A stretch of DNA of 60,311 nt from a virus. Below, piece by piece: positions 1-60,311 of this stretch (the stretch's first letter is position 1; the number at the start of each line of letters is the position of its first letter). Below the pieces are notes generated by a model. The model was not told where the DNA came from. It saw nothing but the letters and a program-made list of their open reading frames with translations, and searched no databases. The position numbers were made by a program, and so were the translations under genes. The DNA is taken from positions 1-60,311 of the IMG/VR virus record IMGVR_UViG_3300014348_000043; one strand, 5' to 3'.

Positions 1-214
1 TGCATTTTCTTCTTCAAGCTTTTTTATCTTTTGCGACAAAATAACATAGGCGGCGATGAATCCAATTTCTGCCCCATCCTCGGGAGTTTCTGGGACAATG
101 TCAAACACCCTTCCTTTTTGGCAGAGGGCCTCTCGCACCATTCTTTTCAGTGTTTCTAGGGTTTCTTTATCCATGTCTCCTCAATTTCCATCCGTTGTAT
201 GTTTTATAGAAAAC
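1..214. repeat. Direct terminal repeat, left copy (identical to 60098..60311)
   Basis: All 214 bases (tgcattttcttcttcaagc...gttttatagaaaac) recur exactly at 60098-60311. The repeat cuts through two ORFs: bases 1-174 are the 5' part of the 69-aa ORF 60062..60271, and it also holds the 3' end of the 80-aa membrane ORF. It is therefore genome-end redundancy or circular overlap, not a gene boundary. Confidence 0.95.
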
Positions 215-409
215 GTATTTTCTTAGAGGTTCCGCCAGGAAATTTAAGACCAGAAGAATGAAAAATGGAACAAGAAAGGGCCAGACCAACGGGACAATAA
301 TGTTTAGAACTATTTCGGTTCCGTCAATTCTCCCTGGTTCCCAGGCTTTGCGAAACATCTGGGTGGCTAGGATTGCAGCAAAAACAGCATAGATAAAAAT
401 TAAAATCAC
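167..409 (-). CDS. Small integral membrane protein (80 aa)
   Basis: Hydrophobic ORF (VILIFIYAVFAAILAT..., IIVPLVWPFLVPFFILLVLNFL). I prefer the GTG at 409 because GGAGG lies 5 nt upstream and it overlaps the upstream stop as GTGA. The ORF track's longest start is 421. Confidence 0.7.
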   Translation of the reverse strand: MILIFIYAVFAAILATQMFRKAWEPGRIDGTEIVLNIIVPLVWPFLVPFFILLVLNFLAEPLRKYVFYKTYNGWKLRRHG

Positions 410-606
410 TTTTCCTCCCACTTAGTCAGCTTCTCGCCAAAATGTAGTCCTGCCGAAAAACTAGCGAGCATTAGCATAATCGTTCCAATTGGCTCTGCCG
501 CAATTCCATAAAATGCCATCACCGCGAGATTGATAATTGCGGCGAAAAGCGTCCCGGACATAGCCGTCATGAGTACGTCGCGGACCTTCTGTGTTGTGGT
601 TTTCAT
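406..606 (-). CDS. Small integral membrane protein (66 aa, two predicted TM helices)
   Basis: ATG at 606 is preceded by GAGGAG. Hydrophobic stretches: LMTAMSGTLFAAIINLAVMAFYGIA and IGTIMLMLASFSAGL. Confidence 0.75.
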   Translation of the reverse strand: MKTTTQKVRDVLMTAMSGTLFAAIINLAVMAFYGIAAEPIGTIMLMLASFSAGLHFGEKLTKWEEK

Positions 607-846
607 CTGATCTCCTCAAGCCTGTAGCATATTTCAACAAGGTCGTCATGCAGATGGCATATCTTTTTTTCTTTAATTGCTCTGGCGTTTGCTTTGCCAG
701 ACCCGCTTCAGATTGGTCTGACATTTGCGGAGTACCAGACCGCTGCCAGCGCGAGACATATTGCGACTAGAACAAACTTTGCGAATGTCATGTATCAACC
801 CCATGCTCTTTGAGGATTGCTTGAATTTTCGCCTCTACTGGCTCTT

Positions 847-1359
847 TCATTTTAGCAATTCTCTTCTTGATGTCTGGAACAAATGGCCCAAACACCTCAC
901 ACGACTCGAGTAAAATATCGAAGTGCTTCTCATAAACTTCCAACGCCTTCTTATACCCTTCGAGCTGGCGGGTGAGTGCCCGACTTTAAAAAAATGCCAA
1001 AGAAGTTTTTCGCTATCTTTTTGTGTCCACAGTCTGGGTTCCTCTCTCGAGTCAGAAGAATACCAAACATTTAAAACTTCCGGCTGCGCTCTCAACCACT
1101 CAAGCTGAGTAATTATCTTTAAGATTGGGCCGCGCTCGTAACCGATACCATAATAGCGACTTAATCCTGTGCTCACTTCAAATGCGGCACCATGTGCCAT
1201 GTGAATTTCACCCCATGTGTCAGGTGCGTCGCCGATGATTAAGTCTTCTTCAGCAATTACGTCATCCCTGTCGTGTGAATTGCGAAATCTTTCATTTAAA
1301 ACTGGTGCGCTCTCTCGGTATCGCAAAGACACGCCCATCATTACATCTAATCCCATCAC
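847..1359 (-). CDS. Hypothetical protein with a probable frame break at 985-994 (3' part appears to continue in the -1 frame to 788)
   Basis: The start overlaps the upstream stop as ATGA. The sequence is protein-like up to ...EKLLWHFFK. After the U7A3 homopolymer the annotated frame turns R/S-rich, while the -1 frame reads SRALTRQLEGYKKALEVYEKHFDILLESCEVFGPFVPDIKKRIAKMKEPVEAKIQAILKEHGVDT and stops at 788-790. Confidence 0.5.
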   Translation of the reverse strand: MMGLDVMMGVSLRYRESAPVLNERFRNSHDRDDVIAEEDLIIGDAPDTWGEIHMAHGAAFEVSTGLSRYYGIGYERGPILKIITQLEWLRAQPEVLNVWYSSDSREEPRLWTQKDSEKLLWHFFKVGHSPASSKGIRRRWKFMRSTSIFYSSRVRCLGHLFQTSRRELLK

Positions 1360-1634
1360 TCCCCATCCTTAAGCCACTGCTCGAGTTGTGTAATTCGTGA
1401 CGAAGCTTCAAGCTTGATGTCACCGTGACTGTTAGCTGCAATCCAATCCAGCCCCTCCGCCATGCTGACGAAAAGTTTCTCGAGGCCTTTGACGTGTGTG
1501 GTAGAATACCAACGGCAACCTCTCTGGAATGATTCGTGGTCCAAAAATCCGTCTTCGCAACTGTCGCAGAATTTGATTGCAGATGGCTCATCAAACGCCA
1601 ATCTCTCGCGGACTCTCTGTGCTAAATTAGTCAT
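1356..1634 (-). CDS. Hypothetical protein (92 aa)
   Basis: ORF with ATGA overlaps at both ends (1631-1634 and 1356-1359). Contains the Cys-containing motif CDSCEDG...GCRW. Confidence 0.75.
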   Translation of the reverse strand: MTNLAQRVRERLAFDEPSAIKFCDSCEDGFLDHESFQRGCRWYSTTHVKGLEKLFVSMAEGLDWIAANSHGDIKLEASSRITQLEQWLKDGE

Positions 1635-1837
1635 CGTCTATTCTCCTGAATATTTCCCCACTGATCGACCGCCTTACCATCAACCCACTTGAGCCAAGGG
1701 CAGTATGTGACGTGCGAAATTTTGTGAGGCGCTAGCTTGTACGCTTCTTTGCGGTTTTTAGCTACGAGATAGGTCATTGGCCCATTCCCACCATCATCCA
1801 AATATACTCGGTAAACCCTCTCTGCTGTGGGTTTCAT
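1631..1837 (-). CDS. Hypothetical protein (68 aa)
   Basis: ORF coupled to both neighbours by ATGA overlaps. Confidence 0.7.
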   Translation of the reverse strand: MKPTAERVYRVYLDDGGNGPMTYLVAKNRKEAYKLAPHKISHVTYCPWLKWVDGKAVDQWGNIQENRR

Positions 1838-1998
1838 TCTTCCTCCACGTCACTCTTAACGTCTTCGACAACTTCTTTTGCTGCTTCGGCAATTGGTTTG
1901 GTAACTTGACGAGTCAAGTCGACAGCGATTTCGACAGGAGCAAGAGCAATTTCAGTAACGTCCTTAGCTACATTAAATATACTTTTAAGCAAACTCAC
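1834..1998 (-). CDS. Hypothetical acidic protein (about 54 aa; ORF-track maximum start 2082)
   Basis: In-frame GTG at 1998 and TTG at 1992 follow GGGGGAGGG. The longer ATG start at 2082 would overlap the well-signalled small ORF 2027..2188. Confidence 0.55.
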   Translation of the reverse strand: MSLLKSIFNVAKDVTEIALAPVEIAVDLTRQVTKPIAEAAKEVVEDVKSDVEEE

Positions 1999-2026
1999 CC
2001 CTCCCCCTTCTCTTGCGCTGTGGGTT

Positions 2027-2188
2027 TCATAGCTCTCCCAGGTATTCAAAATCCCGACTGACCGAGTTTTGGTCCCTGCCATATACGATCAAGAGCGCGT
2101 CTGTTTTAGCGCAGTAGTAAACATATTCGACTCCGCAATCACAACACCCTGCCGGGCAAGAGCACCCACCTACATGATACCAAGCCAT
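2027..2188 (-). CDS. Cys-rich small protein (53 aa, below the ORF-track cutoff)
   Basis: ATG at 2188 lies 2 nt after the upstream stop, with AAGGGGGAA about 8 nt upstream. Translation: MAWYHVGGCSCPAGCCDCGVEYVYYCAKTDALLIVYGRDQNSVSRDFEYLGEL. It has 7 Cys in the first 26 residues. Confidence 0.55.
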   Translation of the reverse strand: MAWYHVGGCSCPAGCCDCGVEYVYYCAKTDALLIVYGRDQNSVSRDFEYLGEL

Positions 2189-2190
2189 AT

Positions 2191-2550
2191 CTATTCCCCC
2201 TTCTCTGCCGCTTCGAGGGCTTGGCGGGCTCTCTTGCCGCCGATCATATATTTTTGACCTCTTGCCCCAGTTGGCTCTTGCAAAAATTCAACATCTTCAA
2301 GTTGAACCCTGTCGAAGAAAAATTTCTTGCGAAAAGACCATGCACCTGTTTCGCCGAGACTTTTCGAGCCATAGTACCTCAGTGCCTCAACCAGCTTCTT
2401 ATTCTGCTCCTCCAGCTCGAGCATTCGCTTGGCGATGTCTGCGGCGTCAGAAACAGCTAAACCGACATAAACGGAAAGGCCCCAGCTTTTTGAATTTTTC
2501 TCTTTTTCATGCGCTTCAATCAGTGATTTGGCTTTTGATGTGAGGGTCAT
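2191..2550 (-). CDS. Hypothetical protein (119 aa)
   Basis: ORF whose start overlaps the upstream stop as ATGA. The central part looks coiled-coil (KRMLELEEQNKKLVEALR). Confidence 0.75.
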   Translation of the reverse strand: MTLTSKAKSLIEAHEKEKNSKSWGLSVYVGLAVSDAADIAKRMLELEEQNKKLVEALRYYGSKSLGETGAWSFRKKFFFDRVQLEDVEFLQEPTGARGQKYMIGGKRARQALEAAEKGE

Positions 2551-3095
2551 GGCTCACCTTTATATCGTCGAATAAGCGAATGCTTCAGTGTTGCGAGCGT
2601 ATTCATTTGATTCTTGTGTTCGCGCTCAGCTTCCTTAGGGTCTGCGAACGGAAGCTCTTTGAACGCTTTGATGTGAAGCATTTCGATGCCTTCGATTTCA
2701 CGAATGGCGAACTTAATGCCTAATTTAAACGCCTCCTCAGAAAGGTAATGGACTCTGTCTTTATTTGCATCTGCGAGCCGCTCCAGTTCTTTGACGCTGG
2801 TTTCGAGAACAGCTTCGCGGTGCTGTTTCATTTGCTCGTATATTGTTTTAGCCATCTCTTCCCCCTTTCTCGGTGGGATGATTTTGTAATTGAGAAACTT
2901 GGCGATAGCTGGCCTGTAATCATCAAGAGCGTTTGCAAGTAGGCAAAAAATAAAACCCACAGCGAGTATCGGCGCGAACAGCGTGAAGAGAATCAGTTCT
3001 ATAACGGTCACATACTTAACTTGAAGCCACCAAGAAAAAACACAGATCGGCAACGACACCGCCCAAATGATTGCGATGATTTCAAGGTAGGTCAT
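2547..3095 (-). CDS. Membrane protein with C-terminal helical domain (182 aa)
   Basis: The N-terminus has hydrophobic helices (IIAIIWAVSLPICVFSWWL, VIELILFTLFAPILAVGFIFCLLA), followed by a charged helical region. Coupled by ATGA at both ends. Confidence 0.75.
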   Translation of the reverse strand: MTYLEIIAIIWAVSLPICVFSWWLQVKYVTVIELILFTLFAPILAVGFIFCLLANALDDYRPAIAKFLNYKIIPPRKGEEMAKTIYEQMKQHREAVLETSVKELERLADANKDRVHYLSEEAFKLGIKFAIREIEGIEMLHIKAFKELPFADPKEAEREHKNQMNTLATLKHSLIRRYKGEP

Positions 3096-3406
3096 AAAAC
3101 CTCAATCCTCACGCGTGTGCGTTTGCCGACAAGTTTGTTCAATGTGCGTCTGTGTTCTCGATCAGAGGGGAATGGCCAAGCTCCATTCACATCTACAATC
3201 GTTACCCACTTACACTCAAACTCGATCACCTCTGGTTCGATTTCCCAGTCGTTCGCTAAAATATCCGACTCCAAAAAAATTATCTGCCCAGTTTCTCTCG
3301 AAATCGTGCCGAGCGATGAATTTTTATTTGCGAATAAATAGCTGCTTTTATCCCAATGTTTGCGCTTAAACCGCCGCCCACTTTTCACTGCTTCGATGAT
3401 GTTCAT
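3092..3406 (-). CDS. DUF2829-like (Tad2-like fold) small protein, 104 aa
   Basis: The N-terminal 58 aa (MNIIEAVKSGRRFKRKHWDKSSYLF...ESDILANDWEIEPE) match my recollection of the DUF2829 pattern: M.f.eAl.alK.G.k..R..W at the start and eDllA.DWe at the end. I recognised this from memory and did not search. Confidence 0.5.
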   Translation of the reverse strand: MNIIEAVKSGRRFKRKHWDKSSYLFANKNSSLGTISRETGQIIFLESDILANDWEIEPEVIEFECKWVTIVDVNGAWPFPSDREHRRTLNKLVGKRTRVRIEVL

Positions 3407-3409
3407 GCG

Positions 3410-3616
3410 TTAGTCCCTTTTCTTTGGGCGTTTGGCTTTAACAACCGATGTTTTTAAATTGAAAAATCCAAGAGGCTTGTAATTGACCTCATAGACTTCA
3501 CGCTCAGGACCAGCCTCTCGCACGGCCTCCTCTTTTTCATCATAGTGTTCGAAGTAGTGACCATCCTCATCGTTCGAGTCGTCATTCCAGAATGCGTATT
3601 CTTTTAGCTTTTTCAT
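3410..3616 (-). CDS. Hypothetical acidic protein (68 aa)
   Basis: ATG at 3616 has AAAGGAA 7-8 nt upstream. An in-frame UGA sits two codons upstream, so this gene is independent of the upstream structured region. Confidence 0.75.
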   Translation of the reverse strand: MKKLKEYAFWNDDSNDEDGHYFEHYDEKEEAVREAGPEREVYEVNYKPLGFFNLKTSVVKAKRPKKRD

Positions 3617-3619
3617 TTC

Positions 3620-3959
3620 TCATTCCTTTCATAAGTTGAGGCGAGAGCGTGTCCCCAGTGGCTTCTCCTAGATTTACGGCTTTTAATCCATTGCTGGCAC
3701 CGCCGAGTACAGGGTGTTAACCACAGCTTTCCACGCCGCTCGCCTCAATGAAAAGTTATGGACCGCTCTTGGCTCTTGCCCACTCGTAAGTGGAGGTGAG
3801 TCACCCCTAGAGCTGATTTAAGGAAGCGTGCGGGCACACCTATCTCCCTCCAAAACTTTTCATTCAAGCGACCCCTTTCGGGGAGGCGGGGCATTCTTTT
3901 AACCCGACCGTTTACGGGCCCGCCTGCTCGCGCACTATTCCGCACGAGCGCGGATAAAA
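3620..3959 (-). ncRNA. Candidate structured non-coding RNA or structured leader (family not recognised)
   Basis: A 340-nt gap in an otherwise gap-free operon. Helices found by hand on the minus strand: 3949-3942/3933-3926; GGCGGG/CCCGCC at 3924-3919/3890-3885; CCCC-GAAA-GGGG at 3883-3872 (GNRA loop); an 11-bp long-range helix at 3864-3854/3757-3747; CCACU-UACG-AGUGG at about 3793-3780 (UNCG loop); a 13-bp long-range helix at 3746-3732/3651-3638; and CCA-GCAA-UGG at 3697-3688 (GNRA loop). The tetraloops are canonical only on the minus strand. Confidence 0.45.
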
Positions 3960-4670
3960 TTACAACACTGCCTCTCTTACAATCTCTAAAATAAATTTCT
4001 CTTTTAAAGTAGCGGAAAGATTCGAGGTGACAATCTCTTCTACACTTGTAATCCAGCCGCTTTTTATTCTCTTTTTCGCAGGTCGAGCAGGTTCCGCATC
4101 ACCCCCAGCACTCTCAAAACTTCTAGGAACTTTGATCTTTTTCTTTTTCTTCTTCGCGTTAATCCAGCCCTTACCGATTTGCGGGTTTAGACATGGTATT
4201 TCGTGCTCTCTCATCAAGGATGAGATCATAGACTGTACAATTGGCCCTCCCTTGGAGGTGGTGTAACCAATTTCGTTTAGCTCTTTTGCAATATCTGCTT
4301 GTTTCACCTTTGCCGCAGCTCTCTGTCTGACTATCTCGATAGCAACTTCGTCTACTCTTCTTACTACTACTTCAGAGGATTTTTCTGTCTCGACTAATTG
4401 AGGTTCTTGCTTTAGGGCTTCTTCAAATGGCCTGTGTAAAAATCTTTCTTTCACTTTAATCTCCCGTCCGTCATTGAATTCTCTTCCAAGTTTTAAACAC
4501 AACTTACGCAAGTCCTTGACTCTTTTAATGTCGACTCGCCAATCGCTCGGCGTCGAGGAATAAACAAAATTGTGTCCAGTTGTTTTGTCCTTCCAGATAA
4601 CATGCTTGTTTCTTCTTTCAAAAACAAATCCGTTTAACTCTAAAAGTTCTTCAATAGATTTCTTTGTCAC
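3960..4670 (-). CDS. Putative DNA-binding protein (236 aa) with a central resolvase/Hin-type HTH-like segment and a lysine-rich linker
   Basis: The segment KQADIAKELNEIGYTTSKGGPIVQSMISSLMRE resembles resolvase-type HTH. The N-terminus (IEELLELNGFVFERRNKHVIW...) tentatively resembles a YcfA/HicA-like fold. Contains a KKKKKKIK tract. Confidence 0.45.
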   Translation of the reverse strand: MTKKSIEELLELNGFVFERRNKHVIWKDKTTGHNFVYSSTPSDWRVDIKRVKDLRKLCLKLGREFNDGREIKVKERFLHRPFEEALKQEPQLVETEKSSEVVVRRVDEVAIEIVRQRAAAKVKQADIAKELNEIGYTTSKGGPIVQSMISSLMREHEIPCLNPQIGKGWINAKKKKKKIKVPRSFESAGGDAEPARPAKKRIKSGWITSVEEIVTSNLSATLKEKFILEIVREAVL

Positions 4671-4999
4671 TTACAGGCACCGAAGTTGTGACTGTGAATG
4701 TCGTGGATGTATGGAGTTGCGCCTGAAATTCCAGGATTAACCAGGCAGCACTCTTCTTTTTCGTAGAATTTTTCACACTCTCTGGTGACTCTGTCGTATA
4801 TCTCGCCTTGTTGCAGGCCACCCATTGAGCTAGATCCTGCTCCCCAAGATCTTCCTCGATTATGAAAGTTTTGAAACTCTGAGGACCTACAAACAGAGAC
4901 ACAGAATTTCTTGTCGACTTTTTTAACATTTCCAGGACGGGCATCCTGAAAAGTACAGCCCGCCCCAACTAGCAAAATGGCAATCAAAAAATATTTCAT
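4667..4999 (-). CDS. Cys-rich lipoprotein (110 aa)
   Basis: ATG at 4999 has GAGGAGG upstream. The signal peptide carries a lipobox (MKYFLIAILLVGAGC) and the mature part has about 7 further Cys. The ORF-track start is 5014. Confidence 0.7.
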   Translation of the reverse strand: MKYFLIAILLVGAGCTFQDARPGNVKKVDKKFCVSVCRSSEFQNFHNRGRSWGAGSSSMGGLQQGEIYDRVTRECEKFYEKEECCLVNPGISGATPYIHDIHSHNFGACK

Positions 5000-5012
5000 A
5001 AAGTTCCTCCTC

Positions 5013-5086
5013 AAAAAAAAAGATGGGACGTGGTCGCTCGCCAGTTCGACTTAACAGCTAACAACCCCTAAAGGCCGCACGTCCCA
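5013..5086 (-). terminator. Hairpin plus U9 tract, terminator-like
   Basis: On the minus strand UGGGACGUG (5086-5078) pairs with CACGUCCCA (5032-5024) around a 45-nt interior. A run of 9 U follows after 2 nt (plus-strand A9 at 5013-5021). The loop is unusually large for a simple intrinsic terminator. Confidence 0.4.
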
Positions 5087-5095
5087 AACCGTATA

Positions 5096-5524
5096 CTACT
5101 TTTTATCTTTATCGAACGGGACTATCTTTACCTTTGGAAACTTTTCATCCGATCTTAACTGGTTTGACGCCCTAGTTCCGTTCATCCACTTTATTTTTTC
5201 CGTGACTGTTTCTTCCCCGGCAAACTTCTTGTCGAACTTTCCTGTAACGACGTTGTGGCATGTGAAGCACATCGGCAGATAGTTGCCCTGTTTCCAGAAC
5301 CACTCTACTTCTCCCATCGCCGGGCGAATGTGGTCGACAACTGTTGCCAGCTCATTGCAGCAGTAGCATCTCGTGTTTATCTCTAGGAATCGGCGAGAAT
5401 AATTTTCCCAGTTTCCGTGGGTTCGGTCTCGGTAGAGTTTTTGTCGCTTTGTTCGCTCGAGGTTGAGTTCTCTATGCCCAGTGACAACTGCTCGGTGTTT
5501 TGGTTTAAAGTTTCTTTGGCCCAA
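5096..5524 (-). CDS. HNH endonuclease (142 aa from the only in-frame start, TTG 5524)
   Basis: Motifs: CYCCNE...VVDHIRP...GNYLPMCFTCHNVVTGKF. The first 142 nt overlap ORF 5383..5835. There is no in-frame ATG before the HNH core. Confidence 0.8.
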   Translation of the reverse strand: MGQRNFKPKHRAVVTGHRELNLERTKRQKLYRDRTHGNWENYSRRFLEINTRCYCCNELATVVDHIRPAMGEVEWFWKQGNYLPMCFTCHNVVTGKFDKKFAGEETVTEKIKWMNGTRASNQLRSDEKFPKVKIVPFDKDKK

Positions 5525-5835
5525 TTGTCTAGCCTCCAGAGATATTCATTTTTGATTTCTTCGCCGATCTCTCCCCGTTCTGCCAGAACCTCCATTAGAA
5601 CTGTGTGGGCCTCGTCAGCTTTCTTCAGTAAAATCTGGAACTGTTTTGCAGTCGTGACGGCTTCTTTATTTGCCTGCATCAAGCTCGGAATAATTTGATT
5701 GGCCTCGAGCAGTAGAGTGACCCGCTTCGACAGGTGTTCAAACTGGCAGCGATTCTGCGGCGGGTGATGTTGGCCGCAGATCGGGCAAGGATTTGTGCCC
5801 GAAGTCCCTTTTTCTAGTTGAATTATTTTCCCCAT
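5383..5835 (-). CDS. Zinc-ribbon/coiled-coil protein (150 aa as annotated; the last ~40 aa are low-complexity and overlap the HNH ORF)
   Basis: Contains CPICGQHHPPQNRC followed by a helical region. The tail after ...DNWAKETL reads NQNTEQLSLGIENSTSSEQSDKNSTETEPTE, which is not protein-like. Confidence 0.6.
   Translation of the reverse strand: MGKIIQLEKGTSGTNPCPICGQHHPPQNRCQFEHLSKRVTLLLEANQIIPSLMQANKEAVTTAKQFQILLKKADEAHTVLMEVLAERGEIGEEIKNEYLWRLDNWAKETLNQNTEQLSLGIENSTSSEQSDKNSTETEPTETGKIILADS
5503..5509 (-). promoter_or_regulatory. Candidate -1 ribosomal frameshift heptamer U_UUA_AAC
   Basis: The minus strand reads ACU UUA AAC in the zero frame of ORF 5383..5835 (TTA = 5508..5506). The -1 frame continues as ...PKHRAVVTGH..., which is the HNH reading frame. 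Confidence 0.35.
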
Positions 5836-5838
5836 TTT

Positions 5839-6219
5839 TTATGTGTCCATTTCTAGGATCTCTCGCTCTTTGCTGAGATCTCTGTTGTTGGCGTCGAATT
5901 CGTTGAACTTATTCGGGAAGCGGGCCCGGAGCTTTTTGATATTTGTTTCTTGTGCTTCCCCAAACGTGATTCCCAGCTCGTCGCAGAGGACAGCCAAATA
6001 CCAAAATATGTCGCCAGCCTCCTCCTTCAAATTTACAAGATCTATAGGCTTCCCATAGAAGATATGTTTTTTCATGGCATCGAGGATCTCCCCGGCTTCA
6101 GTGCTGAGACCCATAGCCGCATGGAGGATTCTAACAGCATGTTTTTCTGAGGACCGAGCAGCCATCGGACTGTAGTCCTCTGCGTCTGTGACCAGAGCCT
6201 CTTTAATGTAGTCTTTCAT
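5839..6219 (-). CDS. mazG: MazG-like nucleoside triphosphate pyrophosphohydrolase
   Basis: EAGEILDAMKKHIFYGK...EEAGDIFWYLAVLCDELGITFGEAQETNIKKLRARFPNKF is the typical MazG helical core, with its EExxE/D metal ligands. Confidence 0.8.
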   Translation of the reverse strand: MKDYIKEALVTDAEDYSPMAARSSEKHAVRILHAAMGLSTEAGEILDAMKKHIFYGKPIDLVNLKEEAGDIFWYLAVLCDELGITFGEAQETNIKKLRARFPNKFNEFDANNRDLSKEREILEMDT

Positions 6220-7346
6220 AAATCCTCCCGAATCCGTAGGCCAACCGGGAACCGAGGGGTCCCATACACAGTCAGTCCTTGATATTTTACTGTCAGCATC
6301 TTCCCGAGATACTCCGAGAAGTTTTCAAAATAAGTTTTAAGCATTTTAGTTTCGCCAGACATCTTCACGCGAAACTCCTCCGGGACTCTTGCGTTCGTCG
6401 TGCAAACAAAAGCGCCTGCGTGGCCTTGAAGTTTACCTCGACCTTCTTCGACCCCAACGATTTTAAACTCGGACTCTTGAAAGCCTTTAACTTTTAAAAG
6501 CCCCGTGCAGCGATGTTTTGTGTACGGGGTTTTGAGCTTGCGGACCATTGCGCCCTCATAGCCCTCCTCGACAAATTTGCCGAACATCTTCATGACGCCT
6601 TTTTCATCAGGAACAATGATTGTCTCCACGGCCCTGAGACTTTCGCTTTTGATCTTCCCAAGTATTTGTGATCGCTTCGTAAAGCAAGAGTCCGACACGA
6701 TGTCATAGATGTGGTACTGCAAAAGTCTGTGATCTTTGTCTGGAACTATTTTTCTGGCGATAGAAGTGATTCTCTCGAACTCGTGGCGCAGGCCATGATT
6801 GTAAATCTCCCCGTCCAGGATTTTCCCGGAGAGGCCTAGTTTCTTGGCAACTTCCCCGACTTCTTTTTCAATGTGCGGGGCCGAGTAAATTCGCTTTCTG
6901 GATCTTGACCAAAGAGTCGCTCTGCCGCTTTCGTCGATCATGGCGATACATCTATGGCCATCAAGTTTTGGCTGAACTGCCACAGGGAACTCAAGCTTCT
7001 TTGAGTGGTCCTCGTAGACCTTGGCGGTCATTGGGATAATTCCTCCGTGGATGACTTCGCTGTCAGTTATCCCAGACTCCGCGTCTTCGAAGCTCTCGAC
7101 ATATCCAGCTTTCTTTTTCTTTAGCCACAGGGCGCTGGCCTCTTTGAAGGCTTGTTCTCCTGGATCCGTTTCGTTTTTTCTTCCCTGATTTTTTCCGCTT
7201 CTCACGGAGTCTTTCACAGTCTGCTGGGCTCCGCCGACTTGACCGAAGGTCGTGACGATGACTGTCTCGTCTTCGATTCCTACCTGCCACTGTTGAATGG
7301 CCCCGGTAATTGTTTTCTTAAATAGCTTTGGAAGTTGCTCTGGCAT
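6216..7346 (-). CDS. ATP-dependent DNA ligase
   Basis: Adenylation motif I (VQPKLDGHRC) followed by nucleotidyltransferase and OB-fold-like regions (EGAMVRK, LLKVK). 376 aa. Confidence 0.85.
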   Translation of the reverse strand: MPEQLPKLFKKTITGAIQQWQVGIEDETVIVTTFGQVGGAQQTVKDSVRSGKNQGRKNETDPGEQAFKEASALWLKKKKAGYVESFEDAESGITDSEVIHGGIIPMTAKVYEDHSKKLEFPVAVQPKLDGHRCIAMIDESGRATLWSRSRKRIYSAPHIEKEVGEVAKKLGLSGKILDGEIYNHGLRHEFERITSIARKIVPDKDHRLLQYHIYDIVSDSCFTKRSQILGKIKSESLRAVETIIVPDEKGVMKMFGKFVEEGYEGAMVRKLKTPYTKHRCTGLLKVKGFQESEFKIVGVEEGRGKLQGHAGAFVCTTNARVPEEFRVKMSGETKMLKTYFENFSEYLGKMLTVKYQGLTVYGTPRFPVGLRIREDL

Positions 7347-7392
7347 TCGGTGTTTCCCCTGTCTAGTCCGGGGATAGAAACACCAGCAAATA

Positions 7393-7408
7393 AAGTTGTC
7401 AACAACTT
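7393..7408 (-). promoter_or_regulatory. Conserved promoter/operator-like motif AAGTTGTTGACAACTT (copy 1)
   Basis: The minus strand reads AAGTTGTTGACAACTT, which includes a TTGACA -35 hexamer, about 50 nt upstream of the ligase ATG. The same 16-mer occurs at 58593-58608 on the plus strand, and 14 of 16 positions match at 49974-49987. The -10 element is unclear. Confidence 0.5.
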
Positions 7409-7416
7409 GAGGCCCG

Positions 7417-7656
7417 TCACTGAATTATCCGGGTCTCGTATTCCTCGACAAACTTCACGGCTTTTTTAAGGAACCTAAGAAGTCTTTTGGCGTCACGCGG
7501 GGTCAGGGCAAGAACCTGGTCGTCTTGATTGATGTAAATTGGGCGGAAGACTTTGTCGTTCCCATAGGTTGAGACATCGACAGCAGCGGCGATTTCGCTG
7601 CCCTCGGTGTGTTCTAGTTCTGGATCTTCAAATTCTTTTGAGGCAGCATCAGTCAT
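7417..7656 (-). CDS. Hypothetical protein (79 aa; ORF-track start 7875 overlaps the lysin gene)
   Basis: The internal ATG at 7656 (MTDAASKEFEDPELEH...) avoids a 146-nt overlap with 7730..9115. The SD is weak. Confidence 0.5.
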   Translation of the reverse strand: MTDAASKEFEDPELEHTEGSEIAAAVDVSTYGNDKVFRPIYINQDDQVLALTPRDAKRLLRFLKKAVKFVEEYETRIIQ

Positions 7657-7690
7657 AGGATGATTATGGGCCACGGACGGCCCGCCTGCC

Positions 7691-7722
7691 AAAAGGAATT
7701 GGGCCCGGAAACGTCCAGGCCC
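7691..7722 (-). terminator. GC-rich hairpin plus U tract after the lysin gene
   Basis: The minus strand reads GGGCCUGGA-CGUU-UCCGGGCCC (7722-7701), starting 8 nt after the stop, followed by AAUUCCUUUU. Confidence 0.4.
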
Positions 7723-7729
7723 CTGCCGA

Positions 7730-9115
7730 CTAGACCTTGGACTTATTGGCGTCCAGAATCCACTGCGGAACATCTGTGAAACAAACAAAAATCTTTCCGG
7801 AGTTTGACTTTGATCGGTCAACTGTGGATCGAACCATTGCGTAGGCCCCATCACCGTCTCGGGACCCAGACCCATCGGTGTTGTACTCGACGGCCTTGAA
7901 CAACGGATGCTTCACTTGGTCCTCGCTGACCGTGACATAGTGACCCTGGTCGGGGTTTTCGACTTGCTGCAACACTCCGACATCGCCTTTCTTTCCGAGA
8001 GATCCTTCGGGGCGCATGTATTTCGCAGGCACAAAGGATGCCCGGCGGAACGCCTGGGAAGATGCTGTGGGCGGAACAGGGTTGTTTAGGCCAAGCTCTT
8101 TGCAGGCGTCGTCAATCGCGCACCAGCCGCCCGAGGCGCAATACGGAGCCCCCAGGTAGGACTTCGCTCGCTTGTTGAAAGAGTCGATTCGGGGCGAACG
8201 GTTTTTGCCGTGAGTTTCTCGGAGTCCCGCGTCAATATCTTTTTGGATATTGGCGACAATCAAATCAGCAATCGTCTTCCGGGTGATTTTGCCCGTGGGC
8301 TTTTTAGCTTCTTGTTTCGGAGCCAGGGAGACGTTCAGTTTTTTGATAAAAGACTCAATGGCAGAAACTTTCGAGTACTTGTTCCCATCGAGCATGACGG
8401 CCCAGTAGCGAAGATTCGATTTGTTTGGCAAGACGAGGCGGCCATCTTTTTCAATCTGTCTTGTGAGGATCGCAAGAGACAGATCGAGATTCGGAATAGC
8501 AGTTAGAAGTTCCTCGTAGGTGTACTTGGCTTTGTCACGAGGCTTTGCCCAGGACTGGTCGACAACTGAAATCTGGAGAAGGCCGATTGACCAAGTGTCT
8601 CGTTTTTCTTTCTTGCCGACATCAACGCTCGCCGACTTTGGATTCCAGCCGCTTTCATATTTCGCCATCTGGACAATAAGCTCTGCGATAACAAAAATCT
8701 GTTGGTCTTTTGTGAGTCCGGCCCAGTCAGGGCGAAACCGGGCCATGTCTTTAATTTTGATAATGTGAGACTCATAGATGCCGTAAAGGCGAGAGATCAA
8801 ATAATTCGACCACTCAATTCTTTCGGGCTTTGAGTCCCAAGAAAGAGACAACGATGTTGCCGGAACGGGAGGGGCCTCGCTTGCCATTCCGACCTTGATG
8901 CCAAGGGCCGTTATGGTTTTGGGGCCCGGAACTCCAGAGCCAGGAAGGCCAACTGATTTTTGGAATTTACTGACGGCTGTTTTTGTGGCCGGGCCAAAGT
9001 CGCCATCAACTTTTACTTTGAGCGATGGCATTTTTTCGTTTAGAGCCTGCTGCAAAACTTTAACGCCTGCGCTGCCGTAGTCGCCAGGGCGTGGAATATA
9101 GGTCACGATTTTCAT
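7730..9115 (-). CDS. Multidomain peptidoglycan hydrolase: PG-binding domain, lytic transglycosylase (SLT-like) and CHAP/NlpC-like domains
   Basis: The N-terminus has a PG_binding_1-like repeat (VDGDFGPATKTAVSKFQKSVGL). The middle has an SLT-like motif (AKYESGWNPKSAS...WSIGLLQIS). The C-terminus has a Cys...His pattern (APYCASGGWCAIDDA...GHYVTVSED). Confidence 0.75.
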   Translation of the reverse strand: MKIVTYIPRPGDYGSAGVKVLQQALNEKMPSLKVKVDGDFGPATKTAVSKFQKSVGLPGSGVPGPKTITALGIKVGMASEAPPVPATSLSLSWDSKPERIEWSNYLISRLYGIYESHIIKIKDMARFRPDWAGLTKDQQIFVIAELIVQMAKYESGWNPKSASVDVGKKEKRDTWSIGLLQISVVDQSWAKPRDKAKYTYEELLTAIPNLDLSLAILTRQIEKDGRLVLPNKSNLRYWAVMLDGNKYSKVSAIESFIKKLNVSLAPKQEAKKPTGKITRKTIADLIVANIQKDIDAGLRETHGKNRSPRIDSFNKRAKSYLGAPYCASGGWCAIDDACKELGLNNPVPPTASSQAFRRASFVPAKYMRPEGSLGKKGDVGVLQQVENPDQGHYVTVSEDQVKHPLFKAVEYNTDGSGSRDGDGAYAMVRSTVDRSKSNSGKIFVCFTDVPQWILDANKSKV

Positions 9116-9279
9116 TCGGATTTCCCCTTCTTTGTGTCTTTACGTTTGTAGGTGTCAGCCCAAAGATCGTAGTTGTTGGAATTTATAATAGTCACGCCTT
9201 TAATTTTAAGACGCTCTCCGGGGCCGATTCTTTTACCAGACGAGACTTTGGGCTGTTTGAGTTTTTGAATTCGGAGCAT
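9112..9279 (-). CDS. Small basic protein (55 aa, below the ORF-track cutoff)
   Basis: ATG at 9279 has AAGGA upstream. The stop overlaps the lysin ATG as ATGA. Translation: MLRIQKLKQPKVSSGKRIGPGERLKIKGVTIINSNNYDLWADTYKRKDTKKGKSE. Confidence 0.55.
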   Translation of the reverse strand: MLRIQKLKQPKVSSGKRIGPGERLKIKGVTIINSNNYDLWADTYKRKDTKKGKSE

Positions 9280-9293
9280 TCCTTTTGTCCTTA

Positions 9294-10586
9294 CTACGTT
9301 GCCGCATTGATGACCTCCATTTTACTCTCGAGCGTCTCGGCGATTTTCTCATCCTGCGGAGAGCCATAGATTCTATGGACGGTTCTTGGTTCTTTCTCTC
9401 CGATAGCCCTAACACGGTTTATCACTTGGAACAAGTCGCCAGGGACCCAGCAGAGGTCCGAAAGAACAATGTCTTTTGCCCTAAACAGATCGGCACCTTC
9501 CTTCAGGGACCCGATAGTTGCGCACAACATATTTATTTTTCCGGCCTGAAAGTCGCGGACAAGTTCGGCTCGTTTGGTCCCTGGCATTTCTCCCGTGATG
9601 GCAGGGACCTTAAAATGCTTGGCGATGGCTTTGACTGGCTCTTTGTGGTCGGAGTAGACCAAGCAGCAATCCACAGTTTCCATAAGGTTTTCCACATACT
9701 TGATTGTGAAAGGGACTTTTTGCATCGCCGCCTGGACTTTGATGTCGGGCCGAACGAGATGCGAGTCCTCCCCAGAGAAGAAGGCGTTGAAGGACTGCAA
9801 AAGCTTCTGATTGGGAGAGTCTGAAATCAATACATCGAGATAGGAGATTGGCGGGAGGTCATCTTTGTTTGCTCGGATTCTGATGTATCTCCCCTCGAGC
9901 CATCTCTTTAGTTCGGGGAGATTTCGAAGTCCTTCGTATTTCACAATAGGCATGTAGAACTGAGCCCCGCGTTTGGTCGTGACCTTGACTTCATATTGCT
10001 GCCGAAAGCTGAACTTCTCAGCAAAAGAAATTTCATCGGGATATAGATCCAAAAAGTCCGCTTTCGATTGCTGGAGTCTCGGGTCGTAGTAGGTCAGAGC
10101 AAGCAAGCTGTAGAATTCCCGGACTCGGTTCTTCAATGGCGTCCCGGTCAGGCCATGGAAATATTTAACCGAGTTCTCGTAAAGAGCCCGGTGAAAGAAT
10201 TCGGTCCTTTTTGCTTTGATAGATTTTAAGTTGTGAACTTCGTCGGCGATGACAGTGTCGCACCATTCAAATAGGTGCTCGGCCTTTTGAACAAGGTCAT
10301 AGGACGTGACAACAAAGTCCGCGTCGCAGACATCGTAAATTTCTTTTCCTTTTCGGAACACAGTGACCTGTGCGTCAGGGCTCCACTTCAGGATTTCTTT
10401 TTTCCAGTTCAAGATGAGGTAGCTTGGACAGACAATAAGGGTGTTGGAGTTTCGGAGTCGCTGAAGCCAGATGGCGCAGGCCGACTTGCCCAACCGGGGT
10501 TCTGCGCACAGCAAAGAGTAGGGATTTTTCTTCCCGTATTCGAACATTAAATGCTGATTTTTGGTAGCTATTTTTGGGAGCTTCAT
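9294..10586 (-). CDS. SNF2-family (DExH) helicase
   Basis: Walker A (AEPRLGKSACAIWL), DExH box (VIADEVHNLK) and C-terminal helicase motifs (MLCATIGSLKEGADL, LSDLCWVPGDLFQVINR). The start is either ATG 10586 or GTG 10616, so it is uncertain. Confidence 0.8.
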   Translation of the reverse strand: MKLPKIATKNQHLMFEYGKKNPYSLLCAEPRLGKSACAIWLQRLRNSNTLIVCPSYLILNWKKEILKWSPDAQVTVFRKGKEIYDVCDADFVVTSYDLVQKAEHLFEWCDTVIADEVHNLKSIKAKRTEFFHRALYENSVKYFHGLTGTPLKNRVREFYSLLALTYYDPRLQQSKADFLDLYPDEISFAEKFSFRQQYEVKVTTKRGAQFYMPIVKYEGLRNLPELKRWLEGRYIRIRANKDDLPPISYLDVLISDSPNQKLLQSFNAFFSGEDSHLVRPDIKVQAAMQKVPFTIKYVENLMETVDCCLVYSDHKEPVKAIAKHFKVPAITGEMPGTKRAELVRDFQAGKINMLCATIGSLKEGADLFRAKDIVLSDLCWVPGDLFQVINRVRAIGEKEPRTVHRIYGSPQDEKIAETLESKMEVINAAT

Positions 10587-10593
10587 AGTGAAA

Positions 10594-10614
10594 GGGCCCG
10601 GAAGATCCGGGCCC
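10594..10614 (-). terminator. Perfect 9-bp GC hairpin (GGGCCCGGA-UCU-UCCGGGCCC), an attenuator or stability element
   Basis: It lies 10 nt after the stop of the acidic protein gene and directly before ATG 10586. Only UUU follows it, so it is weak as a terminator. Confidence 0.35.
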
Positions 10615-10624
10615 ACTCTTTTGG

Positions 10625-11305
10625 TTACTTTTTAGTGGCCATGAGTTTTTTAACTTGGGCTGTGAAGCTTTCAACAACTTCACCGCTTGCGTCCAAGAAC
10701 TCTGCGCCTTCCATTTTCTCAGAAACCTTTTTAGCTTTCGCTTTGGTCTCTTCTGATTTCTTCCAGTTGGGGGCTACAGATTTAAGAACTCCGCTGAAGA
10801 TTTCTTTGTGCTGTTCGATTGTGCGGTTGTAGACTTGGGGCTTTTTGCTGCCGCCTTTTTTTCCTGCTGCTTTTTTGGCTGGAGCTGCTTTTTTGCTTGC
10901 AGGTTTTTCTTCTTCATCTTCTTCACTTGCTGCGTCTTCTGCGTCGTCGGAAGAATCGTCAGCGTCGTCGTCATCTTGAGATGCTGGGGTTTCATCGTCT
11001 TGATCGCCTTCGCCATCATCTCCTGAATCTTCGTCTTCGGCACTTTCGTAGTCTGTGTCTTCGTCGTCAGTGTTACGGGCTTTTGATTTAGTTCCATTTT
11101 TCTTTTTCTCCTTAGTTTTAGGTGTTTCTACTGGTTCTTCTTCTGAGTCAAGCTGTCCTGAGTGGGCGGCTTCAACTTCCATTTTGAGTTCGACAAGTGC
11201 CTCTGCGCCGCTTTCGTTTTCGATTTGAGCGGTGAGAGTCATCTCTTCAAATTCGTATTCGCCGGTTACATAGCGGCGAGTGTATTTCGCTTCTGTCATT
11301 TTCAT
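10625..11305 (-). CDS. Highly acidic protein with a lysine-rich C-terminal part (226 aa)
   Basis: About 70 residues are dominated by D/E (DDEDTDYESAEDEDSGDDGEGDQDDETPASQDDDDADDSSDDAEDAASEEDEEE), followed by KPASKKAAPAKKAAGKKGGSKK. Function unknown. Confidence 0.7.
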   Translation of the reverse strand: MKMTEAKYTRRYVTGEYEFEEMTLTAQIENESGAEALVELKMEVEAAHSGQLDSEEEPVETPKTKEKKKNGTKSKARNTDDEDTDYESAEDEDSGDDGEGDQDDETPASQDDDDADDSSDDAEDAASEEDEEEKPASKKAAPAKKAAGKKGGSKKPQVYNRTIEQHKEIFSGVLKSVAPNWKKSEETKAKAKKVSEKMEGAEFLDASGEVVESFTAQVKKLMATKK

Positions 11306-11314
11306 ATTTCTCTC

Positions 11315-12196
11315 CTATAGTAAATCTGATTCTTTAACTTTGAGCCATTCAAGTTCATGCGGAAGCGGCTCGGCCTCCCGCAAGTAGTCCACGATCTCCC
11401 AGTTTGCTTTGGACAAATCAGCAATTCGCAGAAGGGCTTTCATCCACTTCGCCCGTCCAACACGGATTTGGCTTTCCGAAGCGGCCCAGGCGGCAGCAAT
11501 TGGATTTTCCTTTGATGCAAAAATCCAAATGAAGCGTTCAAGGTCAGGCTTCTCAAGCGAGAAGATGTCCAGGTATAGGGCCGCAGAAAGATCATACATG
11601 TATTTGCTGATGCTTCCGCGAACACTGCCGGACTTGTTAGCGCGGCCTGAAGTTGATTTCAAATCTGAAATGAAATCTTCTCCGAGACAGTCGGCGCGAA
11701 CTTTAACCAAGATCTCAAACCCTTTTGCCGGGACTTTTTTAACAGACACCCATCCGTCAGGAGTCAGCGCCCTCAAGTAATTGGGCGCGTAAATAGTCCC
11801 GTCCGCAATGAGAAGGCGAACAAAGAGAGTTACCTCCGGCTCGCCCCGGATATACTCAGTAGAAATCGGGGAGTCCAAGACAGCTTTCGCCATCATGTCG
11901 CCCTGAGATTTCTGCTTCTGAGTGATCGCAGTTCTCCCATTGCTTGAGAGTTTGAACTTCTCCCACTCTTTCCCGTAGCGAGCTTTGCCAGTAAAGACTG
12001 CAATTTCTTTTTCAATCTTGTGGGGCTCGAGCACTTTAGTGTGGAAGTAAGTTCCGGTGTCAAAAGACTCTTTCTCTTCTCGCGGGACCATATTCTTGAT
12101 GTACTTTTGAATGAAGAGTTCTTCATCCTCAAGAACAACTTTGAGCTGAGAACTAGACCAAATCCCGGCAGTTCCGTGATAGGCCTCGCTCGTCAT
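11315..12196 (-). CDS. PD-(D/E)XK recombination exonuclease (RecE/exonuclease VIII-like)
   Basis: Contains EAYHG...SSSQLK, DTGTYFHTKVLEP, and the D...(D/E)XK core VRADCLGEDFISDLKST, followed by YDLSAALY. ATG 12196 avoids an out-of-frame overlap with the upstream gene. Confidence 0.65.
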   Translation of the reverse strand: MTSEAYHGTAGIWSSSQLKVVLEDEELFIQKYIKNMVPREEKESFDTGTYFHTKVLEPHKIEKEIAVFTGKARYGKEWEKFKLSSNGRTAITQKQKSQGDMMAKAVLDSPISTEYIRGEPEVTLFVRLLIADGTIYAPNYLRALTPDGWVSVKKVPAKGFEILVKVRADCLGEDFISDLKSTSGRANKSGSVRGSISKYMYDLSAALYLDIFSLEKPDLERFIWIFASKENPIAAAWAASESQIRVGRAKWMKALLRIADLSKANWEIVDYLREAEPLPHELEWLKVKESDLL

Positions 12197-12230
12197 ATCC
12201 CGGATAAGCCGATGTAAAACAGGCGGCTTT

Positions 12231-12668
12231 TTAGAGATCGTCTTCTTCTTCAGCATCTTCTTCTTCTTCTTCAACATCCTCAGAGCCATCGTCTTCTTCA
12301 ACACACACGACTTCCATCATGTGGGCCATCTCGCCTGCGTGGGTTCCGCCTTCTATTTCTTGCTGTCCTTTGTAGGTGACTTGGACAATTTCACCTTCTT
12401 CGATCTGGTCCATACCCTTGTCAAGCTGGCCAGCAGAGTTCAGTGTCACACGCTTTGCCGCCTTGATACGTTTTTCTTCTTTTTTGTCGGAGAAGAAAAC
12501 TTCAAGGGGCTCCACAAGCCAGTCTTTTTTAGACTTGTTCTTGCGGTTTGGCTGGGAGCCAACTAGGCGGCAAACAATTACGTCGCCTTCTTCCCACAGT
12601 TTCCATGCTCGGTACTCGGAGCGAACGCCCGACAGTACCTTCTTCGTTTTAAAAACGCGTTTTGCCAT
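12231..12668 (-). CDS. Putative ssDNA-binding protein (function inferred from the acidic C-terminal tail and position)
   Basis: 145 aa ending in EDDGSEDVEEEEEDAEEEDDL. It lies between the DNA polymerase and the exonuclease. I did not recognise a diagnostic motif. Confidence 0.4.
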   Translation of the reverse strand: MAKRVFKTKKVLSGVRSEYRAWKLWEEGDVIVCRLVGSQPNRKNKSKKDWLVEPLEVFFSDKKEEKRIKAAKRVTLNSAGQLDKGMDQIEEGEIVQVTYKGQQEIEGGTHAGEMAHMMEVVCVEEDDGSEDVEEEEEDAEEEDDL

Positions 12669-12693
12669 AAAACCTCCTACAGTTTTGGCGTTG

Positions 12694-14799
12694 TTATAAA
12701 ATTTCAGAATCCGGTTCTGAAAAGTATTTACTAAATCTTTGATAGTCAGCGAGGCTTCGCTTGTCGATGTAGAGATTCGAGACCGGGACTTCCCAGCCTT
12801 TTACTTTGATCGAGCCTTTCTCGGGAAAGTGCCGTCCCCAGGCTTTGGGATCGAGCTTAATTTTCTTGGCAATCTTCTCAAGTTCAGTTTCCTGGAAGAA
12901 GTAAGCAAACCCCTCTTGCATGGCGTCCCGGAGCCGGACGATGTGGTCTTCGCTCCCGATAGGGGCCTCAATGTAGATAGCATCGTGCAGTGTGAAGATG
13001 ACCCGGCATCCTTTTTCAACGGCAAGGTCTACTGCTTTTCGCATGATTGAAGCGCCTGCGCCTTGAATCGGAACATTCAGGACAGAGCGAGGGTTGTCGT
13101 TGTCGTTCCAAAGGCACCATCCGTCGAGGGTTCGAAAAGCATTCCCTTCTTCGTAAAGGGCAAGCTGCTCGGCTCTCCATGCAATGTAGTCAGGATATAC
13201 TTGCTCGAACATTTCAATGAAGGCCTGTGCCTCGTCCTCGGAAATTTCGCGGCCAGAGTCGGCAGTGAGTTTTGCCGAAAGTCCAATTTTAGACATTCCG
13301 AATAGGATACCCAAAATTGTGCTTTTCATGAGATCCCGCTCGACCGAGTGAGTCTCTTTAGTCCCCTCTGGCGGGATCATTCCCGCTTCTTTGCCTAGAT
13401 ATAGGTAGGGGTCCCCCGACAGGTATCCCCGAATCATACTGTGGTCCTGAGACAGTAATCCAGCCAAAAAGTATTCTTGCTGCCCATAGTCGATTCCAGC
13501 AAGGTAGTATCCTTCTTGCGGCTCAACAAGAGCCCGCATCCAGGCTGGTTTTAAAAACATAAATCCTGTAGCGGCTGGCTGAGAGCGCCCCGACTGAGCG
13601 CCGTATATATTCATGTAAGGCCGAACACGCCCGTCAGGTCCGACACTGTCCCAGAAACTTTTCTTGGAGGATGATTGATTCTTTGTGTTGAACCCGTAGA
13701 GAGACTGCTTGAGTTTTAAGAATCGGACCATCTGAGCGCCAAAGTTCCCGCGAGGGTAGTCGTGCTTGAAAGCGAACGCTCGCTCAAACGCCTCAAGGGA
13801 AAGAGAGAGCTGTCCTTTGTCGGTTCGCATCCATGTCTTTTTATCGCAGTTCTTTTCAATCCAAAGACGAGTCACTTTCTGGTCCCAGGTGTACGTTGAC
13901 TTTTTAGCATTCCAGCGGAAGGGGAGCATCTGGACCCAGTCGAGACCTTGAACCCTCGCTGTGACTTTGTTCACGTCGCTAGGTTTTGAAAATTGAGAAT
14001 TGATGTCGCGCTGGCACTCGGCAAGAATCGCGGGAATTTGTTTGCTGAAGTTTTTTGTAGCCTCAAGATTTATCGGGTAGCCGATTGACTCCATGATGGC
14101 GGTGTGGGCGGCGTATCGCCCGCGCCAAAGAGCGTCTTCAAAATACTCTTCCCAGATTAAAATTTCTTCTGGGACAAGTTCGGCGTAGTGGTTTTTGATT
14201 GCGGCCCAGATCTCTGGCAGGAACTCAACGTCATCAGCGTTGTATTTAAGGATGCGCTCTTTTTCTTCCGCAGTAAATTTCTTGGGGTTTGAAATAATGA
14301 GGTCCCGGACTGCGTCCTTCTCGGCGGTGTCCCGAATTTGGCCAGTCAATTTGTAGGTCGCCTCAGCCAAAGAGAATGTCGGTTTAAATCCGTTCTTTGC
14401 TTCTTCTTCGGTGCGCTGCCATTTTGGCTTGGGCTTATTGACGGTTCGGATTTTGCCGTTTACGAGCTGCTTTCCCCAGTTGAGCTTGTCGTTGTGATTG
14501 CAGAGCATTTTGTACTCAAGGAAAAGATCGAGCCATTTAAAAGAAAGCGGGTCGAGGTTCAGAGAATAGAAAGACCTTGCTTCAGCCACGCAAGAAAATC
14601 CGAGCATATAAGAATATTTCTTTAGATGCTCCCGGAGTTCTTTCTTTCCGTTTTCCGAATTGTGAAGCCAGAACTTGCGGGTCTTCTTTGTTTGAAGATC
14701 GTGCGTCACACAAGAGACTAAGTTCACGCACTCACTTGTGATTTGATTGAATTCGAAGTCGAGCGCCAGGAGTCTGGGCTCTTTAAAAGTCTTATTCAC
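12694..14799 (-). CDS. Family A DNA polymerase with N-terminal 3'-5' exonuclease domain
   Basis: Exo I (LALDFEF), motif A (IDYGQQEYFLAGLLS), motif B (RDLMKSTILGILFGMS), motif C (FTLHDAIYIE). Confidence 0.9.
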   Translation of the reverse strand: MNKTFKEPRLLALDFEFNQITSECVNLVSCVTHDLQTKKTRKFWLHNSENGKKELREHLKKYSYMLGFSCVAEARSFYSLNLDPLSFKWLDLFLEYKMLCNHNDKLNWGKQLVNGKIRTVNKPKPKWQRTEEEAKNGFKPTFSLAEATYKLTGQIRDTAEKDAVRDLIISNPKKFTAEEKERILKYNADDVEFLPEIWAAIKNHYAELVPEEILIWEEYFEDALWRGRYAAHTAIMESIGYPINLEATKNFSKQIPAILAECQRDINSQFSKPSDVNKVTARVQGLDWVQMLPFRWNAKKSTYTWDQKVTRLWIEKNCDKKTWMRTDKGQLSLSLEAFERAFAFKHDYPRGNFGAQMVRFLKLKQSLYGFNTKNQSSSKKSFWDSVGPDGRVRPYMNIYGAQSGRSQPAATGFMFLKPAWMRALVEPQEGYYLAGIDYGQQEYFLAGLLSQDHSMIRGYLSGDPYLYLGKEAGMIPPEGTKETHSVERDLMKSTILGILFGMSKIGLSAKLTADSGREISEDEAQAFIEMFEQVYPDYIAWRAEQLALYEEGNAFRTLDGWCLWNDNDNPRSVLNVPIQGAGASIMRKAVDLAVEKGCRVIFTLHDAIYIEAPIGSEDHIVRLRDAMQEGFAYFFQETELEKIAKKIKLDPKAWGRHFPEKGSIKVKGWEVPVSNLYIDKRSLADYQRFSKYFSEPDSEIL

Positions 14800-14861
14800 T
14801 TGGCTTTCCCCTCTTCTTCAGGCTCTACTGTTGTTCGCAACTTCTCAGCAGGGCGGAGTTC

Positions 14862-15263
14862 ATGTCAATGGCAGAAAATAAATTGACGGACCATGACATT
14901 AAATTTCTTTTTAACGAATTGCGAAAAGCTTCAATCATTTGGAGTGGCCGCCGCGAGGTTTTAAACGCCGCAAGGAAAAAGATTTTTGTTCGACGGGCGA
15001 AGAACGGAAATCCAATTTATAAATATGTGTGGAAGTGCGCCGGATGCGGCCAGTGGTTTAAAAATGAAAAAGACATGGAAGTCGACCACATAAAAGAAAT
15101 CGGCGGGATCTCAGAATTTCGGGGAGACTGGAATGAAGTGATCTCTCGGGTCTTCCCGAGACCTGTCGGGGAGCATCTTCAGGCACTTTGCGTTCCGTGC
15201 CACGCAAGAAAAACTGCGGCGTATAATTCGGCGCGGTCCAGGTACAAGCGAAAACCAAAATGA
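14862..15263 (+). CDS. HNH endonuclease (free-standing, opposite strand)
   Basis: Contains WKCAGCGQWF...MEVDHIKEIGG...LQALCVPCHARKT. It is wedged between the DNA polymerase start and a lipoprotein gene, and is one of only five plus-strand genes in the genome. Confidence 0.85.
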   Translation: MSMAENKLTDHDIKFLFNELRKASIIWSGRREVLNAARKKIFVRRAKNGNPIYKYVWKCAGCGQWFKNEKDMEVDHIKEIGGISEFRGDWNEVISRVFPRPVGEHLQALCVPCHARKTAAYNSARSRYKRKPK

Positions 15264-15602
15264 TTACTTTGTCTTTTTGATGCTTTTGTCGAGCGTGTAG
15301 AAAAGCTCGTCGAGAAGTCCGACAGTGTCGTCACACTGGTGCCGGAGGCAATTCTCGAGAACAGTGTTCCTTAAAATCGCCCAGTCTTCGGATAGGATAA
15401 TGATCCCGCGCTTTGAGATCTCTTGCCACTGTTCTTTGGGGATTCGCCCTTCTTCTCCAGATACGGTTTTCACATAGTAGCCATCGCCTGATGCGGGCAA
15501 AGTGATGTGGGCTTTAAAGTTCGGGATTTTAACTGTCGCGCAGGCCATCAAATGGACTGCTGCAAACAGAATAAGACTACGGCGTAAATTCTTCGCGGAC
15601 AT
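15264..15602 (-). CDS. Lipoprotein (112 aa), possibly spanin-like or an exclusion protein
   Basis: Signal peptide with lipobox (LILFAAVHLMAC). Its start overlaps the end of the upstream membrane protein gene by 26 nt. Confidence 0.6.
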   Translation of the reverse strand: MSAKNLRRSLILFAAVHLMACATVKIPNFKAHITLPASGDGYYVKTVSGEEGRIPKEQWQEISKRGIIILSEDWAILRNTVLENCLRHQCDDTVGLLDELFYTLDKSIKKTK

Positions 15603-15984
15603 TTTTTCTCCCGAACTTTCCGAACTTTCGGAATGTCTTGATGACTTCGTCGTCGATTGCTTTTACTTCGGCAGGCGTAAGATCTCTTCCTGTTTTTCTG
15701 ATCTCGGCAATGAGAAGGTCAGCATTCTCTCTGGACCCGTCGTAGCCCGATTTTCGAATTGCAGTTAAAAGACGCTCGGCTCCCACGTTCATGAAGACAA
15801 GGCCGGAGCTTGCCATATAGGTGAAAAGTTTCTTTAAAAGCCAGTACAGGATTTTCCCAGAAAGCCCGGCAGTTAAAAAAGAGGTGCTTGGGTTTGCTGA
15901 GAGCGAGGCAATTACCGCAGCGGCACTTGCCCCGCCGATTCCGTCGAGTTCATGTTTTTTCATGGGGCCCGACAGAAGAGACAT
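15577..15984 (-). CDS. Membrane protein (135 aa)
   Basis: Hydrophobic segments (GGASAAAVIASLSA, FLTAGLSGKILYWLL, MASSGLVFMNVGA) followed by a charged helical C-terminus. Confidence 0.65.
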   Translation of the reverse strand: MSLLSGPMKKHELDGIGGASAAAVIASLSANPSTSFLTAGLSGKILYWLLKKLFTYMASSGLVFMNVGAERLLTAIRKSGYDGSRENADLLIAEIRKTGRDLTPAEVKAIDDEVIKTFRKFGKFGRKNVREEFTP

Positions 15985-15985
15985 A

Positions 15986-16243
15986 CTATTTAATTCCGAG
16001 TGCCGATTTCAACATCGCAATGGCTTTGTCGTCCCATGTTGTTCCGGTCTTAGCCGTGATCTTTTCGGCAAGAAGAAAGATGTTTGTTTTTACCTTGTTT
16101 GAAGACTCAACTTCAACAAGTCCGTTTTCAACATCTTTTTTGTATGCGACTTCAACAACTACGCCGCCTGCTGCGTCGACATCGACTTCAAATTTTCCAG
16201 CGCCGCCGTCAAATTCCTTTGAGATTTCTTTTCCGTCTAACAT
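15986..16243 (-). CDS. Hypothetical protein (85 aa)
   Basis: ORF in the lysis-like cluster. Ends with KTGTTWDDKAIAMLKSALGIK. Confidence 0.65.
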   Translation of the reverse strand: MLDGKEISKEFDGGAGKFEVDVDAAGGVVVEVAYKKDVENGLVEVESSNKVKTNIFLLAEKITAKTGTTWDDKAIAMLKSALGIK

Positions 16244-16246
16244 GGG

Positions 16247-16597
16247 TCACTCCTTCGTCTTTTGTGATTCGAGCGTCTGTACTCGAGTTTTTAGATTGTC
16301 GAGCATTTCTCTTTGAACTTTCAAGTCTTCTCTGAAGGCATCTGCAACTTTATTGATGGCAGTGGTGAGGGTCTCGAAGTTCGATTTGATTTCTTTCTTT
16401 ACTCGCCCTGCGTGGAGCCAGGCGGCAATTGTAAAGAAGAATCCGGCTTGGGCAATTTGGCTTTGGGCCGTTTCGGACAGGAAAGATTTAAGGGTCTCGG
16501 GGTCTGGTCCCGCTTCAGTTGCAAATCCAGCAGTAAGTCCTGAAATTACCACGAGGGAGATAATTTTAGTTTTGTTCTTTTTGAGGCTATCAATCAT
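16247..16597 (-). CDS. Holin-like protein (two TM helices plus charged coiled-coil tail)
   Basis: Contains IISLVVISGLTAGFATEA and AQAGFFFTIAAWLHAG, then a charged C-terminus. The call rests on topology only. Confidence 0.45.
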   Translation of the reverse strand: MIDSLKKNKTKIISLVVISGLTAGFATEAGPDPETLKSFLSETAQSQIAQAGFFFTIAAWLHAGRVKKEIKSNFETLTTAINKVADAFREDLKVQREMLDNLKTRVQTLESQKTKE

Positions 16598-16724
16598 TGG
16601 TCGCTTTCTCCGGGTGTAGGTCTAGTCTCAAAAATTATTCTGTCGCCTTGTGTTTAGGGCGGCAAGTTAAGAGTGAGCTGACGCGGCATTGCTGGAGGAA
16701 GGCCCGTAAAGGAGAGGGCTTTAG

Positions 16725-16934
16725 TTACGGTTGACTTTGGTCTAGTTTATCTTTTGCTTTGATTATTTCTGCGTGGGGCTTGCAGGCCCATTTGACGTGC
16801 AGAGAGATATTGCCGAGGCAGACCTCAATCTGGTGACAGCCGCAAGCTCCCCAGGTCAGGGGAGCTGCGGGAACCAGGAAAAAGACTTGTCGGAATATAG
16901 TGTATCCGACAATGAGGCGGTCGAAAACTTTCAC
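16725..16934 (-). CDS. Possible Cys-rich small protein (69 aa)
   Basis: GTG 16934 overlaps the upstream stop as GTGA. Contains GACGCHQIEVC...WACKPH. There is no SD, and the ORF spans two strong hairpins, so it may be non-coding. Confidence 0.25.
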   Translation of the reverse strand: MKVFDRLIVGYTIFRQVFFLVPAAPLTWGACGCHQIEVCLGNISLHVKWACKPHAEIIKAKDKLDQSQP

Positions 16935-17413
16935 TTTATGTAGCTCTGAGCTGATAGGTTGATCCCGTAGGCGCACTCGCTCGGCCACTGGCCTGTGGTG
17001 TTTCGGTTCCAGATGAACTCGAACTTCCCTTCGTTCAACGGGACAAATGTCGACATGGTCGAACGCTGCCCGCCGCCGATGTGGGCCTCCACTGACTGGC
17101 CGATATAGTTTCCGGCTGTTTGCGTGGTGTTGCCGTAGGCCCGAAAAGCGATGGAGATGTCACAGGTCTGGGAAGTGGAGCCGTGGGTGATGATCAAGAT
17201 CCCCGACAAGAAGATGGATTTAGCGTCCGATGGAATACCGAAAGAGGTCGCATCTACAACATTCCAAGAACCGGCAGCAGGACCGCTGCCGGTGTAGGAG
17301 TTGATGAAGATTGCGTTGACGAGGGTTGTACCGTCAGTGCGAACACCGACAGTTGTGCCCTCGGTCCAGGATGCTTGAGCGGATAAGATAAAAGAAAAAA
17401 GAAGTGCGAGCAT
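16931..17413 (-). CDS. Secreted protein with Sec signal peptide (160 aa)
   Basis: The N-terminus MLALLFSFILSAQASW looks like a cleavable signal peptide. The mature part is rich in G/T/S and looks beta-rich. Confidence 0.7.
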   Translation of the reverse strand: MLALLFSFILSAQASWTEGTTVGVRTDGTTLVNAIFINSYTGSGPAAGSWNVVDATSFGIPSDAKSIFLSGILIITHGSTSQTCDISIAFRAYGNTTQTAGNYIGQSVEAHIGGGQRSTMSTFVPLNEGKFEFIWNRNTTGQWPSECAYGINLSAQSYIK

Positions 17414-17416
17414 TTG

Positions 17417-19480
17417 TTACCTCGGTCCCATGCAGATGATATTCCAGTCGCGCTGAGTAGATGCAGAGCCGCCATCATTAAATGTGGCGGTACAGGCCGT
17501 CGCCGTCGTGCATTGAATTCCGGTGACCGATTGAATGGCCACGTTGAGAACGGGAGAGATAGTACACTGGGGTGCGGCTGAAAAAACTCCTGCTGCCAAA
17601 GTCAGATTGCAAACGCCACTCGAGACGTTCCCGATTGAAGAAATCCAGCTTCCTGGGTTCTCATATAGCGCCGAAGCCGCTCCACACCGACCATACGCAC
17701 GAGTGATGCGCTCGTTTTTTTCTGTGTTAGATGTACTAACCCCATTGACCAAAATAGGAACTACGACGACCTGGCTGATGGGTCTAACAGTCCAGCGAAT
17801 ATTTCGCTGGCCGTTTGAAGTGTTTCCGTCAGCCATAATAGCGTTGGTTGCGATTGTTCCGCTTGTTGTCTGTTCGTACATCAGGCGAAGCATCTTCTGG
17901 CCGGGAGTTGAGAATGAAAACGTGCCGCACAAGCTTCCGATTGGGAAAGTATTGGCGACAACTTCGCCGCCGCCGCCACTGTTTGTCTGCAAGCTTGAGG
18001 GAACTTTTGAGCCACCCTCTTGCACGACCGTCTGAGCATTCGTCGCAGTTTCTACAATCTGGAAAGTTGCGTCTACTGCCGCGTTTGCGGCACCATTGGC
18101 GTCCTGGACTTGGTGGCCAAAAGAAACGCAGGCCTCAACGTCTTGTGCGACAGGAATACTGAAGGAAACTGAAATTGACTCGTTGCCACTTGAGCAAGTC
18201 GTACCACTTGGCGAGTTGGTGCTTGAGCATCCGATTTGAGCCGGAATTACGTTTCGCCCCGAGCGGTTCGTAAGAGTAAATGCACTGCTTTCAATCCCTG
18301 TGTAGGAAGAAACGCTCGAAGTCCCGAGTGACGGGTTTGCGCCCTCAATTGTCGCGTCTACGCGCCAGTTGTAGAGATCAACGTTCATCGCCTGAAAACT
18401 GGATTGAGGAGGAAAGTAGTCAACAATAAATGTGCCAAAAGAAGAACTTGTTCCGTAAATTGCGGCAACAGTTGAAGTGTTCGCACCATAGACCTCAAGC
18501 TGAAGATTTGTAGTGTCAGAAGTAACAGCATAGTCCCAAGTGGCACTCGGGGATTGAATCGTCGATCCGCCAGCATAGACCGCTGCAAACGTGGCTCCTG
18601 AAGATCCAGAAGGTCCAGGATTACCAGATCCCGCACAAGTTGAGTTGCTCCCTGAGCAAAGATAAAATCTCGCAGGCGAAGCCGTGCCCTGGTTTTCAAG
18701 TGTGCCCGTATATGTCACGCGGTATCGGCCAACCTTTGCATTGACTATGCGAAACCCCGGCACATTTGTTGTGGGGGCACTAAGTTTTCCGTTTCCGGTA
18801 ATGCTATAGGTACAGCCCGTCTGTGTTCCGAATTGTGTGGCCGAGTTTTGGGCGCTGACAGACCATGCCGCAGAACAGCCCGTGACGTTCACAGCTCCAA
18901 CAAATTCGGGCCCAGGAGATACCTCCCCGACTCGCCAGTTTCTTCCCCAAGATAGCCCGCCAATATAAATCTTCGGAGCTGTCCCAGCTTCAGACTGGTA
19001 GACTCGCAAAGTTCGAGTCGCCCCGCACGGAGCACTTAAAGGAATCTCTCTGGCGTCAGACGTTCGGTCTCCGATCACAAATGTTTCAGCAACCAGAGTA
19101 GATCCCGAGTAAACAGCGCCTCGGTACAAAGAGGCATCGCCGGAAACTACAAAGCTTGCAAGACAGTTCCCTGTGGTGTCGGGAACATTAATTGTGTGCA
19201 GCTTGAACTCACAGTAGCCGCCCTGCGAAGAAGAGTCACAGCCCCACGAAGGAAGGCCATTGATTAAAGTCCCCGTCTCTCTTGTAAGTGCTGCGCTCGA
19301 GGTCGCCGTGTTTGCAGAGTTCACGTCCGCTGCAACTGCCGGATACGGTGCCCGAACATAGTTCTGGTAGTTCGGAGAAGCGCCAGGAAACACAGTCCCC
19401 TGAACAACTCGCCCCGGTGCCGTCTGTGCCGCCGAGAAATTCCCGGCGAAAAAGATGAGGGATAAAATTAAATTCTTCAT
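17417..19480 (-). CDS. Large secreted or receptor-binding-like protein with Sec signal peptide (687 aa)
   Basis: N-terminus MKNLILSLIFFAGNFSAAQT. The mature protein is S/T/G/N-rich with many paired Cys. It sits where a distal fibre or receptor-binding protein would be expected. Confidence 0.65.
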   Translation of the reverse strand: MKNLILSLIFFAGNFSAAQTAPGRVVQGTVFPGASPNYQNYVRAPYPAVAADVNSANTATSSAALTRETGTLINGLPSWGCDSSSQGGYCEFKLHTINVPDTTGNCLASFVVSGDASLYRGAVYSGSTLVAETFVIGDRTSDAREIPLSAPCGATRTLRVYQSEAGTAPKIYIGGLSWGRNWRVGEVSPGPEFVGAVNVTGCSAAWSVSAQNSATQFGTQTGCTYSITGNGKLSAPTTNVPGFRIVNAKVGRYRVTYTGTLENQGTASPARFYLCSGSNSTCAGSGNPGPSGSSGATFAAVYAGGSTIQSPSATWDYAVTSDTTNLQLEVYGANTSTVAAIYGTSSSFGTFIVDYFPPQSSFQAMNVDLYNWRVDATIEGANPSLGTSSVSSYTGIESSAFTLTNRSGRNVIPAQIGCSSTNSPSGTTCSSGNESISVSFSIPVAQDVEACVSFGHQVQDANGAANAAVDATFQIVETATNAQTVVQEGGSKVPSSLQTNSGGGGEVVANTFPIGSLCGTFSFSTPGQKMLRLMYEQTTSGTIATNAIMADGNTSNGQRNIRWTVRPISQVVVVPILVNGVSTSNTEKNERITRAYGRCGAASALYENPGSWISSIGNVSSGVCNLTLAAGVFSAAPQCTISPVLNVAIQSVTGIQCTTATACTATFNDGGSASTQRDWNIICMGPR

Positions 19481-19506
19481 GCGTCTCTCCTTGATGATTC
19501 AATCCA
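19477..19506. repeat. 30-bp direct repeat flanking the HNH cassette (copy A)
   Basis: tcatgcgtctctccttgatgattcaatcca compared with 19884-19913 tcatgcgtcactccttgatgtctcaatcca: 27 of 30 identical. Confidence 0.85.
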
Positions 19507-19887
19507 AGTCCCGTCTTTATTCCTTTTCCGGGACATAGCGATTTCCGAAAATTTTCTACGGGTAGCTTTACTGTGTCTTAATAACCCTCTCCGACCTTTC
19601 TTTTGCATGTCCTGCGTATTATCTTTTGGCGTACCAACGAACAAATGTTCTGGTCTTACACAAGGTGGGTAGTCGCACTTGTGGCAAACGAACAGTCCTG
19701 GGGGAATGTCATTTTTACTGGCTAGAACATAAGATACTCGATGGGCCCTCTCTTTGCTTTTTCCGATCCTAATCACACCATAGCCATCTTTGTCACGATA
19801 CGCAGCCCACTCCCAGCACCCGTTTCGCATTTTGCGCACATTCGCCGCAAAACGAAGTTTATGGTGTTCTTTTACTCTATCTATCAT
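19477..19887 (-). CDS. HNH endonuclease (HNH_3-type)
   Basis: Contains NGCWEW...DGYGVIR...AHRVSYVL...VCHKCDYPPCVRPEHLFVGTPKDNTQDM. Both ends are ATGA overlaps. Confidence 0.9.
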   Translation of the reverse strand: MIDRVKEHHKLRFAANVRKMRNGCWEWAAYRDKDGYGVIRIGKSKERAHRVSYVLASKNDIPPGLFVCHKCDYPPCVRPEHLFVGTPKDNTQDMQKKGRRGLLRHSKATRRKFSEIAMSRKRNKDGTWIESSRRDA

Positions 19888-19913
19888 GCGTCACTCCTTG
19901 ATGTCTCAATCCA
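19884..19913. repeat. 30-bp direct repeat flanking the HNH cassette (copy B, the native 3' end of the fibre gene)
   Basis: See copy A. It encodes ...WIETSRSDA* in the fibre gene, where copy A encodes ...WIESSRRDA* at the end of the HNH gene. Confidence 0.85.
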
Positions 19914-21479
19914 TCGGGAGCCGCCCCACATCAGATCAATCGCAGCGCCAAGTCGGCTCTGCCAGGGACCGTTCAAGAGAAGTCCGTTCCCATTGTTCAG
20001 CTCAAAAACCGCAGAGTTTGAAGCGCCCAAAATTGTCAGACGTTGTCCGACCTGGGTTCCGGCCTCTACTTGAGGGTTTGCAGAAACCGCTACGACATCA
20101 TCTGATGTCGGGCCTTGGGCAAATGTCACGTTAAATCCAGCCCCATTATCCATGTGTCCCGCAGCGGTCGTGAGACCAACTGCCGCAGCAATCGTACGCG
20201 GCGAGGCCTCGCTTCCAAACGGAACCGCTTCGCCGCCTGATCCTGCCCCCGACTTAATTTTCCAACGAGAAGATCCGACGTGGTAGAAAAGCTCCAAAGA
20301 GCTGTCTGGCTTCACAACAAGATTTCTTCCCGAAGGAAGAGTCAGTCGGTCTGCGGCAGTTGCCGAGCCATTCTCGTGAAGAATTGTCAGGTTCGCAGAA
20401 GATCCGTTATGGATCAAAATTGTCTTTGTGTCTCCGCCAGAGTTTATGCCCTGGATGGATGTCGCAGTTGAGCCGGTGAAGTTTGCGATATATTTTGCGG
20501 CAGAGAGCTGTGCAATGGTCGCAGTTGTTGCCACGTCTTGCGTGTCCAAAGTCTGGGCGAAGATTTTAATCGGTACTTTAAAGTCTGCCTCCGCCTGGAT
20601 CGTGACGGCTTCAAACAAAGAGGCAGTTCCGTCTTTCATGATCTTCAGCGAGAGACGAGTTCCTTGATTCGATGCCGTGTGGGCCTGGGTCGCAATGGCG
20701 TCAATCGCCGCGCAGTCCGCGTCAGCAGAGGCATCATCGGTCGTGACAAATTTGTATCGACCAATGACATCGCTGTTCTGAACCGCGCCAGTTCCAGCAA
20801 TGCGTCTTTTCTTGGCTTCAAATACAGAACCGTTTGCGTCATCAGCGCGTCGCTCGGAACGAATTCCTGTCCCCCGTGCGTGGATTGTTGCGAGCGGTGT
20901 GAAGCCTCCGCCAATCGCAAACTTGTTGTCGATGATTCGGCCCATCTCCGAGATAGTTGAAGCGCCTGTCACGGTCGACTCGAAAACCAAGTAGCCGCCA
21001 GAGGCAGAAGAAGTCATGTCATCAATTGCTACTGTCTTGATTCGGCCCACGACTGGATTTGAAGAGTCGCTTGCGCGGCCCACAAACTGAACTTCGCCAA
21101 TCACATCATTTGTAAGAAGCTGTCCGTTGTTGGCGATTCGGCGTTTGACGAGTTTTAGAAGCGGCCCGACAGCGTCCGCCGTGTAGCGGGTGATTTCAAA
21201 TGTTGAATCCCCTCCAGCGACAGAGGCAACTCCCGTTGCCAGATTCAAGCGGAAGATTTCAACATCAACTGACCCGGTATAGATTTTAAAGGACCAGTAA
21301 AAGTTTGGAGATCCCTCGTTTGTCGTGTCGATCCAGTTCCCGCCTGCCTGGAGAGCCGCCGGGCGGGTCGTGCCAGAAAGGCCCGAAACAAGGGCGTCTT
21401 TGAAGTCATTCAGGATTGTCGCAAGCTGCGTTCCTGATGTTGTGTTTGGGTTGATTGATGTGTAAATCGCCTGACTCAT
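19884..21479 (-). CDS. Tail fibre protein (531 aa)
   Basis: The N-terminus (MSQAIYTSINPNTTSGTQLATILNDFKDALVSGLSG...) is typical of a fibre-attachment domain. The rest is G/S/T/A-rich. It lies directly downstream of the J-like gene. Confidence 0.65.
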   Translation of the reverse strand: MSQAIYTSINPNTTSGTQLATILNDFKDALVSGLSGTTRPAALQAGGNWIDTTNEGSPNFYWSFKIYTGSVDVEIFRLNLATGVASVAGGDSTFEITRYTADAVGPLLKLVKRRIANNGQLLTNDVIGEVQFVGRASDSSNPVVGRIKTVAIDDMTSSASGGYLVFESTVTGASTISEMGRIIDNKFAIGGGFTPLATIHARGTGIRSERRADDANGSVFEAKKRRIAGTGAVQNSDVIGRYKFVTTDDASADADCAAIDAIATQAHTASNQGTRLSLKIMKDGTASLFEAVTIQAEADFKVPIKIFAQTLDTQDVATTATIAQLSAAKYIANFTGSTATSIQGINSGGDTKTILIHNGSSANLTILHENGSATAADRLTLPSGRNLVVKPDSSLELFYHVGSSRWKIKSGAGSGGEAVPFGSEASPRTIAAAVGLTTAAGHMDNGAGFNVTFAQGPTSDDVVAVSANPQVEAGTQVGQRLTILGASNSAVFELNNGNGLLLNGPWQSRLGAAIDLMWGGSRWIETSRSDA

Positions 21480-21492
21480 ATTCCCTCTTTCT

Positions 21493-24400
21493 TTAAATCA
21501 CACTGTTGGATTTTCGACCATAGCCTTTAACGGCAGCGTCAAAAGTTCGTTCGACAGGATCACCGTTCTGGTCAAAGAATCGAATTTTGAAGCCATCGTT
21601 GTTTCTGTAATCAAAGGCCCAGGTGTCGCCCGACTCTGCTCCGTCGATTGAGATTTGAATTGCCGGGCCTCCTGGATTTGGCCCTGCAAACGCCGGAGAG
21701 TAGATAAGCTCGTAGCCGTCTGTGTCGGTAGCAACAAGATTACCAAAAGCCTCACTCCTGTCTGGCATGTCTGCTCGAATCGTTCCGTCAAAAACCCTTG
21801 GCGTCACGTTAGGCTTGTTGCTGACAAGTTTCAAGCGGAACTGAAAAATCCTAGCCGTCGCATCTCCCATTACAAACTTGCGCCACTCTGTGAAGTTGTC
21901 CTGAACTCCCTCAGAGATCGGGTCGATTGAATCGAGCGTCACCCAGTTTGCCATGACGTTGATGACATCTGTTGAACGGTACTGGGCCTCAACATCCCAC
22001 TCCGAGGATTTTGTGTTCGACAAGAACTGCACCGCGTCGAGCGTCACCCAGTTCACCATCAAATCGCCGATTGTGTACCCTTCGGCCTGGATCAAAGACT
22101 GGAGCCGAACGGTGTAGATCTCTGACAAATCAAGAAGGCTTTCATAATAGTAGTAGCCTTCCGAGTAGTACTCGTTGGTCCCGACACCGCCGACGACTTC
22201 CTCCGAAAGCACAAGCGTATCTCCTTGCTTTTCCGTGCGGTCAAAAACCCCAAGAAGGTCTGGGAAATCTGTGGTCTCTTCGATGATGTTTAGGTTGAAG
22301 AGATTTGGAATTGTCGTGAGGGCTGACGCCGCATTCGCCGACTCGTTTCCGTTAAAGTCCACGGCCTTGATAAAGTAAATCCCGGTTCGGGCCTGAGTAC
22401 TTGCAAGAGTTGTGTTTCGATCTACTCGCAGGAGTGGGATCGAAGAGTTCCAGGTCGCTGCAAGATTCGGCGAGTAGCGAATCAAGTACTCTCGAACGTC
22501 ACAGTCATTGACTTGGTTCCACGAGAACTGAAGAACCTCCCCCGTGATGTCGGTCGCCAGGAAATCGACATCAGAAGGCGGAGTTGTTTTCAGTGTTGGG
22601 GTGTTTGTTACTTCTGAGATCGCGCCAAGCTCAAGCTTCTTCCCGGTAACAGATACCGCAAGAACTTTGTACTTGTGTGTGTATCCAAGACGTGTCGGGC
22701 TGATGACGTATCGGTAGAAAGAATCCCGAGTGGAAGCGACAAGAGTGAATCCGCGCCCGTCGTCGACAAGAACTTCAAAGATCTCATAGACCGAACCAAG
22801 CGGTGCATCCCAGTCGAGAAGTGTGAAGTACTCATAACCAGCGTCAGAGCATTCAAACCCAGAGTCGGCGATGATAAGATTCTGCACTTCTCCTGGAGGC
22901 TTTCCGTCCGGGCTACTCGCCTGGGAGATTAAAGGGTCATAGTCCGGGAAAGTGTCCGTACTTTCCGCATCGAAAATCGCGTCTGCTTTTTCTACGAGAG
23001 TTAGAGTCGCTGAGAAATTGTCGTTCGGCGAGATTGACTTGACGACACAGTCATAGACAACCTTTCCAACTTCTCCAATGACGATGAGGTCTCCGACTGC
23101 CGGGATGTCATCGTCCAGATCAAAAGTGTCTGAAGAAACTGGAGTGCAAGTGCCAGTTTTAATTTCTCCGGCGGGGCTTCGGTAGACATATCCGTAGTCG
23201 ATGTCCAGGTCGATTTCAAATCCGTCGTCAATTTGAATGCGGTCTGGATTCCCTGAAACATTTATTTTTTTGACTCGGGCTGGGACTCCCCCGACCTTCA
23301 TCACGTCTTGGGTGATTTGGACAAAGTCGCCGCGAGTACAAACGAGGCTTTCAAAGTCCACGGTGATTTGAATTGTCTCTTGGCGAAGACGGTTCTGGGC
23401 CAAGATATATCGACCGAAGCGCCAGGCCTGTTCATCGTTTGTACAAGCAAAAGAAGTGATCTCTTCGAACTCAAGGGCGTTTAGCTCATTGAAGCCAGAA
23501 TCGTAGACAGTCACTTCATCAACCGACCAGTCCTTACCGGGGTTGATGTATTTTACTTTCAGTGCGTCGGGCTTCTGGGAGTAGATGCGGTTTGAAGTAA
23601 AGTCGCGGCTGTTTCGAGGCGTGAAAAGCTGGACGGGGATTTCTTTCTTGCGGTCGATCAAGACGCCGTACTTGCCGTCGATGATATTTAGCGATGCTTG
23701 AGCTGCACTTGCGACCTGGGCGATAACGCTTTGAACAGTGCCAGAATAATCGAGAACAAAGTTCGTCTCGAATCGTTGTTTGTAGAAGTCAATGCTTGGC
23801 GGAGAATCGGGAACTTCCTCACAGTATTCGGCCCATTCAAGAATTGAATCCAAGTGCAAGCGAGACTTCGGAAGCGGTCTTTTGTTGATCTCCCCGGTGA
23901 GAAGGTCCACGTAAACCCATGCTGGGTTGTTTGTAACTTGCTTGGACCACGTCTCTGTGTCCGGGTCGTAGACATCAAGAACTGAGCTTACAGTTGCCGA
24001 AAGATTTGTGATGTTCCCGTTGAGCTGATTTGTTGCACGGATTCGGACCTCGAGAAACAGATGGCGCTTGTCAGTGACAATCGGGTCTCGGTCGAACCGA
24101 GTTGTAATTCCGATCAGAGATAGCTCATCTTGAATCGTGTTTGTGAAGGATGAAGAAGAAGAAGTTCGAACTACTCGAACCTTGTACTGGCCGGGAAGTT
24201 TCGGGGTAAATTTAAAAGTCGAGTAGGTCGGATTATTTTCCGCCCGAGAGATCTGGGCCTTGCCCAGAATCGGGGGCCCGATTTCAAATCCGAGGCTTTC
24301 TGTTTCTTGGTTCGGAGCGTAGAAAATTGTTCTTCCGATGTTCTGGGTGAGAGTCCTTGAAGCTGGGTCGACAACCTCATAGGTGTAAAGGGGGATGTCT

Positions 24401-25920
24401 CTTCCTACCGGAGCCTGAAGAGTGACCTCATAGTAGGGGTCCACAACTGTGGGCCCCGCCGGAATCAGAGTCGCGGACTGCACAAGCCCGAGGAGAGATC
24501 CTTTGTAGAATACAGTTTGCCCAAGAACCGGAGCGTAGGGTTGGTCATTGTTTTGGTAGAAATAGATTTTGTTTGAAGCTGCTGGAATTCCATAGATTGT
24601 GTCTCGGACATAGGAGCGAGCGTCTAGGAAGTATGCCCTCCAAGGACCTTCAAAGTACCACGGTCTCTTGAGTCCGCCCTGGTTAATTTTCGCGTAGTTC
24701 GCATTGGGGCCAGTGTCGATATTCCAAGAAGAGTCTATTTTTTCTGGTTTAGGGATTGTCCATGTTTTAAGGGCAAATGCCGAGTTCCCTCCGGCAGCAG
24801 AGAAGGTGTCCACTTCATTTAGATCATTAAAGGCTTTCCAGTCCTCAGTTCCAACTTCAGCAAAGTAGATCTCGAGGTTGATTGTTCTTTCGGAGATTTG
24901 CCCGTTGGAGTTAAAAGCAAATAGTCCCCGAGGGTTTACAAACGTGAGCTGGATTTCTTGCGGGAGGTTTTCGTTATTCGGCGCTGAGTTTCTTGTGACG
25001 GTGTAGCCCTCTGCCGGGCCGCCTTCGATCTGGTTCGCGTTTAGGGCGACTGCCACTTGCTCGACTTGCGGGTCGCCTTTGTAGAAAAGAAGTGAGTCGT
25101 TCAGAGCATCGTCCCACGGACCTTCGCTGATGGCAGGTTTGTTGAAATCCACAAGGCGAACTGCCACATCAGAAAAATCAGAAAGAGAAGTGTCGCCGAT
25201 TCGGATGTCGCGCACTTCTCCGGGGCCGAGACCAAGGTCATAGATGGCGTAAAGGTACTGCGAGAGTTCTCCCGTAGCTGGGTCAGTCTCGAGATCCGTG
25301 TAAGGGTTCGATGCAATGTTCGGAAAAATGCGGTGCTCACCGTAAACTTTAGGAACAGTTTTGTAGATGGCAACTTTATTGGACTGTCCCGTGATCGAGT
25401 ACATCTGAGATGTTGAGACTTCGTCGAATCCCCCAAGTCCGTTTTGGTCTAAAGACGGAGGAGGGAAAAGCCCATTTATGAGAAGTCCAGCTCCGATTGA
25501 AACGGCAGCAGTTGCCACCCCAAGTCCTACTCCTGTGAGGCCTAGTCCCGGGATTCCTCCGGCCCCTGGTCCCAGTAAAGCAGCAGCTCCAATAGTAATT
25601 GCGAGAATTGCGATTTGTCGAAACAGTCCGCCGTTGTCTCCGCCCTTGAGCGTGGGGGTAATTAAAACATTGTCGGCCCCCGAGAGATTACAGAACTCCC
25701 ACATGTCCGCCGGAATGATTTTCCCGTTTAAAACTACCGTGAAAACTTCTGCTGGAGTTTTGTCCCCGAGATCAATCCCGACAAGTGATCTCTCAACCGC
25801 CTGCTTTAGTGTCTCCCCCGAGACAATGTCTTGGTTGAAATTCTCTGAGGTGTTTTCGCCCTTGTTGAACTTAATTTGAATCACAAGCAGTCCAGTTCTG
25901 AAGTCGGTAGAAACCAACAA
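21493..25920 (-). CDS. Tail tip / host-specificity protein (lambda J-like) with an N-terminal gpI-like segment (about 1475 aa; start uncertain)
   Basis: Supported by its size and its position after the M/L/K-like genes. The N-terminus has a ubiquitin-like segment plus a hydrophobic Gly-rich segment (ILAITIGAAALLGPGAGGIPGLGLTGVGLG). The longest ORF starts at TTG 25920; GTG 25884 is an alternative. Confidence 0.7.
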   Translation of the reverse strand: MLVSTDFRTGLLVIQIKFNKGENTSENFNQDIVSGETLKQAVERSLVGIDLGDKTPAEVFTVVLNGKIIPADMWEFCNLSGADNVLITPTLKGGDNGGLFRQIAILAITIGAAALLGPGAGGIPGLGLTGVGLGVATAAVSIGAGLLINGLFPPPSLDQNGLGGFDEVSTSQMYSITGQSNKVAIYKTVPKVYGEHRIFPNIASNPYTDLETDPATGELSQYLYAIYDLGLGPGEVRDIRIGDTSLSDFSDVAVRLVDFNKPAISEGPWDDALNDSLLFYKGDPQVEQVAVALNANQIEGGPAEGYTVTRNSAPNNENLPQEIQLTFVNPRGLFAFNSNGQISERTINLEIYFAEVGTEDWKAFNDLNEVDTFSAAGGNSAFALKTWTIPKPEKIDSSWNIDTGPNANYAKINQGGLKRPWYFEGPWRAYFLDARSYVRDTIYGIPAASNKIYFYQNNDQPYAPVLGQTVFYKGSLLGLVQSATLIPAGPTVVDPYYEVTLQAPVGRDIPLYTYEVVDPASRTLTQNIGRTIFYAPNQETESLGFEIGPPILGKAQISRAENNPTYSTFKFTPKLPGQYKVRVVRTSSSSSFTNTIQDELSLIGITTRFDRDPIVTDKRHLFLEVRIRATNQLNGNITNLSATVSSVLDVYDPDTETWSKQVTNNPAWVYVDLLTGEINKRPLPKSRLHLDSILEWAEYCEEVPDSPPSIDFYKQRFETNFVLDYSGTVQSVIAQVASAAQASLNIIDGKYGVLIDRKKEIPVQLFTPRNSRDFTSNRIYSQKPDALKVKYINPGKDWSVDEVTVYDSGFNELNALEFEEITSFACTNDEQAWRFGRYILAQNRLRQETIQITVDFESLVCTRGDFVQITQDVMKVGGVPARVKKINVSGNPDRIQIDDGFEIDLDIDYGYVYRSPAGEIKTGTCTPVSSDTFDLDDDIPAVGDLIVIGEVGKVVYDCVVKSISPNDNFSATLTLVEKADAIFDAESTDTFPDYDPLISQASSPDGKPPGEVQNLIIADSGFECSDAGYEYFTLLDWDAPLGSVYEIFEVLVDDGRGFTLVASTRDSFYRYVISPTRLGYTHKYKVLAVSVTGKKLELGAISEVTNTPTLKTTPPSDVDFLATDITGEVLQFSWNQVNDCDVREYLIRYSPNLAATWNSSIPLLRVDRNTTLASTQARTGIYFIKAVDFNGNESANAASALTTIPNLFNLNIIEETTDFPDLLGVFDRTEKQGDTLVLSEEVVGGVGTNEYYSEGYYYYESLLDLSEIYTVRLQSLIQAEGYTIGDLMVNWVTLDAVQFLSNTKSSEWDVEAQYRSTDVINVMANWVTLDSIDPISEGVQDNFTEWRKFVMGDATARIFQFRLKLVSNKPNVTPRVFDGTIRADMPDRSEAFGNLVATDTDGYELIYSPAFAGPNPGGPAIQISIDGAESGDTWAFDYRNNDGFKIRFFDQNGDPVERTFDAAVKGYGRKSNSVI

Positions 25921-26263
25921 CTAGTTTTTCCCACTTCGCAAGTCTCTCGATGGCGACTCCGGTTTCTTTGAGCGAGTGAAAGAAGGTAGTAGGGCTTAGG
26001 TAGACCCCGATGTGTGATTCGATTCCTCGAATCTTGATAAGCATCAAGTCACCTGGGATTGGCTTTTCTATTTTCTCGAACTTTCCGATGTTCGAGCGGA
26101 CCATCATTTGAGTTGTTTCGGGGTCTGGAGTTGTGTCGTAGTTGATTCCAAGATCCACGCCAAAAGCAATCTTATAGAAATGAGAGACCGCGACCCAGCA
26201 GTCCATTTCTTGATACGTCTTTCCGATAAGCTTAGAACAAGCCAGGGAAATTTGTGGGCCCAT
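25871..26263 (-). CDS. NlpC/P60-family tail protein (lambda gpK-like)
   Basis: Catalytic Cys context (YQEMDCWVAVSHFY) and His context (GIESHIGVYL). Sits at the gpK position. Confidence 0.7.
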   Translation of the reverse strand: MGPQISLACSKLIGKTYQEMDCWVAVSHFYKIAFGVDLGINYDTTPDPETTQMMVRSNIGKFEKIEKPIPGDLMLIKIRGIESHIGVYLSPTTFFHSLKETGVAIERLAKWEKLVVGFYRLQNWTACDSN

Positions 26264-26705
26264 ATCTCTCCGATGTCACTTCAGTGTTGAGAAAATTATC
26301 AAGGATGACTCGAGCTGTAATCGTTGTCAGGTTGTAGCCGATTCCCGCAATCTTTAAATCTTCCTGGGAAATTTGAACCGCGTCTGGCATGGATGCAAGA
26401 ATCAGTTCGAGCTTCACGCCGATCTCTGTTGTCACTGAGCGCATGGCCTCAATCAGTTCCCGAGACACATTGTCGAACTCAATTGAAAAATCTCGTGCGG
26501 TCTCTCCGTCATCCACTGGGAACCGAATTCGCATCGGGAAAGGCGCAAAAGTCTCGCCGCGAGAAATGATTTCGACAGTGTTATTCACAAGCCGAATGTC
26601 TTCGGCAAAAGACGGATGGCTCAGTGTGATAAGAATCAGAAATGGGTCATCAGAGTTCTGAGCAAAGAGCTGGGCAAGAAGAGAAGAACTTAACTGGTTT
26701 GCCAT
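26232..26705 (-). CDS. Minor tail protein, DUF1833-like (gpL position)
   Basis: Contains DPFLILITLSHPSF...IRLVNN...FAPFPMRIRFPVDDGE...IEFDNVSRELI. Position supports the call. Confidence 0.6.
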   Translation of the reverse strand: MANQLSSSLLAQLFAQNSDDPFLILITLSHPSFAEDIRLVNNTVEIISRGETFAPFPMRIRFPVDDGETARDFSIEFDNVSRELIEAMRSVTTEIGVKLELILASMPDAVQISQEDLKIAGIGYNLTTITARVILDNFLNTEVTSERYGPTNFPGLF

Positions 26706-27059
26706 TTAAGGAACTTTCTCCCATGTCATGTTGACGGTGAAATACTCCCCGCCAATCGGGACAATCCGTGGCGGTTCGTCCATTAAAAACTCCTCTTCTT
26801 CTCCGGTGAAAGGATGGTCAAACAGAAAAGATGTTGCCCCGCCGTTGAGGTCAATGTCCCAAAAATCATAGAAGTCTTCGAACTCGTCGTATTTAATATT
26901 GATCGAGCACTTCACCATGTCGACCCCTTTTGTGTAAAGACGGCGACGCTTTACTGGGCCAGTTGAGTTCTGCGACTTTAAAACAGTTCCGCCAAAGTCG
27001 TAGCTGAAAGAAGCCTCATTGAGTTTGTCTTGTAAAAATGCGGGCCACAGAGCTGCCAT
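26706..27059 (-). CDS. Minor tail protein (gpM position)
   Basis: 117-aa ORF immediately after the tape measure gene. Called from synteny only. Confidence 0.5.
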   Translation of the reverse strand: MAALWPAFLQDKLNEASFSYDFGGTVLKSQNSTGPVKRRRLYTKGVDMVKCSINIKYDEFEDFYDFWDIDLNGGATSFLFDHPFTGEEEEFLMDEPPRIVPIGGEYFTVNMTWEKVP

Positions 27060-27062
27060 TGT

Positions 27063-29429
27063 TTATGTCCCCCGTCTGCGAAGACCGAAGTTCGCCTGCA
27101 TGTCTTTGTCGAAAGCGCCCGAAGCAAATCCGGCTTTGACTCGAGATTGAATCAGTACATCAATAACGCGGCCTCCGCTGCTGTCTGTTGACTCTCGCGT
27201 CTCGACATCAGCAGAGGCATTGTTGATCACGTTGACGACAACATTCGATCCGGCCCCGGCTGAGACCCCAAGATTTCCTTTTGAGTCCCTCTGAAGCGGA
27301 AGAATTGCTTCTGGTCCTTTTTCTCCGAGAACTCCGAGCTTGTTGTTTCCGAACTGAAACATCGAAGGAGAGTCGAAGACCCCACCCTTCGCGTACATCT
27401 CAACTCCACGAGGGCTGAAGGCATCTCCCTTTGCAGCGGCTCGTACTCCCTGTCCTCCGCCTCCCGTGCTCGGGCCCACAGCTCCCATGAGTCCTTCAGC
27501 GATGGGGCGAACAATGGCCCAGCGGACAATGATCTTGTTGAGTTCATCGAGAATAGACTGGGCAAAATTCTTCATATCCATTTTGCCAGTCTTGATGAAA
27601 TCCGTAAGAGTGTTTTCTAGGCTCGAGAAAGTACTCTCGATTCCTTTGGAGATGTTTTCCCCAAGAGTCCCGATTGATTCGATGTAAGAAGAAGCCCCTC
27701 CGTATAGAACGGATTTCATTGTGAACTTTCCTTCGAGCTTGTTGAGCTGTTCGGTGTACTGCATGAGGTTTATTTTTCCAGCCTGGAGCTGCTCATTTAA
27801 AACAATCATTTTCTCAGTGTCGACAGCCTCATTGAATTGGCGGAACGAAAGAGCGCCGACATTAAACTCTTTTGTGAGCTGCTGGATTCGAAGATCCCGA
27901 AGTTTTTCGTTGTACTCAAGAACGTCGATCTTTCCTTCTTTGAGTTCCCGCTTGAGTTTTGTCATATTAAAGGCTTCAAGCTTCTCAAGGTACTGTCCCA
28001 GAGAAATTTGGCTTGTGTCGTAGAGCATGTTCAGCTCTTTAAGCATGTCAGAAAGTTTTTTGTCGTCGTCCGTGACGCCCTTAATTTTTCCAATAAGAGA
28101 GCGAAGATTTCCTTTTGGCTTTGTTGTGTTCAAAGGGTCGAGAGGTGATCCCTGATATTTTCCGAGCCCAAGAGGATCAATTGCAGACAGGCCAGCGCCT
28201 TGCATTGTTGCGGGGTCGAGCGGCGAGTTTGCAAAGTTTCCTTGCTGAGTTGTTCCTCGCAGGCCTTTGAGAGAGGCATTGAGCGCATCATACTTGTTGA
28301 TGATGTTGACAAGGTATTTGTCAGCCCCGGAGGAGAGAGGGAGGTTAAAAAGGTCTGACAAAGAGCGAGTCATTTCTGCGACATATTTTGGAAGAATCGC
28401 AAAAAGCCTAGATACCTCCAGGCCCACAGTTCTTAGATCAGACATTAAATTTGAAATATTATAAACAGAGGCGGGAAGAAGAGTCGATAGTTTGGTGAGC
28501 GTTGCAATGGGGTCCCCCGCAAATAGAAAGGATGAGCTTTCTTCCAGAGCCCCGTATCCTCCCGCCAGGGATGAAATTGCCTCTTTTGAGTCCCTCGCAA
28601 CAGGAGAGATTTTACGGATTCCGTCTGAAATCTTCTTAGATCCTGTGTCTATGATGTCTGCAAATTTCGCCGAGATACCTAGTTCCTCATTTACTTTTCC
28701 AATTGCCACGCTCAAGACATTCATTGCTTTTGTTAAGCTCTGCTCAAAAGTGGGCGTCAAATTTTTGGCGTCGGTGTTGATACGCTCCTGGTTCTCGGCA
28801 AGAGCTTCCAAAACATCTTTCAGACCAATGGCCCCGTCAGCCGCTTTCTTATAAATGTCTTTCCCGAACCGCTCCCGAAGAATCTGGGCTAAAGTCGCAT
28901 TCTGTTCCATGACTGAACGAAGCTCTTGTCCGCGAAGTTCGCCCGATGAAAAGGCCTGTGACAACTGAATGATCGTGTTCACTGTCTCCGTAGTTGTCGC
29001 CCCCGCGATGCGGAATGAGTTGACCAAGGTCTCGGTGAGGTCATTCATTTCTGCTGTCGTAGCTCCAGTCTCTCGAAGAGAAAGAGCCAAACGATTGTAG
29101 ACAGTTCCGACTCCCGAAACCGATTGAAAGGTTCTGTTGGCAATTGCGTTGATTTCCTGGAAAGCGGCGGCAGCACCTTCCGAGCTTCCCGTGACAAGTT
29201 TTAGCCTACTGTTTAAGTTCTGCATCTCGTCCGACATTCTAGTGATCTCTCGGACTCCAAGAAACCCGAGCCAGCTTCGAAAAGCACCCGAGAGAAATCC
29301 CACATTACCGGAAAGGGTCTTTGCGCTTGTGTTGAGAAGGCCCATCTTTTTCGCCATCTCTTGGATAGCGGCAGAGTTTTTAACGTCGGCGCTTACGATG
29401 ATTTTTCTTACCTGCGTTGTCTGTGCCAC
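27063..29429 (-). CDS. Tail tape measure protein
   Basis: 788 aa, helical. The N-terminal region is TMP-like (AAIQEMAKKMG...GFLSGAFRSWLGFLGV). It follows the G/GT chaperone pair. Confidence 0.85.
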   Translation of the reverse strand: MAQTTQVRKIIVSADVKNSAAIQEMAKKMGLLNTSAKTLSGNVGFLSGAFRSWLGFLGVREITRMSDEMQNLNSRLKLVTGSSEGAAAAFQEINAIANRTFQSVSGVGTVYNRLALSLRETGATTAEMNDLTETLVNSFRIAGATTTETVNTIIQLSQAFSSGELRGQELRSVMEQNATLAQILRERFGKDIYKKAADGAIGLKDVLEALAENQERINTDAKNLTPTFEQSLTKAMNVLSVAIGKVNEELGISAKFADIIDTGSKKISDGIRKISPVARDSKEAISSLAGGYGALEESSSFLFAGDPIATLTKLSTLLPASVYNISNLMSDLRTVGLEVSRLFAILPKYVAEMTRSLSDLFNLPLSSGADKYLVNIINKYDALNASLKGLRGTTQQGNFANSPLDPATMQGAGLSAIDPLGLGKYQGSPLDPLNTTKPKGNLRSLIGKIKGVTDDDKKLSDMLKELNMLYDTSQISLGQYLEKLEAFNMTKLKRELKEGKIDVLEYNEKLRDLRIQQLTKEFNVGALSFRQFNEAVDTEKMIVLNEQLQAGKINLMQYTEQLNKLEGKFTMKSVLYGGASSYIESIGTLGENISKGIESTFSSLENTLTDFIKTGKMDMKNFAQSILDELNKIIVRWAIVRPIAEGLMGAVGPSTGGGGQGVRAAAKGDAFSPRGVEMYAKGGVFDSPSMFQFGNNKLGVLGEKGPEAILPLQRDSKGNLGVSAGAGSNVVVNVINNASADVETRESTDSSGGRVIDVLIQSRVKAGFASGAFDKDMQANFGLRRRGT

Positions 29430-29769
29430 TCTTTGGAGCCCCCTCTGACTTCGTAGATGTGGAGTTCAGCTCGAGAAACACGTTATCAAGCCGCCGCATC
29501 ACATATAAGAATTCATCAAAATCATGTAACTCGTAAATCTTAAAATAGTCCGAGATGGCTGTAAACGGAATTGGCCCGACCGACAGGCCAATGGGCCTGG
29601 AAGTGCTGAGTTCGCGGAACGCGTCAAAATAGAAATCAAACCCTTGGGTTCCCGGCTCCTGGTCTTCCTCCAGAATGTAGCCGTCAGCCAAAAGACGATA
29701 GTAGAATCCCGATTCGAGTTCTTTGCGCCACTTCCAGGACCATCTCAAATGGCGCTCTAGGAGTTTCCC
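29380..29769 (-). CDS. Tail assembly chaperone, -1 frame extension (gpT-like part of a G-T fusion)
   Basis: The -1 frame is open from the slippery site and reads GKLLERHLRWSWKWRKELESGFYYRLLADGY... There is no convincing independent start; the ORF track uses TTG 29748. Confidence 0.65.
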   Translation of the reverse strand, partial: GKLLERHLRWSWKWRKELESGFYYRLLADGYILEEDQEPGTQGFDFYFDAFRELSTSRPIGLSVGPIPFTAISDYFKIYELHDFDEFLYVMRRLDNVFLELNSTSTKSEGAPKSGTDNAGKKNHRKRRR

Positions 29770-30179
29770 AGTTCTTCTTTGTAGTTGGCGTGGTCAGAGG
29801 CGTAGACCATCAAAGTGTCGTAGAGGTCTGGGAGGCGTTTGAAAAGTTCCAGGGCCTTCTCTTGATTGCATGGAATGTCAGCGCCCTTCTCGTCTTTGAC
29901 ACCAGTCCAAGAAACTAGACAAACGTCGATGAAAAGTTTCATTTGGATTTCTCGGGCCTTCTCGGTCGGCAAAGTCCCCATTTCAATTTGTTTGGCGTAG
30001 GGCTTGTGGTAGGCCGCAAGGGCCGCTTTTACTTTGTTGTTCCCGGCGTGGAATCGGCGGAGCTTGAAAGAGATCTCCTCAAGACCTTCTGCCGGATTTG
30101 CTTCCTGAATGACAAAATCAACACCGTCTTTTTCGAGGTCCTGATTTGTTTTATAGAATTTATCCAAAGACGTTTTCAT
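29757..30179 (-). CDS. Tail assembly chaperone (gpG-like)
   Basis: ATG 30179 has AAAGGGGAAG upstream. 140 aa. It lies between the major tail and tape measure genes and ends at the slippery site. Confidence 0.75.
   Translation of the reverse strand: MKTSLDKFYKTNQDLEKDGVDFVIQEANPAEGLEEISFKLRRFHAGNNKVKAALAAYHKPYAKQIEMGTLPTEKAREIQMKLFIDVCLVSWTGVKDEKGADIPCNQEKALELFKRLPDLYDTLMVYASDHANYKEELGNS
29763..29769 (-). promoter_or_regulatory. Programmed -1 frameshift slippery heptamer G_GGA_AAC
   Basis: The minus strand reads CUG GGA AAC UCC UAG in the chaperone zero frame, 2 codons before its stop. The -1 frame continues into the gpT-like ORF. Confidence 0.75.
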
Positions 30180-30210
30180 GTGGCTTCCCCTTTTGTGTTC
30201 TAAATTACTC

Positions 30211-30244
30211 CCAAAATAAAACGCCCCAGTCAATGACCGGGGCG
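30211..30244 (-). terminator. Rho-independent terminator after the major tail protein gene
   Basis: The minus strand reads CGCCCCGGUCAUUGACUGGGGCG followed by UUUUAUUUUGGG. Confidence 0.7.
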
Positions 30245-30287
30245 AGTAGGTGCTAGAATTTGGGGAAAGCCAAATTTGACCCTATGT

Positions 30288-31775
30288 CTATACAGCAGGC
30301 TCGCGGTAAATAGTCAATGCCGACTCTCCTGCGGGGCCGATTTTCGCAGTTCCCGACATCTCCATGGAGATCTCTTGGTTCGCTCCAGCCGACTGCGGGT
30401 CGTCAAAAGTGACCTGAATCGCAGGCAAATAAAAGCCGTACCATCCGTCGACATTGTCTACTTGGAAGCCCAGAGAGAAAGCCTCTTGCGAGAGCTTCTT
30501 CGCCAGAAGACCCCAGTTTCCGTCCTTCAAGTAGGAGCTAAGATCCACTGTCGCCTGAGCTGTTCCAGGAGAGTAGTCTTTTGGCGCTGCTTTACCGATG
30601 CAGTTCTGAACCGTCAGGTTGTTGTTTAGAGCGATGTTCACGTTCTGCAAGCAGAAAGAATCTTGAGCCCAAGAACCTGTCACGTTTGTCGCCAAGAAAG
30701 GCATGTCAACCGAGCCGTTCATGGTGTTGGTTGTTGCCGGGTCTTTAAAGTATTCCTGGTAAGAAGCAAAGTCCGCAGCAGCAGAGACAGGCTCGTAGTC
30801 ATTTCCCATCGTCTGGAAGTTTCCGTTTACCAGAGCGCCGTACTCGACATTGAGTTCCATTTGGCTGACAAGAGCGCCACGATAAATGATCGCCTTATCC
30901 GTCAAGTCCAAGAATGTTTTCTCAATTGTCAGAGACTTCTTCGTCGTTCCGATTGTGAGCTTGTCGCAGACCTGATAAGTCGCGGCCTCGGCAGCGGCAC
31001 TAGACATCCCGGTCGGATGTGCAAAAGTGATTTCCAGAGCTGTTACGACCATCGCCATCACAATGACGTTGTTCCCAGCAGTGGCAAAGTTTGAAAGCTT
31101 GATGAAATCTCCGACAACTACTCCTTCGGTGACAAAGCTGCCAGTTGAGCGAATTAGTTTTTTAGTTGTCATGTTGATTTCAAAAGTGCCATTCACGGGG
31201 GTTGAAGAAGCCCATGTGTTGAACATTGCGCTTTCGAGGAAATCTTCAATCGCTTCTTCTTTTGCAAGTTCGAAATTGTGTCCGCCTTCTACCATGAGGC
31301 CAGTCACGACCTGGCCAGACGATTGTCGGTCAGTTCGGATCTGCGCAGACTCCGTAGTCTCAGGAGTTCCCGAGTACTGCTCTGATGTGAACCGAGCAGT
31401 TTTAAAAGAGCCCTCTCCGTTCTCAAGGAAGTCTTCGGCGGCAGTCACTTGTGCGTCGCCCGCTGTTCCGGTAATAGATCGAGTGACAAGAAGCAGAGCC
31501 GCTGCACTTGCTCCAATTGCAGCACTGACTTGAGTTGCAGTAGAGACGCCCGACTCGATTCCAACAGTGATCTTGTTGCCTTGAACAAGAACTGTCTCAG
31601 AGCCAGCAGTTGCCGTGTCGACGTACTCAATGGAAATTAAATTCCCTTCTTCTCCGCCTTTCACAGCCGTGTAGGTAATGTCTTGAACAACAAGACTTGC
31701 TTTCACCGCTGCGGGAGTGACCCCGTACACGGATTCCTTTTTGTATCCGATTCTAACCAAGTTTGATGAACTCAT
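30288..31775 (-). CDS. Major tail (tube) protein with an N-terminal extra domain
   Basis: 495 aa. It sits between the tail terminator-like gene and the chaperones and is followed by a strong terminator. Confidence 0.65.
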   Translation of the reverse strand: MSSSNLVRIGYKKESVYGVTPAAVKASLVVQDITYTAVKGGEEGNLISIEYVDTATAGSETVLVQGNKITVGIESGVSTATQVSAAIGASAAALLLVTRSITGTAGDAQVTAAEDFLENGEGSFKTARFTSEQYSGTPETTESAQIRTDRQSSGQVVTGLMVEGGHNFELAKEEAIEDFLESAMFNTWASSTPVNGTFEINMTTKKLIRSTGSFVTEGVVVGDFIKLSNFATAGNNVIVMAMVVTALEITFAHPTGMSSAAAEAATYQVCDKLTIGTTKKSLTIEKTFLDLTDKAIIYRGALVSQMELNVEYGALVNGNFQTMGNDYEPVSAAADFASYQEYFKDPATTNTMNGSVDMPFLATNVTGSWAQDSFCLQNVNIALNNNLTVQNCIGKAAPKDYSPGTAQATVDLSSYLKDGNWGLLAKKLSQEAFSLGFQVDNVDGWYGFYLPAIQVTFDDPQSAGANQEISMEMSGTAKIGPAGESALTIYREPAV

Positions 31776-31795
31776 CTATTCCTCCGTAAATAAAA

Positions 31796-32251
31796 TTAGG
31801 GTGTCGGGGTCAAATCATAACGGTAGCCTATGGTGATTGTGCCGGAAACATATCCGGCCTCAAACTCCATTGTTGCTCCAGGTCCCGTGTTTACCGGACT
31901 GACGCTTTCGACTACGATTCCGCCTATCCTCTCACCCCGAAATAAATCACGCAAGACTTCTGCACGGGAGACGATGTCTTGGCCAGCCCCGAGTCTAGCA
32001 ATGGCGCAAACATGGAGCTGAACGATTCCGACTTCCCGATAAAGGCCCTGGTCATTGGTCGCGGAAAGAGAAACAGGAAATTCTTCGTCGGCGGAAAACT
32101 CGAGGCCAAGCCACGGAGCGTCAGGCTGGACCTCATAGTAGGCAAGAACCTCCCGGAGATCTCCAAACTCTCCTGTGATATCGACAACGATCTCCGCAGA
32201 GTTTGCGTCCAGAAAGTCTTTAACCAATTGCCTGACTGCCAAGCTTGACAT
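31796..32251 (-). CDS. Tail terminator/completion protein (by position, DUF4128-like)
   Basis: 151 aa. Its ATG overlaps the upstream TGA (TGATG). It lies immediately upstream of the major tail gene. Confidence 0.5.
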   Translation of the reverse strand: MSSLAVRQLVKDFLDANSAEIVVDITGEFGDLREVLAYYEVQPDAPWLGLEFSADEEFPVSLSATNDQGLYREVGIVQLHVCAIARLGAGQDIVSRAEVLRDLFRGERIGGIVVESVSPVNTGPGATMEFEAGYVSGTITIGYRYDLTPTP

Positions 32252-33042
32252 CACTCACTCCCGTCGAAAAGGCCTCGTGGAGAAATGTTAAACACGATTG
32301 AAGGATAAAGATAGGTCCTACCTGAAGAATCTTTTCTCCTGCCGGATTTAAAAGTTGCGGCAAGTCCGAGAGAGCTTCCTGGTAGAAACTTGAATCCGAT
32401 TTTCACGTTGTTCTTGTACTTTGCTCGCACGGATCTGACAGTCAGTTGATACGCCCCGTTAGGAATTTTGACCTGAGTTCCCTTTTTCTTTTTAGACCTT
32501 CGTCCTGCGTCCTCGGTTCGAGGATTGCTCCTCTGTGCAGTGACGCCGAGAAGTTCTAGTCTTCGGGCGTAGGGCTGGATGTTGACGATTCGAATTGTGT
32601 CTTTGTCTTTAATTTCCGGCGTGGTTAGAAACCAAGCTTTTAGGGACTCCATGTCTGTTGCGACCTGCGTCCCATTTAGAAAAACATAGTGAGAGGCGAT
32701 GTACTGCCCAGTCAATACTTTCGACCTGCGAATGAGCCCGGCGTATGTCTCAAGAACGATGCTGTCGATGTACTGTCTGGCGGTAAACTCAATTTTACCG
32801 AAAGGGCTTACGTTCTGGACTTGTTTTCTGGCGAGGCCGTCGACAGTAAGAACTGGCTTTTTGTCGAACCCTTTGGCCTGCTCCTCTGTGAGAACAGAAT
32901 CAGCTACGACAATGAGAGAAGTCTTTAGCCAGACTAGAAGATCCGCAAGAGTGACCTTCCCATCGAGGTCAGTCTCAATCGAGTACTGGGGAGCTTTTCT
33001 GCCCTTTTCCGTGACGGAAAGCTCGACCTCGAAATCAATCAC
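32251..33042 (-). CDS. Neck/tail-joining structural protein (263 aa)
   Basis: GTG 33042 lies 3 nt before the upstream stop. The ORF-track start 33102 would overlap the upstream gene by 68 nt. Confidence 0.55.
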   Translation of the reverse strand: MIDFEVELSVTEKGRKAPQYSIETDLDGKVTLADLLVWLKTSLIVVADSVLTEEQAKGFDKKPVLTVDGLARKQVQNVSPFGKIEFTARQYIDSIVLETYAGLIRRSKVLTGQYIASHYVFLNGTQVATDMESLKAWFLTTPEIKDKDTIRIVNIQPYARRLELLGVTAQRSNPRTEDAGRRSKKKKGTQVKIPNGAYQLTVRSVRAKYKNNVKIGFKFLPGSSLGLAATFKSGRRKDSSGRTYLYPSIVFNISPRGLFDGSE

Positions 33043-33634
33043 AGCGAACCCTGTAGGCCATGGTCTGGCCTCCGAGGTCTGGCATCTCCATGATTTCGTC
33101 AACCACCAAGAGGCGATTTCCGTCGAGAATTCGGTCGCCTTTTTTTATCTTGTCCGCCCACGGAACATAGGTGTTTGAAAAAGTTCCCGAGTGGTCGAGC
33201 GTAGAATTCACTATTGTAGCAAGTGGGGGCTGAGTTGAGATTCCAGAAAAAGTGAATAGAAAACCAGAGGAAAAAGATCCTGTCACTTTTGTCTGAGAAA
33301 AACCAGTCAGAAGCCGGACCTCCGTTTGAATCGTGGCCGCAGAGGCGTTGAAGTTGATCAGTGCGGTCTGAAGAACACCGATTTGAATTCTAAATTGTCC
33401 TGATGTTGGGACAGTTGCAAAAGTCAATCGCTGGGCAAATTCCCCGCGTAGGGAGTCGACCGGGATGATTCCTTCTACTCCCTTGATGCTTGTGTACTCA
33501 GGCCCCCGAAGAAAACGAAAGTAATTCGACGGAGTAAATCGCATGGGGGAGTACATGTCGACTGCCCCGAGTCGTTTCAGAACGGCGGGGCGCGAGTGAA
33601 TTTTTGTAACGGCGTTGAGTGCGGCCCGGAGCAT
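33035..33634 (-). CDS. Head closure / head-tail joining-like protein (199 aa)
   Basis: Follows the connector gene. The C-terminus (KKGDRILDGNRLLVVDEIMEMPDLGGQTMAYRVRC) resembles head-tail joining proteins. Confidence 0.5.
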   Translation of the reverse strand: MLRAALNAVTKIHSRPAVLKRLGAVDMYSPMRFTPSNYFRFLRGPEYTSIKGVEGIIPVDSLRGEFAQRLTFATVPTSGQFRIQIGVLQTALINFNASAATIQTEVRLLTGFSQTKVTGSFSSGFLFTFSGISTQPPLATIVNSTLDHSGTFSNTYVPWADKIKKGDRILDGNRLLVVDEIMEMPDLGGQTMAYRVRCD

Positions 33635-34269
33635 TACGGAACCTCCTCGACGTATTCGAGTTTTCCGCTTCCGATTACAGAACGCTCTGATCGCCAGTCG
33701 TCCAAGATGTTGGCGTTGTTTCCGAGAATTGTCCCGTAGGAAGATTTTCTCTCGTTGTTCGAAAGCGAGTAGTCGAAGTCGATGCTGATCGCCCCCGGGA
33801 TTGAAATCCTCTGAACATCAGAGCCAAAGTTGAGGTCAACGCCCGCGATTTTTTTATTGTATCTCTCACTCACGATTGAGTCCAAGACAGCAAGAACGGG
33901 AGTCGGACAAGTAGCATACCCGGCAGAGTAGGTGACGATTGTCTCTTCGCAGAAAAAGAATCTGTCTTTGTCTGTTCGAGAGATCCTTCCCGTTGGCTTA
34001 TGAACACGGTAGGCCTCGTCGTCGAGAGATTCCCCGTCCTGTTCAACGTCAGAAACATTCACGACCGGGTAGTGATAAAGCTCAAGGATGCTGGAGGGGC
34101 GATTGTCTTCCCGGTAGAAAGTCTGGATGTAGGTTTTCTGGAGAAACTTTCGGCGGCAGTAGGCTTCAATCACATCCGAAATAAGAGTGATCTGCTGCGT
34201 GAGAAAAGCGTCATTGTCTGATGTCGTAATCCCAAGGCGGGATTTTACGTTCGCAAGGGTGTCTAGCAT
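33634..34269 (-). CDS. Head-tail connector (gp6-like) protein
   Basis: The N-terminus (MLDTLANVKSRLGITTSDNDAFLTQQITLISDVIEAYCRRKF) is the typical gp6-like adaptor signature. Confidence 0.7.
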   Translation of the reverse strand: MLDTLANVKSRLGITTSDNDAFLTQQITLISDVIEAYCRRKFLQKTYIQTFYREDNRPSSILELYHYPVVNVSDVEQDGESLDDEAYRVHKPTGRISRTDKDRFFFCEETIVTYSAGYATCPTPVLAVLDSIVSERYNKKIAGVDLNFGSDVQRISIPGAISIDFDYSLSNNERKSSYGTILGNNANILDDWRSERSVIGSGKLEYVEEVP

Positions 34270-34293
34270 GGTGTTGACTCCTAGAAGGATTAT

Positions 34294-34473
34294 TCACAAT
34301 AATTCTCCCCCTGTAAACATCTGGTCTAGTTCCAACGACCCCAAGAAATTTCCCACGACATCGGTCGAGATATTGTGGTGATCCAAAACCAATCTGACTT
34401 GACGTGGCGTCAAGGTTTTATTGATTTCCTGGAAATTTGATATAATGGACTCGACCTTTTCTTTTGAACTCAC
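34294..34473 (-). CDS. Hypothetical protein (59 aa)
   Basis: GTG 34473 overlaps the upstream stop as GTGA. The ORF-track start is 34512. Confidence 0.45.
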   Translation of the reverse strand: MSSKEKVESIISNFQEINKTLTPRQVRLVLDHHNISTDVVGNFLGSLELDQMFTGGELL

Positions 34474-35126
34474 CCAACTTTCAACTCCGTTTCTTTGGGG
34501 ACGCGCTCGCAAAGACCCTCATCGCTCATCCACTCCAAAGCTTCATAGATGTCGCGAACCCCAACCGTGTCGATGTCGGGCGGAAACTCGAAATTCTTTT
34601 CCCTTAACACTTCGACAAGTTTGCCCATTCCGAATTTTCTTTCAGAAAGTTTTTTGAGCACCACATTGCGCAAAGCAAGCTCGGAGCATTTTTGCGCAGC
34701 TTCGCCGGAAACAAAAGGATTTTTAACTCGCACGTTGAACCAAAAGCAAAGACGAACCCAAGCAATGCCAAGGTTTTCGCCCAGAGCATAGGGCGCACCC
34801 GACTGCAAAGAGCCATAGTTTTTGACTTCGCGATAGTCCTCTTCGTTGAATTCGAACTTGTAAAGCCTCAAAATTTCCGCGTGATCTTTGAAAAATGGTT
34901 CGCTTATCCACCGGATCATGGTTCCCGCAGCTTCGTTCACAAGATAGAACGGGCGCTTTGGGTGCGCGGGGTAGATGACAAAAACGTGCGAAGCAAAAAA
35001 CAATTGGAACCAAGTCTTCGGGTTCCAATTGTGCGTTGCTTCGGCCCAACGAATTATGAGCGAACCGATTTTCTTTTTGTCATGCGGACTTGAAAGCCCA
35101 ACAAACAAAATTCTTTTTTCGCTCAT
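34470..35126 (-). CDS. Putative permuted papain-fold (YiiX/C92, NlpC/P60-like) hydrolase
   Basis: The His context (ASHVFVIY...LVNEAAG) lies N-terminal to the Cys context (AAQKCSELALRNV), as in permuted NlpC/P60 enzymes. Recognised from memory only. Confidence 0.4.
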   Translation of the reverse strand: MSEKRILFVGLSSPHDKKKIGSLIIRWAEATHNWNPKTWFQLFFASHVFVIYPAHPKRPFYLVNEAAGTMIRWISEPFFKDHAEILRLYKFEFNEEDYREVKNYGSLQSGAPYALGENLGIAWVRLCFWFNVRVKNPFVSGEAAQKCSELALRNVVLKKLSERKFGMGKLVEVLREKNFEFPPDIDTVGVRDIYEALEWMSDEGLCERVPKETELKVG

Positions 35127-35135
35127 AAATCCCCT

Positions 35136-35501
35136 TTACGGCCAGCCAAGCCACGTTTTTATTTGAGTGATGACCCATTGTCTTCGCACCTCACTCACCC
35201 AATGAAGCGGCGAAGTCATGTCGTCGTTTTCACCATAGATCAAACAAAGACACGCGGTTTCAATGTCACCCGACACAATCATATTTTGAACGTCCACAAA
35301 AATCACACCCCCGCCAAGACCTGCGGGGAAAGTGACTTTCCATTCTCTGAGCCGTGAATGAAGCCAAGCGGCGTTGTACCATTGACAACTCTCGGAAATG
35401 TTTTTTTGTTTGAACGCAAGCATGAGGTTTGACCCGAATTCTTTTCGCGCTTCGTTGTCGGCCTTATAGCTTGCGTTTGAAAGATATTCTTCCCAATTCA
35501 T
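35136..35501 (-). CDS. Hypothetical protein (121 aa)
   Basis: ORF in the structural block. No motif recognised. Confidence 0.65.
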   Translation of the reverse strand: MNWEEYLSNASYKADNEARKEFGSNLMLAFKQKNISESCQWYNAAWLHSRLREWKVTFPAGLGGGVIFVDVQNMIVSGDIETACLCLIYGENDDMTSPLHWVSEVRRQWVITQIKTWLGWP

Positions 35502-36475
35502 TATCGCACCGCGCTTCGTTCCGCAGACAATGCAATCCAGTCATGCGACATATTCCGTTGGCTCGTTCCGACCGTTTTTTCAATTTTGGTTCCGGCACCC
35601 ATTGCGTTTGCAACGCCCGGCAAGTTCGGACTTGAAATGGTCGCAACCAAAACGCCGTCGATATAGAATCGCGCATTTTGTCCGTCGGAATCGAGTTGAA
35701 CTTCGTAGACGTGATAGTCAAGATCGGGTGAAATGCCAGTGTCAACCGAAGCAACTGTGACGCCCGCAACGCGGGAAACTGCAAGCCAACGCCCGCCGTT
35801 CACGAGATCCGTGTATGAGAAAAACAAACCGTTGGTGCCGTCACCTGCGCCGGAGAAAAAATCACCCATGCCGATTCGAGCAACAAAAGTTTCCACAACA
35901 CTTGAAACCGCTTCAAGAGCCACGCGAAAACGCGCCTTATATGCCGCAAGGGTTGGACGCCATATCGCGCCCGACACGGTTCCAAGTCCCGCCCGGCCCG
36001 TTGCGGTTGTTCCGGTGTCAACTTGGGTGACGCCGACTGCGTTGTTGATCGCGTCTTGTCCATAGGTTCCGGTTTGAACCGAAGCGCCCGTTCCGCTGAT
36101 AAACTGCGTGAACTCGCCGGAAACCGTTCCCCAAAAATCCGAAGCAAGTTGAAAAAGAAAGTCCATGTCGAGTTTTTGCAAAGACCGCTTCGAAGCTTTT
36201 TTGAATGTCGAAGCCGACACGTCTCTCAAATAAACGAAGTCATCGCTTGCCGGATCATTCTCGGCAATCGCTGCAATGATTGCAGCGTCGATAGCTGCGA
36301 CTGCGTCGGGGTCCGAATAGCTCGCGCCGGACTGATAGTCCACTACAACGCCCGCCGAGTTTTGAACTTTGAAGTGCCCATCTGTTGCGTCGACCCCAAA
36401 AAAGAAAGTTCCCGCCGCCGGGTTGGGGACAACGGGAAAAGACGCGACACCCACTGAGTTGAAAATTCCGTTCAT
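35501..36475 (-). CDS. Fibre/appendage-like structural protein (324 aa)
   Basis: The N-terminus (FPVVPNPAAGTFFFGVDATDGHFKVQNSAGVV) is fibre-like. The rest is G/A/T/V-rich. Confidence 0.5.
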   Translation of the reverse strand: MNGIFNSVGVASFPVVPNPAAGTFFFGVDATDGHFKVQNSAGVVVDYQSGASYSDPDAVAAIDAAIIAAIAENDPASDDFVYLRDVSASTFKKASKRSLQKLDMDFLFQLASDFWGTVSGEFTQFISGTGASVQTGTYGQDAINNAVGVTQVDTGTTATGRAGLGTVSGAIWRPTLAAYKARFRVALEAVSSVVETFVARIGMGDFFSGAGDGTNGLFFSYTDLVNGGRWLAVSRVAGVTVASVDTGISPDLDYHVYEVQLDSDGQNARFYIDGVLVATISSPNLPGVANAMGAGTKIEKTVGTSQRNMSHDWIALSAERSAVR

Positions 36476-36476
36476 A

Positions 36477-37190
36477 TTATATCTCCCCTAAAATTAGTTG
36501 ACCAAAATTTTGCAATTGACCGCTCATGACAAGATGTCTTGGCAAGAACATCAATCGGTTGTTTTTGATTTTGAATGTTTCACCTGCGTCGATCTTATAG
36601 GGCGGCAAAAAGTCGTCCTCTAAGTCCGTCGGAACTTCACCGCTCAAAAGCGCAAGCGAGCCTTCGAGTTTCAATGTTCCAAAGTTTTTCACCATTCCAA
36701 CGACAACCATTTGTTGTCGAACGGGAACGGTCTTTGTTTCGCCGCCTAGAATTTCGCGATGAGAATAGTTATCCCCTGGAGGCACAATGCTTTGATCGGG
36801 GTCGTCTTGAAAGATTTTGGTTACGTTCATTTCGCCAAAATTCTTGAGCACCCCAAAATTCACAAACGAGCCAAAGACATTCATTTGTTGATTTTGTGGG
36901 ATTGTTTTTTCCTCGCCCGCTTCGATTTTGGAATAGGAAAAATTGTCCGGTGGAAGTTCCGGAAACGGCGGGGACGGAGTGTCTGAGTCCTCAATGTCGA
37001 TGAGAATAGTTTCACCGAAATTGTTGAATTGTCCCTCGACAACAAGAGCCCCCGACAAAAGCATTTGTTGATCTTGGGGAACAACAACGGTTTCGCCGGG
37101 ACTCACGCGTTTGATTGAAAAATTCTTATCACTCTCAATTGAAATGAGCTTTTGACGGCCTGAATCAAGAGTGACAACTTTTTGAATCAT
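36477..37190 (-). CDS. Repeat-containing structural protein (four repeats of about 55-60 aa)
   Basis: Recurring unit P.(D/N/R)QQM...G....(N/K)NFG: PQDQQMLLSGALVVEGQFNNFGETIL; PQNQQMNVFGSFVNFGVLKNFGEMNV; PVRQQMVVVGMVKNFGTLKLEG; LMFLPRHLVMSGQLQNFGQLIL. Confidence 0.6.
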   Translation of the reverse strand: MIQKVVTLDSGRQKLISIESDKNFSIKRVSPGETVVVPQDQQMLLSGALVVEGQFNNFGETILIDIEDSDTPSPPFPELPPDNFSYSKIEAGEEKTIPQNQQMNVFGSFVNFGVLKNFGEMNVTKIFQDDPDQSIVPPGDNYSHREILGGETKTVPVRQQMVVVGMVKNFGTLKLEGSLALLSGEVPTDLEDDFLPPYKIDAGETFKIKNNRLMFLPRHLVMSGQLQNFGQLILGEI

Positions 37191-37681
37191 AGAACGATTG
37201 CGTCCTCGATGTCCGTGTTGATTTCAGTGGCACTCACTGCAATCCCCAAGAATTGATGAATCACGTCCGCTGGAAGCACGGGCGGAGTTTCTTGGATGCC
37301 GCCGGAAGCCGACAAGTATTGACGGGCACCGATTGTGCGGCCTGAAACGCCGGGGTTTCCGCCTTCAAAATAAACCGTTCCCGAAGCCGCAGACAAAACC
37401 GCAGACTTGACGAATCCGTGGGCCGGGCGGTCGTTTGTGGAATCGGCTTTACGGATCTTTCGAACGCCGCCGTCATTCCAGATATTCACATAGTCGCCCG
37501 CGCCCAAAGCTTCCGAAGCAACGATTGAAGTCACGTCTTGAGCGGGAAGCATCGTCGGGTCAATTTTCCCCCCGGCATCGAGTGCCACGATTTTCCCGGC
37601 ATCTGCTGCGCCCGCCGAAGTGACTTGAGCTTCGCGCATTGTCTCGCGACCGCCCACAAGTGTTTGATATTTGTCCGCCAT
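37187..37681 (-). CDS. Fibre-like protein (164 aa)
   Basis: Contains the motif GKIVALDAGGKIDPTMLP, common in phage fibre N-termini. Paralogous in layout to 37691..38209. Confidence 0.5.
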   Translation of the reverse strand: MADKYQTLVGGRETMREAQVTSAGAADAGKIVALDAGGKIDPTMLPAQDVTSIVASEALGAGDYVNIWNDGGVRKIRKADSTNDRPAHGFVKSAVLSAASGTVYFEGGNPGVSGRTIGARQYLSASGGIQETPPVLPADVIHQFLGIAVSATEINTDIEDAIVL

Positions 37682-37690
37682 AAATTCCTC

Positions 37691-38209
37691 CTAGAGCTGA
37701 ATTGGTTCCTCAATTTTTATAAAAATGCTTCCTGTTGCCAGACTGTGACCAATTTTTGTTCGAGTCCCGGACTCAGGGACAGTAGAACTCGCAGACCCAC
37801 TCTCCGTCAAAAATAAAGATGCCGAGACCGGAAAAGAAAAAAATGGGTCGTCTAGTTTCCCGAAAAGTAAAACTCGTATGTTCTCATCTTCTTGGGCCGA
37901 AGAGATTGTAATCCCTATGACTACAGAGGATTCATATTGGGCAGAACTTGCGACAAGGACCTTCTCGTTTGGGCCCATGAAAACAAACTTTAAGGCAGAA
38001 ATAATTTCCCCCGCCGTAAATAGCGCCTCTAGTTTCTGAGCAGAGTCAGCAGTGCCCGCGCCCGGTATAAGAGAGGGGTCGATGTATCCGTCAGATCTAG
38101 TTTTTACGGGAGACTGGACCCCCGTGTTTGTGCTCTTAAAGTCAGAGGGGGTGTAGACTTCAATCTCGGTAGTCTGATTTTGTTGATTCTTTGTAAGAAC
38201 CTTTTGCAT
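37691..38209 (-). CDS. Fibre-like protein (172 aa)
   Basis: Contains RSDGYIDPSLIPGAG. The C-terminal half is similar in character to that of 37187..37681. Confidence 0.5.
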   Translation of the reverse strand: MQKVLTKNQQNQTTEIEVYTPSDFKSTNTGVQSPVKTRSDGYIDPSLIPGAGTADSAQKLEALFTAGEIISALKFVFMGPNEKVLVASSAQYESSVVIGITISSAQEDENIRVLLFGKLDDPFFSFPVSASLFLTESGSASSTVPESGTRTKIGHSLATGSIFIKIEEPIQL

Positions 38210-40125
38210 TATGCCCTCAGTACTCTCTCGCCCCTTGAGTAAAATAATCTTGTGCTACTATAAGGCTGGCCGATCTTCACAAGAACTGTTCCCGGAGTAC
38301 TCGGGGCATTGAGTATTGTAACAATTCTTCCTGGGTCAATGTCACTAAGGTAATATTCCTCTGACAAGTCTAGTCCAAGATAGTTTTCAGGAGAAACTCC
38401 CGCAATTCGGATGTCGCACAAAGTTGGGCTGGACTTAGACTCGACAATGCCTATGACGTTCGAATTTTCTATACCATCGGCCAATGCGTTCACCGCAACA
38501 GAGTCATAGGTGTAGGCTGCCATCACTAAAAGAATAGAAAGATTTGGCCATGCAGACATTGTAATTTCTGTGGGGTTGTCCTCCTCCATGATAACAGCCG
38601 CCCCGACGTAAACATCAGACTCACAAGGAATATTCTCCAGAACTTCAGCGGTACTTCCTCCGCTGCTCCCAGAAATTGCGACAGTGACTTTGTTTCCAGC
38701 TTTCGTTGCGGTAACTCCGGCCCCGACAAAATCTATTTCCGTTGCAGTTCCGAGAGAAACTCCCTCGTCGGAAAAGTCGATGCTAGCTTTTAATGAATCA
38801 AGCCACTCGATTTCAGTTCCGACGAAACCATTTTCTACGGCAATTTCGTAGGCTGACTTTCCGTCTTCCCCGTCTTGTCCCGATCCCCCAGAGCCACCTC
38901 CGCCGGAGCCGCCGCCTCCCGCAGAAATGTAGACGTTTTGTCTTTGCTCCGGAATGTCAAAAGGATTGGCTCGGATTTCAGATCCGTCAGAGAATTCAAA
39001 AACAAGTTCTACTTCGGAGCCCGACTGCTCTGTTCGAATGTCAGTCACAAATGGAGCATCTGCCCCATCCCGACCATCGACTGCAACAGCGTCACGCCCG
39101 GCGGGACCCTGGGGGCCGATAGCACCGACGGGGCCAGGAAGTCCACGAGGACCCATCGGTCCCCGGTCTCCTGTTTCACCCTTTGCTCCGCGCTGGCCTC
39201 TGGCTCCACGCGCACCGCGAAGTTCAATTTTATTTTCATCTGTCAGGTCTTCAAAACGAAGACGAAGGGAGTTCTTTTCCTCGTCAGTGAGCTGAGAGAA
39301 TTTCAGTTTGAGAGAGTCGACTTCTTCTGGACTAAAGTCGGAAAACTTAGGTTTCAAGCTTTCAAAGAATTCTCGGTGCTCGTCAAAGACAAAGTCTTTT
39401 CCGTCCCGGCCATCTCGCCCCCGGGGGCCACGCAATGACTGAATGTCTTCATCAGTCAAATCTGAGAATTTAAGTTTTAGAGAATCTGAGAAGTCTTTGA
39501 TGAGATTTCGGCAGCTCTCAAGGATCTCAGAGCTGTGTTCCTCAAAGACAAAATCTTTTCCGTCCCGGCCATCTTTTCCGGCTCGTCCCGCTGGGCCGCG
39601 AAGCGCAGAAATTTGTTCTTCGGTGAGGTCTTCGAACTTGAAACGGAACTCTTCGGCCAAAGAACGAAGCGGGGGGAGAACATCTTCAACTGAAAAATCT
39701 TTCCCATCAGACCCATCGCGCCCGTTTCGGCCATCGCGGCCAGCAGGCCCCCGAAGCGCAGAGATTTGTTCTTCAGTAAGGTCTTCGAACTTGAAACGGT
39801 TTTCTTCTGCCAGAGATTTTAGGGAGGGGAGAACATCTTCAACTGAAAAATCTTTCCCGTCTTTGCCGTTTCGGCCATCGCGGCCAGCAGGTCCCCGAAG
39901 CGCAGAGATTTGTTCTTCAGTGAGGTCTTCGAACTTGAAACGAAACTCTTCTACAAGAGCTTTGATCTTGTCAGCGTGTTCTTCAAAATTAAAGTCTTTG
40001 CCGTTTCGGCCATCGCGGCCACGGGGTCCGCGCTTTGCCCGGAACTGCTCAATGTCTTTGGAGAGGGCCGAGATCCTCTCCTCAAACTTTTTAACAAGCA
40101 GTGCGACTAGGACTTCATTTTCCAC
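38209..40125 (-). CDS. Collagen-like repeat protein (638 aa)
   Basis: Tandem modules of about 48-51 aa (FKFEDLTEEQISALRGPAGRDGRNGKDGKDFSVEDVLPSLKSLAEE...), then an uninterrupted Gly-X-Y run (GARGARGQRGAKGETGDRGPMGPRGLPGPVGAIGPQGPAGRD), a GGGGSGGGGSGGSG linker and a C-terminal globular domain. Confidence 0.8.
   Translation of the reverse strand: MENEVLVALLVKKFEERISALSKDIEQFRAKRGPRGRDGRNGKDFNFEEHADKIKALVEEFRFKFEDLTEEQISALRGPAGRDGRNGKDGKDFSVEDVLPSLKSLAEENRFKFEDLTEEQISALRGPAGRDGRNGRDGSDGKDFSVEDVLPPLRSLAEEFRFKFEDLTEEQISALRGPAGRAGKDGRDGKDFVFEEHSSEILESCRNLIKDFSDSLKLKFSDLTDEDIQSLRGPRGRDGRDGKDFVFDEHREFFESLKPKFSDFSPEEVDSLKLKFSQLTDEEKNSLRLRFEDLTDENKIELRGARGARGQRGAKGETGDRGPMGPRGLPGPVGAIGPQGPAGRDAVAVDGRDGADAPFVTDIRTEQSGSEVELVFEFSDGSEIRANPFDIPEQRQNVYISAGGGGSGGGGSGGSGQDGEDGKSAYEIAVENGFVGTEIEWLDSLKASIDFSDEGVSLGTATEIDFVGAGVTATKAGNKVTVAISGSSGGSTAEVLENIPCESDVYVGAAVIMEEDNPTEITMSAWPNLSILLVMAAYTYDSVAVNALADGIENSNVIGIVESKSSPTLCDIRIAGVSPENYLGLDLSEEYYLSDIDPGRIVTILNAPSTPGTVLVKIGQPYSSTRLFYSRGERVLRA
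39230..40040. repeat. Coding tandem repeats inside the collagen-like gene
   Basis: Near-identical DNA copies begin near 39596, 39749 and 39893 (ccgaagcgcagaRatttgttcttcRgtRaggtcttcgaacttgaaacg), spaced 153 and 144 nt apart. More diverged copies lie on both sides. Confidence 0.8.
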
Positions 40126-40133
40126 TACAAGCC

Positions 40134-41414
40134 TTATTCTTTCTCGGTGAGAAATTTAATTGCTGCGGCCTGAAGATCTATTTCTTGTCGAGGAGTTTGT
40201 TCCTGGGTCTTTGTCTTCTGTGTGATGTCCGCGTCAATGATTTCATCCATGCGGTTCACAGGTGTAAAATTGTTTGTGGCAACGTAGTAGTTGTCGCCCA
40301 TCTTTCCGTATCCGGGAAGTCCTTCTTTTGCCCGGATTTGGTTTGGAGTCATAGCTGCAACTGACATCATGGCTTTGAAGTAGTCAGAGCGAGATTTCAT
40401 GTCGCCGCGAAAAATCGAGTAAAGGTCGATGTCCGTGTATCTTCCTCCGAAGCGGTTGTTGAGAAGCTTCACGTCGGCCTCGATCTCGAGATTTGTTGCC
40501 CATGTGTCAAGAGTGTCTGTCGCAACTTCTAAGTTGGATTGCTCGACGTTGGAATAAGTCGAAGCTGTCACGTCAAAAAGCTTTGTTGGCGGAACGCCAA
40601 GGAACCGAGCAATCTCAAGAACTCCGAACTGACGAGACTGTAAGAACTGGAGAGTCTCAGAGTTCACGCTGATCGGAGCGTAGTCCATTCCTTCCTCGAG
40701 AATGGAAGTCGATCCTGATTTCTTTCCGCCTTGTTGCTCGGCCCACGACTCTTTCAGACGTTTGTAGGCTTCATCGGACAGCTTTCCGGGGTGTTTTAGA
40801 ATTCCACTCGGGATGCCAGAATTATGAAAAATACCAGCAGCCATATTATCAGCAGCAATTTGGATTCCGAGAACCTCTCGCCCATAGGATACAACCCCCT
40901 GGCCAGTCAGTCCGTCTTTGATGTGAAAGTTCGGAAGATGGTAAATATCTCGCGGAGAAAAATAGATGTAGCCGCCGCTTGGGTCAGCGTATCGGTACAC
41001 AAGAGCTTGGGAGTCCGTGCGAACAAGTTCCATTCTCCAGCTTTCGAGCTGCCAAAGGGCAATTGGCCTTCCGGCCCCATCCCGCTCGATTTCTGCAAAA
41101 GCATTTCCATGGATGATTGCTTGTTGGACCATCGACAAACGCCAGCGAAAAGAATTTGTCTCCTGGTTTGGGCGAAGGTTCAGAAGGGTCGATACACCTT
41201 CTCTAACCAAATTGTTATCGGCGTCTTTTACATCCCAAGGAAGTTTTGCGATTTGGCTGGAGATATAAATCAGGCCTCGGTAGAAGGCGGCGACTTGCAT
41301 CGAGCTGTCTTCGTTTACGACCGTGTTTGCCCGGGCCCAGAAAGGACGACGAGGCCCAAAGATGTTTCTGCCAGTGGTGCTTACTCGGGACCAGATTCTT
41401 TGGATGAAATTCAT
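40134..41414 (-). CDS. Portal protein (HK97 family)
   Basis: 426 aa. Contains VAAFYRGLIYISSQIAKLPWDV..., NAFAEIERDGAGRPIALW and other portal-like blocks. Confidence 0.8.
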   Translation of the reverse strand: MNFIQRIWSRVSTTGRNIFGPRRPFWARANTVVNEDSSMQVAAFYRGLIYISSQIAKLPWDVKDADNNLVREGVSTLLNLRPNQETNSFRWRLSMVQQAIIHGNAFAEIERDGAGRPIALWQLESWRMELVRTDSQALVYRYADPSGGYIYFSPRDIYHLPNFHIKDGLTGQGVVSYGREVLGIQIAADNMAAGIFHNSGIPSGILKHPGKLSDEAYKRLKESWAEQQGGKKSGSTSILEEGMDYAPISVNSETLQFLQSRQFGVLEIARFLGVPPTKLFDVTASTYSNVEQSNLEVATDTLDTWATNLEIEADVKLLNNRFGGRYTDIDLYSIFRGDMKSRSDYFKAMMSVAAMTPNQIRAKEGLPGYGKMGDNYYVATNNFTPVNRMDEIIDADITQKTKTQEQTPRQEIDLQAAAIKFLTEKE

Positions 41415-41432
41415 GCGGGCCTCGTCTTTTAA

Positions 41433-41771
41433 TTACTCTTCAAAGTCCAAGATTTCGTCTGAGAAATTTTCTTCTTTTTCTTCAGGGACTTCAACTTCTG
41501 GTTTTTCTTGTCCGACCAAAAAGCTCGGATCTGCTGGCTTCTGTTCTGGCATAGGAATTGTCCCCTCGACAATTTCTCCGCCGCGTTTGACCCATCGCTG
41601 AATCCAAGAAGAACCTTCCATTTCATAGACCTCTCCGGATTTAAAAATCGGAGTATTGAGGTCGTTGTAGAATTTGTCTTCTTTGAAGCGCATCAAAACT
41701 TTTTCCGACTTATCCAGTTCGGCAAGTTTTTCTTTTTGTTGTTTCTTTTCTTCTCGTTTTTTCTTGCTCAT
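41433..41771 (-). CDS. Hypothetical charged protein (112 aa)
   Basis: ORF with a K/E-rich N-terminus. Lies between the capsid-associated gene and the portal. Confidence 0.65.
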   Translation of the reverse strand: MSKKKREEKKQQKEKLAELDKSEKVLMRFKEDKFYNDLNTPIFKSGEVYEMEGSSWIQRWVKRGGEIVEGTIPMPEQKPADPSFLVGQEKPEVEVPEEKEENFSDEILDFEE

Positions 41772-41849
41772 GAATATCTCCTAAAAGAAACGGGGGCATG
41801 GTGCCCCCGTATGGCTCATCAACACAAGTTGGAAGCCTCGTCAGATTCC

Positions 41850-42329
41850 TTAGACAACTTGCGAGTAAGCAGGCATGAATTCGCTCATGCCGAGGGCTAC
41901 AACTGTGCCCAGTTGTGCGCCGCCGCTGTCCGCGATGTCCATAGAAACCCAGCGACAGTCTGAGCGAAGTTGCTCAGGCAAAACTTCGAAAACTACAATC
42001 GACACGCTGTCGCCAAGCAAAGCGTGGAGATCGTAGGCCGCTGCTTCCACAGTCGGGGCAACTTTAGTGTAGCTCGTTGCAGCTCCGATTTTGTGGAAGT
42101 AGGGGTTCGCAACTTCGAGGTTGTACGAGTTGCCTGCGGTGGCAGCATCGTGCTGTCGAAGTGTGAAGGTGTGGGTTGTTGTCGAAGTTCCTGCCGCCAA
42201 GATGACCAAGAAAGAAACACGGTCCATGTTTCGGATGTCAAATCGAGCGCCAGTTACCGCTGCGGTGTTGAGGTCCACGGGACCTGCGACTGTTTTTGCA
42301 ATCGCCTTTTCTGCCAAAAGTTTGTTCAT
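41850..42329 (-). CDS. Possible head decoration/accessory protein (called from position only)
   Basis: 159-aa ORF directly downstream of the major capsid gene. Confidence 0.35.
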   Translation of the reverse strand: MNKLLAEKAIAKTVAGPVDLNTAAVTGARFDIRNMDRVSFLVILAAGTSTTTHTFTLRQHDAATAGNSYNLEVANPYFHKIGAATSYTKVAPTVEAAAYDLHALLGDSVSIVVFEVLPEQLRSDCRWVSMDIADSGGAQLGTVVALGMSEFMPAYSQVV

Positions 42330-42364
42330 TTTTTACTCCTAAAAATTTTGAGCCCTGTTTTAAA

Positions 42365-42396
42365 CACTCAGGCGCTTTGGGCAAAACGCCTGAGTG
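42365..42396 (-). terminator. 10-bp hairpin after the major capsid gene
   Basis: The minus strand reads CACUCAGGCG-UUUUGCCCAAAG-CGCCUGAGUG followed by UUUAAAAC. The U tract is short. Confidence 0.5.
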
Positions 42397-42405
42397 GTCT
42401 CAGCT

Positions 42406-43683
42406 TTATCGAGCCTCGAGCTGAACGAACGCCGACATGTTGTACGAACCGAACTCTGTTGTGACAGGAGCTTGGAACGGACACTTACCATCAAGACGCA
42501 TCGAGAAGCGGAACGAAGTGATCTCGCGGTCGAAGTGCAAGTGGATCGAAGTCGCCGACTTGATTCCAGAAGCCTTGCGGATCATGTAGTAGTACGACAG
42601 ATCTGCAAAGATAATGTCGCCGACATCGCCGAGCGCAGGCATTCCGCCCATGAGGGGAACTACCGGGCGACCGAGCAATGATCCATAGGGCGTCTGGTTC
42701 ATTTGCGAGCCAGGAGCCAAATAGATGTACTGGTCATCAGGAGCTACCATCAAGCGGAGTTGTTCTTCAACCGCAGGGTTGATGAACCAAACTGCATTTG
42801 AGCGGCTCATGGGGAACATGCGCGAGTACATTTTCAGAATGTTCGCAGCAACTACTGTGTCAGCAGTTTGCATGCTCTCTTTCTCCACTGTCACAGTGAA
42901 GGGCGAGTTGATGATCCCAGTGGGCTTGCCAACACCGTTACCAGTGAGGATTGCTTTGTTCACTTGATGGACAAACGCCATCGGAGCTGCCGCCATGATG
43001 TAGGACTCAAGAGCAGTAGCATCGTCCAGAAGCTCGTCTGTTGCTTTTACAAGAGCAGCGAGTTTCTGCAAACGCCAGCTAGCTTGCTTGAAGCTTGTTT
43101 TGCTTTCGGTAAGAGAGCCGCCTTCTTGGGTCCAGTAAGCCTGAACGCCGCCATTCCAAGGCTGATTTTCATCAACATTGATGGTCAGGTTGTTGCCAGC
43201 AACTTGGATTGCAGTTGTGCGAGACATCAGAGAGTCATCGCCGCCCATCTTTTTCAAGATTGCTGCGCTAACTTCTTCAGGAACCAAGAAACCGCCGTCT
43301 TCACCGACAGATTCTTTGTGGTAGTTCATCAGGCGTTTGTCGATTTCGCCTGTGCGTCCGGCTTGTTTTACAGCCATCAGCCATGCGCCAGCAGAGTCAA
43401 ATCCGTGGAATTTATCAGCACGGTTTTGGCCCACTTGCACATTCGCAGGAGCAGCGGCAGCAGGAGCAGGAGTCGATTTGCGACCCGAAGCTGCGCTTGC
43501 TTTTGCTTTCATAGACTCGAGCTTCTCAGCAGTCTCGAGCTGAGTAGTCAGAGCTTGAAATTCTTTGTTCAAGCCTTCGATTGCTTCAATTTGCTCGGAT
43601 GTGAAGCCAGCATCGCTAGCTTGAAAACCTTCAAGCTCGGCAGAAATCTCGGCCAGTCGAGCGCGGATTTGTTCGATTGTCAT
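42406..43683 (-). CDS. Major capsid protein (HK97 fold family)
   Basis: 425 aa. It has an N-terminal coiled-coil delta-like region (MTIEQIRARLAEISAELE...) and the motif ILTGNGVGKPTGII. It follows the prohead protease. Confidence 0.85.
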   Translation of the reverse strand: MTIEQIRARLAEISAELEGFQASDAGFTSEQIEAIEGLNKEFQALTTQLETAEKLESMKAKASAASGRKSTPAPAAAAPANVQVGQNRADKFHGFDSAGAWLMAVKQAGRTGEIDKRLMNYHKESVGEDGGFLVPEEVSAAILKKMGGDDSLMSRTTAIQVAGNNLTINVDENQPWNGGVQAYWTQEGGSLTESKTSFKQASWRLQKLAALVKATDELLDDATALESYIMAAAPMAFVHQVNKAILTGNGVGKPTGIINSPFTVTVEKESMQTADTVVAANILKMYSRMFPMSRSNAVWFINPAVEEQLRLMVAPDDQYIYLAPGSQMNQTPYGSLLGRPVVPLMGGMPALGDVGDIIFADLSYYYMIRKASGIKSATSIHLHFDREITSFRFSMRLDGKCPFQAPVTTEFGSYNMSAFVQLEAR

Positions 43684-43742
43684 TTCTCTCTCCTTCGAGA
43701 TGTTGTTGTTGTTCCACGTTCTTCCTTCGGGCGTCTGCGCTT

Positions 43743-44462
43743 TTAACGAGTCACTAGCGAAGAAATTTTGTTTCTAATTTCATTGATCTTTTGCTGAGTT
43801 GCATCTTTGTCCGAAAAGAATTTCTCAGGACGCTTTGAGATCCATGGCGACTTCACTGCGCTTGCAGCAATCGCAACTGTGGTCTCAGATTCTTTGTCCG
43901 CAAACTTCTTTTCAATTGCTTCTTCAGCGTTGAACCAAGTTTCTTTTTCCAGCATGGAGCGAATCTCGCCCCGGTCCATTTTTGTCCGCTTGGCATAGAT
44001 GCCGAGCATTTGCTCCTCGATATCCATGAGGCGATTGATGGTGTTGTCGAGTTCCGTGCGGTCGCCCATCGCCCATGTCCAAGGCAAGTGAATCATCATC
44101 AGAGCGCCTTCGCCCATGATGATTTCATCGCCGGACATTGCGATGATCGAAGCGATGCTCGCAGCAAGTCCGTCGATGTGAATTACTTTTTTTGCTTTGT
44201 GCTGTTTCAGGCGATTGTAAATCGCAACTCCCTCGAATACGTCCCCGCCGGGAGAATTCAAACGGATATTGAGAGTGTTCACAGTGTCGGGAATTTTCTT
44301 AAGTTCGTCAGAAAACTGCTTTGCAGAAATCATGGAGCCATCGCCCCACCAGTCCTGGCCAATGCCAGCATAGACGATGATTTCGGCCTCGGTGGCGCTC
44401 TTGTTGCTGATTCTCAGCGGGCTACCCGCACGATGTCCGTTAAAGTCAAGCTGACGCGGCAT
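43743..44462 (-). CDS. ClpP/S49-like prohead protease
   Basis: Contains LNSPGGDVFEGVAIYNRL...IDGLAASIASIIAMSGD...MMIHLPW. ATG 44462 has AGAGGGA upstream. The ORF-track start is TTG 44513. Confidence 0.85.
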   Translation of the reverse strand: MPRQLDFNGHRAGSPLRISNKSATEAEIIVYAGIGQDWWGDGSMISAKQFSDELKKIPDTVNTLNIRLNSPGGDVFEGVAIYNRLKQHKAKKVIHIDGLAASIASIIAMSGDEIIMGEGALMMIHLPWTWAMGDRTELDNTINRLMDIEEQMLGIYAKRTKMDRGEIRSMLEKETWFNAEEAIEKKFADKESETTVAIAASAVKSPWISKRPEKFFSDKDATQQKINEIRNKISSLVTR

Positions 44463-44559
44463 TGTTGTTCCCTCTTGACGCCAATCATGAAGAATCTTCA
44501 CAACTGGCGTCAAGCTGGATTTTACGGGGGTCTGGCCCTAAGACCTGTTGCGCAGCGAG

Positions 44560-44820
44560 TTAGGAATTTGCGAGGTAAAGATGAAAAACAAACGGACCAT
44601 CGTCGTATGTTGTCAGGTAGGTTCGGCCAGGACCGATGTCGTGTCCAGTCCCGTAGAGACTGAAAGAATACTCTCGCATCACAGCTTCGGGGTCGACCTC
44701 TGCCCACAAAAATAAGTTTTCTTGCTGAAAGGAAACTCTCAAAAATTTCCAAGTCGCGGGGAGGATGATTGAAAAAGAAGAACGGCTTCTTGGGATTGGA
44801 TATTTGTAGACTCTTCTCAT
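44560..44820 (-). CDS. Conserved-looking small protein (86 aa)
   Basis: Its ATG overlaps the terminase stop as ATGA. Contains YKYPIP...LWAEVDP...LYGTGHDI. Confidence 0.65.
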   Translation of the reverse strand: MRRVYKYPIPRSRSSFSIILPATWKFLRVSFQQENLFLWAEVDPEAVMREYSFSLYGTGHDIGPGRTYLTTYDDGPFVFHLYLANS

Positions 44821-47567
44821 AGGCTTCGAATTCCTCTTTCCTCGTAAACAGAAGTTTCTCCCTCATCATTGATCCAGCCAGCAAGGGCCATAAGGATCGC
44901 AATGACAGGGTCAATTTTTAATTTCTCGTGGGACTTTCTCGGGAACACATTTCCGTTATGGTCTTCCTTGGCGACGACATTCCCCATACACCAGCGAAGA
45001 AGTGTCGAGCCATTGTGTTTGATTTTCCCCGAGCGGATCAAAGAGTCGAGCTTTTTCATGGGCTCAGAAAAATTAGAGACGTTCATTGCGACTTTGACCA
45101 TCTCCATTTTGTCGGAAAGTTTCTGCGCGGTCTCTGTCGCACTCCAGGCATCGTACATGCACTCGATAACTCGGTGATCCTTTGCGGCCTGGAGAAGTTC
45201 GCCTTGAATTTGTTCGTAGTTGATCGCCGCGCCTTTTGTCTGAATCAAAGACCCATCAGCCAGACAGTTCTCATAAAAAGGATTTTTCTTTTGCTTGATT
45301 GTGTCTTCGGGCAAGAAGCTTTTATCGAAAATGTAGTAAACATCTTTTTCTTTAAAGACGTAACCGATTGCCGTGATGTCGATGTGTGAGGCAAGATCGA
45401 GCCCGAGGCGGACAGATTTCCCTCGAAAGTCTTCAAGTTTTAATTTCGGGTCAGCGCAGGCGTCCCACATTTTTAAGTCGTAGAACGCATTGGCCTCGCT
45501 GATCCATTGATTCATGTGCTTGATGCGAATGTTTGGAATGTCCGAAGGAGTGACAAGAGCTTTCTCGACTTTCGTGCGAAGAGAGTCGATGTCGACCGAG
45601 ATCCCAAGATTTGGATTTGCCTTGATCCAAACATTCTCGTCCGCCCAGTCGTCCTCATCGTCGAGCGTGTAGACGGCAGAGAAGAAAGAATCGTTACTTA
45701 CTTCGCCCATCGCTACTTTTTTGGCGTACTGGGTCTGGAAAAATCCGACAGAGTTTGTGTCAGAGCCCGCAGTTGTAATACACATCAGCAGGGAGTCTTT
45801 TCGTTTCGACATGCCTGAATAGATGACTTCAAACACCGGGCGGCTCATGGCGTGAAGCTCGTCGCAAATTGCAAGGGCGTCTTTAAGGCCGTCCATGCCT
45901 CCGTGGTCCGCGCTCAAGGCCCGCATAAACGAGTTTGATTTTTTGTGAACGATGGTGTGGGCAAGGACTTCGACCCCAGTTGCTCGAAGGAACGAAGCGT
46001 TCTTTGAGGCCATGGCACGGGCCGAGTCCAAAACAATTCTTGCCTGCTCTCGTTTTGTTGCGACCGCAGAGATGTAGTTTCCGTTTGGATTGTCGAGAGC
46101 CAAAAAGTAGAGGCCCAGAATGGAAGCGATTGAGGAGTTGTGTGTCGGGACCATGTTCTCGCCGATGAGATAGCAGTGATCGGCAGAATCCACCTCAACA
46201 CAAAACATGGGAACTTTTTCTTTCAGCTTTTTGACGCCAACAATGTAGCGGCGGTTTGTGTAAGAGTGTTTCCCTCGTTTTTTTACTTGAAGAGATTTCT
46301 TTCTCTTGAAATTAAAAACAAACTCTTCGCCTCGCGGAGTAAACGCCACTTGCTTGAACAGAGTGTCTGATTTAAAATTATTTTTCTTTGAGACTTTGAA
46401 AGTATCTCTTGTCGGTTTGTACCCCAGCGAGCACAGAAGAATGAAAAGCCCATCAGCAAGTTTGTGGTTTGCATTTGTGAATTCTACTTGTCCGTTTGCT
46501 TTACTGATGTAGCCATCGGAGTCTAAAAGTCCACGTACAAGCTCAAGACGCTGCTGGATGCTGGCCGAAAAGTATTCTTTTGGAATATGTTTATTTTCCA
46601 GCAAGTCCGCTTTGCGAAGAACATCGACGAGGCCCATGACAGGAACAGCGGCTTTATTTCCTTTCGACCACAAGGTGCCAATTTTGTGTTTTCGTTTTTT
46701 CAGAAGCGACACAAGTTGTTTCTGATCTTTTGCGTGGCAATTGAGCCGAGGTCTTTTCCTGTCTCCGTTTCCCAGCCAATAGCCGAGCAAGTAGGGCTCG
46801 ACAGGCAAATTCTTTTTCTCCCCCTGAACGGGCTTGCACAGGTCGATGCTGTGGTTTGTCTCCTTGCCACCATAGGCGCGAAGGGATTTGGCAATTTCTT
46901 TTGTGGATCTCACGCCTTCGTAAATCTCTTTGCGGAGAGTTTTTTGCTGTGCGGCTTGTTTTCCATGACGCGCCTTGCGAACTCGTTCTTTTTTTGACGA
47001 CGTGGGCCATAAATGCTCCGCGCTGCACACCGTCGTCTCGCCGTCCGAGAAAGTTATCTCGTAGGCATCGAGGAATTGGGTCGGAGTCTTCGCCAAAACG
47101 ACACATTGGCCCCCAGTTCGATCAAAAAGTTTCGACCCTACCTCGACCTCCCCCCAAAGCTTCGGTCCGTCTGGGGTCATTACAGGAGTTTTGACGCAGT
47201 GCGCTTTGCCATTCCCTCTGGCGATCTCCAAATGCGCGGTGCGAAAACGCCGAAACCCGGTTTTCTTGTTTTTAAAACCCATGATGCACATGAACGCCCA
47301 GCACTGCCAGGGCTCGAAGACAATGTTCGGGGTGTTCCAGTGTCCTTCGACGTGCTGGAACCTTTGCGCGAGCTTTAGAAACTTTTCTGCCGCATCGGCG
47401 TCGAAATAAAAATTTTCTTCTTTCGCCTTGAGGTCCAGAAAATATCTTTCACATGCGGCGAAGATATATTTATTTGAAACGATTTTGCCGTCGACGATGT
47501 CTTGCGCGTAGGCGTGGCCCCGGACCACGTTCGGGTGTGTCGACTTGTTGAACTTCATCACGACCAC
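44817..47567 (-). CDS. terL: Terminase large subunit, interrupted by an intein (916-aa precursor, about 562 aa after splicing)
   Basis: The N-extein ends in the Walker A-like sequence LEIARGNGKAH. The C-extein has ICDELHAM (Walker B-like), TAGSD and a nuclease half. It is preceded by the small terminase. Confidence 0.9.
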   Translation of the reverse strand: MVVMKFNKSTHPNVVRGHAYAQDIVDGKIVSNKYIFAACERYFLDLKAKEENFYFDADAAEKFLKLAQRFQHVEGHWNTPNIVFEPWQCWAFMCIMGFKNKKTGFRRFRTAHLEIARGNGKAHCVKTPVMTPDGPKLWGEVEVGSKLFDRTGGQCVVLAKTPTQFLDAYEITFSDGETTVCSAEHLWPTSSKKERVRKARHGKQAAQQKTLRKEIYEGVRSTKEIAKSLRAYGGKETNHSIDLCKPVQGEKKNLPVEPYLLGYWLGNGDRKRPRLNCHAKDQKQLVSLLKKRKHKIGTLWSKGNKAAVPVMGLVDVLRKADLLENKHIPKEYFSASIQQRLELVRGLLDSDGYISKANGQVEFTNANHKLADGLFILLCSLGYKPTRDTFKVSKKNNFKSDTLFKQVAFTPRGEEFVFNFKRKKSLQVKKRGKHSYTNRRYIVGVKKLKEKVPMFCVEVDSADHCYLIGENMVPTHNSSIASILGLYFLALDNPNGNYISAVATKREQARIVLDSARAMASKNASFLRATGVEVLAHTIVHKKSNSFMRALSADHGGMDGLKDALAICDELHAMSRPVFEVIYSGMSKRKDSLLMCITTAGSDTNSVGFFQTQYAKKVAMGEVSNDSFFSAVYTLDDEDDWADENVWIKANPNLGISVDIDSLRTKVEKALVTPSDIPNIRIKHMNQWISEANAFYDLKMWDACADPKLKLEDFRGKSVRLGLDLASHIDITAIGYVFKEKDVYYIFDKSFLPEDTIKQKKNPFYENCLADGSLIQTKGAAINYEQIQGELLQAAKDHRVIECMYDAWSATETAQKLSDKMEMVKVAMNVSNFSEPMKKLDSLIRSGKIKHNGSTLLRWCMGNVVAKEDHNGNVFPRKSHEKLKIDPVIAILMALAGWINDEGETSVYEERGIRSL
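46137..47198 (-). mobile_element. Intein (354 aa) with LAGLIDADG homing endonuclease domain, in the terminase P-loop region
   Basis: It starts at Cys124 (CVKTPVMTPDG...). It has two LAGLIDADG blocks (LLGYWLGNGD and LVRGLLDSDGYIS). It ends ...VPTHN with Ser as the +1 residue (SSIASILGLYF). Codon positions were checked against the DNA: TGC at 47198..47196 and AAC at 46139..46137. Confidence 0.85.
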
Positions 47568-48145
47568 TCATCAACGTCGGAAGTCCCAGCCGGACCTGTT
47601 TTGTCTTTCTTCGGAAAGAGGTCCAAGTTTTTTGTGAGGTGCTGGATCTGGGCGCGAACTTTATCTCGCTGCGTGACTTCCGGGAAAAGTCTTCGGTGCT
47701 CGCCCGCGACAGTGACAACCTTGAACGACATTCCGTTCATGCGGATAAATTTATTCAGCTCCTCGAGTTCGACGTAGAGGTCACAAAGAATTTCGAGCGT
47801 GTGGAGATGTCCGGGCTTGAAGTTATCTCGCTCGGTGACATTGTCGATGAAGCTCATCCAGGTTTTTCGGAACGTGGGCTCTTTTCTCGGGGGAGGGTAG
47901 CGGTGATTTGTAAACTCATCTTCGGGGTCAGGAAGAATTTCTTCTTTGTCGGGAACTGGGGCCGGGTAGACGTGCTTGCCAGACTTGCCGTCTCGCAAAT
48001 GTCTGCTGTCGTTTTCGTTGGACCGAATCACAGTCCCGTCCGCAAGAGTGATCTTGCGGGTCGACTTTCGGCCTTTAGAGATCTTCGGCTTCTTTTCGGA
48101 TGCGGTCTCTTCCACGGGAGACTCCGCGATTTTCTTTTTCTTCAT
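47558..48145 (-). CDS. terS: Terminase small subunit (P27-family-like)
   Basis: The C-terminal half (HLHTLEILCDLYVELEELNKFIRMNGMSF...LFPEVTQRDKVRAQIQHLTKNLDLFP) resembles P27-type TerS. It lies directly upstream of terL. Confidence 0.65.
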   Translation of the reverse strand: MKKKKIAESPVEETASEKKPKISKGRKSTRKITLADGTVIRSNENDSRHLRDGKSGKHVYPAPVPDKEEILPDPEDEFTNHRYPPPRKEPTFRKTWMSFIDNVTERDNFKPGHLHTLEILCDLYVELEELNKFIRMNGMSFKVVTVAGEHRRLFPEVTQRDKVRAQIQHLTKNLDLFPKKDKTGPAGTSDVDEWS

Positions 48146-49916
48146 GGTGCTTTCCCCGTTGTTCTTTTAGCTTTCGCCATTGGAACATTGACACACCGAC
48201 CGGGCGCTTTTCAAGCTTTGTCTTTTCGGGTCGGGGTTTGGGGGCCGGGCTGTCGTCGGCTTCTTTCTGGATTTCTTCGATTTCTTTTTCGCCGCCCAGC
48301 ATTTCGATGAGGGGATTGCTTCCCTGTTCGTACATACCGCCAATTGGGTAGATCCAGAAATCGTAGGTCGCCGATTTTAAAACATCCTCGGTCTTAAAAA
48401 TTTTCTTTCCTGACAAGTCGCAGTAATTATCAAAAAAGGCTTTTACGGTGAGCGGGTCTCGGTAGTCCTTGGACTCGAGCGTCTTGCGGCGGCGAAGACC
48501 TTCCTCGACCTTCGACCACAAGAAAGCTTTTTGTTTTGCATCCCAGCCAGGCGAAGGACCAAGACGGCTCTTGGTCGTAAGCTCGGCGACGACACTCTTC
48601 TGCCAGCGACTCATCGAGGCGTGGGCAAGCTCCCAGAACTTCGGGCCCTGGTATTCCAGGTTGAGCCACTTCCAATTTTTCTTGGGATATCTTTGCGGGC
48701 AGTATTTTTTGCCGACAGTCAGAATCCATTTTGCGATTTGGGCAACATAGGCGGGGTCGAACTCGGCGTGTTTCTCGTCCAGCTTTTCAGACATGCGGGC
48801 AATTTCACCCGGAGTCATTTTCTTGGAGTCCTTGAGCGAGCGGCTTCCAAGAACAAGCGGAGCAAACTTTCGAGAGTTAAACAAAATGTAGTTGTCTCGC
48901 GGGTAGTTGTTCGAAATCACCATGCTGCAATAGATCTGACTGCTGTTCGTCGCATCGACACCTTTGCGCTCGATTGAGATCGAGTCGTTCTGGTATTCCT
49001 TCATGCGAGGTTCCATTTCATGATTGTAGGAAAGCTCATCGAACCACACGAGAGTTTTATTTTCGACTTGGCTGTTGAACTTACTTTGATTCGCGCCAAG
49101 AGTTTCTTTCTTACCATCAGCGGAATTCGAAACACCGTGAAGGGCCTGAAGCAAAAGCTTTAGCCTGTTCTTCCCGACACCAGGCACACCCTGGAGCACG
49201 AGGTACACATAGGCTCTTGATGTGATCGAAGTGTAAACCCACGCGTAAAAATAATTTCTCTCTTCCCGGATTGGGATCAGGTGTTTGAGAAGTTTGATGA
49301 CTTCGGCTGGCGGGCTGGCCGGAAGGGCGTCCCACTTTTCGGGGTTGTTCTTTTTCCAGTACCACCACGACGGCTGGATGTACTCGTTGAAAAAGGAGTA
49401 CTGGTGGACTTTGTCTTGCCCGAGACCAACATGAACACCCGGTGGCTTCCTGGGCATGTACTTTGGGACCACAGCCCTTGCAAGGCTGTGATACTCTGCG
49501 CTCGAAAGATTTGAGGTTTTAATAAAATGGGCCCCAGATACTTCCACAACTCGTCGCTCATCTCCCTGCGAGGAGCAGAAATAGTTTTCGATGTTGCTTG
49601 TCGGCTTTGTCATGTCCACGTTGAGAATCAAGTGGGACAGCTCCGGCGGCAGACTGGCAAACTTTGGCGCAGAATTTACCTGAAGTGAGCTGAAATACTC
49701 TTGAAACAATTCCCCCACTGCGTCCTGCCCACTTCCCAGAAGCGACACGGCGTCAGCATGTTTGGAAAGATTCGGCCCCAGACGCCGAACAAGTTCGGAC
49801 ACAAAGGCGGGGAGAGTGATCGGGGAGCCATCAAGTGTTATGCACCGAGCTTTGTCCGGGCTGTACTTTCTAACTTGCATCCCAGCGGCATCCAAAGCCG
49901 CTTTCAGTTTTGACAT
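48075..49916 (-). CDS. SF3 (P4/D5-like) replicative helicase with an uncharacterised N-terminal domain
   Basis: Walker A (VLQGVPGVGKN), Walker B (LVWFDELS) and motif C-like sequence (MVISNNYP). It lies next to the iteron region. Confidence 0.65.
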   Translation of the reverse strand: MSKLKAALDAAGMQVRKYSPDKARCITLDGSPITLPAFVSELVRRLGPNLSKHADAVSLLGSGQDAVGELFQEYFSSLQVNSAPKFASLPPELSHLILNVDMTKPTSNIENYFCSSQGDERRVVEVSGAHFIKTSNLSSAEYHSLARAVVPKYMPRKPPGVHVGLGQDKVHQYSFFNEYIQPSWWYWKKNNPEKWDALPASPPAEVIKLLKHLIPIREERNYFYAWVYTSITSRAYVYLVLQGVPGVGKNRLKLLLQALHGVSNSADGKKETLGANQSKFNSQVENKTLVWFDELSYNHEMEPRMKEYQNDSISIERKGVDATNSSQIYCSMVISNNYPRDNYILFNSRKFAPLVLGSRSLKDSKKMTPGEIARMSEKLDEKHAEFDPAYVAQIAKWILTVGKKYCPQRYPKKNWKWLNLEYQGPKFWELAHASMSRWQKSVVAELTTKSRLGPSPGWDAKQKAFLWSKVEEGLRRRKTLESKDYRDPLTVKAFFDNYCDLSGKKIFKTEDVLKSATYDFWIYPIGGMYEQGSNPLIEMLGGEKEIEEIQKEADDSPAPKPRPEKTKLEKRPVGVSMFQWRKLKEQRGKHHEEKENRGVSRGRDRIRKEAEDL

Positions 49917-49973
49917 GGGTGAAACCTTTTCTTTTGTTGAAAATTCTTGTTGCTACCTAAAACTGGCAAAAGT

Positions 49974-49987
49974 AAGTTGTCAACAAC
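49974..49987 (-). promoter_or_regulatory. Conserved promoter/operator-like motif (copy 2, GTTGTTGACAACTT)
   Basis: The minus strand reads GTTGTTGACAACTT about 60 nt upstream of the helicase ATG. Confidence 0.5.
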
Positions 49988-50059
49988 ACCCGGCCCAAAT
50001 CGTAAAAAATTCTTATGTTTTGCTTTCAACACCTTTTCTAAAAATTGGGCCGGGTGTTG
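49984..50059. repeat. 15-bp perfect inverted repeat (CAACACCCGGCCCAA / TTGGGCCGGGTGTTG) around a 46-bp AT-rich spacer
   Basis: The arms are at 49984-49998 and 50045-50059. The left arm abuts the promoter-like motif. Confidence 0.8.
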
Positions 50060-50078
50060 CTTTTCAAAACCGCCGAAA

Positions 50079-50405
50079 ACACCACTAAACAAAATCTTGT
50101 AGAAATCCCTATTCTATTATTCGATTAGCAAATTCTCGAAACGCCACCCCTATGTCAGCGCGAAGAAAAATATACTAATAGGGATATAATGGTACGGGAA
50201 AACACGATTTTCGATAATAAGTTGTTTGTTTAGTGGTTTAAGTTGTTGAAATTGCTGGCCAAGTACCTTGTCGTAAACTGAGAGTTGTTTGTTTTAGTGG
50301 TGTCGATTTCTTAGTTAAGTGCTGGAAATCACAACAGATTTGGCTATAAACAAAAAGGTTTTAGTCGTTGTTTTATTTGCTGGTAAGACTCTTGACAAGA
50401 GTCTT
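50079..50405. promoter_or_regulatory. Iteron-like repeat cluster, AT-rich segment and palindromes (candidate replication origin / early control region)
   Basis: Direct repeats GTTGTTTGTTT(T)AGTGGT...TGCTGG lie at 50221-50258 and 50284-50325, with a shorter third copy at 50357-50383 and an inverted copy at 50079-50095. There is an inverted repeat ATCCCTATT/AATAGGGAT (50105-50113 / 50178-50186) and a 9-bp-arm palindrome AAGACTCTT-GAC-AAGAGTCTT (50385-50405). Confidence 0.45.
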
Positions 50406-50657
50406 CCATATTTTCAGAAATTTGTCAACCAAAAATCGTCTGAAAAAAAGGAGATAAAACCTAAGGAGAATTGACCTTAATCCTAAAAATGTCAATTTCC
50501 TGAAAAACCTGAAAATGCGTTTAATTCGATTTGGGCTTTTGCAAAAATGAGACTTTTTTTCAAATTTTGACGTTTAAAAACAGGGAAGTCGCGTTTTTCC
50601 GAGATTTTACTTAAGTTTTGATTTTCAAAAAACTCCGTCAAACCTCATTAAACCGCT

Positions 50658-50963
50658 TTAAAGGTTTTTGTCGTGGGTCTCATCTTTTGGCGGTTTTTGC
50701 CGAAATTGCTCAAAATATTCGTAAATGTTGGGCGCAAAAGGGCGCACAGAAAGTCGCTGACAGGCCTCAAAAAATTGCGGGTCGATCTTACATTTTAGCC
50801 TCAATTTTGCTCGCCGAAATGCTTTGAGTTTTGTCTCGTCCGAGGCCTGCACAATCATCCCAGAATCCAAAATAATTTCACAAGTGAAGTAGAATTTTTT
50901 GGAGCTTTCAGCGAGGCGCACACTTCCGTTTTTGAGCTTGAATATCCTGTCAGGAGTTCTCAT
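50658..50963 (-). CDS. Paralog family member 5 (101 aa)
   Basis: ATG 50963 overlaps the upstream stop as ATGA. Sequence: MRTPDRIFKLKNGSVRLAESSKKFYFTCEIILDSG...TKLKAFRRAKLRLKCK. Confidence 0.75.
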   Translation of the reverse strand: MRTPDRIFKLKNGSVRLAESSKKFYFTCEIILDSGMIVQASDETKLKAFRRAKLRLKCKIDPQFFEACQRLSVRPFAPNIYEYFEQFRQKPPKDETHDKNL

Positions 50964-51268
50964 CTCGTCATCTTCTTGTAGAGTTCGTGGGGATCTTGGA
51001 GGCCGGGCTCGCCAGTCATTTTTCTGTAGGCCCTGGCGAAAGCGGGGTCTTGCTTCATCTTGATTTTTATGCGGACTCTTCGAAAGGCCTGAAGCTTTGT
51101 CTCTCCCCACTCAGTGTAGAGTTCCCCGTCGATGTATGCTTTGCATTTGATGTATATCTCCTGCCTGGTGAGGAGGAAAAAAGACTCCTCTCTCCAGAAA
51201 TGGATGTAGTCGCCATTCTTTAAATAAAAGCTTCTATGTGGGGCTGTCCTCGGCTGTCTCTTTTTCAC
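50960..51268 (-). CDS. Paralog family member 4 (102 aa)
   Basis: GTG 51268 overlaps the upstream stop as GTGA. Sequence: ...RSFYLKNGDYIHFWREESFFLL...TKLQAFRRVRIKIKMK. Confidence 0.75.
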   Translation of the reverse strand: MKKRQPRTAPHRSFYLKNGDYIHFWREESFFLLTRQEIYIKCKAYIDGELYTEWGETKLQAFRRVRIKIKMKQDPAFARAYRKMTGEPGLQDPHELYKKMTR

Positions 51269-51543
51269 CAGTCTATTCCTCTCTGAGATCTTGCTAGCCT
51301 TCTTGCCACAAACTCTGCTTTAAGCTTTTGTTTGTCTCTATACTTTAGCTTTGCAATTTTAAATGCCTCGAGACCGCTGAAATCAGACACACAGTAAGTT
51401 CTGTCCCCATTGATACTGATTACGCACCTATAGTGAGGAATAGTCCTGGGAGTAAAAGGGATCTCCACAGAGCCGCCGCAGGATAGCTGGAAGAACCTGC
51501 TTCGCCTTCTTCGTTTCCATTTTGGAATTTTATTTGATTTCAT
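51265..51543 (-). CDS. Paralog family member 3 (92 aa)
   Basis: ATG 51543. Sequence: ...SRFFQLSCGGSVEIPF...YRCVISINGD...GLEAFKIAKLKYR. Confidence 0.7.
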   Translation of the reverse strand: MKSNKIPKWKRRRRSRFFQLSCGGSVEIPFTPRTIPHYRCVISINGDRTYCVSDFSGLEAFKIAKLKYRDKQKLKAEFVARRLARSQRGIDW

Positions 51544-51850
51544 CAATCATCCAATCAAGCTCGATTTTTAGCAGCGCTTTTAGACGTGTTGTTTTTAGGT
51601 ATCTCCAATATCGGTAGGCTTTTCTCGCATCTTTAATAGCCACTTTAAGGCTAGAGCCTGTGTGGCCTCCCCGCTCATATCCGTCCGTAAAAATAACGCG
51701 ATAGTAGTATTGTTCAGTAGCCTCCAGCCAGATAAACAAAGCATACCCATCGTGATTTAGTCTGATATACCGATCATCTTTTTCTTTAAACTTATCATTG
51801 GAGATTTTATCTTTCCCCTTTGAGGGGCGCTTTCTTTTATTTTCTGTCAT
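51530..51850 (-). CDS. Paralog family member 2 (106 aa)
   Basis: ATGA overlap at 51847-51850. Sequence: ...DRYIRLNHDGYALFIWLEATEQYYYRVIFTDG...LKVAIKDARKAYRYWRYLK. Confidence 0.75.
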   Translation of the reverse strand: MTENKRKRPSKGKDKISNDKFKEKDDRYIRLNHDGYALFIWLEATEQYYYRVIFTDGYERGGHTGSSLKVAIKDARKAYRYWRYLKTTRLKALLKIELDWMIDEIK

Positions 51851-52095
51851 TGCGACTGCCCTTCTGATCTAGTTTTTATTCTGGCGGCCAGGCGCATTGC
51901 TTTTAGTTCTTTCCAGTGGCGGTAAACCCTGACTGCGTCTTTGAGGGCCGCCCGGGCGCTGTGGCCTGAAATTCCATTCCACATTGTTCCGCCCAGAACA
52001 AAAGCGCAGAAGTAGTCCTGATGCCGCTCGCGCCAAGTGATTTGAACGAAGCCATCGTCCGCCAATTTAAAATGCCGATCTCTTCTGGGTTTCAT
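51847..52095 (-). CDS. Paralog family member 1 (82 aa)
   Basis: Sequence: MKPRRDRHFKLADDGFVQITWRERHQDYFCAFVLGG...ARAALKDAVRVYRHWKELK. There is no SD, but an extended -10 lies 7 nt upstream of the ATG. Confidence 0.75.
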   Translation of the reverse strand: MKPRRDRHFKLADDGFVQITWRERHQDYFCAFVLGGTMWNGISGHSARAALKDAVRVYRHWKELKAMRLAARIKTRSEGQSQ

Positions 52096-52102
52096 GTGGA
52101 AG

Positions 52103-52111
52103 ATTCTAGCA
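52103..52111 (-). promoter_or_regulatory. Extended -10 element TGCTAGAAT, 7 nt upstream of ATG 52095 (possible leaderless transcript)
   Basis: The minus strand reads ...aagTGcTAGAATcttccacATG. No Shine-Dalgarno sequence lies between, and no good -35 is present. Confidence 0.35.
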
Positions 52112-52170
52112 CTTGCCGAAAGTTTACGGAACTTGCAGAAAACTAATTGTAAATTTGAAATCCTATTTAA

Positions 52171-52538
52171 TTGAGAATGAGTCTCATTTGCAATAAGAAA
52201 GCTTTTAAATCGAATAAACCCAGGACAATCTAGTTGAGAATAGGTCTCATGTAGAGTTGATTGCGACTCGATGCGCGACTCGAAACGAAGTTGTTTACCA
52301 CCTCCCCCTGGGTCGAGGCTATAAACAATATAGCCTTTATGGCTTCACAAGCAATGTGCTTGAGGTGATACACTATGTGTTGTCTATTAGCTCGAAGGGC
52401 CTATATTGCAGAATATAGTTGGCCATAATTGTCACTGTCTCAAGGTTAAACAGAACACTGTTATTCTCATTTTGAGACGGTGTAGAACTTCTAGGCAGGA
52501 TTGTAGAATCTCAATTTGAGACGTTTTATTTTGAGGCG
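52171..52538. promoter_or_regulatory. Left operator cluster (TGAGA/TCTCA palindromes)
   Basis: TTGAGAATGAGTCTCAT at 52171-52187; TTGAGAATAGGTCTCAT at 52234-52250; TTCTCATTTTGAGACG at 52464-52479; ATCTCAATTTGAGACG at 52508-52523; a partial TTTTGAGGCG ending at 52538; ATTGTCACTG at 52428-52437. Further hairpins: GGCTATA-aacaa-TATAGCC (52318-52336) and CTATATT-gcag-AATATAG. Confidence 0.55.
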
Positions 52539-52542
52539 TCGT

Positions 52543-52587
52543 GGTCGGGTGCCATGGTCGGGTGCCATGGTCGGGTGCCATGGTCGG
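52543..52587. repeat. Tandem repeat, 3.5 copies of the 13-mer GGTCGGGTGCCAT
   Basis: Exact copies at 52543-52555, 52556-52568 and 52569-52581, then a partial GGTCGG at 52582-52587. It lies immediately downstream (minus sense) of the terminator. Confidence 0.9.
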
Positions 52588-52623
52588 AAAAGAAAAACGC
52601 CTAGCTTTTCAGGCTAGGCGTTT
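52586..52623 (-). terminator. Rho-independent terminator
   Basis: The minus strand reads AAACGCCUAGC-CUGAAAA-GCUAGGCGUUU followed by UUCUUUUCC. It begins about 22 nt after the stop of ORF 52645..52818. Confidence 0.8.
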
Positions 52624-52644
52624 CATGGAATTATTTTTTCAGGT

Positions 52645-52818
52645 CTATTTTTGTTTCATCAGGTCTTCTAGGAAATCACGGACTAATTTTGAAAGATTGA
52701 GTCTGTTTTTCTCCAGAAAATCTTGATGTCTTTGGTACAGCAAGACGGACCTAGTTAGCTTGTCTTCGTCTTGCTTTGTTTCGCCCTTTCGGTACTTTTC
52801 AAGGTCTTGTTTTTTCAC
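52645..52818 (-). CDS. Ribbon-helix-helix-like small protein (57 aa, below the ORF-track cutoff)
   Basis: Starts at GTG 52818. The sequence VKKQDLEKYRKGETKQDEDKLTRSVLLYQRHQDFLEKNRLNLSKLVRDFLEDLMKQK fits a strand-helix-helix pattern (RSVLLYQ / HQDFLEK / LSKLVRDFLEDL). The SD is weak. Confidence 0.45.
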   Translation of the reverse strand: MKKQDLEKYRKGETKQDEDKLTRSVLLYQRHQDFLEKNRLNLSKLVRDFLEDLMKQK

Positions 52819-52833
52819 TCGGGACCGCCTAGT

Positions 52834-53013
52834 TCATCGTGAATATAGATGTCCCCGAACCCATCTCTGAAGCAAGACTTTATTTTTGTTTTTAAAATAT
52901 ACCACGTCGTCAACATTTAAATTCACTTGGACCGCCTCGACTAGTTGCCCGAGCGTGAGTCGGGGCGCGAGGTCCTCGACTCTTAAAATTTTAGGGGATT
53001 GTGCGTTTTTCAT
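52834..53013 (-). CDS. Small protein (59 aa, below the ORF-track cutoff), possibly DNA-binding
   Basis: ATG 53013 has GAGGTG upstream. Translation: MKNAQSPKILRVEDLAPRLTLGQLVEAVQVNLNVDDVVYFKNKNKVLLQRWVRGHLYSR. Confidence 0.55.
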   Translation of the reverse strand: MKNAQSPKILRVEDLAPRLTLGQLVEAVQVNLNVDDVVYFKNKNKVLLQRWVRGHLYSR

Positions 53014-53040
53014 TTTTCACCTCTGCTTTGTTTTGAAAAA

Positions 53041-54501
53041 TTAATCAATGTCGCCTTGAATTGTGAAGTTAGAAACTGTCGTGTTGGGGACTACAGTCCA
53101 AAGTCTTAACTCAAACGACTCCGCGATATAAAAATGAGATTTAGGGGTCAATTCTTTCTCAATGATTTTTGGGTTTTTAGCATCGTATCTATTTTCTTCT
53201 TCAAAAATCTTCCCGCCTAAACAAAGGGGCGCGTGCTCCCGTCCGGTATGCTCGACAACCCCACAAGCAAGGCCATTGAGGGATGCATCTTCGTGGTTTC
53301 GAACGATATACAAGGTATTAGGGCGTCCTTTGCCATGGGCTATTTGAGACCGGACCGCGCACAATTTTTCTTTAGTCTCGTCAGATTCCCATGTATGGAC
53401 TTGGTCCTTGTCTAGTTTCAAAGTCTTGCCGGAATCAATGAAAAACCACTCACCTTGCCTTAGGACCTCAACTCCGTTTTTCATCGCCGTCTTGACTGAT
53501 TCGGGAATCATTGACTCATACGCTTCTGCGATTGATTTTGCGTCCTTTGAGACCTCGCAGAAAAACGGGTTCCAGATACCGTGCTCGACCTCACGTCGAT
53601 CTAGGTCCATTAAAAACTTGCGCCCTGAATTCTCAAGAAGCATGGCCCCGGTGAAATGCATTTCTTGGCCCCCAATGGTGAAATCTTCCTCGGGTCCTTG
53701 TTCAACCACTTTCGTCTCAGCTAGTTTGAGTCCAGCCGATGCTAAAACATTCAAAGGCACTGAAAGACTGGAAGCTTCTCGAACTAGCTTTTGAACGATT
53801 GACTGGCCGCCTAGGACTTTCGACTCAAAATCAGAGCAGTTCAGCCTTTGTGAATTCAATACAATTTTGCCCTCAGAGGTCTTGAACGCGACTAGTGTCT
53901 CACCTAAATATATCTCAGAGCTACTGATTCGGTACTGATCGACTTTGGCCGTCTTGCCTTTGCCTGCTAGGAATACCTCGACCGCGCTCTTATATGAGTT
54001 GAAAGTCTCTTCAGGATTGAAACCTTTCCCTTTGTTCAAAGGCTTAGTTTCATCATCATAATGATTTTTGCATTTTTCGAACTTGAGTCCAGACCCTTCG
54101 AGGTCTGATAGCCTAGGATTAAGTCCTAGTTTTTTTGCTTCAGCCTTCAGTTTCAAAATCTTGTTTGTCTTTTCTTGCATGGCCGCGAGATTCGCAAGGT
54201 CTGAGATATCCTCGGCGTTCGTCTCAAAAATAGTCGCGCCGATGACTCTTAGAATTAAACTAACACAATCATAAATATAATGCCCGGATCGATCCCCTGA
54301 AGATCCCGATCCCCAGCCGCCAGTTGAATAATATGGGCGCTTCCGGATGACCCAGCCTTGTTTCGTCTCAGAATAGAACCCGTGGATATTCTCAAGGTCT
54401 TGTTCGTCGTGAATGATTCCTAGATCATAGGCCAGCGCGAGGTGGAACCCGCCTGAACGCGCTTTTAAAACATTCTGAATAGTGTTGTATTTAATTCCCA
54501 T
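53041..54501 (-). CDS. Orphan protein (486 aa), function unknown
   Basis: ATG 54501 has a strong AAGGGAG 7 nt upstream; the ORF-track start is 54543. The C-terminal part (LRQGEWFFIDSG...IAHGKGRPN...GVVEHTGREHAPLCLG...LWTVVPNTTVSNF) loosely resembles the RQGDV...GH.H...HEEH small-barrel family seen in phages. Confidence 0.7.
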   Translation of the reverse strand: MGIKYNTIQNVLKARSGGFHLALAYDLGIIHDEQDLENIHGFYSETKQGWVIRKRPYYSTGGWGSGSSGDRSGHYIYDCVSLILRVIGATIFETNAEDISDLANLAAMQEKTNKILKLKAEAKKLGLNPRLSDLEGSGLKFEKCKNHYDDETKPLNKGKGFNPEETFNSYKSAVEVFLAGKGKTAKVDQYRISSSEIYLGETLVAFKTSEGKIVLNSQRLNCSDFESKVLGGQSIVQKLVREASSLSVPLNVLASAGLKLAETKVVEQGPEEDFTIGGQEMHFTGAMLLENSGRKFLMDLDRREVEHGIWNPFFCEVSKDAKSIAEAYESMIPESVKTAMKNGVEVLRQGEWFFIDSGKTLKLDKDQVHTWESDETKEKLCAVRSQIAHGKGRPNTLYIVRNHEDASLNGLACGVVEHTGREHAPLCLGGKIFEEENRYDAKNPKIIEKELTPKSHFYIAESFELRLWTVVPNTTVSNFTIQGDID

Positions 54502-54681
54502 TTTGATCTCCCTTGTTTGTTTTTGAAAAACACTTGTCCTCAAGAGACCTTAGTTCAAATGTTATGCCATGCTATTTTAATAGCATTTTAAAACAGTCCT
54601 AAGCACTAGATGCCATCACCTCAAACCTATAGGATCTAAACATGCGCCCATCTATTAATAGGCGCGGCGAGAAGAGCTGCG

Positions 54682-54769
54682 TTCTCATTTTGAGGCGTAG
54701 AACTTGCATACAAAGTGACGTGGATTGTCACTGAGACATGTCTCAATCAAAGACTGCGCCAGTGACAAT
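54682..54769. promoter_or_regulatory. Right operator cluster (same motif family as 52171-52538)
   Basis: TTCTCATTTTGAGGCG-TAGAACTT at 54682-54705, matching TTCTCATTTTGAGACGGTGTAGAACTT at 52464-52490. A 14-bp perfect palindrome TGAGACATGTCTCA at 54732-54745 is nested in a 10-bp inverted repeat ATTGTCACTG/CAGTGACAAT (54724-54733 / 54760-54769). Confidence 0.55.
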
Positions 54770-54808
54770 TTTGGCAAATCGACCACGTTATTTTATGGCC
54801 AGTCCCGT

Positions 54809-54838
54809 TTTACGCAGCAGCCATCTCAAATATATAAT
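54809..54838 (+). promoter_or_regulatory. Sigma70-like promoter for the plus-strand ORF 54944..55318
   Basis: TTTACG (54809-54814), an 18-nt spacer, then TATAAT (54833-54838). Confidence 0.45.
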
Positions 54839-54943
54839 CGAAATAATGGGAGATGAATTTTGGTTGCCACGCGCCTCTCTATAAAACATAAGTTACAGAA
54901 AAATTTTTGAGAAAAAATTCTCGCGTGAGAGGGGAATTCCGCA

Positions 54944-55318
54944 GTGAAATCATTTTCAAGAGAAACAGAAAAGCGAAAAGAATTTGTCTGGTCGAGAGTT
55001 GAGATTCTAAAAAAGCGCCACAAGATCCTCTCAGACCTTTCTCACAGTCTCGGGGAAACTTTGAAAGAGTCTTCGGAGCAAGCCCAGAGAATTGCCAAAA
55101 CCCCCAAAGAAAAAGTTTTTAAAGATCTTGAAATAAAATTGGCACTAAGATTTGAAAAATACTTCAGAGAAAACTATGTCGTCGTCAGCCATTTTTTGAC
55201 GGAAGTTCGAATGCAGCTCGAAGAAGCTCAGATAGAACTCCAAGAGATTATGCGCAAAGAGCGGCAAGAAGTCTCCAAGCTTCCTCTTGCCAAACGGCCA
55301 GAGAAAACTGCCCCCTAA
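54944..55318 (+). CDS. Coiled-coil protein (124 aa)
   Basis: GTG start with GAGGGGA 9 nt upstream. Charged helical sequence. Transcribed divergently from the 486-aa gene. Confidence 0.6.
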   Translation: MKSFSRETEKRKEFVWSRVEILKKRHKILSDLSHSLGETLKESSEQAQRIAKTPKEKVFKDLEIKLALRFEKYFRENYVVVSHFLTEVRMQLEEAQIELQEIMRKERQEVSKLPLAKRPEKTAP

Positions 55319-55349
55319 AAATTTTAAACCAGCTAGAAAATGTATGCCC

Positions 55350-55448
55350 CTAGGCATTGCGACAGATTTCTAGGAACTCAAACCAGTCAATCAGTCCGAG
55401 CTTTAAGGCCCGGACTGCGTTTAGGATTTTAAGATCTGACTCGCTCAT
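55350..55448 (-). CDS. Possible micro-ORF (32 aa)
   Basis: Its ATG overlaps the vWA gene stop as ATGA. Translation: MSESDLKILNAVRALKLGLIDWFEFLEICRNA. Confidence 0.3.
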   Translation of the reverse strand: MSESDLKILNAVRALKLGLIDWFEFLEICRNA

Positions 55449-56608
55449 TTCTCTTCTCCGAACTCCAGCACTTCCCCGAACGGAACTTTTGTGTAGCCAG
55501 GCAGGAGCCCATCCGGCACGGCCCAGAGGACCGGAACCCCGGGCGTATTCCCGAAGCTGTCGCAAACGAGATCCGTCAGCATGACAACGGCAATCGGCGG
55601 CTCTTGCGCCTCGGAGATATGCTGAAACACCGGAGCGAAATCTGTTCCGCCTCCGCCGCGAGGGTTTAGAACTACGTCATCGTCTTCGCCGAAGACTTGA
55701 ACGTCCAGAACCTCACTGTCGAAATAAACAACTTCAATTTCCTTCGGCAAAAGATCTTGTTTGATGCCGTTAATTTCGGCTGCGAAAACATTTAGCATGT
55801 GCCTGTCAACGCTTCCCGAGCAGTCAACACCGATGGCTACTTTCCCCATTTTCTGCCCAGATAAAGACGGCAAAATTAAATCACTGTGCAGGAATCTTCT
55901 TTTCGGTCTTGCGTAGGAGTAATCTGTTTTTGCTTTCTCAGATAAAAAGTTTTTAAGAACTTCTTTCCAGTCAACTTGCGGAGCTAGGACTTCATCCAAA
56001 AGTCGTTCGAGGTTTGAAGAGAGCTTCCCTTGCATCTTGGCTGCGTTCTTTGCGGCGATGACTCTAACTTTTATCTGTGCAGATTTTTCGGCCATCTTGG
56101 CTTCATCTGTTTGTCCTTCGCCGTTGTCGGAGCCAGCGTCGTGAACATCATCCATGGCACCGCCAGGAGTTCCCGCCCCGTTTTTCTCAGCGCCTTCAGG
56201 TAAAAGCTTGTAGACACCTTCTGCGGTCCCGCCGCCCTCTTTTACAAGATGGGGATTTAAAAGTCCCCCGACTGGCATCGAGCCGATTTTCTCTTTCACG
56301 AGCAAGTCGTTAATGACATAGTCAGCGGCCTGGTTCCATTTGTTGTGGTTTCTTCCCGCCCGGCGGCCCATGTGGTCGAACATACAGTGAAGGGCCTCAT
56401 GTGCCAGAACAAAAGTCGTCTCAGCCAGAGTGAGCCTCTCAGTCCACCCTGGATTAATTTTAATTGTCTCGCCGTCTGTTGCCATTGTGGGAACATCTTC
56501 AGCATAGCGAAGCGGCATTGGCAGCAAGATAGAGGCAAAGAACGGGTGGTCTAAAATCAGCCCAGCCCGTGCTTTTGTTACTTTGTCGAACTTAACAGGA
56601 ATGCTCAT
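55445..56608 (-). CDS. vWA domain protein with N-terminal HExxH metallopeptidase-like domain (DUF2201-like)
   Basis: Contains FVLAHEALHCMFDH (HExxH) and a MIDAS-like motif (IGVDCSGSV). Confidence 0.7.
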   Translation of the reverse strand: MSIPVKFDKVTKARAGLILDHPFFASILLPMPLRYAEDVPTMATDGETIKINPGWTERLTLAETTFVLAHEALHCMFDHMGRRAGRNHNKWNQAADYVINDLLVKEKIGSMPVGGLLNPHLVKEGGGTAEGVYKLLPEGAEKNGAGTPGGAMDDVHDAGSDNGEGQTDEAKMAEKSAQIKVRVIAAKNAAKMQGKLSSNLERLLDEVLAPQVDWKEVLKNFLSEKAKTDYSYARPKRRFLHSDLILPSLSGQKMGKVAIGVDCSGSVDRHMLNVFAAEINGIKQDLLPKEIEVVYFDSEVLDVQVFGEDDDVVLNPRGGGGTDFAPVFQHISEAQEPPIAVVMLTDLVCDSFGNTPGVPVLWAVPDGLLPGYTKVPFGEVLEFGEEK

Positions 56609-57465
56609 TATTTTCTCCCCATAAAAGCGCCCATCTTAGCTTCGATGTCTGAAAGAGCTTTGCTGGCGACATCTCGCTTTTTGGAGTCCTGCCGGATTTC
56701 TTTTACGTCAATTTCGCCAACTAGCTCAGACACTTCTTTTCTGATCTTCTCGAGCTGCGAGCTGTCCGAGACATTGAGCATCGGCAAAAGGCTGACCATT
56801 TCTTTGATGTTCTCGATCAAGTTGTCGCGGAAAATAGCATCGGGCTTTTTTAGTTTCTCAGCCGCGTTTTTAACGACAGTGTGAAGGCGATTGAAGCACT
56901 CTTGCGTGGCTTTTAGTTCTGTTTCTTTCATCTTTGCGATGAATGCCTTTTTCTCAGCGTCAGAGATTTCTGTGCGGAAATCTTTTACGTCGGGAAGTGG
57001 CAGGAAAGAGACCTCAAGGCTGAATTTTGAAGAGATGTCTTCGGGATATTCTTCGGCGTCGTAAAGCTCTCCGAGTTTTTGGACCGCTTCGGCTTTAAGT
57101 TTTGGGTAGGCCGCGACGAAGGCTTTTACTGAGGACTCGAACTCAGCTTTTATCTTCTGCATTTCTCCAGCAAACCTTAAATAGTTCTTTCCTGAGATGA
57201 TTCTGCTTCCGTCATTCATCCAAGGAAGTGTTTGTTCGTAGAAGTAGGTTCTAGCCTGGCTAGCCAGAGCTGAAATATTTGAAAGCTCCTCGGCTCCTGG
57301 CAAGAGCGCCTTGTGGTAGCGCCCGGCTTGCTGGCTTGCTTTGTGGGCGACATTTGCCGTTTCTGTTGCCTTTTTGTCGATCTTGCGGCCCGACCATTGA
57401 CTGATCGACACCACGACGAGAAGGGCTTTTTCGGAGAGTGATTTTTTGGCTTTAATCTTTTTCAT
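56608..57465 (-). CDS. DUF3150-like protein (285 aa)
   Basis: Contains LLVVVSISQWSGRKIDKKATE... and is helical overall. It lies between the AAA ATPase and vWA genes, as this family usually does. Assigned from memory. Confidence 0.45.
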   Translation of the reverse strand: MKKIKAKKSLSEKALLVVVSISQWSGRKIDKKATETANVAHKASQQAGRYHKALLPGAEELSNISALASQARTYFYEQTLPWMNDGSRIISGKNYLRFAGEMQKIKAEFESSVKAFVAAYPKLKAEAVQKLGELYDAEEYPEDISSKFSLEVSFLPLPDVKDFRTEISDAEKKAFIAKMKETELKATQECFNRLHTVVKNAAEKLKKPDAIFRDNLIENIKEMVSLLPMLNVSDSSQLEKIRKEVSELVGEIDVKEIRQDSKKRDVASKALSDIEAKMGAFMGRK

Positions 57466-57479
57466 TTTTTGGCTCCTAT

Positions 57480-58484
57480 TTAGTTGAAAAGTGCAGCGCC
57501 TTCTTTGGACGCCCAGTCGATGAATGCTTTTGTTGTTGCGATGTCAGGGCATTTTGCCATGGCGTCTTTGATGTAAAGAGCCGAGAACTCCGGCGGCATT
57601 CTTTTGATGTAGGTCAGAGCCCGGTCAAAAGTTCCTGATGTGGTTCGCGCCACAAGAGCCCCGCAAAGGGCGTAAAGAGTTGCCGGGTCACTCGGGACTT
57701 CTTCTTTCTTGGGGTTCAGCATGATGCGGTCGGGATTTGGCATAGATTTAAACACCTTCAGAAAGGCCATGAACTCGCTGGCAGGGCCTTCGCCTACGTC
57801 CCCTGTGAAGGTCTCAAACTCGGCTTCTGTGACGCCAAGGGAAGCAGAAACGCCCTCAACCCACGCCCGGGGAGTTGCATTGACATCCTGCCGTGCGTTG
57901 TAATTGCTGAGAAGCTCGGGACGAAATCGGATGAAAGCGATGACTTCGGTTTTAACGCCGTTATTGATGGCCCACTGCGTCCAGTCGTCAAGGCTGGCCT
58001 CAAGAGCCACGCGGGTCATTCGGTTTGCCAGATGGCCTAAAATACGGTTTGCGCCAGCTCTGTCGGCCTGGGTGTTTCCTGTGGCGACAATGCTCCAGCC
58101 GGACTTTAGGCGCTTTCCGTGGATTTCACGCTCTTGAATGAGGTTCGCCAGGACTTTTTGGGCCGAGTTATCGGCCTGGGAAAGCTCATCAATAAGAAAG
58201 ATCCCGCTTTCGGGGGTGTTTTTACAGCCCTCGAGCGGGAACTTGTCCTGAGACACGACAAAGATTAGCTCGTCGCGGTTTTTGCCAGTTAAAGTTGGCA
58301 GACCATAGTCTTCTGGCTGAAGCAGAGGAGCATGGATGGCCTTAAAGCCAATGCCAAGCTCCTGGGCCGCCTGGGCAGCGATTTGGGTCTTGCCAAGACC
58401 TGGCGAGGATTCGACCATCAAGGTGCGCTTGATGCCTGCTGTGTGCCGGGACTTGATCTCTTGTTTTAGTTTCGAGGGATTCAT
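57480..58484 (-). CDS. MoxR/CobS-like AAA+ ATPase
   Basis: Walker A (ESSPGLGKTQIA), Walker B (IFLIDELSQA) and the sensor region (IVATGN). 334 aa. Confidence 0.8.
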   Translation of the reverse strand: MNPSKLKQEIKSRHTAGIKRTLMVESSPGLGKTQIAAQAAQELGIGFKAIHAPLLQPEDYGLPTLTGKNRDELIFVVSQDKFPLEGCKNTPESGIFLIDELSQADNSAQKVLANLIQEREIHGKRLKSGWSIVATGNTQADRAGANRILGHLANRMTRVALEASLDDWTQWAINNGVKTEVIAFIRFRPELLSNYNARQDVNATPRAWVEGVSASLGVTEAEFETFTGDVGEGPASEFMAFLKVFKSMPNPDRIMLNPKKEEVPSDPATLYALCGALVARTTSGTFDRALTYIKRMPPEFSALYIKDAMAKCPDIATTKAFIDWASKEGAALFN

Positions 58485-58592
58485 AGTTTTGCTCTCTTTC
58501 TATCTTGTAGTTAAAACACCTTTAAATTCTAAAGTTGTTTCTAATTTAATATGTTAAAAACAACTTTGCAAGATGATTTAAAATCTTTTCCC

Positions 58593-58608
58593 AAGTTGTT
58601 GACAACTT
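58593..58608 (+). promoter_or_regulatory. Conserved promoter/operator-like motif AAGTTGTTGACAACTT (copy 3, plus orientation)
   Basis: It lies about 55 nt upstream of ATG 58662. TATAAG follows 19 nt after TTGACA. It sits in the divergent intergenic region. Confidence 0.5.
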
Positions 58609-58661
58609 CTACCTATAGAACTGTATAAGTTTTTGTCACCTGACAATAGGGGGGTAATTTT

Positions 58662-58919
58662 ATGCGGCTACTGTCACTTGCTTTTGTGTTTTTGTTTTTC
58701 AGCGTGGCCTGTTTTGGGTCAGACCTTAAATTCTGCCAAACCTTGGCGGCCCAAATTGAGTCGGAATATGAAACTTTGTTTGGGGCCGAGAAGGCGATTG
58801 GCGCTGAAGAGATTTGCTATTTTGGAATGACAGATGAAGACAGTGTCACCTCGCTTTGCCTGGACTTTTACTACTTAGGATGCCTAGAAGGTCTCGGAGA
58901 AAACCAACATGCTAAATGA
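58662..58919 (+). CDS. Secreted Cys-rich small protein (85 aa)
   Basis: AGGGGGG SD. Signal peptide MRLLSLAFVFLFFSVACFG. The mature part has 5 Cys. Confidence 0.7.
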   Translation: MRLLSLAFVFLFFSVACFGSDLKFCQTLAAQIESEYETLFGAEKAIGAEEICYFGMTDEDSVTSLCLDFYYLGCLEGLGENQHAK

Positions 58920-59361
58920 AAATCTGGCAATTGAGTGGCTTCTTAGAAACCAAAAAATTTTAACAAAAATGCTCGAGAGTTCTCCTGAGCTTGCGAGATC
59001 TGAACTCGAAGTATTTTTTGAGATTGTAAATGAGGCCGGGTCTGCCAAGCTCCACAACAGCACGGGGAATAGCCCCACGGAAATTTTTGTTGTTGGGTTT
59101 ACCCGAAGCGTCTGGACCAATGAAAAAGTTCTTCAAAACTATTTGTCGGAAGCTCTTAAAAGATACGCGCACACCCCAAAAGGGAAAGAGTATTTCCACG
59201 GCACTCGAATGCCCGCTTTCAAAATAAAACATGTCCTGTCTGAGAGTCCAAAAAAGGAAGACCAAATCAGAGAGACTGTCCAAGTAATTAACCGGGTAAG
59301 ATCTGGGCTTGACGAGTTCTATGATTTTGTCGGAGCTAAAATTTTCAACAATTTATTTTGA
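58909..59361 (+). CDS. Hypothetical protein (150 aa)
   Basis: Plus-strand ORF overlapping the upstream stop by 11 nt. Confidence 0.65.
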   Translation: MLNENLAIEWLLRNQKILTKMLESSPELARSELEVFFEIVNEAGSAKLHNSTGNSPTEIFVVGFTRSVWTNEKVLQNYLSEALKRYAHTPKGKEYFHGTRMPAFKIKHVLSESPKKEDQIRETVQVINRVRSGLDEFYDFVGAKIFNNLF

Positions 59362-59368
59362 GGACTGG

Positions 59369-59581
59369 ATGAGCTTTGCAAAAGTTCGAAAAGTTATTTT
59401 GTCCTGTAAAACTCTGGCCCATATTCGGGCCGCTGAGAAGTACATGAATTTGTATTTTCAAAGAACGGACGTGAGGGACTGGAGACTTCGTAGCTGTCAG
59501 AGAAGTTTCCTACTCGCAGAATTAGCGTATAGACAGGAAGCTATCACAGACGAAGAACGATTTATTTACTACCATCGTTAG
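59369..59581 (+). CDS. Hypothetical protein (70 aa)
   Basis: ATG 59369 has GAGGA 4 nt upstream. The ORF-track start is 59309. Confidence 0.55.
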   Translation: MSFAKVRKVILSCKTLAHIRAAEKYMNLYFQRTDVRDWRLRSCQRSFLLAELAYRQEAITDEERFIYYHR

Positions 59582-59798
59582 GGGTCTCGTAGGTGTGGGC
59601 AACTCCGAGGATGTGAGTGAGGCGGCACTTGATGCAGACTTTCACAACTGTCAGGCTTTTTCCTTTTTCTGTTTGAACCGGGAGAAAGCTCGAAGGGTAT
59701 CGCCAAGAGTGAAACCCAAGACGACAAAGGATTCCTCGCTTTGTGTTTTCGTTGTGTTTTAGTAGACCCTCATAGGTCACTACTTTTTTCTTTTCCAT
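59562..59798 (-). CDS. Small Cys-containing protein (78 aa)
   Basis: ATG 59798 has AAGGAAG upstream. Contains CRLGFHSW...CIKCRLTH. It is the last gene of the long minus-strand unit and converges with the plus-strand cassette. Confidence 0.55.
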   Translation of the reverse strand: MEKKKVVTYEGLLKHNENTKRGILCRLGFHSWRYPSSFLPVQTEKGKSLTVVKVCIKCRLTHILGVAHTYETPNDGSK

Positions 59799-60069
59799 GA
59801 GGCTTCCTTTCTCGGCAAACAACAGTGCCGTCTTGGTTTCTAGTGAACTCAACTTCCAGTAAAGTAGCGCCGGATTCTACACATCTATTCCAATAAGATG
59901 AGCAAAAAATAATATTGTGAGACATCCAGGTCTCTGTTTTCTCTATAGCGATTAGTCTTGAATCGTGTGGGAGAAGTTCCAAAAGCGCAATAAGATCTTT
60001 AACTGGAATCCCTGCGACTCCCTCCATGCGGACAAACTTTCTTTTCTCTAAAAAATCCAAATCAATCAT
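59770..60069 (-). CDS. Hypothetical protein (99 aa)
   Basis: ATG 60069 overlaps the upstream gene end by 8 nt. Confidence 0.6.
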   Translation of the reverse strand: MIDLDFLEKRKFVRMEGVAGIPVKDLIALLELLPHDSRLIAIEKTETWMSHNIIFCSSYWNRCVESGATLLEVEFTRNQDGTVVCRERKPHGKEKSSDL

Positions 60070-60271
60070 ATCTGGCCTCAATTTCTCGTTTTAGTTTTGC
60101 ATTTTCTTCTTCAAGCTTTTTTATCTTTTGCGACAAAATAACATAGGCGGCGATGAATCCAATTTCTGCCCCATCCTCGGGAGTTTCTGGGACAATGTCA
60201 AACACCCTTCCTTTTTGGCAGAGGGCCTCTCGCACCATTCTTTTCAGTGTTTCTAGGGTTTCTTTATCCAT
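60062..60271 (-). CDS. Small coiled-coil protein (69 aa), spans the terminal repeat
   Basis: ATG 60271 has GAGGAG upstream. The C-terminus is a heptad-like stretch (KIKKLEEENAKLKREIEA). Its first 58 codons are duplicated at 1..174. Confidence 0.7.
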   Translation of the reverse strand: MDKETLETLKRMVREALCQKGRVFDIVPETPEDGAEIGFIAAYVILSQKIKKLEEENAKLKREIEARYD

Positions 60272-60311
60272 GTCTCCTCAATTTCCATCCGTTGTATGTT
60301 TTATAGAAAAC
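60098..60311. repeat. Direct terminal repeat, right copy
   Basis: Identical to 1-214. Confidence 0.95.

Follow-up and report, generated by a model that had tools for sequence, protein, structure and literature searches.

A 343-nt gap (3617-3959) in a minus-strand operon of a phage genome probably specifies a genuine folded RNA, a lineage-specific module on the operon transcript whose function is suggested by its anatomy and surroundings. The stretch of DNA analysed, hereafter the window, is 60,311 nt in length and represents the IMG/VR virus record IMGVR_UViG_3300014348_000043. The functional reading that we favour, tentatively and at well short of an even chance, is that this element is an autonomous folded RNA module, either stable or excised from the operon message, that acts through its shape. 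The gap would accordingly be a non-coding segment of the polycistronic minus-strand transcript which folds independently into a compact shape, with three 5' hairpins (3949-3872) followed by two abutting domains, termed B and C (Table 1). The module would persist as a stable RNA, or be cut out of the operon message as one, and its three-dimensional fold would do the work, perhaps as a binding site for a protein. The candidate partner is the adjacent orphan protein of 236 aa, with its RNA-binding-type, HicA/dsRBD-like N-terminus and HTH; both lie in an accessory region in which a Tad2-like anti-defence gene is found as well. We infer the accumulation, processing and binding of the RNA from this anatomy and context. 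In favour of the module we count the non-coding status of the gap, its shuffle z-scores, its tetraloops, the robustness of its helices, a GC excess of 10 points and the nature of the neighbouring genes.

The genome in the window is that of a siphovirus-type phage without cultured relatives, and its products include a tape-measure protein, a tail tube protein, the large terminase (TerL), a family-A DNA polymerase, an ATP-dependent ligase, MazG and a lysin. Nearly all genes of the phage lie on the minus strand, and their spacing is otherwise tight (-4 to +14 nt). Megablast and blastn searches of the window against 50,697 GenBank phages returned no match; the ligase recovered 1678 records from GenBank phages, all below 60% identity and reaching only ~35%, and in a collection of 5.8 billion proteins its identity to other ligases was at most 58%. 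The same phage is also found as ENA ERZ795033 NODE_212 and in Logan SRR5576001. The element is 100% identical across these three copies, all of which may come from one common sample, a circumstance that we count against the module. The genome also contains mobile DNA, namely an HNH endonuclease ORF (~5100-5450) that was missed by the gene callers and a LAGLIDADG insertion in TerL. ARAGORN detected no tRNA or tmRNA genes in the whole window, and a tRNA, tmRNA or tRNA-like identity for the element was rejected, with neither a cloverleaf nor tmRNA architecture being recognized.

The gap extends from the UAA of the upstream 236-aa ORF to the ATG of the downstream 68-aa ORF, and the public annotation of the identical ENA contig likewise places no gene in it. 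The original prediction regarded it as the sole gap in the operon, which needs correcting in that the public gene calls leave a second one at 5015-5382, where an uncalled HNH-endonuclease ORF lies. As predicted, the gap is richer in GC than its flanks (54.2%, versus 43.9% in the local operon and 48.3% in the window). All six reading frames are broken by stops, which include all three kinds, the six-frame translated pieces have no match in Pfam, and GC does not vary with codon phase (0.54/0.54/0.55), in contrast to the marked phase dependence seen in both flanking genes. On these grounds the gap is indeed non-coding. The absence of Pfam matches also led us to reject a pseudogene, and recoding of a stop was ruled out by the joint presence of UAA, UGA and UAG in one frame. 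That the gap instead encodes a small protein, through the 66-codon Arg/Gly-rich GTG ORF at 3745-3945 or through a micro-ORF, is barely credible. The former ORF exists, and a GGAGG followed 7 nt later by a GUG opens a 10-codon ORF at ~3835. Nevertheless, the start at 3945 has no preceding Shine-Dalgarno sequence (SD), in line with the original description of this ORF, which was absent from the gene calls of the public assemblies, had no family match and found no relatives when its translation was used in searches; nor does the gap carry any codon-phase GC signal. The little probability left outside a folded RNA, which we hold to be likely, and relic or foreign DNA, which we hold to be rather unlikely, falls mostly to a small coding ORF.

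On the minus strand the minimum free energy (MFE) of the 343 nt is -135 kcal/mol (z -3.76, 0/100 shuffles as good), and in an independent set of 300 dinucleotide shuffles, which gave a z of -3.6, none was as stable and the best reached -131. The plus strand folds at -114 kcal/mol, with a z of -1.63. Folded separately, the three sub-domains each reach significance on the minus strand (z -2.53, -3.47 and -3.28) and weaker on the plus strand (z -1.57, -2.26 and -1.30), which upholds the earlier claim that it is specifically the transcribed strand that is structured. The predicted fold comprises 110 pairs, 12 of them G-U, and five tetraloops, three of which, capping stems of 3 bp or more, belong to the GNRA/UNCG classes. 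Three such loops were reached in 0/300 shuffles (261 of the 300 had none), and the plus-strand fold has no GNRA or UNCG loop, consistent with the expectation that the loops would be non-canonical on that strand. In a GC-corrected sliding scan the gap fell in about the top 1% of all 343-nt segments, with others, some of them coding, being comparable, a result that we count against the module. A further intergenic region (54544-54943), AT-rich and full of perfect palindromes, has a z of -3.73. We read the strand-specific structure signal as real, though not overwhelming.

The same scan lends some weight to the explanation that the gap is functionless or relic DNA, either a decayed gene or a foreign, GC-richer piece that arrived with the 236-aa gene, and that its fold is a matter of luck, given that ~1% of segments, including coding ones, equal it in GC-corrected stability. 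The GC content unlike that of the flanks would fit a foreign origin, the genome harbours the other mobile DNA described above, and the element is a singleton for which every homology search was negative. We nonetheless place this explanation on the unlikely side, while treating it as a serious contender: chance would have to account for a strand-specific stability and a set of tetraloops that none of 300 shuffles reproduced, and for three sub-domains that are significant independently of each other, and a decayed gene for the absence of residual protein-family similarity in every frame. Moreover, phage genomes seldom retain 343 nt of junk within a tight operon.

Table 1. Features of the element and its flanking genes (window coordinates; SD, Shine-Dalgarno sequence).
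Feature	Coordinates	Strand	Basis or remark
Upstream orphan gene, 236 aa	3960..4670	-	Putative protein partner of the RNA
H1, 9-bp hairpin GCUCGUGCG / UGCGCGAGC, 6-nt loop	3926..3949	-	MFE; pair probabilities 0.86-1.0 in five contexts
H2, outer 7-bp helix AGGCGGG/CCCGCCU enclosing a 4-bp inner hairpin	3884..3925	-	
H3, CCCC-GAAA-GGGG, GNRA tetraloop hairpin	3872..3883	-	Sequence
Domain B, multi-way junction closed by an 11-bp helix (3864-3854 with 3757-3747)	3747..3864	-	
Domain C, irregular rod of ~32 bp	3638..3746	-	Fold
Unstructured tail with SD (AGGA) of the 68-aa gene	3617..3637	-	Sequence and fold
Downstream gene, 68 aa, complete small phage protein	3410..3616	-	Family alignment

Pair probabilities were computed with the partition function for 324, 343, 401, 481 and 701 nt folded, and H1, H3, the closing helix of domain B and the basal helices of domain C all pair with a probability of about 1.0 in every context. 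H1 begins 10 nt past the upstream stop codon. In H2, which has a 12-nt A-rich 3' bulge (UUAAAAGAAUGC), the inner hairpin is robust (0.77-0.96) and the outer helix varies with context (0.04-0.92); hence, of the GGCGGG/CCCGCC helix proposed earlier, the sequence is present and the pairing is context-dependent. The pairs of H3 have probabilities of ~0.97-1.0, save for one pair in one context (0.80). Domain B is closed by AAUGAAAAGUU, which is perfectly complementary to AACUUUUCAUU over 11 bp and was also detected as inverted repeat I1. The eight central pairs of this helix (3862-3855) stand at 0.94-1.0 in all contexts and the outermost pairs at 0.41-0.81. The interior of the domain contains an extended hairpin with a CCCG loop and a sub-junction with three abutting hairpins (ACU, UACG and AAGA loops). 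Domain C abuts domain B with a 0-nt linker; its basal helix of 8+5/6 bp, in which GAGGCGAG/CUCGCCUC (3746-3739 with 3645-3638) and GCGUG/CACGC (3736-3732 with 3651-3647) make up 13 bp interrupted by a bulge, has probabilities of 0.97-1.0 in all contexts, and leads via the asymmetric internal loops AUUAAAA and UAAAUC to an apical CCA-GCAA-UGG hairpin of the GNRA class. Folded alone, domains B and C reach -43.1 and -44.9 kcal/mol, respectively, and in neither case was any of 200 shuffles as good.

The 11-bp and 13-bp long-range helices of the original prediction were thus recovered at their coordinates in a base-by-base check, with pairing probabilities near 1.0. The three tetraloops that it named, GAAA (3879-3876), UACG (3788-3785) and GCAA (3694-3691), are likewise present, with the qualification that UACG is closed by a U-A rather than a C-G pair. 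With its abutting helices, multi-way junctions and GNRA loops, the predicted architecture looks like that of a tertiary-structured RNA, and not like a simple hairpin.

The predicted structure stops 22 nt short of the ATG of the 68-aa gene, which has its own SD and an in-frame UGA two codons ahead of the start, both of them read directly in the sequence as had been reported. In the 401-nt and 481-nt contexts the bases of the SD are 0.94-0.98 unpaired and are displayed in the loop of a small hairpin. Folding of the bare 343 nt, and of no longer context, adds a weak 5'-3' closing helix over the SD. On the minus strand between 3000 and 5200 we found neither a promoter nor any hairpin followed by a U-run that would resemble a terminator. 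Counting against the module, no recognizable promoter, terminator or processing signals delimit a discrete RNA there.

Several of these features would suit a cis-acting intercistronic processing and stability element. Under this explanation the long irregular hairpins, above all domain C with its 32 bp and the base of domain B with its 11+3 bp, would act as entry sites of the RNase III/RNase E type or as exonuclease barriers. Expression of the upstream gene would in this way be uncoupled from that of the accessory genes downstream, and one of the products would be stabilised. RNase III sites between T7 genes work in this manner, and the element resembles such hairpins of T7-like phages in having irregular duplexes between cistrons of a polycistronic unit, no promoter or terminator, and a downstream ribosome-binding site that is left free by a structure ending 22 nt before the next ATG; the location of H1 just 10 nt from the upstream stop codon points the same way. 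Domain C forms an extended, imperfect duplex broken by internal loops, and in the predicted fold its 14 bp of near-continuous basal duplex, and ~32 bp overall, may be set against the about two helical turns expected of a processing site. Known phage processing sites are, however, single hairpins of ~50-60 nt, whereas the element occupies 343 nt, ~310 of them paired or structured, in three hairpins and two domains that include multi-way junctions and GNRA/UNCG loops, three of the latter. The 68-aa gene, moreover, does without anything of the kind in its other carriers. We regard a processing element as unlikely, though as a close rival of the module among the functional readings.

The free SD and the lack of a terminator bear equally on the original suggestion of a riboswitch-like or processive-antitermination leader for the downstream accessory genes. 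The element is large and structured, a series of small accessory genes follows it, and its A-rich bulge and junctions could make a pocket. Yet the expression platform that such a leader calls for is absent, with no terminator in the gap and an SD that is unpaired when flanks are included; no aptamer or riboswitch class was matched even at E<=10, and on ten contigs elsewhere the 68-aa gene family is not associated with the element. This suggestion did not hold up and is a remote prospect. It is because no terminator or promoter was found and the SD is free that we speak of a module rather than a switch.

No catalogued RNA family accounts for the element, in accordance with the first impression of the sequence. 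With the 4227 covariance models of Rfam 15, the whole window yielded no match at the gathering threshold. At E<=10, with permissive filters, 3500-4100 gave four junk matches of at most 17 bits (snoRNA, lncRNA), the robust core at 3630-3870 gave none, and 3860-3965 gave a single miRNA match of 18.5 bits against a threshold of 95; we attach no meaning to any of these.

These searches also weigh on the notion of a ribozyme or mobile RNA element, such as a self-cleaving RNA lying between genes or a group I-like intron devoid of an ORF in that position, possibly mobilised along with the DNA-binding orphan gene or the HNH endonuclease. In its length (within the 250-400 nt of small phage group I introns, RF00028), its GC content above that of the flanks and its GNRA loops the element is like these introns, and its host genome, with the HNH endonuclease and the LAGLIDADG insertion in TerL, contains elements of the homing-endonuclease type; relative to the related phages, the element is also an insertion. 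Unlike the introns, it lies outside genes and displays no identifiable P3-P7 core or splice-site pairing, and no model for Intron_gpI, Intron_gpII, GIR1 or a self-cleaving ribozyme was matched at E<=10. It interrupts no gene, as the original prediction had argued: the 68-aa gene is complete, and its product can be aligned from its very start with 36 homologues, stand-alone proteins of 64-97 aa. The hand joins tried at the sole plausible 3' junction, a G four bases before the start codon, recreate a stop, and no terminal repeats or target-site duplication surround the cassette. We find the earlier ribozyme suggestion poorly supported, and consider an RNA of this kind highly improbable.

Other identities were considered and rejected. 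A group I intron proper fails on exon joining, with the 236-aa ORF ending at its own UAA and an in-frame UGA preceding the ATG of the 68-aa gene, and on its P3-P9 core, which RF00028 did not recognize at E<=10 with permissive filters. A type III toxin-antitoxin RNA of the ToxI kind was set aside, there being no direct repeat family in the gap, where tandem units of ~34-36 nt beside an endoribonuclease toxin gene would be expected, and the HicA-like call being sub-threshold. A MITE or IS-derived element was dismissed for want of flanking TIRs or TSDs and on account of the single copy in the window, and an antisense function for want of anything beyond chance complementarities of 10-11 nt to the rest of the window.

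Searches for relatives of the element were uniformly negative. Blastn and megablast of the element against GenBank phages, plasmids and E. coli genomes found nothing. Four motif patterns, exact and degenerate, gave chance matches only in IMG/VR; a single pattern gave three chance matches inside coding sequence in GTDB genomes, and a single pattern gave none in JGI metagenomes, a collection from which the window itself is evidently absent. The open frames of the RNA, back-translated into degenerate patterns, picked up 600 chance stretches in the metagenomes, and 48 and 15 stretches in scans of IMG/VR, none of which was confirmed. Over 46 fetched loci, nhmmer, blastn and single-sequence covariance models of domains B and C recovered the window itself only. 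The collections searched thus hold no second copy, and hence lend the module no conservation or covariation support, which we count against it.

Relatives of the phage were approached through its ligase, by way of 13 IMG/VR loci and the set of 5.8 billion proteins, and three relatives of 57-64 kb were examined. The nearest of these keep the PolA-helicase-ligase arrangement and have other small genes at the position of the element, which is absent from them; these phages are distant, with a ligase identity of at most 58%. The 68-aa protein family has 40 representatives at E<=1e-3, and ten contigs with homologues, representing nine distinct contexts, contained no covariance-model match to the element. 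In seven of the contexts the upstream gap measures -14 to 57 nt or has an uncalled ORF inside (two apparent gaps proved to be uncalled ORFs); in one the gene lies behind a divergent region of 949 nt, and in one it starts at the end of the contig. Absence from related phages and from the other contexts of the 68-aa gene counts against the module. The original prediction had named absence or lack of conservation in close relatives as evidence against it, and absence is what we observe at the distances available. Because the phage relatives and the other carriers of the downstream gene are without the element, we regard it as a lineage-specific insertion, possibly acquired with the 236-aa gene.

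The putative partner encoded by this gene shows weak sequence affinities of an RNA-binding type. It matches phrog_2053 (E 8.7e-8) and phrog_353, annotated as 'toxin' (E 0.006), and in Pfam HicA_toxin (E 0.065) and Recombinase (E 0.06) are both below the cut-off. Taken together, a weak HicA/dsRBD-like N-terminus is followed by a central helical, HTH-like segment. AlphaFold2 without an alignment produced an alpha-beta-beta-beta-alpha arrangement at residues 6-64 with low confidence (pLDDT 47). The position of the HicA-like call below curated thresholds and the poor model are both counted against the module. The protein had no homologues in the search of 5.8 billion proteins and no match among PDB sequences, and, as far as tested, it does not belong to an Aca family. 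Two genes downstream of the element lies the Tad2-like (anti-Thoeris) gene, whose assignment is just above the Pfam cut-off.

This neighbourhood invites comparison with the RNA motifs bound by Aca proteins in the 5' UTRs of phage anti-defence operons, where the protein binds RNA and controls translation (PMC13551039). Here too a gene for an HTH protein, a structured RNA and a gene of the anti-defence type (Tad2-like) share one operon. The Aca-bound motifs, however, are short: they form hairpins that cover the ribosome-binding site, no more than ~100 nt from where the operon begins (PMC13551039). The element is 343 nt long, follows the HTH gene in the operon and has the ribosome-binding site outside its structure. 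Catalogued candidate structured RNAs of viruses and phages are described as products of comparative genomics (PMC10690425). The element is like these candidates in occupying an intergenic phage region and having a predicted structure and no assigned function, and differs in having no detectable relative in IMG/VR, for which reason comparative methods could be expected to miss it.

Phage RNAs of the GOLLD and ROOL types often occur near tRNA genes. These 'ornate' non-coding RNAs are large, multi-domain molecules of ~580-800 nt that are widely conserved and supported by covariation (PMC12286853). The element shares with them the appearance of a large, multi-domain, protein-free phage RNA with many junctions and tetraloops and no role assigned to it in the phage; in contrast to them, it has only 343 nt, is a singleton, is accompanied by no tRNAs in the window and matches nothing in Rfam. 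That it founds a new class of large phage RNA, with a compact fold of 230-310 nt acting in trans during infection, is improbable in our estimation. Such an RNA could be the RNP partner of the HicA/dsRBD-like HTH protein, or a decoy or scaffold in an anti-defence and host-takeover programme; a new self-processing ribozyme is less likely than these roles. The element is new at the level of the sequence family, and in kind it belongs to the familiar and populous orphan candidate structured RNAs of phage intergenic regions.

To our knowledge, few phage RNAs of similar size bear hallmarks of tertiary structure, such as GNRA loops and stacked junctions, and most of them have no assigned function, which is why a tractable example would be useful. 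At present the element offers a well-defined target for covariance-model searches of raw read archives and for transcript and probing work. If its fold is real and functional, a phage without cultured relatives would possess a previously unseen RNA of ~300 nt, situated beside an orphan protein of RNA-binding type and a Tad2-like anti-defence gene.

The original prediction held that gaps in the operon carrying the putative folded RNA element (3617-3959) are otherwise 0-10 nt, a description that the public gene calls do not bear out. These calls leave a further 368 nt (5015-5382) empty, so the tight packing is broken elsewhere than at the studied gap, yet this stretch contains an HNH endonuclease ORF, whose start is TTG or uncertain and which overlaps the end of the 150-aa ORF upstream. 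The coordinates of this and the other features are collected in the table.

Features in and around the operon and elsewhere in the window
Feature	Position	Strand	Basis
104-aa Tad2-like protein	window 3092-3406	minus	Pfam domain match
68-aa product	window 3410-3616	minus	alignment A4 (68-aa family)
Uncalled ORFs 5' of 68-aa homologues	L041 3760-3951; L044 about 196-656		
UUAAAAG motif	window about 3904-3898 and 3685-3679	minus	read from sequence and predicted fold
UAAAUC(N0-5)UAGGRG motif	window about 3819-3803 and 3675-3665	minus	read from sequence and predicted fold
236-aa orphan protein	window 3960-4670	minus	profile matches, predicted model
HNH endonuclease ORF	window 5096-5524	minus	PHROG matches, best E 1.6e-12
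Large terminase TerL, 916 aa	window 44817-47567	minus	LAGLIDADG-type domain match
AT-rich intergenic region, 400 nt	window 54544-54943	minus	fold vs shuffles

Immediately upstream of the RNA element lies the gene for a 236-aa protein with no homologue among the 5.8 billion proteins searched. Its N-terminus weakly matches a HicA-toxin/dsRBD-like domain, its centre contains an HTH-like segment, and there is also a Lys-rich linker; the protein could be a fusion of HicA-like and DNA-binding parts.

Within the RNA itself, two short motifs each appear twice, in structural surroundings that are alike each time in the predicted fold. UUAAAAG would supply the 3' strand of an asymmetric loop beside a small hairpin, both in the hairpin region H2 and at the apex of domain C. 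UAAAUC(N0-5)UAGGRG is present once in each of domains B and C. The element also contains UCACCUCC, the same sequence as the 16S rRNA anti-SD tail, which is predicted to pair with an SD-like GGGGUGA or GGAGG.

Strong folding is also predicted for the AT-rich intergenic region (z -3.73 against shuffled sequences; 0 of 100 shuffles equally good). Its stability is supplied by near-perfect long palindromes, such as UUGUCACUG...CAGUGACAA and AUGCUAUUAAAAUAGCAU, and the region resembles an operator, a terminator or a boundary between modules more than it does an RNA with tertiary structure. In TerL, residues 339-389 match a LAGLIDADG-type domain ahead of the matched portions of the ATPase and nuclease domains, a pattern that would fit the insertion of an intein or a homing endonuclease.

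Downstream of the element, the 68-aa product is one of a family of small phage proteins that carries no annotation (40 cluster representatives; no match in Pfam or PHROG), with the consensus KQYAxW...YW..YDSLEDAV...VYE...K.LG.F..K...VK.KK and a basic tail. Its members are found among varied sets of accessory genes. Apparent intergenic gaps 5' of the homologues in two other phage contigs, L041 and L044, proved to be ORFs missed by the gene calls: one encodes a 63-aa Cys-rich zinc-ribbon-like protein, with an ATGA junction overlapping the stop of the SLT gene, and the other a protein of ~150 aa with an HEVVH motif. Back in the window, the 104-aa protein encoded next to the 68-aa gene scores 27.3 bits (E 5e-6) against Pfam's Tad2-like domain (Thoeris anti-defence 2), barely exceeding the curated cut-off of 25 bits; because of this match, the sequence suggests that the distal cluster of small genes is an anti-defence or accessory region.

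Follow-up and report, generated by a model that had tools for sequence, protein, structure and literature searches.

Five tandem paralogs of a small, strongly basic orphan protein family in a variable slot of a viral genome, with a possible role in nucleic-acid binding

The window considered here, i.e. the whole stretch of 60,311 nucleotides of viral DNA that was analysed, harbored five consecutive open reading frames (ORFs) of 82, 106, 92, 102 and 101 aa, running from 52095 to 50658 on the minus strand, which they share with virtually all genes of the window. They are referred to below as p1 to p5:

51847 to 52095, minus strand: p1, 82 aa, first gene of the array, ATG start without SD
51530 to 51850, minus strand: p2, 106 aa, ATG start, long K/R-rich N-terminal tail
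51265 to 51543, minus strand: p3, 92 aa, ATG start
50960 to 51268, minus strand: p4, 102 aa, GTG start
50658 to 50963, minus strand: p5, 101 aa, ATG start

The coordinates given in the original prediction were correct; the strand is the minus strand, so the genes read from higher to lower positions. Junctions were read from the sequence. The chaining by ATGA or GTGA overlaps that had been claimed for the array was encountered at p1/p2 (ATGA), p3/p4 (GTGA) and p4/p5 (ATGA); it did not apply to p2/p3, which displayed a 14-nt overlap. An alternative TTG start at 51546 would give p3 a length of 93 aa, and p5 would reach 150 aa from a GTG at 51110 that is out of register.

The operator-rich region lies at higher coordinates and, the array genes being on the minus strand, is upstream of them in the direction of transcription, as had been predicted. 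It displayed the following features:

52103 to 52111, minus strand: extended -10 motif TGcTAGAAT, read from the sequence, with no SD between the motif and the p1 ATG
52096 to 52640, minus strand: upstream regulatory region with palindromes, a second candidate promoter and islands conserved with sister phage L010
52542 to 52587, no strand assigned: perfect 13-nt tandem repeat (3.5 copies), between the upstream terminator and the operators
52594 to 52624, minus strand: intrinsic-terminator-like hairpin with a 12-bp stem and a T run, closing the upstream operon
52645 to 52818, minus strand: gene of a 57-aa probable ribbon-helix-helix (RHH) regulator, just upstream of the array region

The extended -10 and the lack of an SD, both part of the original prediction, were verified: TGcTAGAAT (52111-52103) ends 7 nt before the p1 ATG at 52095. 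A clear SD was seen in about half of the other genes of the window. The motif was not listed by a promoter consensus scan because a -35 is absent; if this promoter is used, it implies that the p1 mRNA is leaderless or near-leaderless. A second candidate promoter, TTGCAA-N17-TTAAAT (52196-52168), holds a palindrome in its spacer. Palindromes of the type TGAGA-N5-TCTCA were located at 52172 and 52235 and those of the type TCTCA-N3-TGAGA at 52465 and 52509, and half-sites numbered nine in the upstream region for 1.4 expected. Since the upstream operon is closed by the terminator-like hairpin, a separate promoter region serves the array. The L006 homolog of the 57-aa protein displayed a CcdA match (E=0.0011) below the Pfam cut-off.

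On the other side, the array directly precedes a helicase-like, terminase and structural block:

49917 to 50657, minus strand: AT-rich (38% GC) non-coding region with iteron-like repeats, downstream of p5
48075 to 49916, minus strand: gene of a 613-aa DUF5906 protein, D5-type SF3 helicase-like, a conserved neighbour followed by TerS and TerL

The motif AACAACTTAAACCACT of the downstream region was also found upstream of DUF5906 in L015, a phage without array, and the region is thus attributed to the DUF5906 gene and not to the array. No repeated motif or site of the flanking DNA repeats could be assigned to p1-p5: the upstream repeats are better explained by the adjacent RHH-like protein and the downstream repeats by the DUF5906 initiator. 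Scans for Rfam families and tRNAs returned no matches in the window or in L010.

The five ORFs were predicted to be paralogs, and this was confirmed by blastp/phmmer, Smith-Waterman and hhalign comparisons, all of which placed their similarity well beyond chance. Expectation values were 1.5e-15 for p1-p2 (35% identity across 74 aa), 2e-8 for p1-p3, 3e-5 for p3-p5 and 2e-12 for p4-p5. The corresponding Smith-Waterman z scores, based on 2000 shuffles, were 21.6, 12.2, 6.5 and 18.3, and in none of these pairs was the observed score equalled by any of the shuffles. Pairwise similarity between p1/p2 and p4/p5 was not significant; p3 is the bridging member, linked to p1 (z=12.2) as well as to p5 (z=6.5). 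Aligned as profiles, (p1,p2,p3) and (p4,p5) matched with P=4e-4 across 58 columns that stay in register all the way from the R.F.L motif to the helix. Divergence is considerable: in the family alignment, identity was at most 31%, paralogs were at 35% identity or less and saturated, and close orthologs were lacking.

The alignments bore out the common plan described for the family, namely a basic N-terminus, R-x-F-x-L-x-x-G, an aromatic beta segment and [KR]-A-[FLV]-[KR]-x-x-[KR]. Counted from the invariant Ala of the helix, positions A+2 and A+5 were K or R in nearly all members, and core positions were hydrophobic. All 13 family members were basic. Those of the window displayed pI values of 9.6-10.8 and net charges of +8 to +16, with a net charge per residue at or near the 90th percentile of the genome; about one quarter of the ORFs of this genome likewise have a high pI. 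Proteins of the family range in length over 78-178 aa and stand alone, without recombinase catalytic domain or HNH fusion.

The original prediction did not recognise the family, and neither did the databases: Pfam, PHROGs, NCBIfam, PADLOC, PDB sequences and GenBank phages yielded no match. In PHROGs nothing appeared below E=0.09, and the best PADLOC score (E=0.0049, SduA, with one of the 13 members) was judged spurious. Three family consensus sequences found no match in the libraries. Among 50,697 GenBank phages, no match was obtained by tblastn of p1 and p5 or by blastn of the region. When 5.8 billion proteins were searched through a word index, using three profiles in succession, only the window's own proteins, the two proteins of L002 and one L004/L010 member were retrieved, each of which had also been reached by other routes. 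HMMER, run over all of 1.84 billion representative proteins, added a single outside homolog, P0007, which is followed by overlapping paralogs and itself lies in a tandem array. Two further HMMER matches, P0006 and P0008 (about 1,276 aa; E=3e-15 and 9e-5), were rejected as spurious sums of four to nine weak beta-hairpin matches; both are long repeat proteins, P0006 being FN3-like by eye. Pattern scans of IMG/VR with the family alignments found no relatives, or the alignments offered no conserved stretch fit for such a scan, and scans of genome contigs found no prophage relatives.

Sister phages were gathered by way of the neighbouring DUF5906 helicase-like gene, whose products are about 50% identical. 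Variation in copy number, which the original prediction had suggested looking for, was evident in the slot upstream of this gene: five copies in the window, four in L004/L010, and at least one in each of L003 and L005. L013 had one borderline candidate, which a profile picked up at E=0.0027 in a set of 14 sequences and which pairwise comparisons did not support. No copy was present in L006, L014 and L015; these three kept the DUF5906, TerS and TerL block, and the array-free slot was filled by a metallophosphoesterase together with a C92 amidase. An array was available a second time only for L004 versus L010/L011/L012, with identical proteins. Among clearly scoring members, all those that could be compared with a paralog (p1-p5, L004a and L004c) had their best partner among the paralogs of the same genome. 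The family diverges far more than the adjacent DUF5906 protein: in cross-genome phmmer comparisons array members reached at most 19 bits, against 110-113 bits at the level of identity of the DUF5906 neighbours. Because copy number in the slot varies and best matches are found within the same genome, the array appears to be an accessory module undergoing lineage-specific expansion.

AlphaFold (AF2) monomer models of the distant paralogs p1 and p5 displayed the same beta4-alpha topology, i.e. four predicted beta-strands followed by a basic amphipathic helix. In the p1 model (pLDDT 78) strands span residues 7-11, 15-22, 27-34 and 37-43 and the helix residues 47-80. In that of p5 (pLDDT 77, pTM 0.62) strands span 6-10, 13-19, 26-32 and 37-42 and helices 45-60, 62-70 and 80-88. 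Foldseek returned no significant match with these models (best PDB E=0.15-0.29, best BFVD E=0.024). Nucleic-acid binders were prominent among its higher-probability analogues, including PUR-alpha repeats, the dsRBDs of ADAR2, RDE-4 and DHX9 (rmsd 1.9-2.6 over about 50 columns), Sub1/PC4, Whirly and an AP2/ERF protein of BFVD. Since Foldseek was not significant and profile comparisons stayed at background, the analogy of the predicted fold rests on a very common small topology.

PUR repeats, which belong to a Whirly-like class together with PC4/Sub1 and Whirly, resemble the predicted domain in having four antiparallel strands and then a helix (AF2 prediction, pLDDT about 77); they are likewise small and contain many aromatic and basic residues, and they are known to bind nucleic acids. 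PUR-alpha repeats were among the best PDB matches of both models (prob up to 0.94). They work in pairs, two repeats intertwining into one functional domain, an arrangement that would suit co-translated paralogs. Differences are a Foldseek E of 0.23 or worse, an rmsd of 4.4-5.9 A, a TM of about 0.4, no match to Pfam PurA (PF04845) and a far more basic helix in the array family. Homology to PUR repeats, considered from Foldseek and a look-alike motif R-F-Y-L-D/K-x-N/G, was rejected: hhalign against five real repeats gave P=0.16-0.65, equal to the reversed control.

AP2/ERF and integrase arm-type domains share with the models a beta-sheet with a helix packed on it. The AP2/ERF protein of phage phT4A in BFVD superposed with an rmsd of 1.6 A over 50 columns (E=0.41). 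An AP2 domain has a three-stranded sheet packed on one helix, and the models of p1 and p5 have four strands; Pfam gave no match to AP2/ERF (PF00847), and the top 50 Foldseek matches included no arm or AP2 structure from the PDB. AP2/ERF homology was discarded after hhalign against five plant domains (AtERF1, ERF096, both domains of WRI1, and TEM1; P=0.2-0.5, background). The idea of an arm domain arose from a weak Pfam match of p2 and a '...A-R...DP' pattern seen by eye. This match to Arm-DNA-bind_3 (PF13356) had a sensible register (E=0.18, 12.4 bits, for a gathering score of 27 bits) and concerned one of the 13 members and none of the three consensus sequences. Integrase arms are N-terminal domains of tyrosine recombinases, whereas the array proteins stand alone. 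A P4-type arm domain was rejected by hhalign against five real domains from E. coli K-12 and phage P4, the N-termini of IntS, IntA, IntZ, IntB and P4 Int (Prob 0.1-0.2%, P=0.33-0.52).

With dsRBDs, the beta-beta-beta-alpha part superposes (ADAR2, 1.9 A over 49 columns, prob 0.97; RDE-4, 2.6 A over 54 columns). A dsRBD begins with an alpha-helix, whereas in the array-family models a beta-strand comes first and the N-terminus lacks a helix; Foldseek E was 0.3 or worse and no sequence match was found. The best structural matches overall were uncharacterised small phage proteins of BFVD (56-99 aa, E=0.024-0.16, TM up to 0.6), such as A0A8S5SMS5, A0A2P9J4X2 of Pectobacterium phage CB4 and G8EY50 of Synechococcus phage S-CAM8, which have no detectable sequence relationship to the array family. 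None of these analogues is characterised, and none is known to occur in tandem arrays.

Several readings of the array were weighed. That the ORFs are not genes, and that the family was produced by faulty ORF calling or by the recent duplication of a non-coding segment, would draw on the lack of database homologs and on nothing further. The paralogy statistics and the sister-phage copies effectively refute this reading; likeness is at the protein level, with one residual 28-nt repeat only in the DNA, at least five further contigs carry the family with its register preserved, and the shared strand, stop/start overlaps and confident AF2 models add to this. It seems very improbable that the products are internal or DNA-condensing proteins made with the packaging genes, entering the capsid with the DNA and injected. 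Their small size and very basic nature would suit such a role, as would the DUF5906, TerS, TerL, portal and capsid block that follows immediately in the same orientation, no convincing terminator intervening; yet sister phages with the same structural module lack them, their N-termini share no capsid-targeting or protease-site motif in the family alignment, and the array has its own operator-rich promoter.

An unlikely, though more serious, candidate role is that of sequence-specific DNA-binding regulators (AP2/arm-like) directed at the phage itself. Acting on the upstream operators or on the downstream iteron-like repeats, they would autoregulate, switch on the helicase/terminase/structural operon or assist the origin. 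The array is indeed flanked by two repeat-rich non-coding regions, and the p1 promoter, in which a -35 is missing and palindromes stand at about -70 and -130, is built in a way known from promoters that depend on an activator; the BFVD AP2/ERF analogue and the register-consistent arm match of p2 would agree with this. The same block is retained without the array in L006, L014 and L015, however, the downstream motif occurs in array-free L015, hhalign against real arm and AP2 domains was at background, and the RHH-like protein is a more obvious binder of the upstream repeats. Just as doubtful is an arsenal for counter-defence or host takeover by protein-protein inhibition, in which each paralog would target a different host factor or defence variant and nucleic-acid binding would not be involved. 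It is favoured by the variable accessory slot, the lineage-specific duplication, a divergence much faster than that of the neighbours, the position of the array as the first genes behind a strongly regulated promoter, and the other accessory enzymes found in this slot in array-free relatives. Similarity to known systems was nevertheless absent from PADLOC, PHROGs and Pfam. Among the small inhibitors that have been characterised, many mimic nucleic acids and are acidic or neutral, unlike the array proteins, which are uniformly very basic with conserved K/R.

The best explanation as a whole, which we hold tentatively and at somewhat less than an even chance, is that of nucleic-acid-binding accessory proteins from a co-transcribed operon of diverged small-domain copies. 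The five genes would form one largely translationally coupled transcription unit, each encoding a diverged copy of one domain of about 60-70 residues. This domain is predicted to combine an aromatic-rich four-stranded antiparallel beta-meander with an amphipathic helix presenting conserved Lys/Arg on its exposed face, and would usually be preceded by a K/R-rich tail. We infer that the proteins bind nucleic acid, most likely DNA, probably as homo- or heterodimers; strongly basic character and structural analogues point to this activity and not to a known anti-defence family. Counting against it are the lack of significant Foldseek matches, profile comparisons at background, a high pI that many other ORFs of the genome share, and flanking repeats that are better attributed to other proteins. 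The module is located in a variable slot, with the gene of the small RHH-type regulator on one side and the helicase-like/terminase block on the other. It would not belong to core replication or packaging, since sister phages do without it, and more likely modulates transactions of host or phage nucleic acids in a manner specific to the host. The role in counter-defence or host takeover initially proposed for the array is plausible. A more specific version seems rather improbable: the paralogs might co-assemble, as PUR-like paired beta4-alpha units or as a larger hetero-oligomer, into a complex that binds nucleic acid and belongs to a fold family not described before, with subunit number (0 to 5) tuned by lineage-specific duplication; this complex would for instance coat or remodel DNA or RNA, or shield it from host defences that target nucleic acids.

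Orphan small-gene arrays are common in phage accessory regions, and the present evidence overturns nothing. One outside homolog among so many representative proteins indicates that the small-protein space of uncultivated phages is barely covered. If the preferred reading is true, the array would represent a new clade-restricted family of small nucleic-acid-binding proteins, amplified and diversified in a hypervariable slot. Host-specific functions such as counter-defence, host shut-off and regulation tend to reside in such modules, and the family would then be a compact candidate for expression screens.

The window was a complete phage genome, with an exact 214-nt direct repeat at its two ends (1-214 = 60098-60311) and a unique sequence of about 60,097 bp; the genome is thus either circularly closed or bounded by direct terminal repeats. 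Nearly all genes lay on the minus strand, with those for replication (DNA polymerase, exonuclease, helicase and ligase) at 6-15 kb. The five consecutive ORFs of the original prediction were confirmed from the sequence:

51847-52095, minus strand: p1, 82 aa
51530-51850, minus strand: p2, 106 aa
51265-51543, minus strand: p3, 92 aa
50960-51268, minus strand: p4, 102 aa, GTG start
50658-50963, minus strand: p5, 101 aa
52111-52103, minus strand: extended -10 (TGcTAGAAT), ending 7 nt ahead of the ATG of p1

That description was accurate, except that the strand had been left unstated and that chaining by ATGA or GTGA held at three junctions only (ATGA at p1/p2 and p4/p5, GTGA at p3/p4), the p2/p3 junction being a 14-nt overlap. 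The first gene indeed displayed an extended -10, and neither a Shine-Dalgarno sequence nor an upstream in-frame start was found for it; about half of the other genes displayed an obvious Shine-Dalgarno sequence.

Sequence comparison identified p1 to p5 as true paralogs. Blastp/phmmer comparisons linked p1-p2 (E=1.5e-15), p1-p3 (E=2e-8), p3-p5 (E=3e-5) and p4-p5 (E=2e-12); the corresponding Smith-Waterman z-scores were 21.6, 12.2, 6.5 and 18.3, and none of 2000 shuffles matched the observed score of any of these pairs. No significant pairwise similarity was found between p1/p2 and p4/p5, which were bridged by p3. Alignment of (p1, p2, p3) with (p4, p5) by hhalign, a check proposed with the original prediction, was significant, at P=4e-4 with 58 columns aligned in full register, and paralogy therefore stands. 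Across all six reading frames of the window, the family HMM matched these five ORFs and no sixth member. All five were basic, with pI values of 9.6-10.8, net charges of +8 to +16 and a net charge per residue at or near the 90th percentile of the genome.

The family had been described as unrecognised, and this was borne out. Thirteen members and the family consensus sequences gave nothing significant in Pfam, PHROGs, NCBIfam or PADLOC; profile searches of PDB sequences returned noise only, and tblastn against GenBank phages gave no match. When 1.84 billion representative proteins were scanned in full with HMMER, one convincing homolog emerged besides the five queries themselves: P0007 (98 aa, E=2e-5). 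This protein is encoded on a 601-bp metagenome contig displaying the same tandem organisation: a second member (78 aa) lies 1 nt away, and a third ORF, which opens M-E-S-I-R-R-S-F-S-L-Q-G, starts before this second one has ended. Two repeat proteins of about 1,276 aa from the same scan were regarded as spurious, their scores being sums of many weak beta-hairpin matches.

AlphaFold2 monomer models, also proposed as a check, gave p1 (pLDDT 78) and p5 (pLDDT 77, pTM 0.62) the same predicted beta4-alpha topology, in which a helix comes after four antiparallel strands. This helix was unbroken in p1; in p5 a conserved D-P interrupted it, and another short helix came next. Only Met1 and one alanine in the first helix turn were invariant, while the F/L neighbouring this alanine and the strand aromatics were conserved. 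Positions A+2 and A+5 were Lys/Arg in almost all members, which predicts that the helix is amphipathic and exposes a strongly basic face. Foldseek found nothing significant in PDB (best E=0.15-0.29) or BFVD (best E=0.024). Recurrent analogues, prominent among the higher-probability matches, were small nucleic-acid-binding modules (PUR-alpha repeats, dsRBDs, Sub1/PC4, Whirly and an AP2/ERF phage protein), none of them significant. With real sequences of each family, membership was unsupported by hhalign for the P4-type integrase arm domain (P=0.33-0.52; E. coli K-12 and phage P4 sequences), the PUR repeat (P=0.16-0.65, equal to the reversed control, with sequences confirmed against PDB entries) and the AP2 domain (P=0.2-0.5). 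With these domains the family shares a common small topology at most.

Because the array proteins had diverged too far to serve as seeds for collection scans, sister phages were sought in metagenomes and IMG/VR through the conserved downstream neighbour, a 613-aa DUF5906 (D5-type helicase-like) protein, whose relatives at 39-56 % identity mark them. Contigs L004, L010, L011 and L012 represented one phage with four overlapping members (134-178 aa) upstream of the DUF5906 gene. L003 and L005 displayed at least one member each in the equivalent slot before the short contigs end. L013 carried one borderline, very divergent candidate following the family plan by eye (profile E=0.75 against the full set of six-frame ORFs, or 0.0027 in a set of 14 sequences; best pairwise phmmer score only 7.7 bits). 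No member was found in this slot in L006, L014 and L015, which carried other accessory genes there, including a calcineurin-like phosphoesterase and a C92 amidase. The slot was conserved, with zero to five copies. Where scores were clearly above noise and a paralog was in view, the best partner came from the same genome (p1-p2, 44 bits; p4-p5, 35 bits; L004a-L004c, 33 bits), and no cross-genome pair exceeded 25 bits. DUF5906 neighbours shared about 50 % identity, against at most 31 % for array members of different phages. Taken together, own-genome partners, variable slot content and low cross-phage identity indicate a fast-evolving accessory module, duplicated within genomes and independently in each lineage.

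In four sister contigs (L003 508-792, L004 2614-3060, L005 495-809, L013 8738-9304), the array was joined by a small protein whose N-terminus is hydrophobic and lipoprotein-like and whose C-terminus bears a conserved motif (...SDD/E-T/I-I-V/I...G+), located between array and DUF5906 or, in L013, ahead of the single member. The window encoded no counterpart of it. Seven related contigs, each assembled independently (L001, L004, L010, L014, L016, L017, L019), start inside the DUF5906 gene or at most 4 kb upstream, which suggests either that the genome physically ends here or that a repeat or hypervariable region breaks the assembly.

Upstream of p1, the preceding operon ended with a gene for a 57-aa probable ribbon-helix-helix (RHH) protein. 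Toward p1 followed a hairpin, a tandem repeat and four palindromes of TGAGA/TCTCA half-sites (nine half-sites versus 1.4 expected), together with several non-coding islands conserved in L010:

Upstream of p1: terminator-like hairpin closing the preceding operon
52542-52587: perfect 13-nt tandem repeat TGGTCGGGTGCCA, 3.5 copies, directly after the strong terminator and the RHH-like gene
52172-52186, 52235-52249, 52465-52477 and 52509-52521: operator-like palindromes with TGAGA/TCTCA half-sites
About 52270-52420, minus strand (L010, about 260-480): conserved islands

The palindromes came in two geometries, inverted with N5 and everted with N3, and one fills the 17-nt spacer of a promoter-like TTGCAA...TTAAAT (52196-52168, minus strand). 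A further operator-like copy, TGAGACATGTCTCA (54732-54745), lay 2.5 kb off. At the equivalent place, exactly at its contig start, L010 carried different 8-nt and 13-nt tandem repeats (1-30 and 56-97). The islands, kept between phages whose proteins share only about 50 % identity, comprised TATATTCTGC(A/G)ATATAG, itself palindromic; CCCAGGGGGAGGTGG, a G-rich box that resembles an anti-SD and is not followed by a start codon; and TATTCGATTTAAAA. They had no Rfam match; they may represent regulatory sites or else a small RNA.

Between p5 and the DUF5906 gene, a 740-nt AT-rich (38 % GC) non-coding stretch with iteron-like repeats (49917-50657) is a candidate origin or initiator-binding region. It contained ACCACTAAA(A)CAAACAACT three times, twice in direct and once in inverted orientation, as well as a 26-nt inverted repeat (49984-50009/50034-50059) and a perfect palindrome with a 9-bp stem (50385-50405). 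Its motif AACAACTTAAACCACT recurred upstream of DUF5906 in L015 (9600-9700), which has no array, indicating that the region goes with the helicase-like gene and not with the array.

Elsewhere, the 916-aa large terminase (44817-47567, minus strand) had its ATPase domain broken at about residues 130-476 by a LAGLIDADG/Hom_end homing-endonuclease-like insert, hence probably an intein; the L010 terminase (562 aa) lacked it. A 638-aa tail-fibre-like gene with collagen repeats (38209-40125) contained a 144-nt tandem duplication (77 % identity, 39728-40021) in its 5' part. Upstream of the array region, a MoxR-like AAA ATPase formed a trio with a DUF3150-like protein and a DUF2201 VWA/metallopeptidase (55445-58484, minus strand). 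A 500-aa protein (53041-54543) had no match in Pfam, PHROGs or IMG/VR.

As to function, we tentatively propose, at somewhat under even confidence for the whole, that the proteins would use the basic face of the helix, together with the aromatic and basic sheet, to bind nucleic acid, that coupling would deliver the paralogs together, possibly as pairs, and that they would serve an accessory role tuned to the host and not a core one. The counter-defence or host-takeover role originally suggested fits the evolutionary pattern of the array and had no direct support. Regulation of the phage's own DNA by these proteins was weakened as an explanation because sister phages do without the array.

The array is a genuine sequence-orphan family, yet as it stands one more orphan accessory gene family; it would be no surprise to specialists and is worth an expression screen.

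Follow-up and report, generated by a model that had tools for sequence, protein, structure and literature searches.

Three ORFs coding for proteins of 486, 59, and 57 aa lie in this order on the minus strand, and an intrinsic terminator closes the cassette (Table 1). The whole analysed stretch of DNA, called here the window, is 60,311 nt long and represents a complete genome of a siphovirus-like phage of about 60.1 kb, because its two ends overlap by 214 nt. The gene order on the minus strand is MoxR/DUF3150/VWA, the cassette, a paralog array starting at 52095, DUF5906 helicase, TerS, and TerL, followed by head and tail genes and then by DNA polymerase, exonuclease, helicase, and ligase genes. 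The DUF5906 helicase is encoded 2.7 kb and TerS/TerL 4.5 kb downstream of the cassette. As stated in an earlier note on this DNA, no integrase or repressor domain was detected in the genome (Pfam, E<=1e-4, 49 further ORFs), and the phage is apparently non-temperate, with a lytic-type context.

Table 1. Genes, terminator, repeats, and candidate control elements of the cassette and its flanks.
Feature	Position	Strand	Remark
Two 17-mers TTGAGAATRRGTCTCAT	52171-52187, 52234-52250		63 bp apart, in 52165..52250
Weak promoter candidate TTGCAA-N17-TTAAAT	52193..52165	-	first 17-mer in spacer; faces paralog array
Sigma-70-like candidate GAGACA-N18-TATATT	52441..52412	-	overlaps ATTGTCACTG+TCTCA element
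Left-flank site cluster	52428..52538		four elements
Perfect 13-nt tandem repeat, 3.5 copies	52542..52587		directly after terminator
Intrinsic terminator closing the cassette	52594..52624	-	12-bp stem, then T-run
57-aa CcdA/CopG-like putative DNA-binding regulator	52645..52818	-	GTG start
59-aa ORF	52834..53013	-	good Shine-Dalgarno, GAGGTG upstream
486-aa protein, uncharacterised phage family	53041..54501	-	ATG start agrees with homologue alignment
Three ATGYTAT heptads	54559..54586	54559+, 54569+, 54580-	starts 10 and 11 bp apart
Conserved upstream block	54682..54769		aligns with upstream spacers of L076 and L001
Best sigma-70-like promoter for divergent ORF, TTTACG-N18-TATAAT	54809..54838	+	10/12 positions
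Divergent 124-aa helical K/E-rich ORF	54944..55318	+	GTG start

The earlier note had described an insulated three-gene unit with a strong terminator of its own. The discrete unit and its terminator are both present, and a terminator also follows the small regulator gene in the related loci L002, L004, L068, L071, and L083. No clear terminator lies between the upstream VWA gene and the cassette, so upstream insulation depends solely on the opposite-strand ORF. Relatives carry a divergent gene for 82-114 aa at the matching place, and these genes are not mutually homologous.

The start of the 486-aa ORF is preceded by GGGAGA at a distance of 7 nt. Its product, taken in the earlier note for an orphan, has 63 near-full-length homologues with 36-59% identity, and the C-terminal core places it in a phage superfamily with at least 926 representative clusters at 50% identity (profile search representatives with E<=1e-3). 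Motifs of the family are GGWG, RHFTGAxLLENxGRKFLMDxDRxE, RQGEWFF, HGKGRPN, and HxGREH, and the C-terminus always ends with ..GDVD; besides RQGEWFF, the conserved residues include H282, E351, H418, and the C-terminal Asp, which is invariant. Pfam, NCBIfam, and PADLOC gave no match for the superfamily. The 486-aa query matches phrog_29643 at E 0.007, and its relatives match down to 8e-16. The core is distantly homologous to PHROG 29643 / 7247, phage families with no assigned function, and RQGEWFF, H..(E)H, and C-terminal ..G.VD are common to IMG/VR-locus sequences of the PHROG 29643-related superfamily. On sequence grounds, the 486-aa protein is a member of this superfamily. It is like PHROG 29643 / 7247 in the core, but proteins of its subfamily have about 165 additional aa at the N-terminus, with a small beta domain, the GGWG loop, and a long helix. 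The subfamily is essentially absent from cultured phages, and the superfamily comes almost entirely from uncultured ones; most of its roughly 900 clusters are proteins of 300-400 aa.

The AlphaFold2 model of the 486-aa protein (pLDDT 86.8) has no fold match in PDB by Foldseek (best E 0.11), and its single match in BFVD is A0A410TCG2, gp184 of Gordonia phage Bachita (E 7.6e-9). This sole cultured relative is encoded 2.7 kb from a physical genome end. Distant family members sit among genes of DNA replication and repair (DnaB, ligase, PolA, SNF2, and SbcC-like), and in L078 and L080 the family gene has Toprim_3+DUF5906 genes at a distance of 1-3 kb. Those of the 300-400-aa members whose context was examined are in replication modules, and one only has an RHH partner. 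Judging from these neighbourhoods, the cargo protein may act in the replication or recombination of DNA or in an early takeover of the host.

The 59-aa ORF occupies a variable slot, a feature missed in the earlier note, in which relatives carry unrelated genes for 100-167 aa between the big gene and that of the putative regulator. No homologue of the 59-aa ORF was found anywhere; it is unique to this phage, and a role as a conserved partner is not supported.

Members of the small family of the 57-aa protein are encoded directly after the big gene in 11 related loci, and the gene pair is conserved. The family HMM found such an ORF at a distance of 0-2 genes on the downstream side (E 1e-8 to 1e-26) in this phage, L001, L002/L003, L004, L068, L071, L077, L083, and the distant L012, and tblastn found a homologue with 63% identity in L076; these loci are not phylogenetically independent of one another. 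The RHH gene is missing from about half of the loci that encode a full-length homologue of the 486-aa protein. No second RHH protein was found in the genome with the family HMM.

The core of ribbon-helix-helix (RHH) proteins has about 40-45 residues and consists of an alternating polar/hydrophobic beta-strand, helix A, a G/N-x-S/T turn, and helix B. The consensus of the 57-aa family, TSVNI..Q..FL....LNLS.LVRD.L..LM., follows this pattern with a strand of alternating residues (T-S-V-N-I), helix A (Q..FL), an N-x-S turn (L-N-L-S), and helix B (LVRD.L..LM). In the 11-member alignment S43 is invariant and N41, V46, and R47 are nearly invariant; the N-terminal tail is also conserved, with L6 nearly invariant, and only 8 residues follow helix B. 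Pfam CcdA (PF07362) matches 3 of the 11 members, with the best E of 0.0057 below the curated threshold, and Pfam gave no match to the 57-aa query itself. The PDB CopG-family chain 9kkd_A aligns in register with the family (E 0.38). With hhalign, an approximate CcdA sequence reached a probability of 12% (P 0.0024, 26 in-register columns), and nothing was found for CopG. The AlphaFold2 monomer, predicted from a two-sequence alignment, has helices 3-11, 15-37, and 42-56 and no strand (pLDDT 80.9, pTM 0.42); a monomer from a shallow alignment cannot form an intermolecular sheet. Foldseek of this model against PDB returned 0 matches. The RHH-like small protein is supported as the candidate regulator. 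All matches to RHH families are below the usual significance thresholds and point only weakly to an RHH fold.

Both flanks of the cassette contain the operator-like sequences reported previously. The element TTCTCATTTTGAG(A/G)CG..TAGAACTT is shared by 52464-52490 and 54682-54705, and ATTGTCACTG is at 52428 and 54724, with an inverted copy at 54760. TGAGA-N3-5-TCTCA occurs three times in 60.3 kb, always at the cassette (TGAGA-N5-TCTCA at 52172 and 52235, and TGAGACATGTCTCA at 54732), against 0.31 expected, and 0 of 100 shuffles reached three. TCTCA-N3-TGAGR is at 52465, 52509, and 54683 only. With these six clean sites and an imperfect seventh one (TGAGA-N6-TCTCG at 54908-54923), the earlier count of at least seven was slightly generous. 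Together the two spacers (991 nt) contain 15 TGAGA/TCTCA half-sites, where 2.6 are expected, and they are the two densest 500-nt bins of the genome for such half-sites. The arrays on both sides are non-random.

The left cluster is composed of ATTGTCACTG+TCTCA (52428-52442), TCTCATTTTGAGACG..TAGAACTT (52465-52490), TCTCAATTTGAGACG (52509-52523), and a degenerate TTTTATTTTGAGGCG (52524-52538). On the right side, a conserved 75-nt block upstream of the 486-aa gene had been missed in the earlier note. It includes CAGTGACAAT at 54760-54769, the palindrome TGAGACATGTCTCA at 54732-54745, ATTGTCACTG at 54724-54733, the inverted repeat AAAGTGAC-N7-GTCACT at 54712-54732, and, in minus-strand reading, AAGTTCTACG and then CCTCAAAATGAGAA (54705..54682). 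Elements of the block recur in L004, L002, L007, and L083.

The ATGYTAT heptads are a second class of sites missed there. About 60 nt before the start of the 486-aa gene, they overlap with TGgCATAAC (minus strand, 54569..54561), a candidate for an extended -10 element that would belong to the promoter of this gene. L076 has 3 and L083 has 5 such heptads at the corresponding place, in other orientations. The heptads may be the real autoregulatory operator. The TGAGA-type sites of the right spacer precede the best promoter candidate of the 486-aa gene by 120-170 nt and overlap no scored core promoter. The promoter scan gave 6 promoter-like sites versus 4.7 in shuffled sequence, with no excess, and the promoter positions in the cassette are putative. 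The candidate with the first 17-mer in its spacer, which the earlier note had proposed, is present but weak, with 8/12 consensus positions and no A at -10 position 2, and it fails the scan criteria.

In the spacers of RHH-carrying loci, TGAGA/TCTCA was the first in k-mer enrichment (57 versus 18.5 expected) and GTCTCA/TGAGAC the first among 6-mers (28 versus 5.6 expected). Loci with no RHH gene were enriched in unrelated GC-rich words and not in TGAGA. Identical sites TCTCAAATTGAGA and TCTCAAAATGAGA are upstream of homologues only 41-45% identical in protein (L004, L002). The three closest relatives combine the RHH strand RSVL(L/I) with ATGYTAT heptads at 10-11 bp spacing in shuffled orientations, a pattern more suggestive of an array bound by protein than of inherited sequence. 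L076 and L083 have RHH proteins closest to that of this phage, yet their spacers show no TGAGA enrichment; the TSVN(I/L) clade shares TGAGAC sites, and the repeats near its promoters differ. The assignment of the regulator to heptads or to TGAGA-type sites is ambiguous.

That the inverted repeats act as RNA hairpins in leaders, for antitermination, processing, or stability, and are not protein-binding DNA is highly improbable. The sites would form hairpins on either strand, and the leaders fold slightly better than shuffled ones (z -2.07 and -2.24, marginal). However, the stems have 5 bp only, unpaired half-sites are enriched too, the same 5-mer is arranged both head-to-head and tail-to-tail with 3-6-nt spacers, and no Rfam match was found.

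We give about an even chance to the reading that the locus is a conserved early cassette, autoregulated by the small RHH-like protein, with a cargo linked to DNA metabolism. The operon would be transcribed early, and the small protein, encoded last, would accumulate, and its dimers would bind repeated short sites and shut off their own promoter. Neighbouring promoters, to the right that of the divergent ORF and to the left that of the paralog array, could be co-regulated. The outcome would be negative feedback with a timed shut-off of the cargo protein. Candidate operators are the heptads, which adjoin the gene one helical turn apart, and the TGAGA(C)/GTCTCA inverted repeats of the two flanks. 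The genetic switch proposed previously has no support if it is taken as a decision between lysis and lysogeny, and the autoregulated early cassette fits better. Replication control, an alternative named in the earlier note, may still apply in view of the replication modules around distant family members, the DUF5906 helicase gene downstream, and the iteron-like array after the terminator. The control logic of the cassette is familiar; the big protein has no fold match in PDB.

In the immI region of phage P22, the RHH repressors Arc and Mnt control the antirepressor Ant; an RHH repressor of about 50-80 aa is co-transcribed with a larger cargo and represses its own and an opposing promoter through short symmetric operators. 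The phage locus described here is similarly compact and combines putative divergent promoters with a small RHH-like protein and a much larger cargo. In contrast to immI, the small protein is encoded last and not first, no second RHH protein was found in the genome, multi-copy arrays in two spacers replace the single 21-bp operator, and lysogeny genes were not detected. No domain of the Ant, KilAC, or Bro type is present in the cargo, and a P22 immI-type antirepressor cassette was rejected, as no antirepressor family (Ant, KilAC, Bro) was found for the 486-aa or the 59-aa protein in Pfam and PHROG.

The omega repressor of pSM19035 and ParR/parC of R1 are RHH systems binding arrays of 7-11-bp repeats. 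The locus resembles them in its short direct and inverted repeats (heptads and TGAGA half-sites), arranged in arrays at several promoters, and in the small RHH-like protein closing the operon next to a repeat array. It differs in having no ParA or ParM-like partner, in the lytic-type phage context, in binding that is predicted, and in heptads spaced by one helical turn and not contiguous. A type Ib/II plasmid-partition locus was rejected because Pfam and the PDB fold search showed no Walker-type or actin-like NTPase in the 486-aa protein encoded beside the candidate adaptor.

The best resemblance of the 57-aa family is to the N-terminal domain of the CcdA antitoxin (PF07362), with the strand-helix-turn-helix register and the (L/V)N(L/I)S.LV turn; scores are sub-threshold, a CcdB-like partner is absent, and the 57-aa protein has no C-terminal toxin-binding tail. 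A CcdAB-like toxin-antitoxin module was rejected, as the neutralising extension is lacking and neither the 486-aa nor the 59-aa protein has a Pfam, NCBIfam, or PADLOC match. More generally, the 486-aa and CcdA-like proteins could be a functional pair, toxin-antitoxin or a partition-like motor and adaptor, in which the small protein neutralises or recruits the large one and also represses, and the repeats are a centromere-like or operator platform. This is distinctly unlikely. The CcdA resemblance, the conserved N-terminal tail, conservation of the gene pair in distant relatives, including L012 with 26% identity, and a layout like that of parC-parM-parR and omega-regulated operons, in which iterons overlapping the promoter are combined with a large protein, an RHH protein, and repeats, all speak for it. 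Against it, no PADLOC defence or toxin-antitoxin model matched, the small protein ends with no neutralisation domain, and a variable gene separates the partners. The 486-aa model matched no fold of the actin, ParA, or tubulin type, and the alignment has no conserved P-loop; GKGKT at about residues 182-186 does not have Walker A spacing and is not conserved in distant members. The short length of most superfamily clusters and the replication-module contexts of those examined, one only with an RHH partner, also do not fit a pair.

The left flank of the autoregulated cassette may also hold an origin or genome end. The 13-nt tandem array had been missed in the earlier note. In L002, L004, L071, and L083, tandem arrays with a different unit are at the position matching the 13-nt repeat, and all four contigs end inside these post-terminator arrays. 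It is unlikely that the flanks, or at least the left one, are instead replication-origin or genome-end DNA (iterons, AT-rich sequence, inverted repeats) bound by the DUF5906 primase-helicase-like protein, the 486-aa protein, or terminase. The iteron-like array directly after the terminator and the contig ends, which fit long iteron arrays or physical ends, agree with it, as do the helicase and terminase genes downstream, the replication genes beside family members, and the terminal position of the Bachita gene. On the other side, TGAGA-type sites also occur in the right spacer between divergent genes, and the assembly continues through the array without a break. Loci that have a full-length homologue of the 486-aa protein but neither the RHH gene nor TGAGA enrichment argue against this protein as the binder. 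A low-GC spacer at 50000-50650, which adjoins the helicase gene and is separate from the cassette flanks, is at least as good a candidate origin. A joint reading, rather unlikely, is that of a new-fold family, maybe a metal-dependent enzyme acting early on DNA or a host target, held in tight feedback by a dedicated CcdA-like partner since its over-expression would do harm, with the repeat array as the origin, centromere, or genome-end platform of the same unit.

Nucleotides 1-214 of the window recur unchanged at 60098-60311. The contig therefore represents a complete phage genome, circular or terminally redundant, of about 60,097 bp; the 214 nt shared by its ends are ordinary sequence away from the cassette. 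Nearly all genes are coded on the minus strand. No integrase, recombinase, or repressor domains were identified (Pfam, 49 further ORFs, E ≤ 1e-4), and neither tRNAs nor Rfam families were found in the window. The large terminase subunit may be a fusion or carry an insertion, as its residues 110-365 also match other terminase large-subunit PHROGs and, weakly, DnaC-like loader and primase PHROGs.

The reading frames, start sites, and terminator (12-bp stem, 52624..52594) proposed in the earlier note are as claimed, and the anatomy of the cassette was described correctly. Its designation as a three-gene module needs correcting. The promoter suggested around the 17-mer at 52171 is a weak candidate, with only 8 of 12 consensus positions and without the crucial adenine of the -10 hexamer. 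Between the upstream VWA gene and the cassette, a convincing terminator was not found.

Features of the phage genome and of related loci (L numbers) carrying a gene of the 486-aa family; expected counts are from dinucleotide-preserving shuffles
Feature	Sequence	Position	Strand	Remark
MoxR-like AAA ATPase	window	58484..57480	minus	
DUF3150-like protein	window		minus	between MoxR-like and VWA genes in minus-strand order
DUF2201 VWA/metallopeptidase-like protein	window	56608..55445	minus	
Lone plus-strand ORF in this gene order	window	54944-55318	plus	between VWA gene and cassette
486-aa gene	window	54501..53041	minus	cassette
59-aa ORF	window	53013..52834	minus	cassette
57-aa ORF	window	52818..52645	minus	cassette
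Array of small paralogous genes	window	52095..50658	minus	next after cassette
Low-GC spacer	window	~50000-50650		between paralog array and DUF5906 gene; lowest GC of the genome, 37.6% (1-kb window)
613-aa DUF5906 helicase-type protein	window	49916..48075	minus	domain E 4.7e-10
TerS (Terminase_4)	window	47558-48145	minus	DUF5906 gene directly upstream
TerL	window	44817-47567	minus	unusually long, 916 aa
Protease, major capsid, portal, tail genes, tape measure	window			after TerL in minus-strand order
DNA polymerase, exonuclease, helicase, endolysin-like protein, ATP-dependent DNA ligase	window			following the tape measure
TGAGA-N3-5-TCTCA	window	52172, 52235, 54732		3 genome-wide vs 0.31 expected; 3 reached in no shuffle
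TCTCA-N3-TGAGR	window	52465, 52509, 54683		sole occurrences
Extended motifs	window			confined to the local region
TGAGA/TCTCA half-sites	window	two spacers flanking the cassette (991 nt)		15 vs 2.6 expected
~75-nt block	window	54682-54769	minus	
~75-nt block	L076	3750-3850		
~75-nt block	L001	5470-5560		
~75-nt block	L004	5230-5300		
~75-nt block	L083	~2380-2470		
ATGYTAT heptads	window	54559-54586		
ATGYTAT heptads	L076	~3895-3930		
ATGYTAT heptads	L083	~2525-2575		
Leader ORF	L001	5741-5878		
Leader ORF	L002	5908-5964		
Leader ORF	L004	5883-5969		
Tandem-repeat array	window	52542-52587		
Tandem-repeat array	L002	8210-8253		
Tandem-repeat array	L004	8270-8303		
Tandem-repeat array	L071	1990-2093		
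Tandem-repeat array	L083	4870-4914		

The shuffles, together with conservation in relatives, exclude a chance origin of the TGAGA-type sites around the cassette. Sites of the form TGAGA(C)/GTCTCA are kept among phages with proteins only 41-45% identical; TCTCAAAATGAGA and TCTCAAATTGAGA have identical copies in L002 and L004, and the upstream kilobase of these two loci contains 14-15 half-sites vs 3-5 expected. In L068, sites of this type lie downstream. In an unbiased k-mer comparison, TGAGA(C)/GTCTCA words came out top in the spacers of loci carrying the 57-aa family and did not rank in those of loci lacking it. GWGAC was tried as a unified half-site and rejected, as enrichment fell to 12 vs 4.1 expected (TGAGA: 15 vs 2.6). 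We give very little weight to the repeats acting as RNA hairpins. Downstream of the L068 cassette (2100-2600, minus), an opposite-strand lipoprotein-like ORF with a HEIGH zinc-protease motif was observed, with TGTCTCA-type sites beyond it.

A second class of sites, absent from the earlier note, is represented by three ATGYTAT heptads (3 of 9 in the genome) directly upstream of the 486-aa gene, with starts 10 and 11 bp apart. At the equivalent spot, three heptads are present in L076 and five in L083, similarly spaced and differently oriented. In all three phages they overlap conserved ATGGYATAACAT, which could be an extended -10 element. Also conserved is a non-coding block of about 75 nt, composed in order of GTGAC-N9-GTCAC, TTTG-N5-AAGTTCKACG, and (C)TCAAAWTGAGA. 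It can be aligned among the window, L076, and L001 and recurs in L004, L007, and L083, although the proteins of phages sharing it are just 41-59% identical. The pattern GTCAC..AAGTTCKACG..CAAAA was compared with sigma-70, ECF, and Bacteroidetes-type promoters and with LexA and DnaA boxes, and fitted none of them across loci. In several relatives, the stretch from the promoter region to the 486-aa gene contains short hydrophobic leader ORFs of 18-45 aa (e.g., MKLLIGALMFLVQLILSL), for which the window showed no counterpart.

The 57-aa protein has an alternating-residue strand, a helix, an N-x-S turn, and a second helix, a pattern of ribbon-helix-helix (RHH) type. A family HMM was built from nine sequences, namely the window ORF, the sequence P0122, and seven translations from six related loci. 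It added ORFs located 0-2 genes downstream of the 486-aa gene in L077, in L083, and in L012, a distant locus, and the family was found in eleven related loci in all, including L076 (tblastn). Among named proteins, CcdA and a CopG-family protein come closest, with scores below threshold, and the structure predicted for the monomer from a two-sequence alignment is all-helical, with no fold match. The protein is for these reasons designated only as RHH-like, a putative member of the RHH family; an RHH regulator with operators, as put forward earlier, is reasonable as an idea. A second copy of this gene (58 aa) is coded in the upstream operon of L002 at 3200-3376, besides the one after the 486-aa gene. 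The 59-aa ORF has a good ribosome-binding site and no relatives anywhere. Its slot is occupied in other phages by unrelated genes of 100-167 aa, with no homology to it, and we regard it as a variable accessory position.

The evidence as to which class of sites the putative regulator would read splits. Loci with a TSVN(I/L) strand in the small protein (L002, L004, L068, and L071) have TGAGAC sites in common, and those with an RSVL(L/I) strand (window, L076, and L083) share the heptads, with just one or two TGAGA-like sites each in L076 and L083. Both classes are present in the window, but only one gene of the small-protein family. The heptads lie where an autorepressor would be expected to bind and are phased by helical turn accordingly; the class found on both sides of the cassette is that of the TGAGA sites. 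One possibility is that the small protein reads one class and a different factor the other; the alternative is a specificity wider than a single word. We give about an even chance to the reading of the cassette as an early operon that the product of its last gene controls by negative feedback; the small regulator, or a partner, would also control the paralog-array promoter and the divergent ORF. Such control logic would match that of P22 Arc/Mnt, plasmid omega, and ParR/parC. The 486-aa and small proteins could instead form a functional pair of toxin-antitoxin or partition kind; no toxin or motor signature was recognized and a variable gene lies between the partners, and we consider this improbable. 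A small repressor-like protein combined with arrays of short repeats is a regulatory design of known kind, ordinary in phages and plasmids, and on this side the cassette is one more example and brings no new principle.

After the terminator of the small gene there is always a short GC-rich tandem-repeat array with a unit of 8-17 nt, different in each phage. In the window, a 13-nt unit is repeated in 3.5 copies, and arrays with other units are at the equivalent position in L002, L004, L071, and L083. All four of these contigs end inside their own array; the arrays are the likely cause of the breaks and would account for the poor assembly of the relatives. They could serve as iterons, as a centromere-like site, or as an origin or genome end. 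DUF5906 is the helicase domain of P4/D5-type primase-helicases. That the spacer left of the cassette is wholly or partly a replication origin or genome-end DNA is rather unlikely in our view, although the iteron-like array, the contig ends of relatives, the DUF5906 helicase and terminase nearby, and the replication context of the 486-aa family speak for it. The low-GC spacer at 50000-50650 is an alternative candidate origin or packaging site.

The 486-aa protein, regarded in the earlier note as an orphan, has 63 near-full-length homologues (36-59% identity) and many shorter relatives among 5.8 billion proteins searched, none carrying an annotation. In the family alignment, motifs are strongly kept and the C-terminus is invariably ..GDVD. 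When 1.84 billion cluster representatives were searched with a profile, 926 matched at E ≤ 1e-3, 191 of them at E ≤ 1e-30; most are of 300-400 aa and correspond to residues ~165-486. The gene was found at 63 loci in IMG/VR, some in jumbo-phage contigs, and at only 8 in a metagenome contig scan. The only library families matched were PHROG 29643 and 7247, both of 'unknown function'; Pfam, PHROGs, NCBIfam, and PADLOC gave otherwise nothing useful. In cultured phages, only a 26% identical hypothetical protein of Bachita-type Gordonia phages was found, coded 2.7 kb from a genome end, in an early region where its neighbours lack annotation. Neither blastn nor tblastn gave a match in 50,697 cultured-phage records. 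A profile search of PDB returned TetR noise only (E 0.48). The AlphaFold2 model, computed from 35 sequences, is confident (pLDDT 86.8), with no Foldseek match in PDB (best E 0.11) and one unnamed match in BFVD. Searches of full-text literature found no paper on the PHROG family, the RQGEWFF motif, or DUF2201 with DUF3150 in phages. Judged from alignments, key residues of an archaeo-eukaryotic primase motif I (FLMDIDRxE, its DxD), HKD/PLD (HGKGRPN), and 2H phosphoesterase (HFTG) are not kept in distant members, and a Walker A candidate (GKGKT) has wrong spacing and is not conserved.

Genes of the family either open early operons close to genome ends or lie within replication/repair modules. Full-length members are usually first in an early operon, behind a spacer of 400-1400 nt that separates them from a divergent small gene; from one relative to the next, these divergent ORFs are not homologous. 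Distant members neighbour DnaB-type helicases, ATP-dependent ligases, family-A polymerases, SNF2/DEAD helicases, and SbcC-like ATPases. These observations on the family suggest that the protein may take part in DNA metabolism or in early takeover. This sizeable family, recurrent in phages, is the more useful result. An uncharacterised and structurally unmatched protein is common in phage genomes, yet with a confident model, no similar solved structure, no library annotation, and a recurrent setting it is a clean, well-defined target for functional work, for which the dedicated putative regulator and candidate operator sites offer a natural handle. Toprim_3+DUF5906 genes were observed 1-3 kb from the family gene in L078 and L080, and CarD-like RNA-polymerase-binding proteins (CarD_TRCF_RID) near it in L081 (3525-3953) and L084 (396-887).
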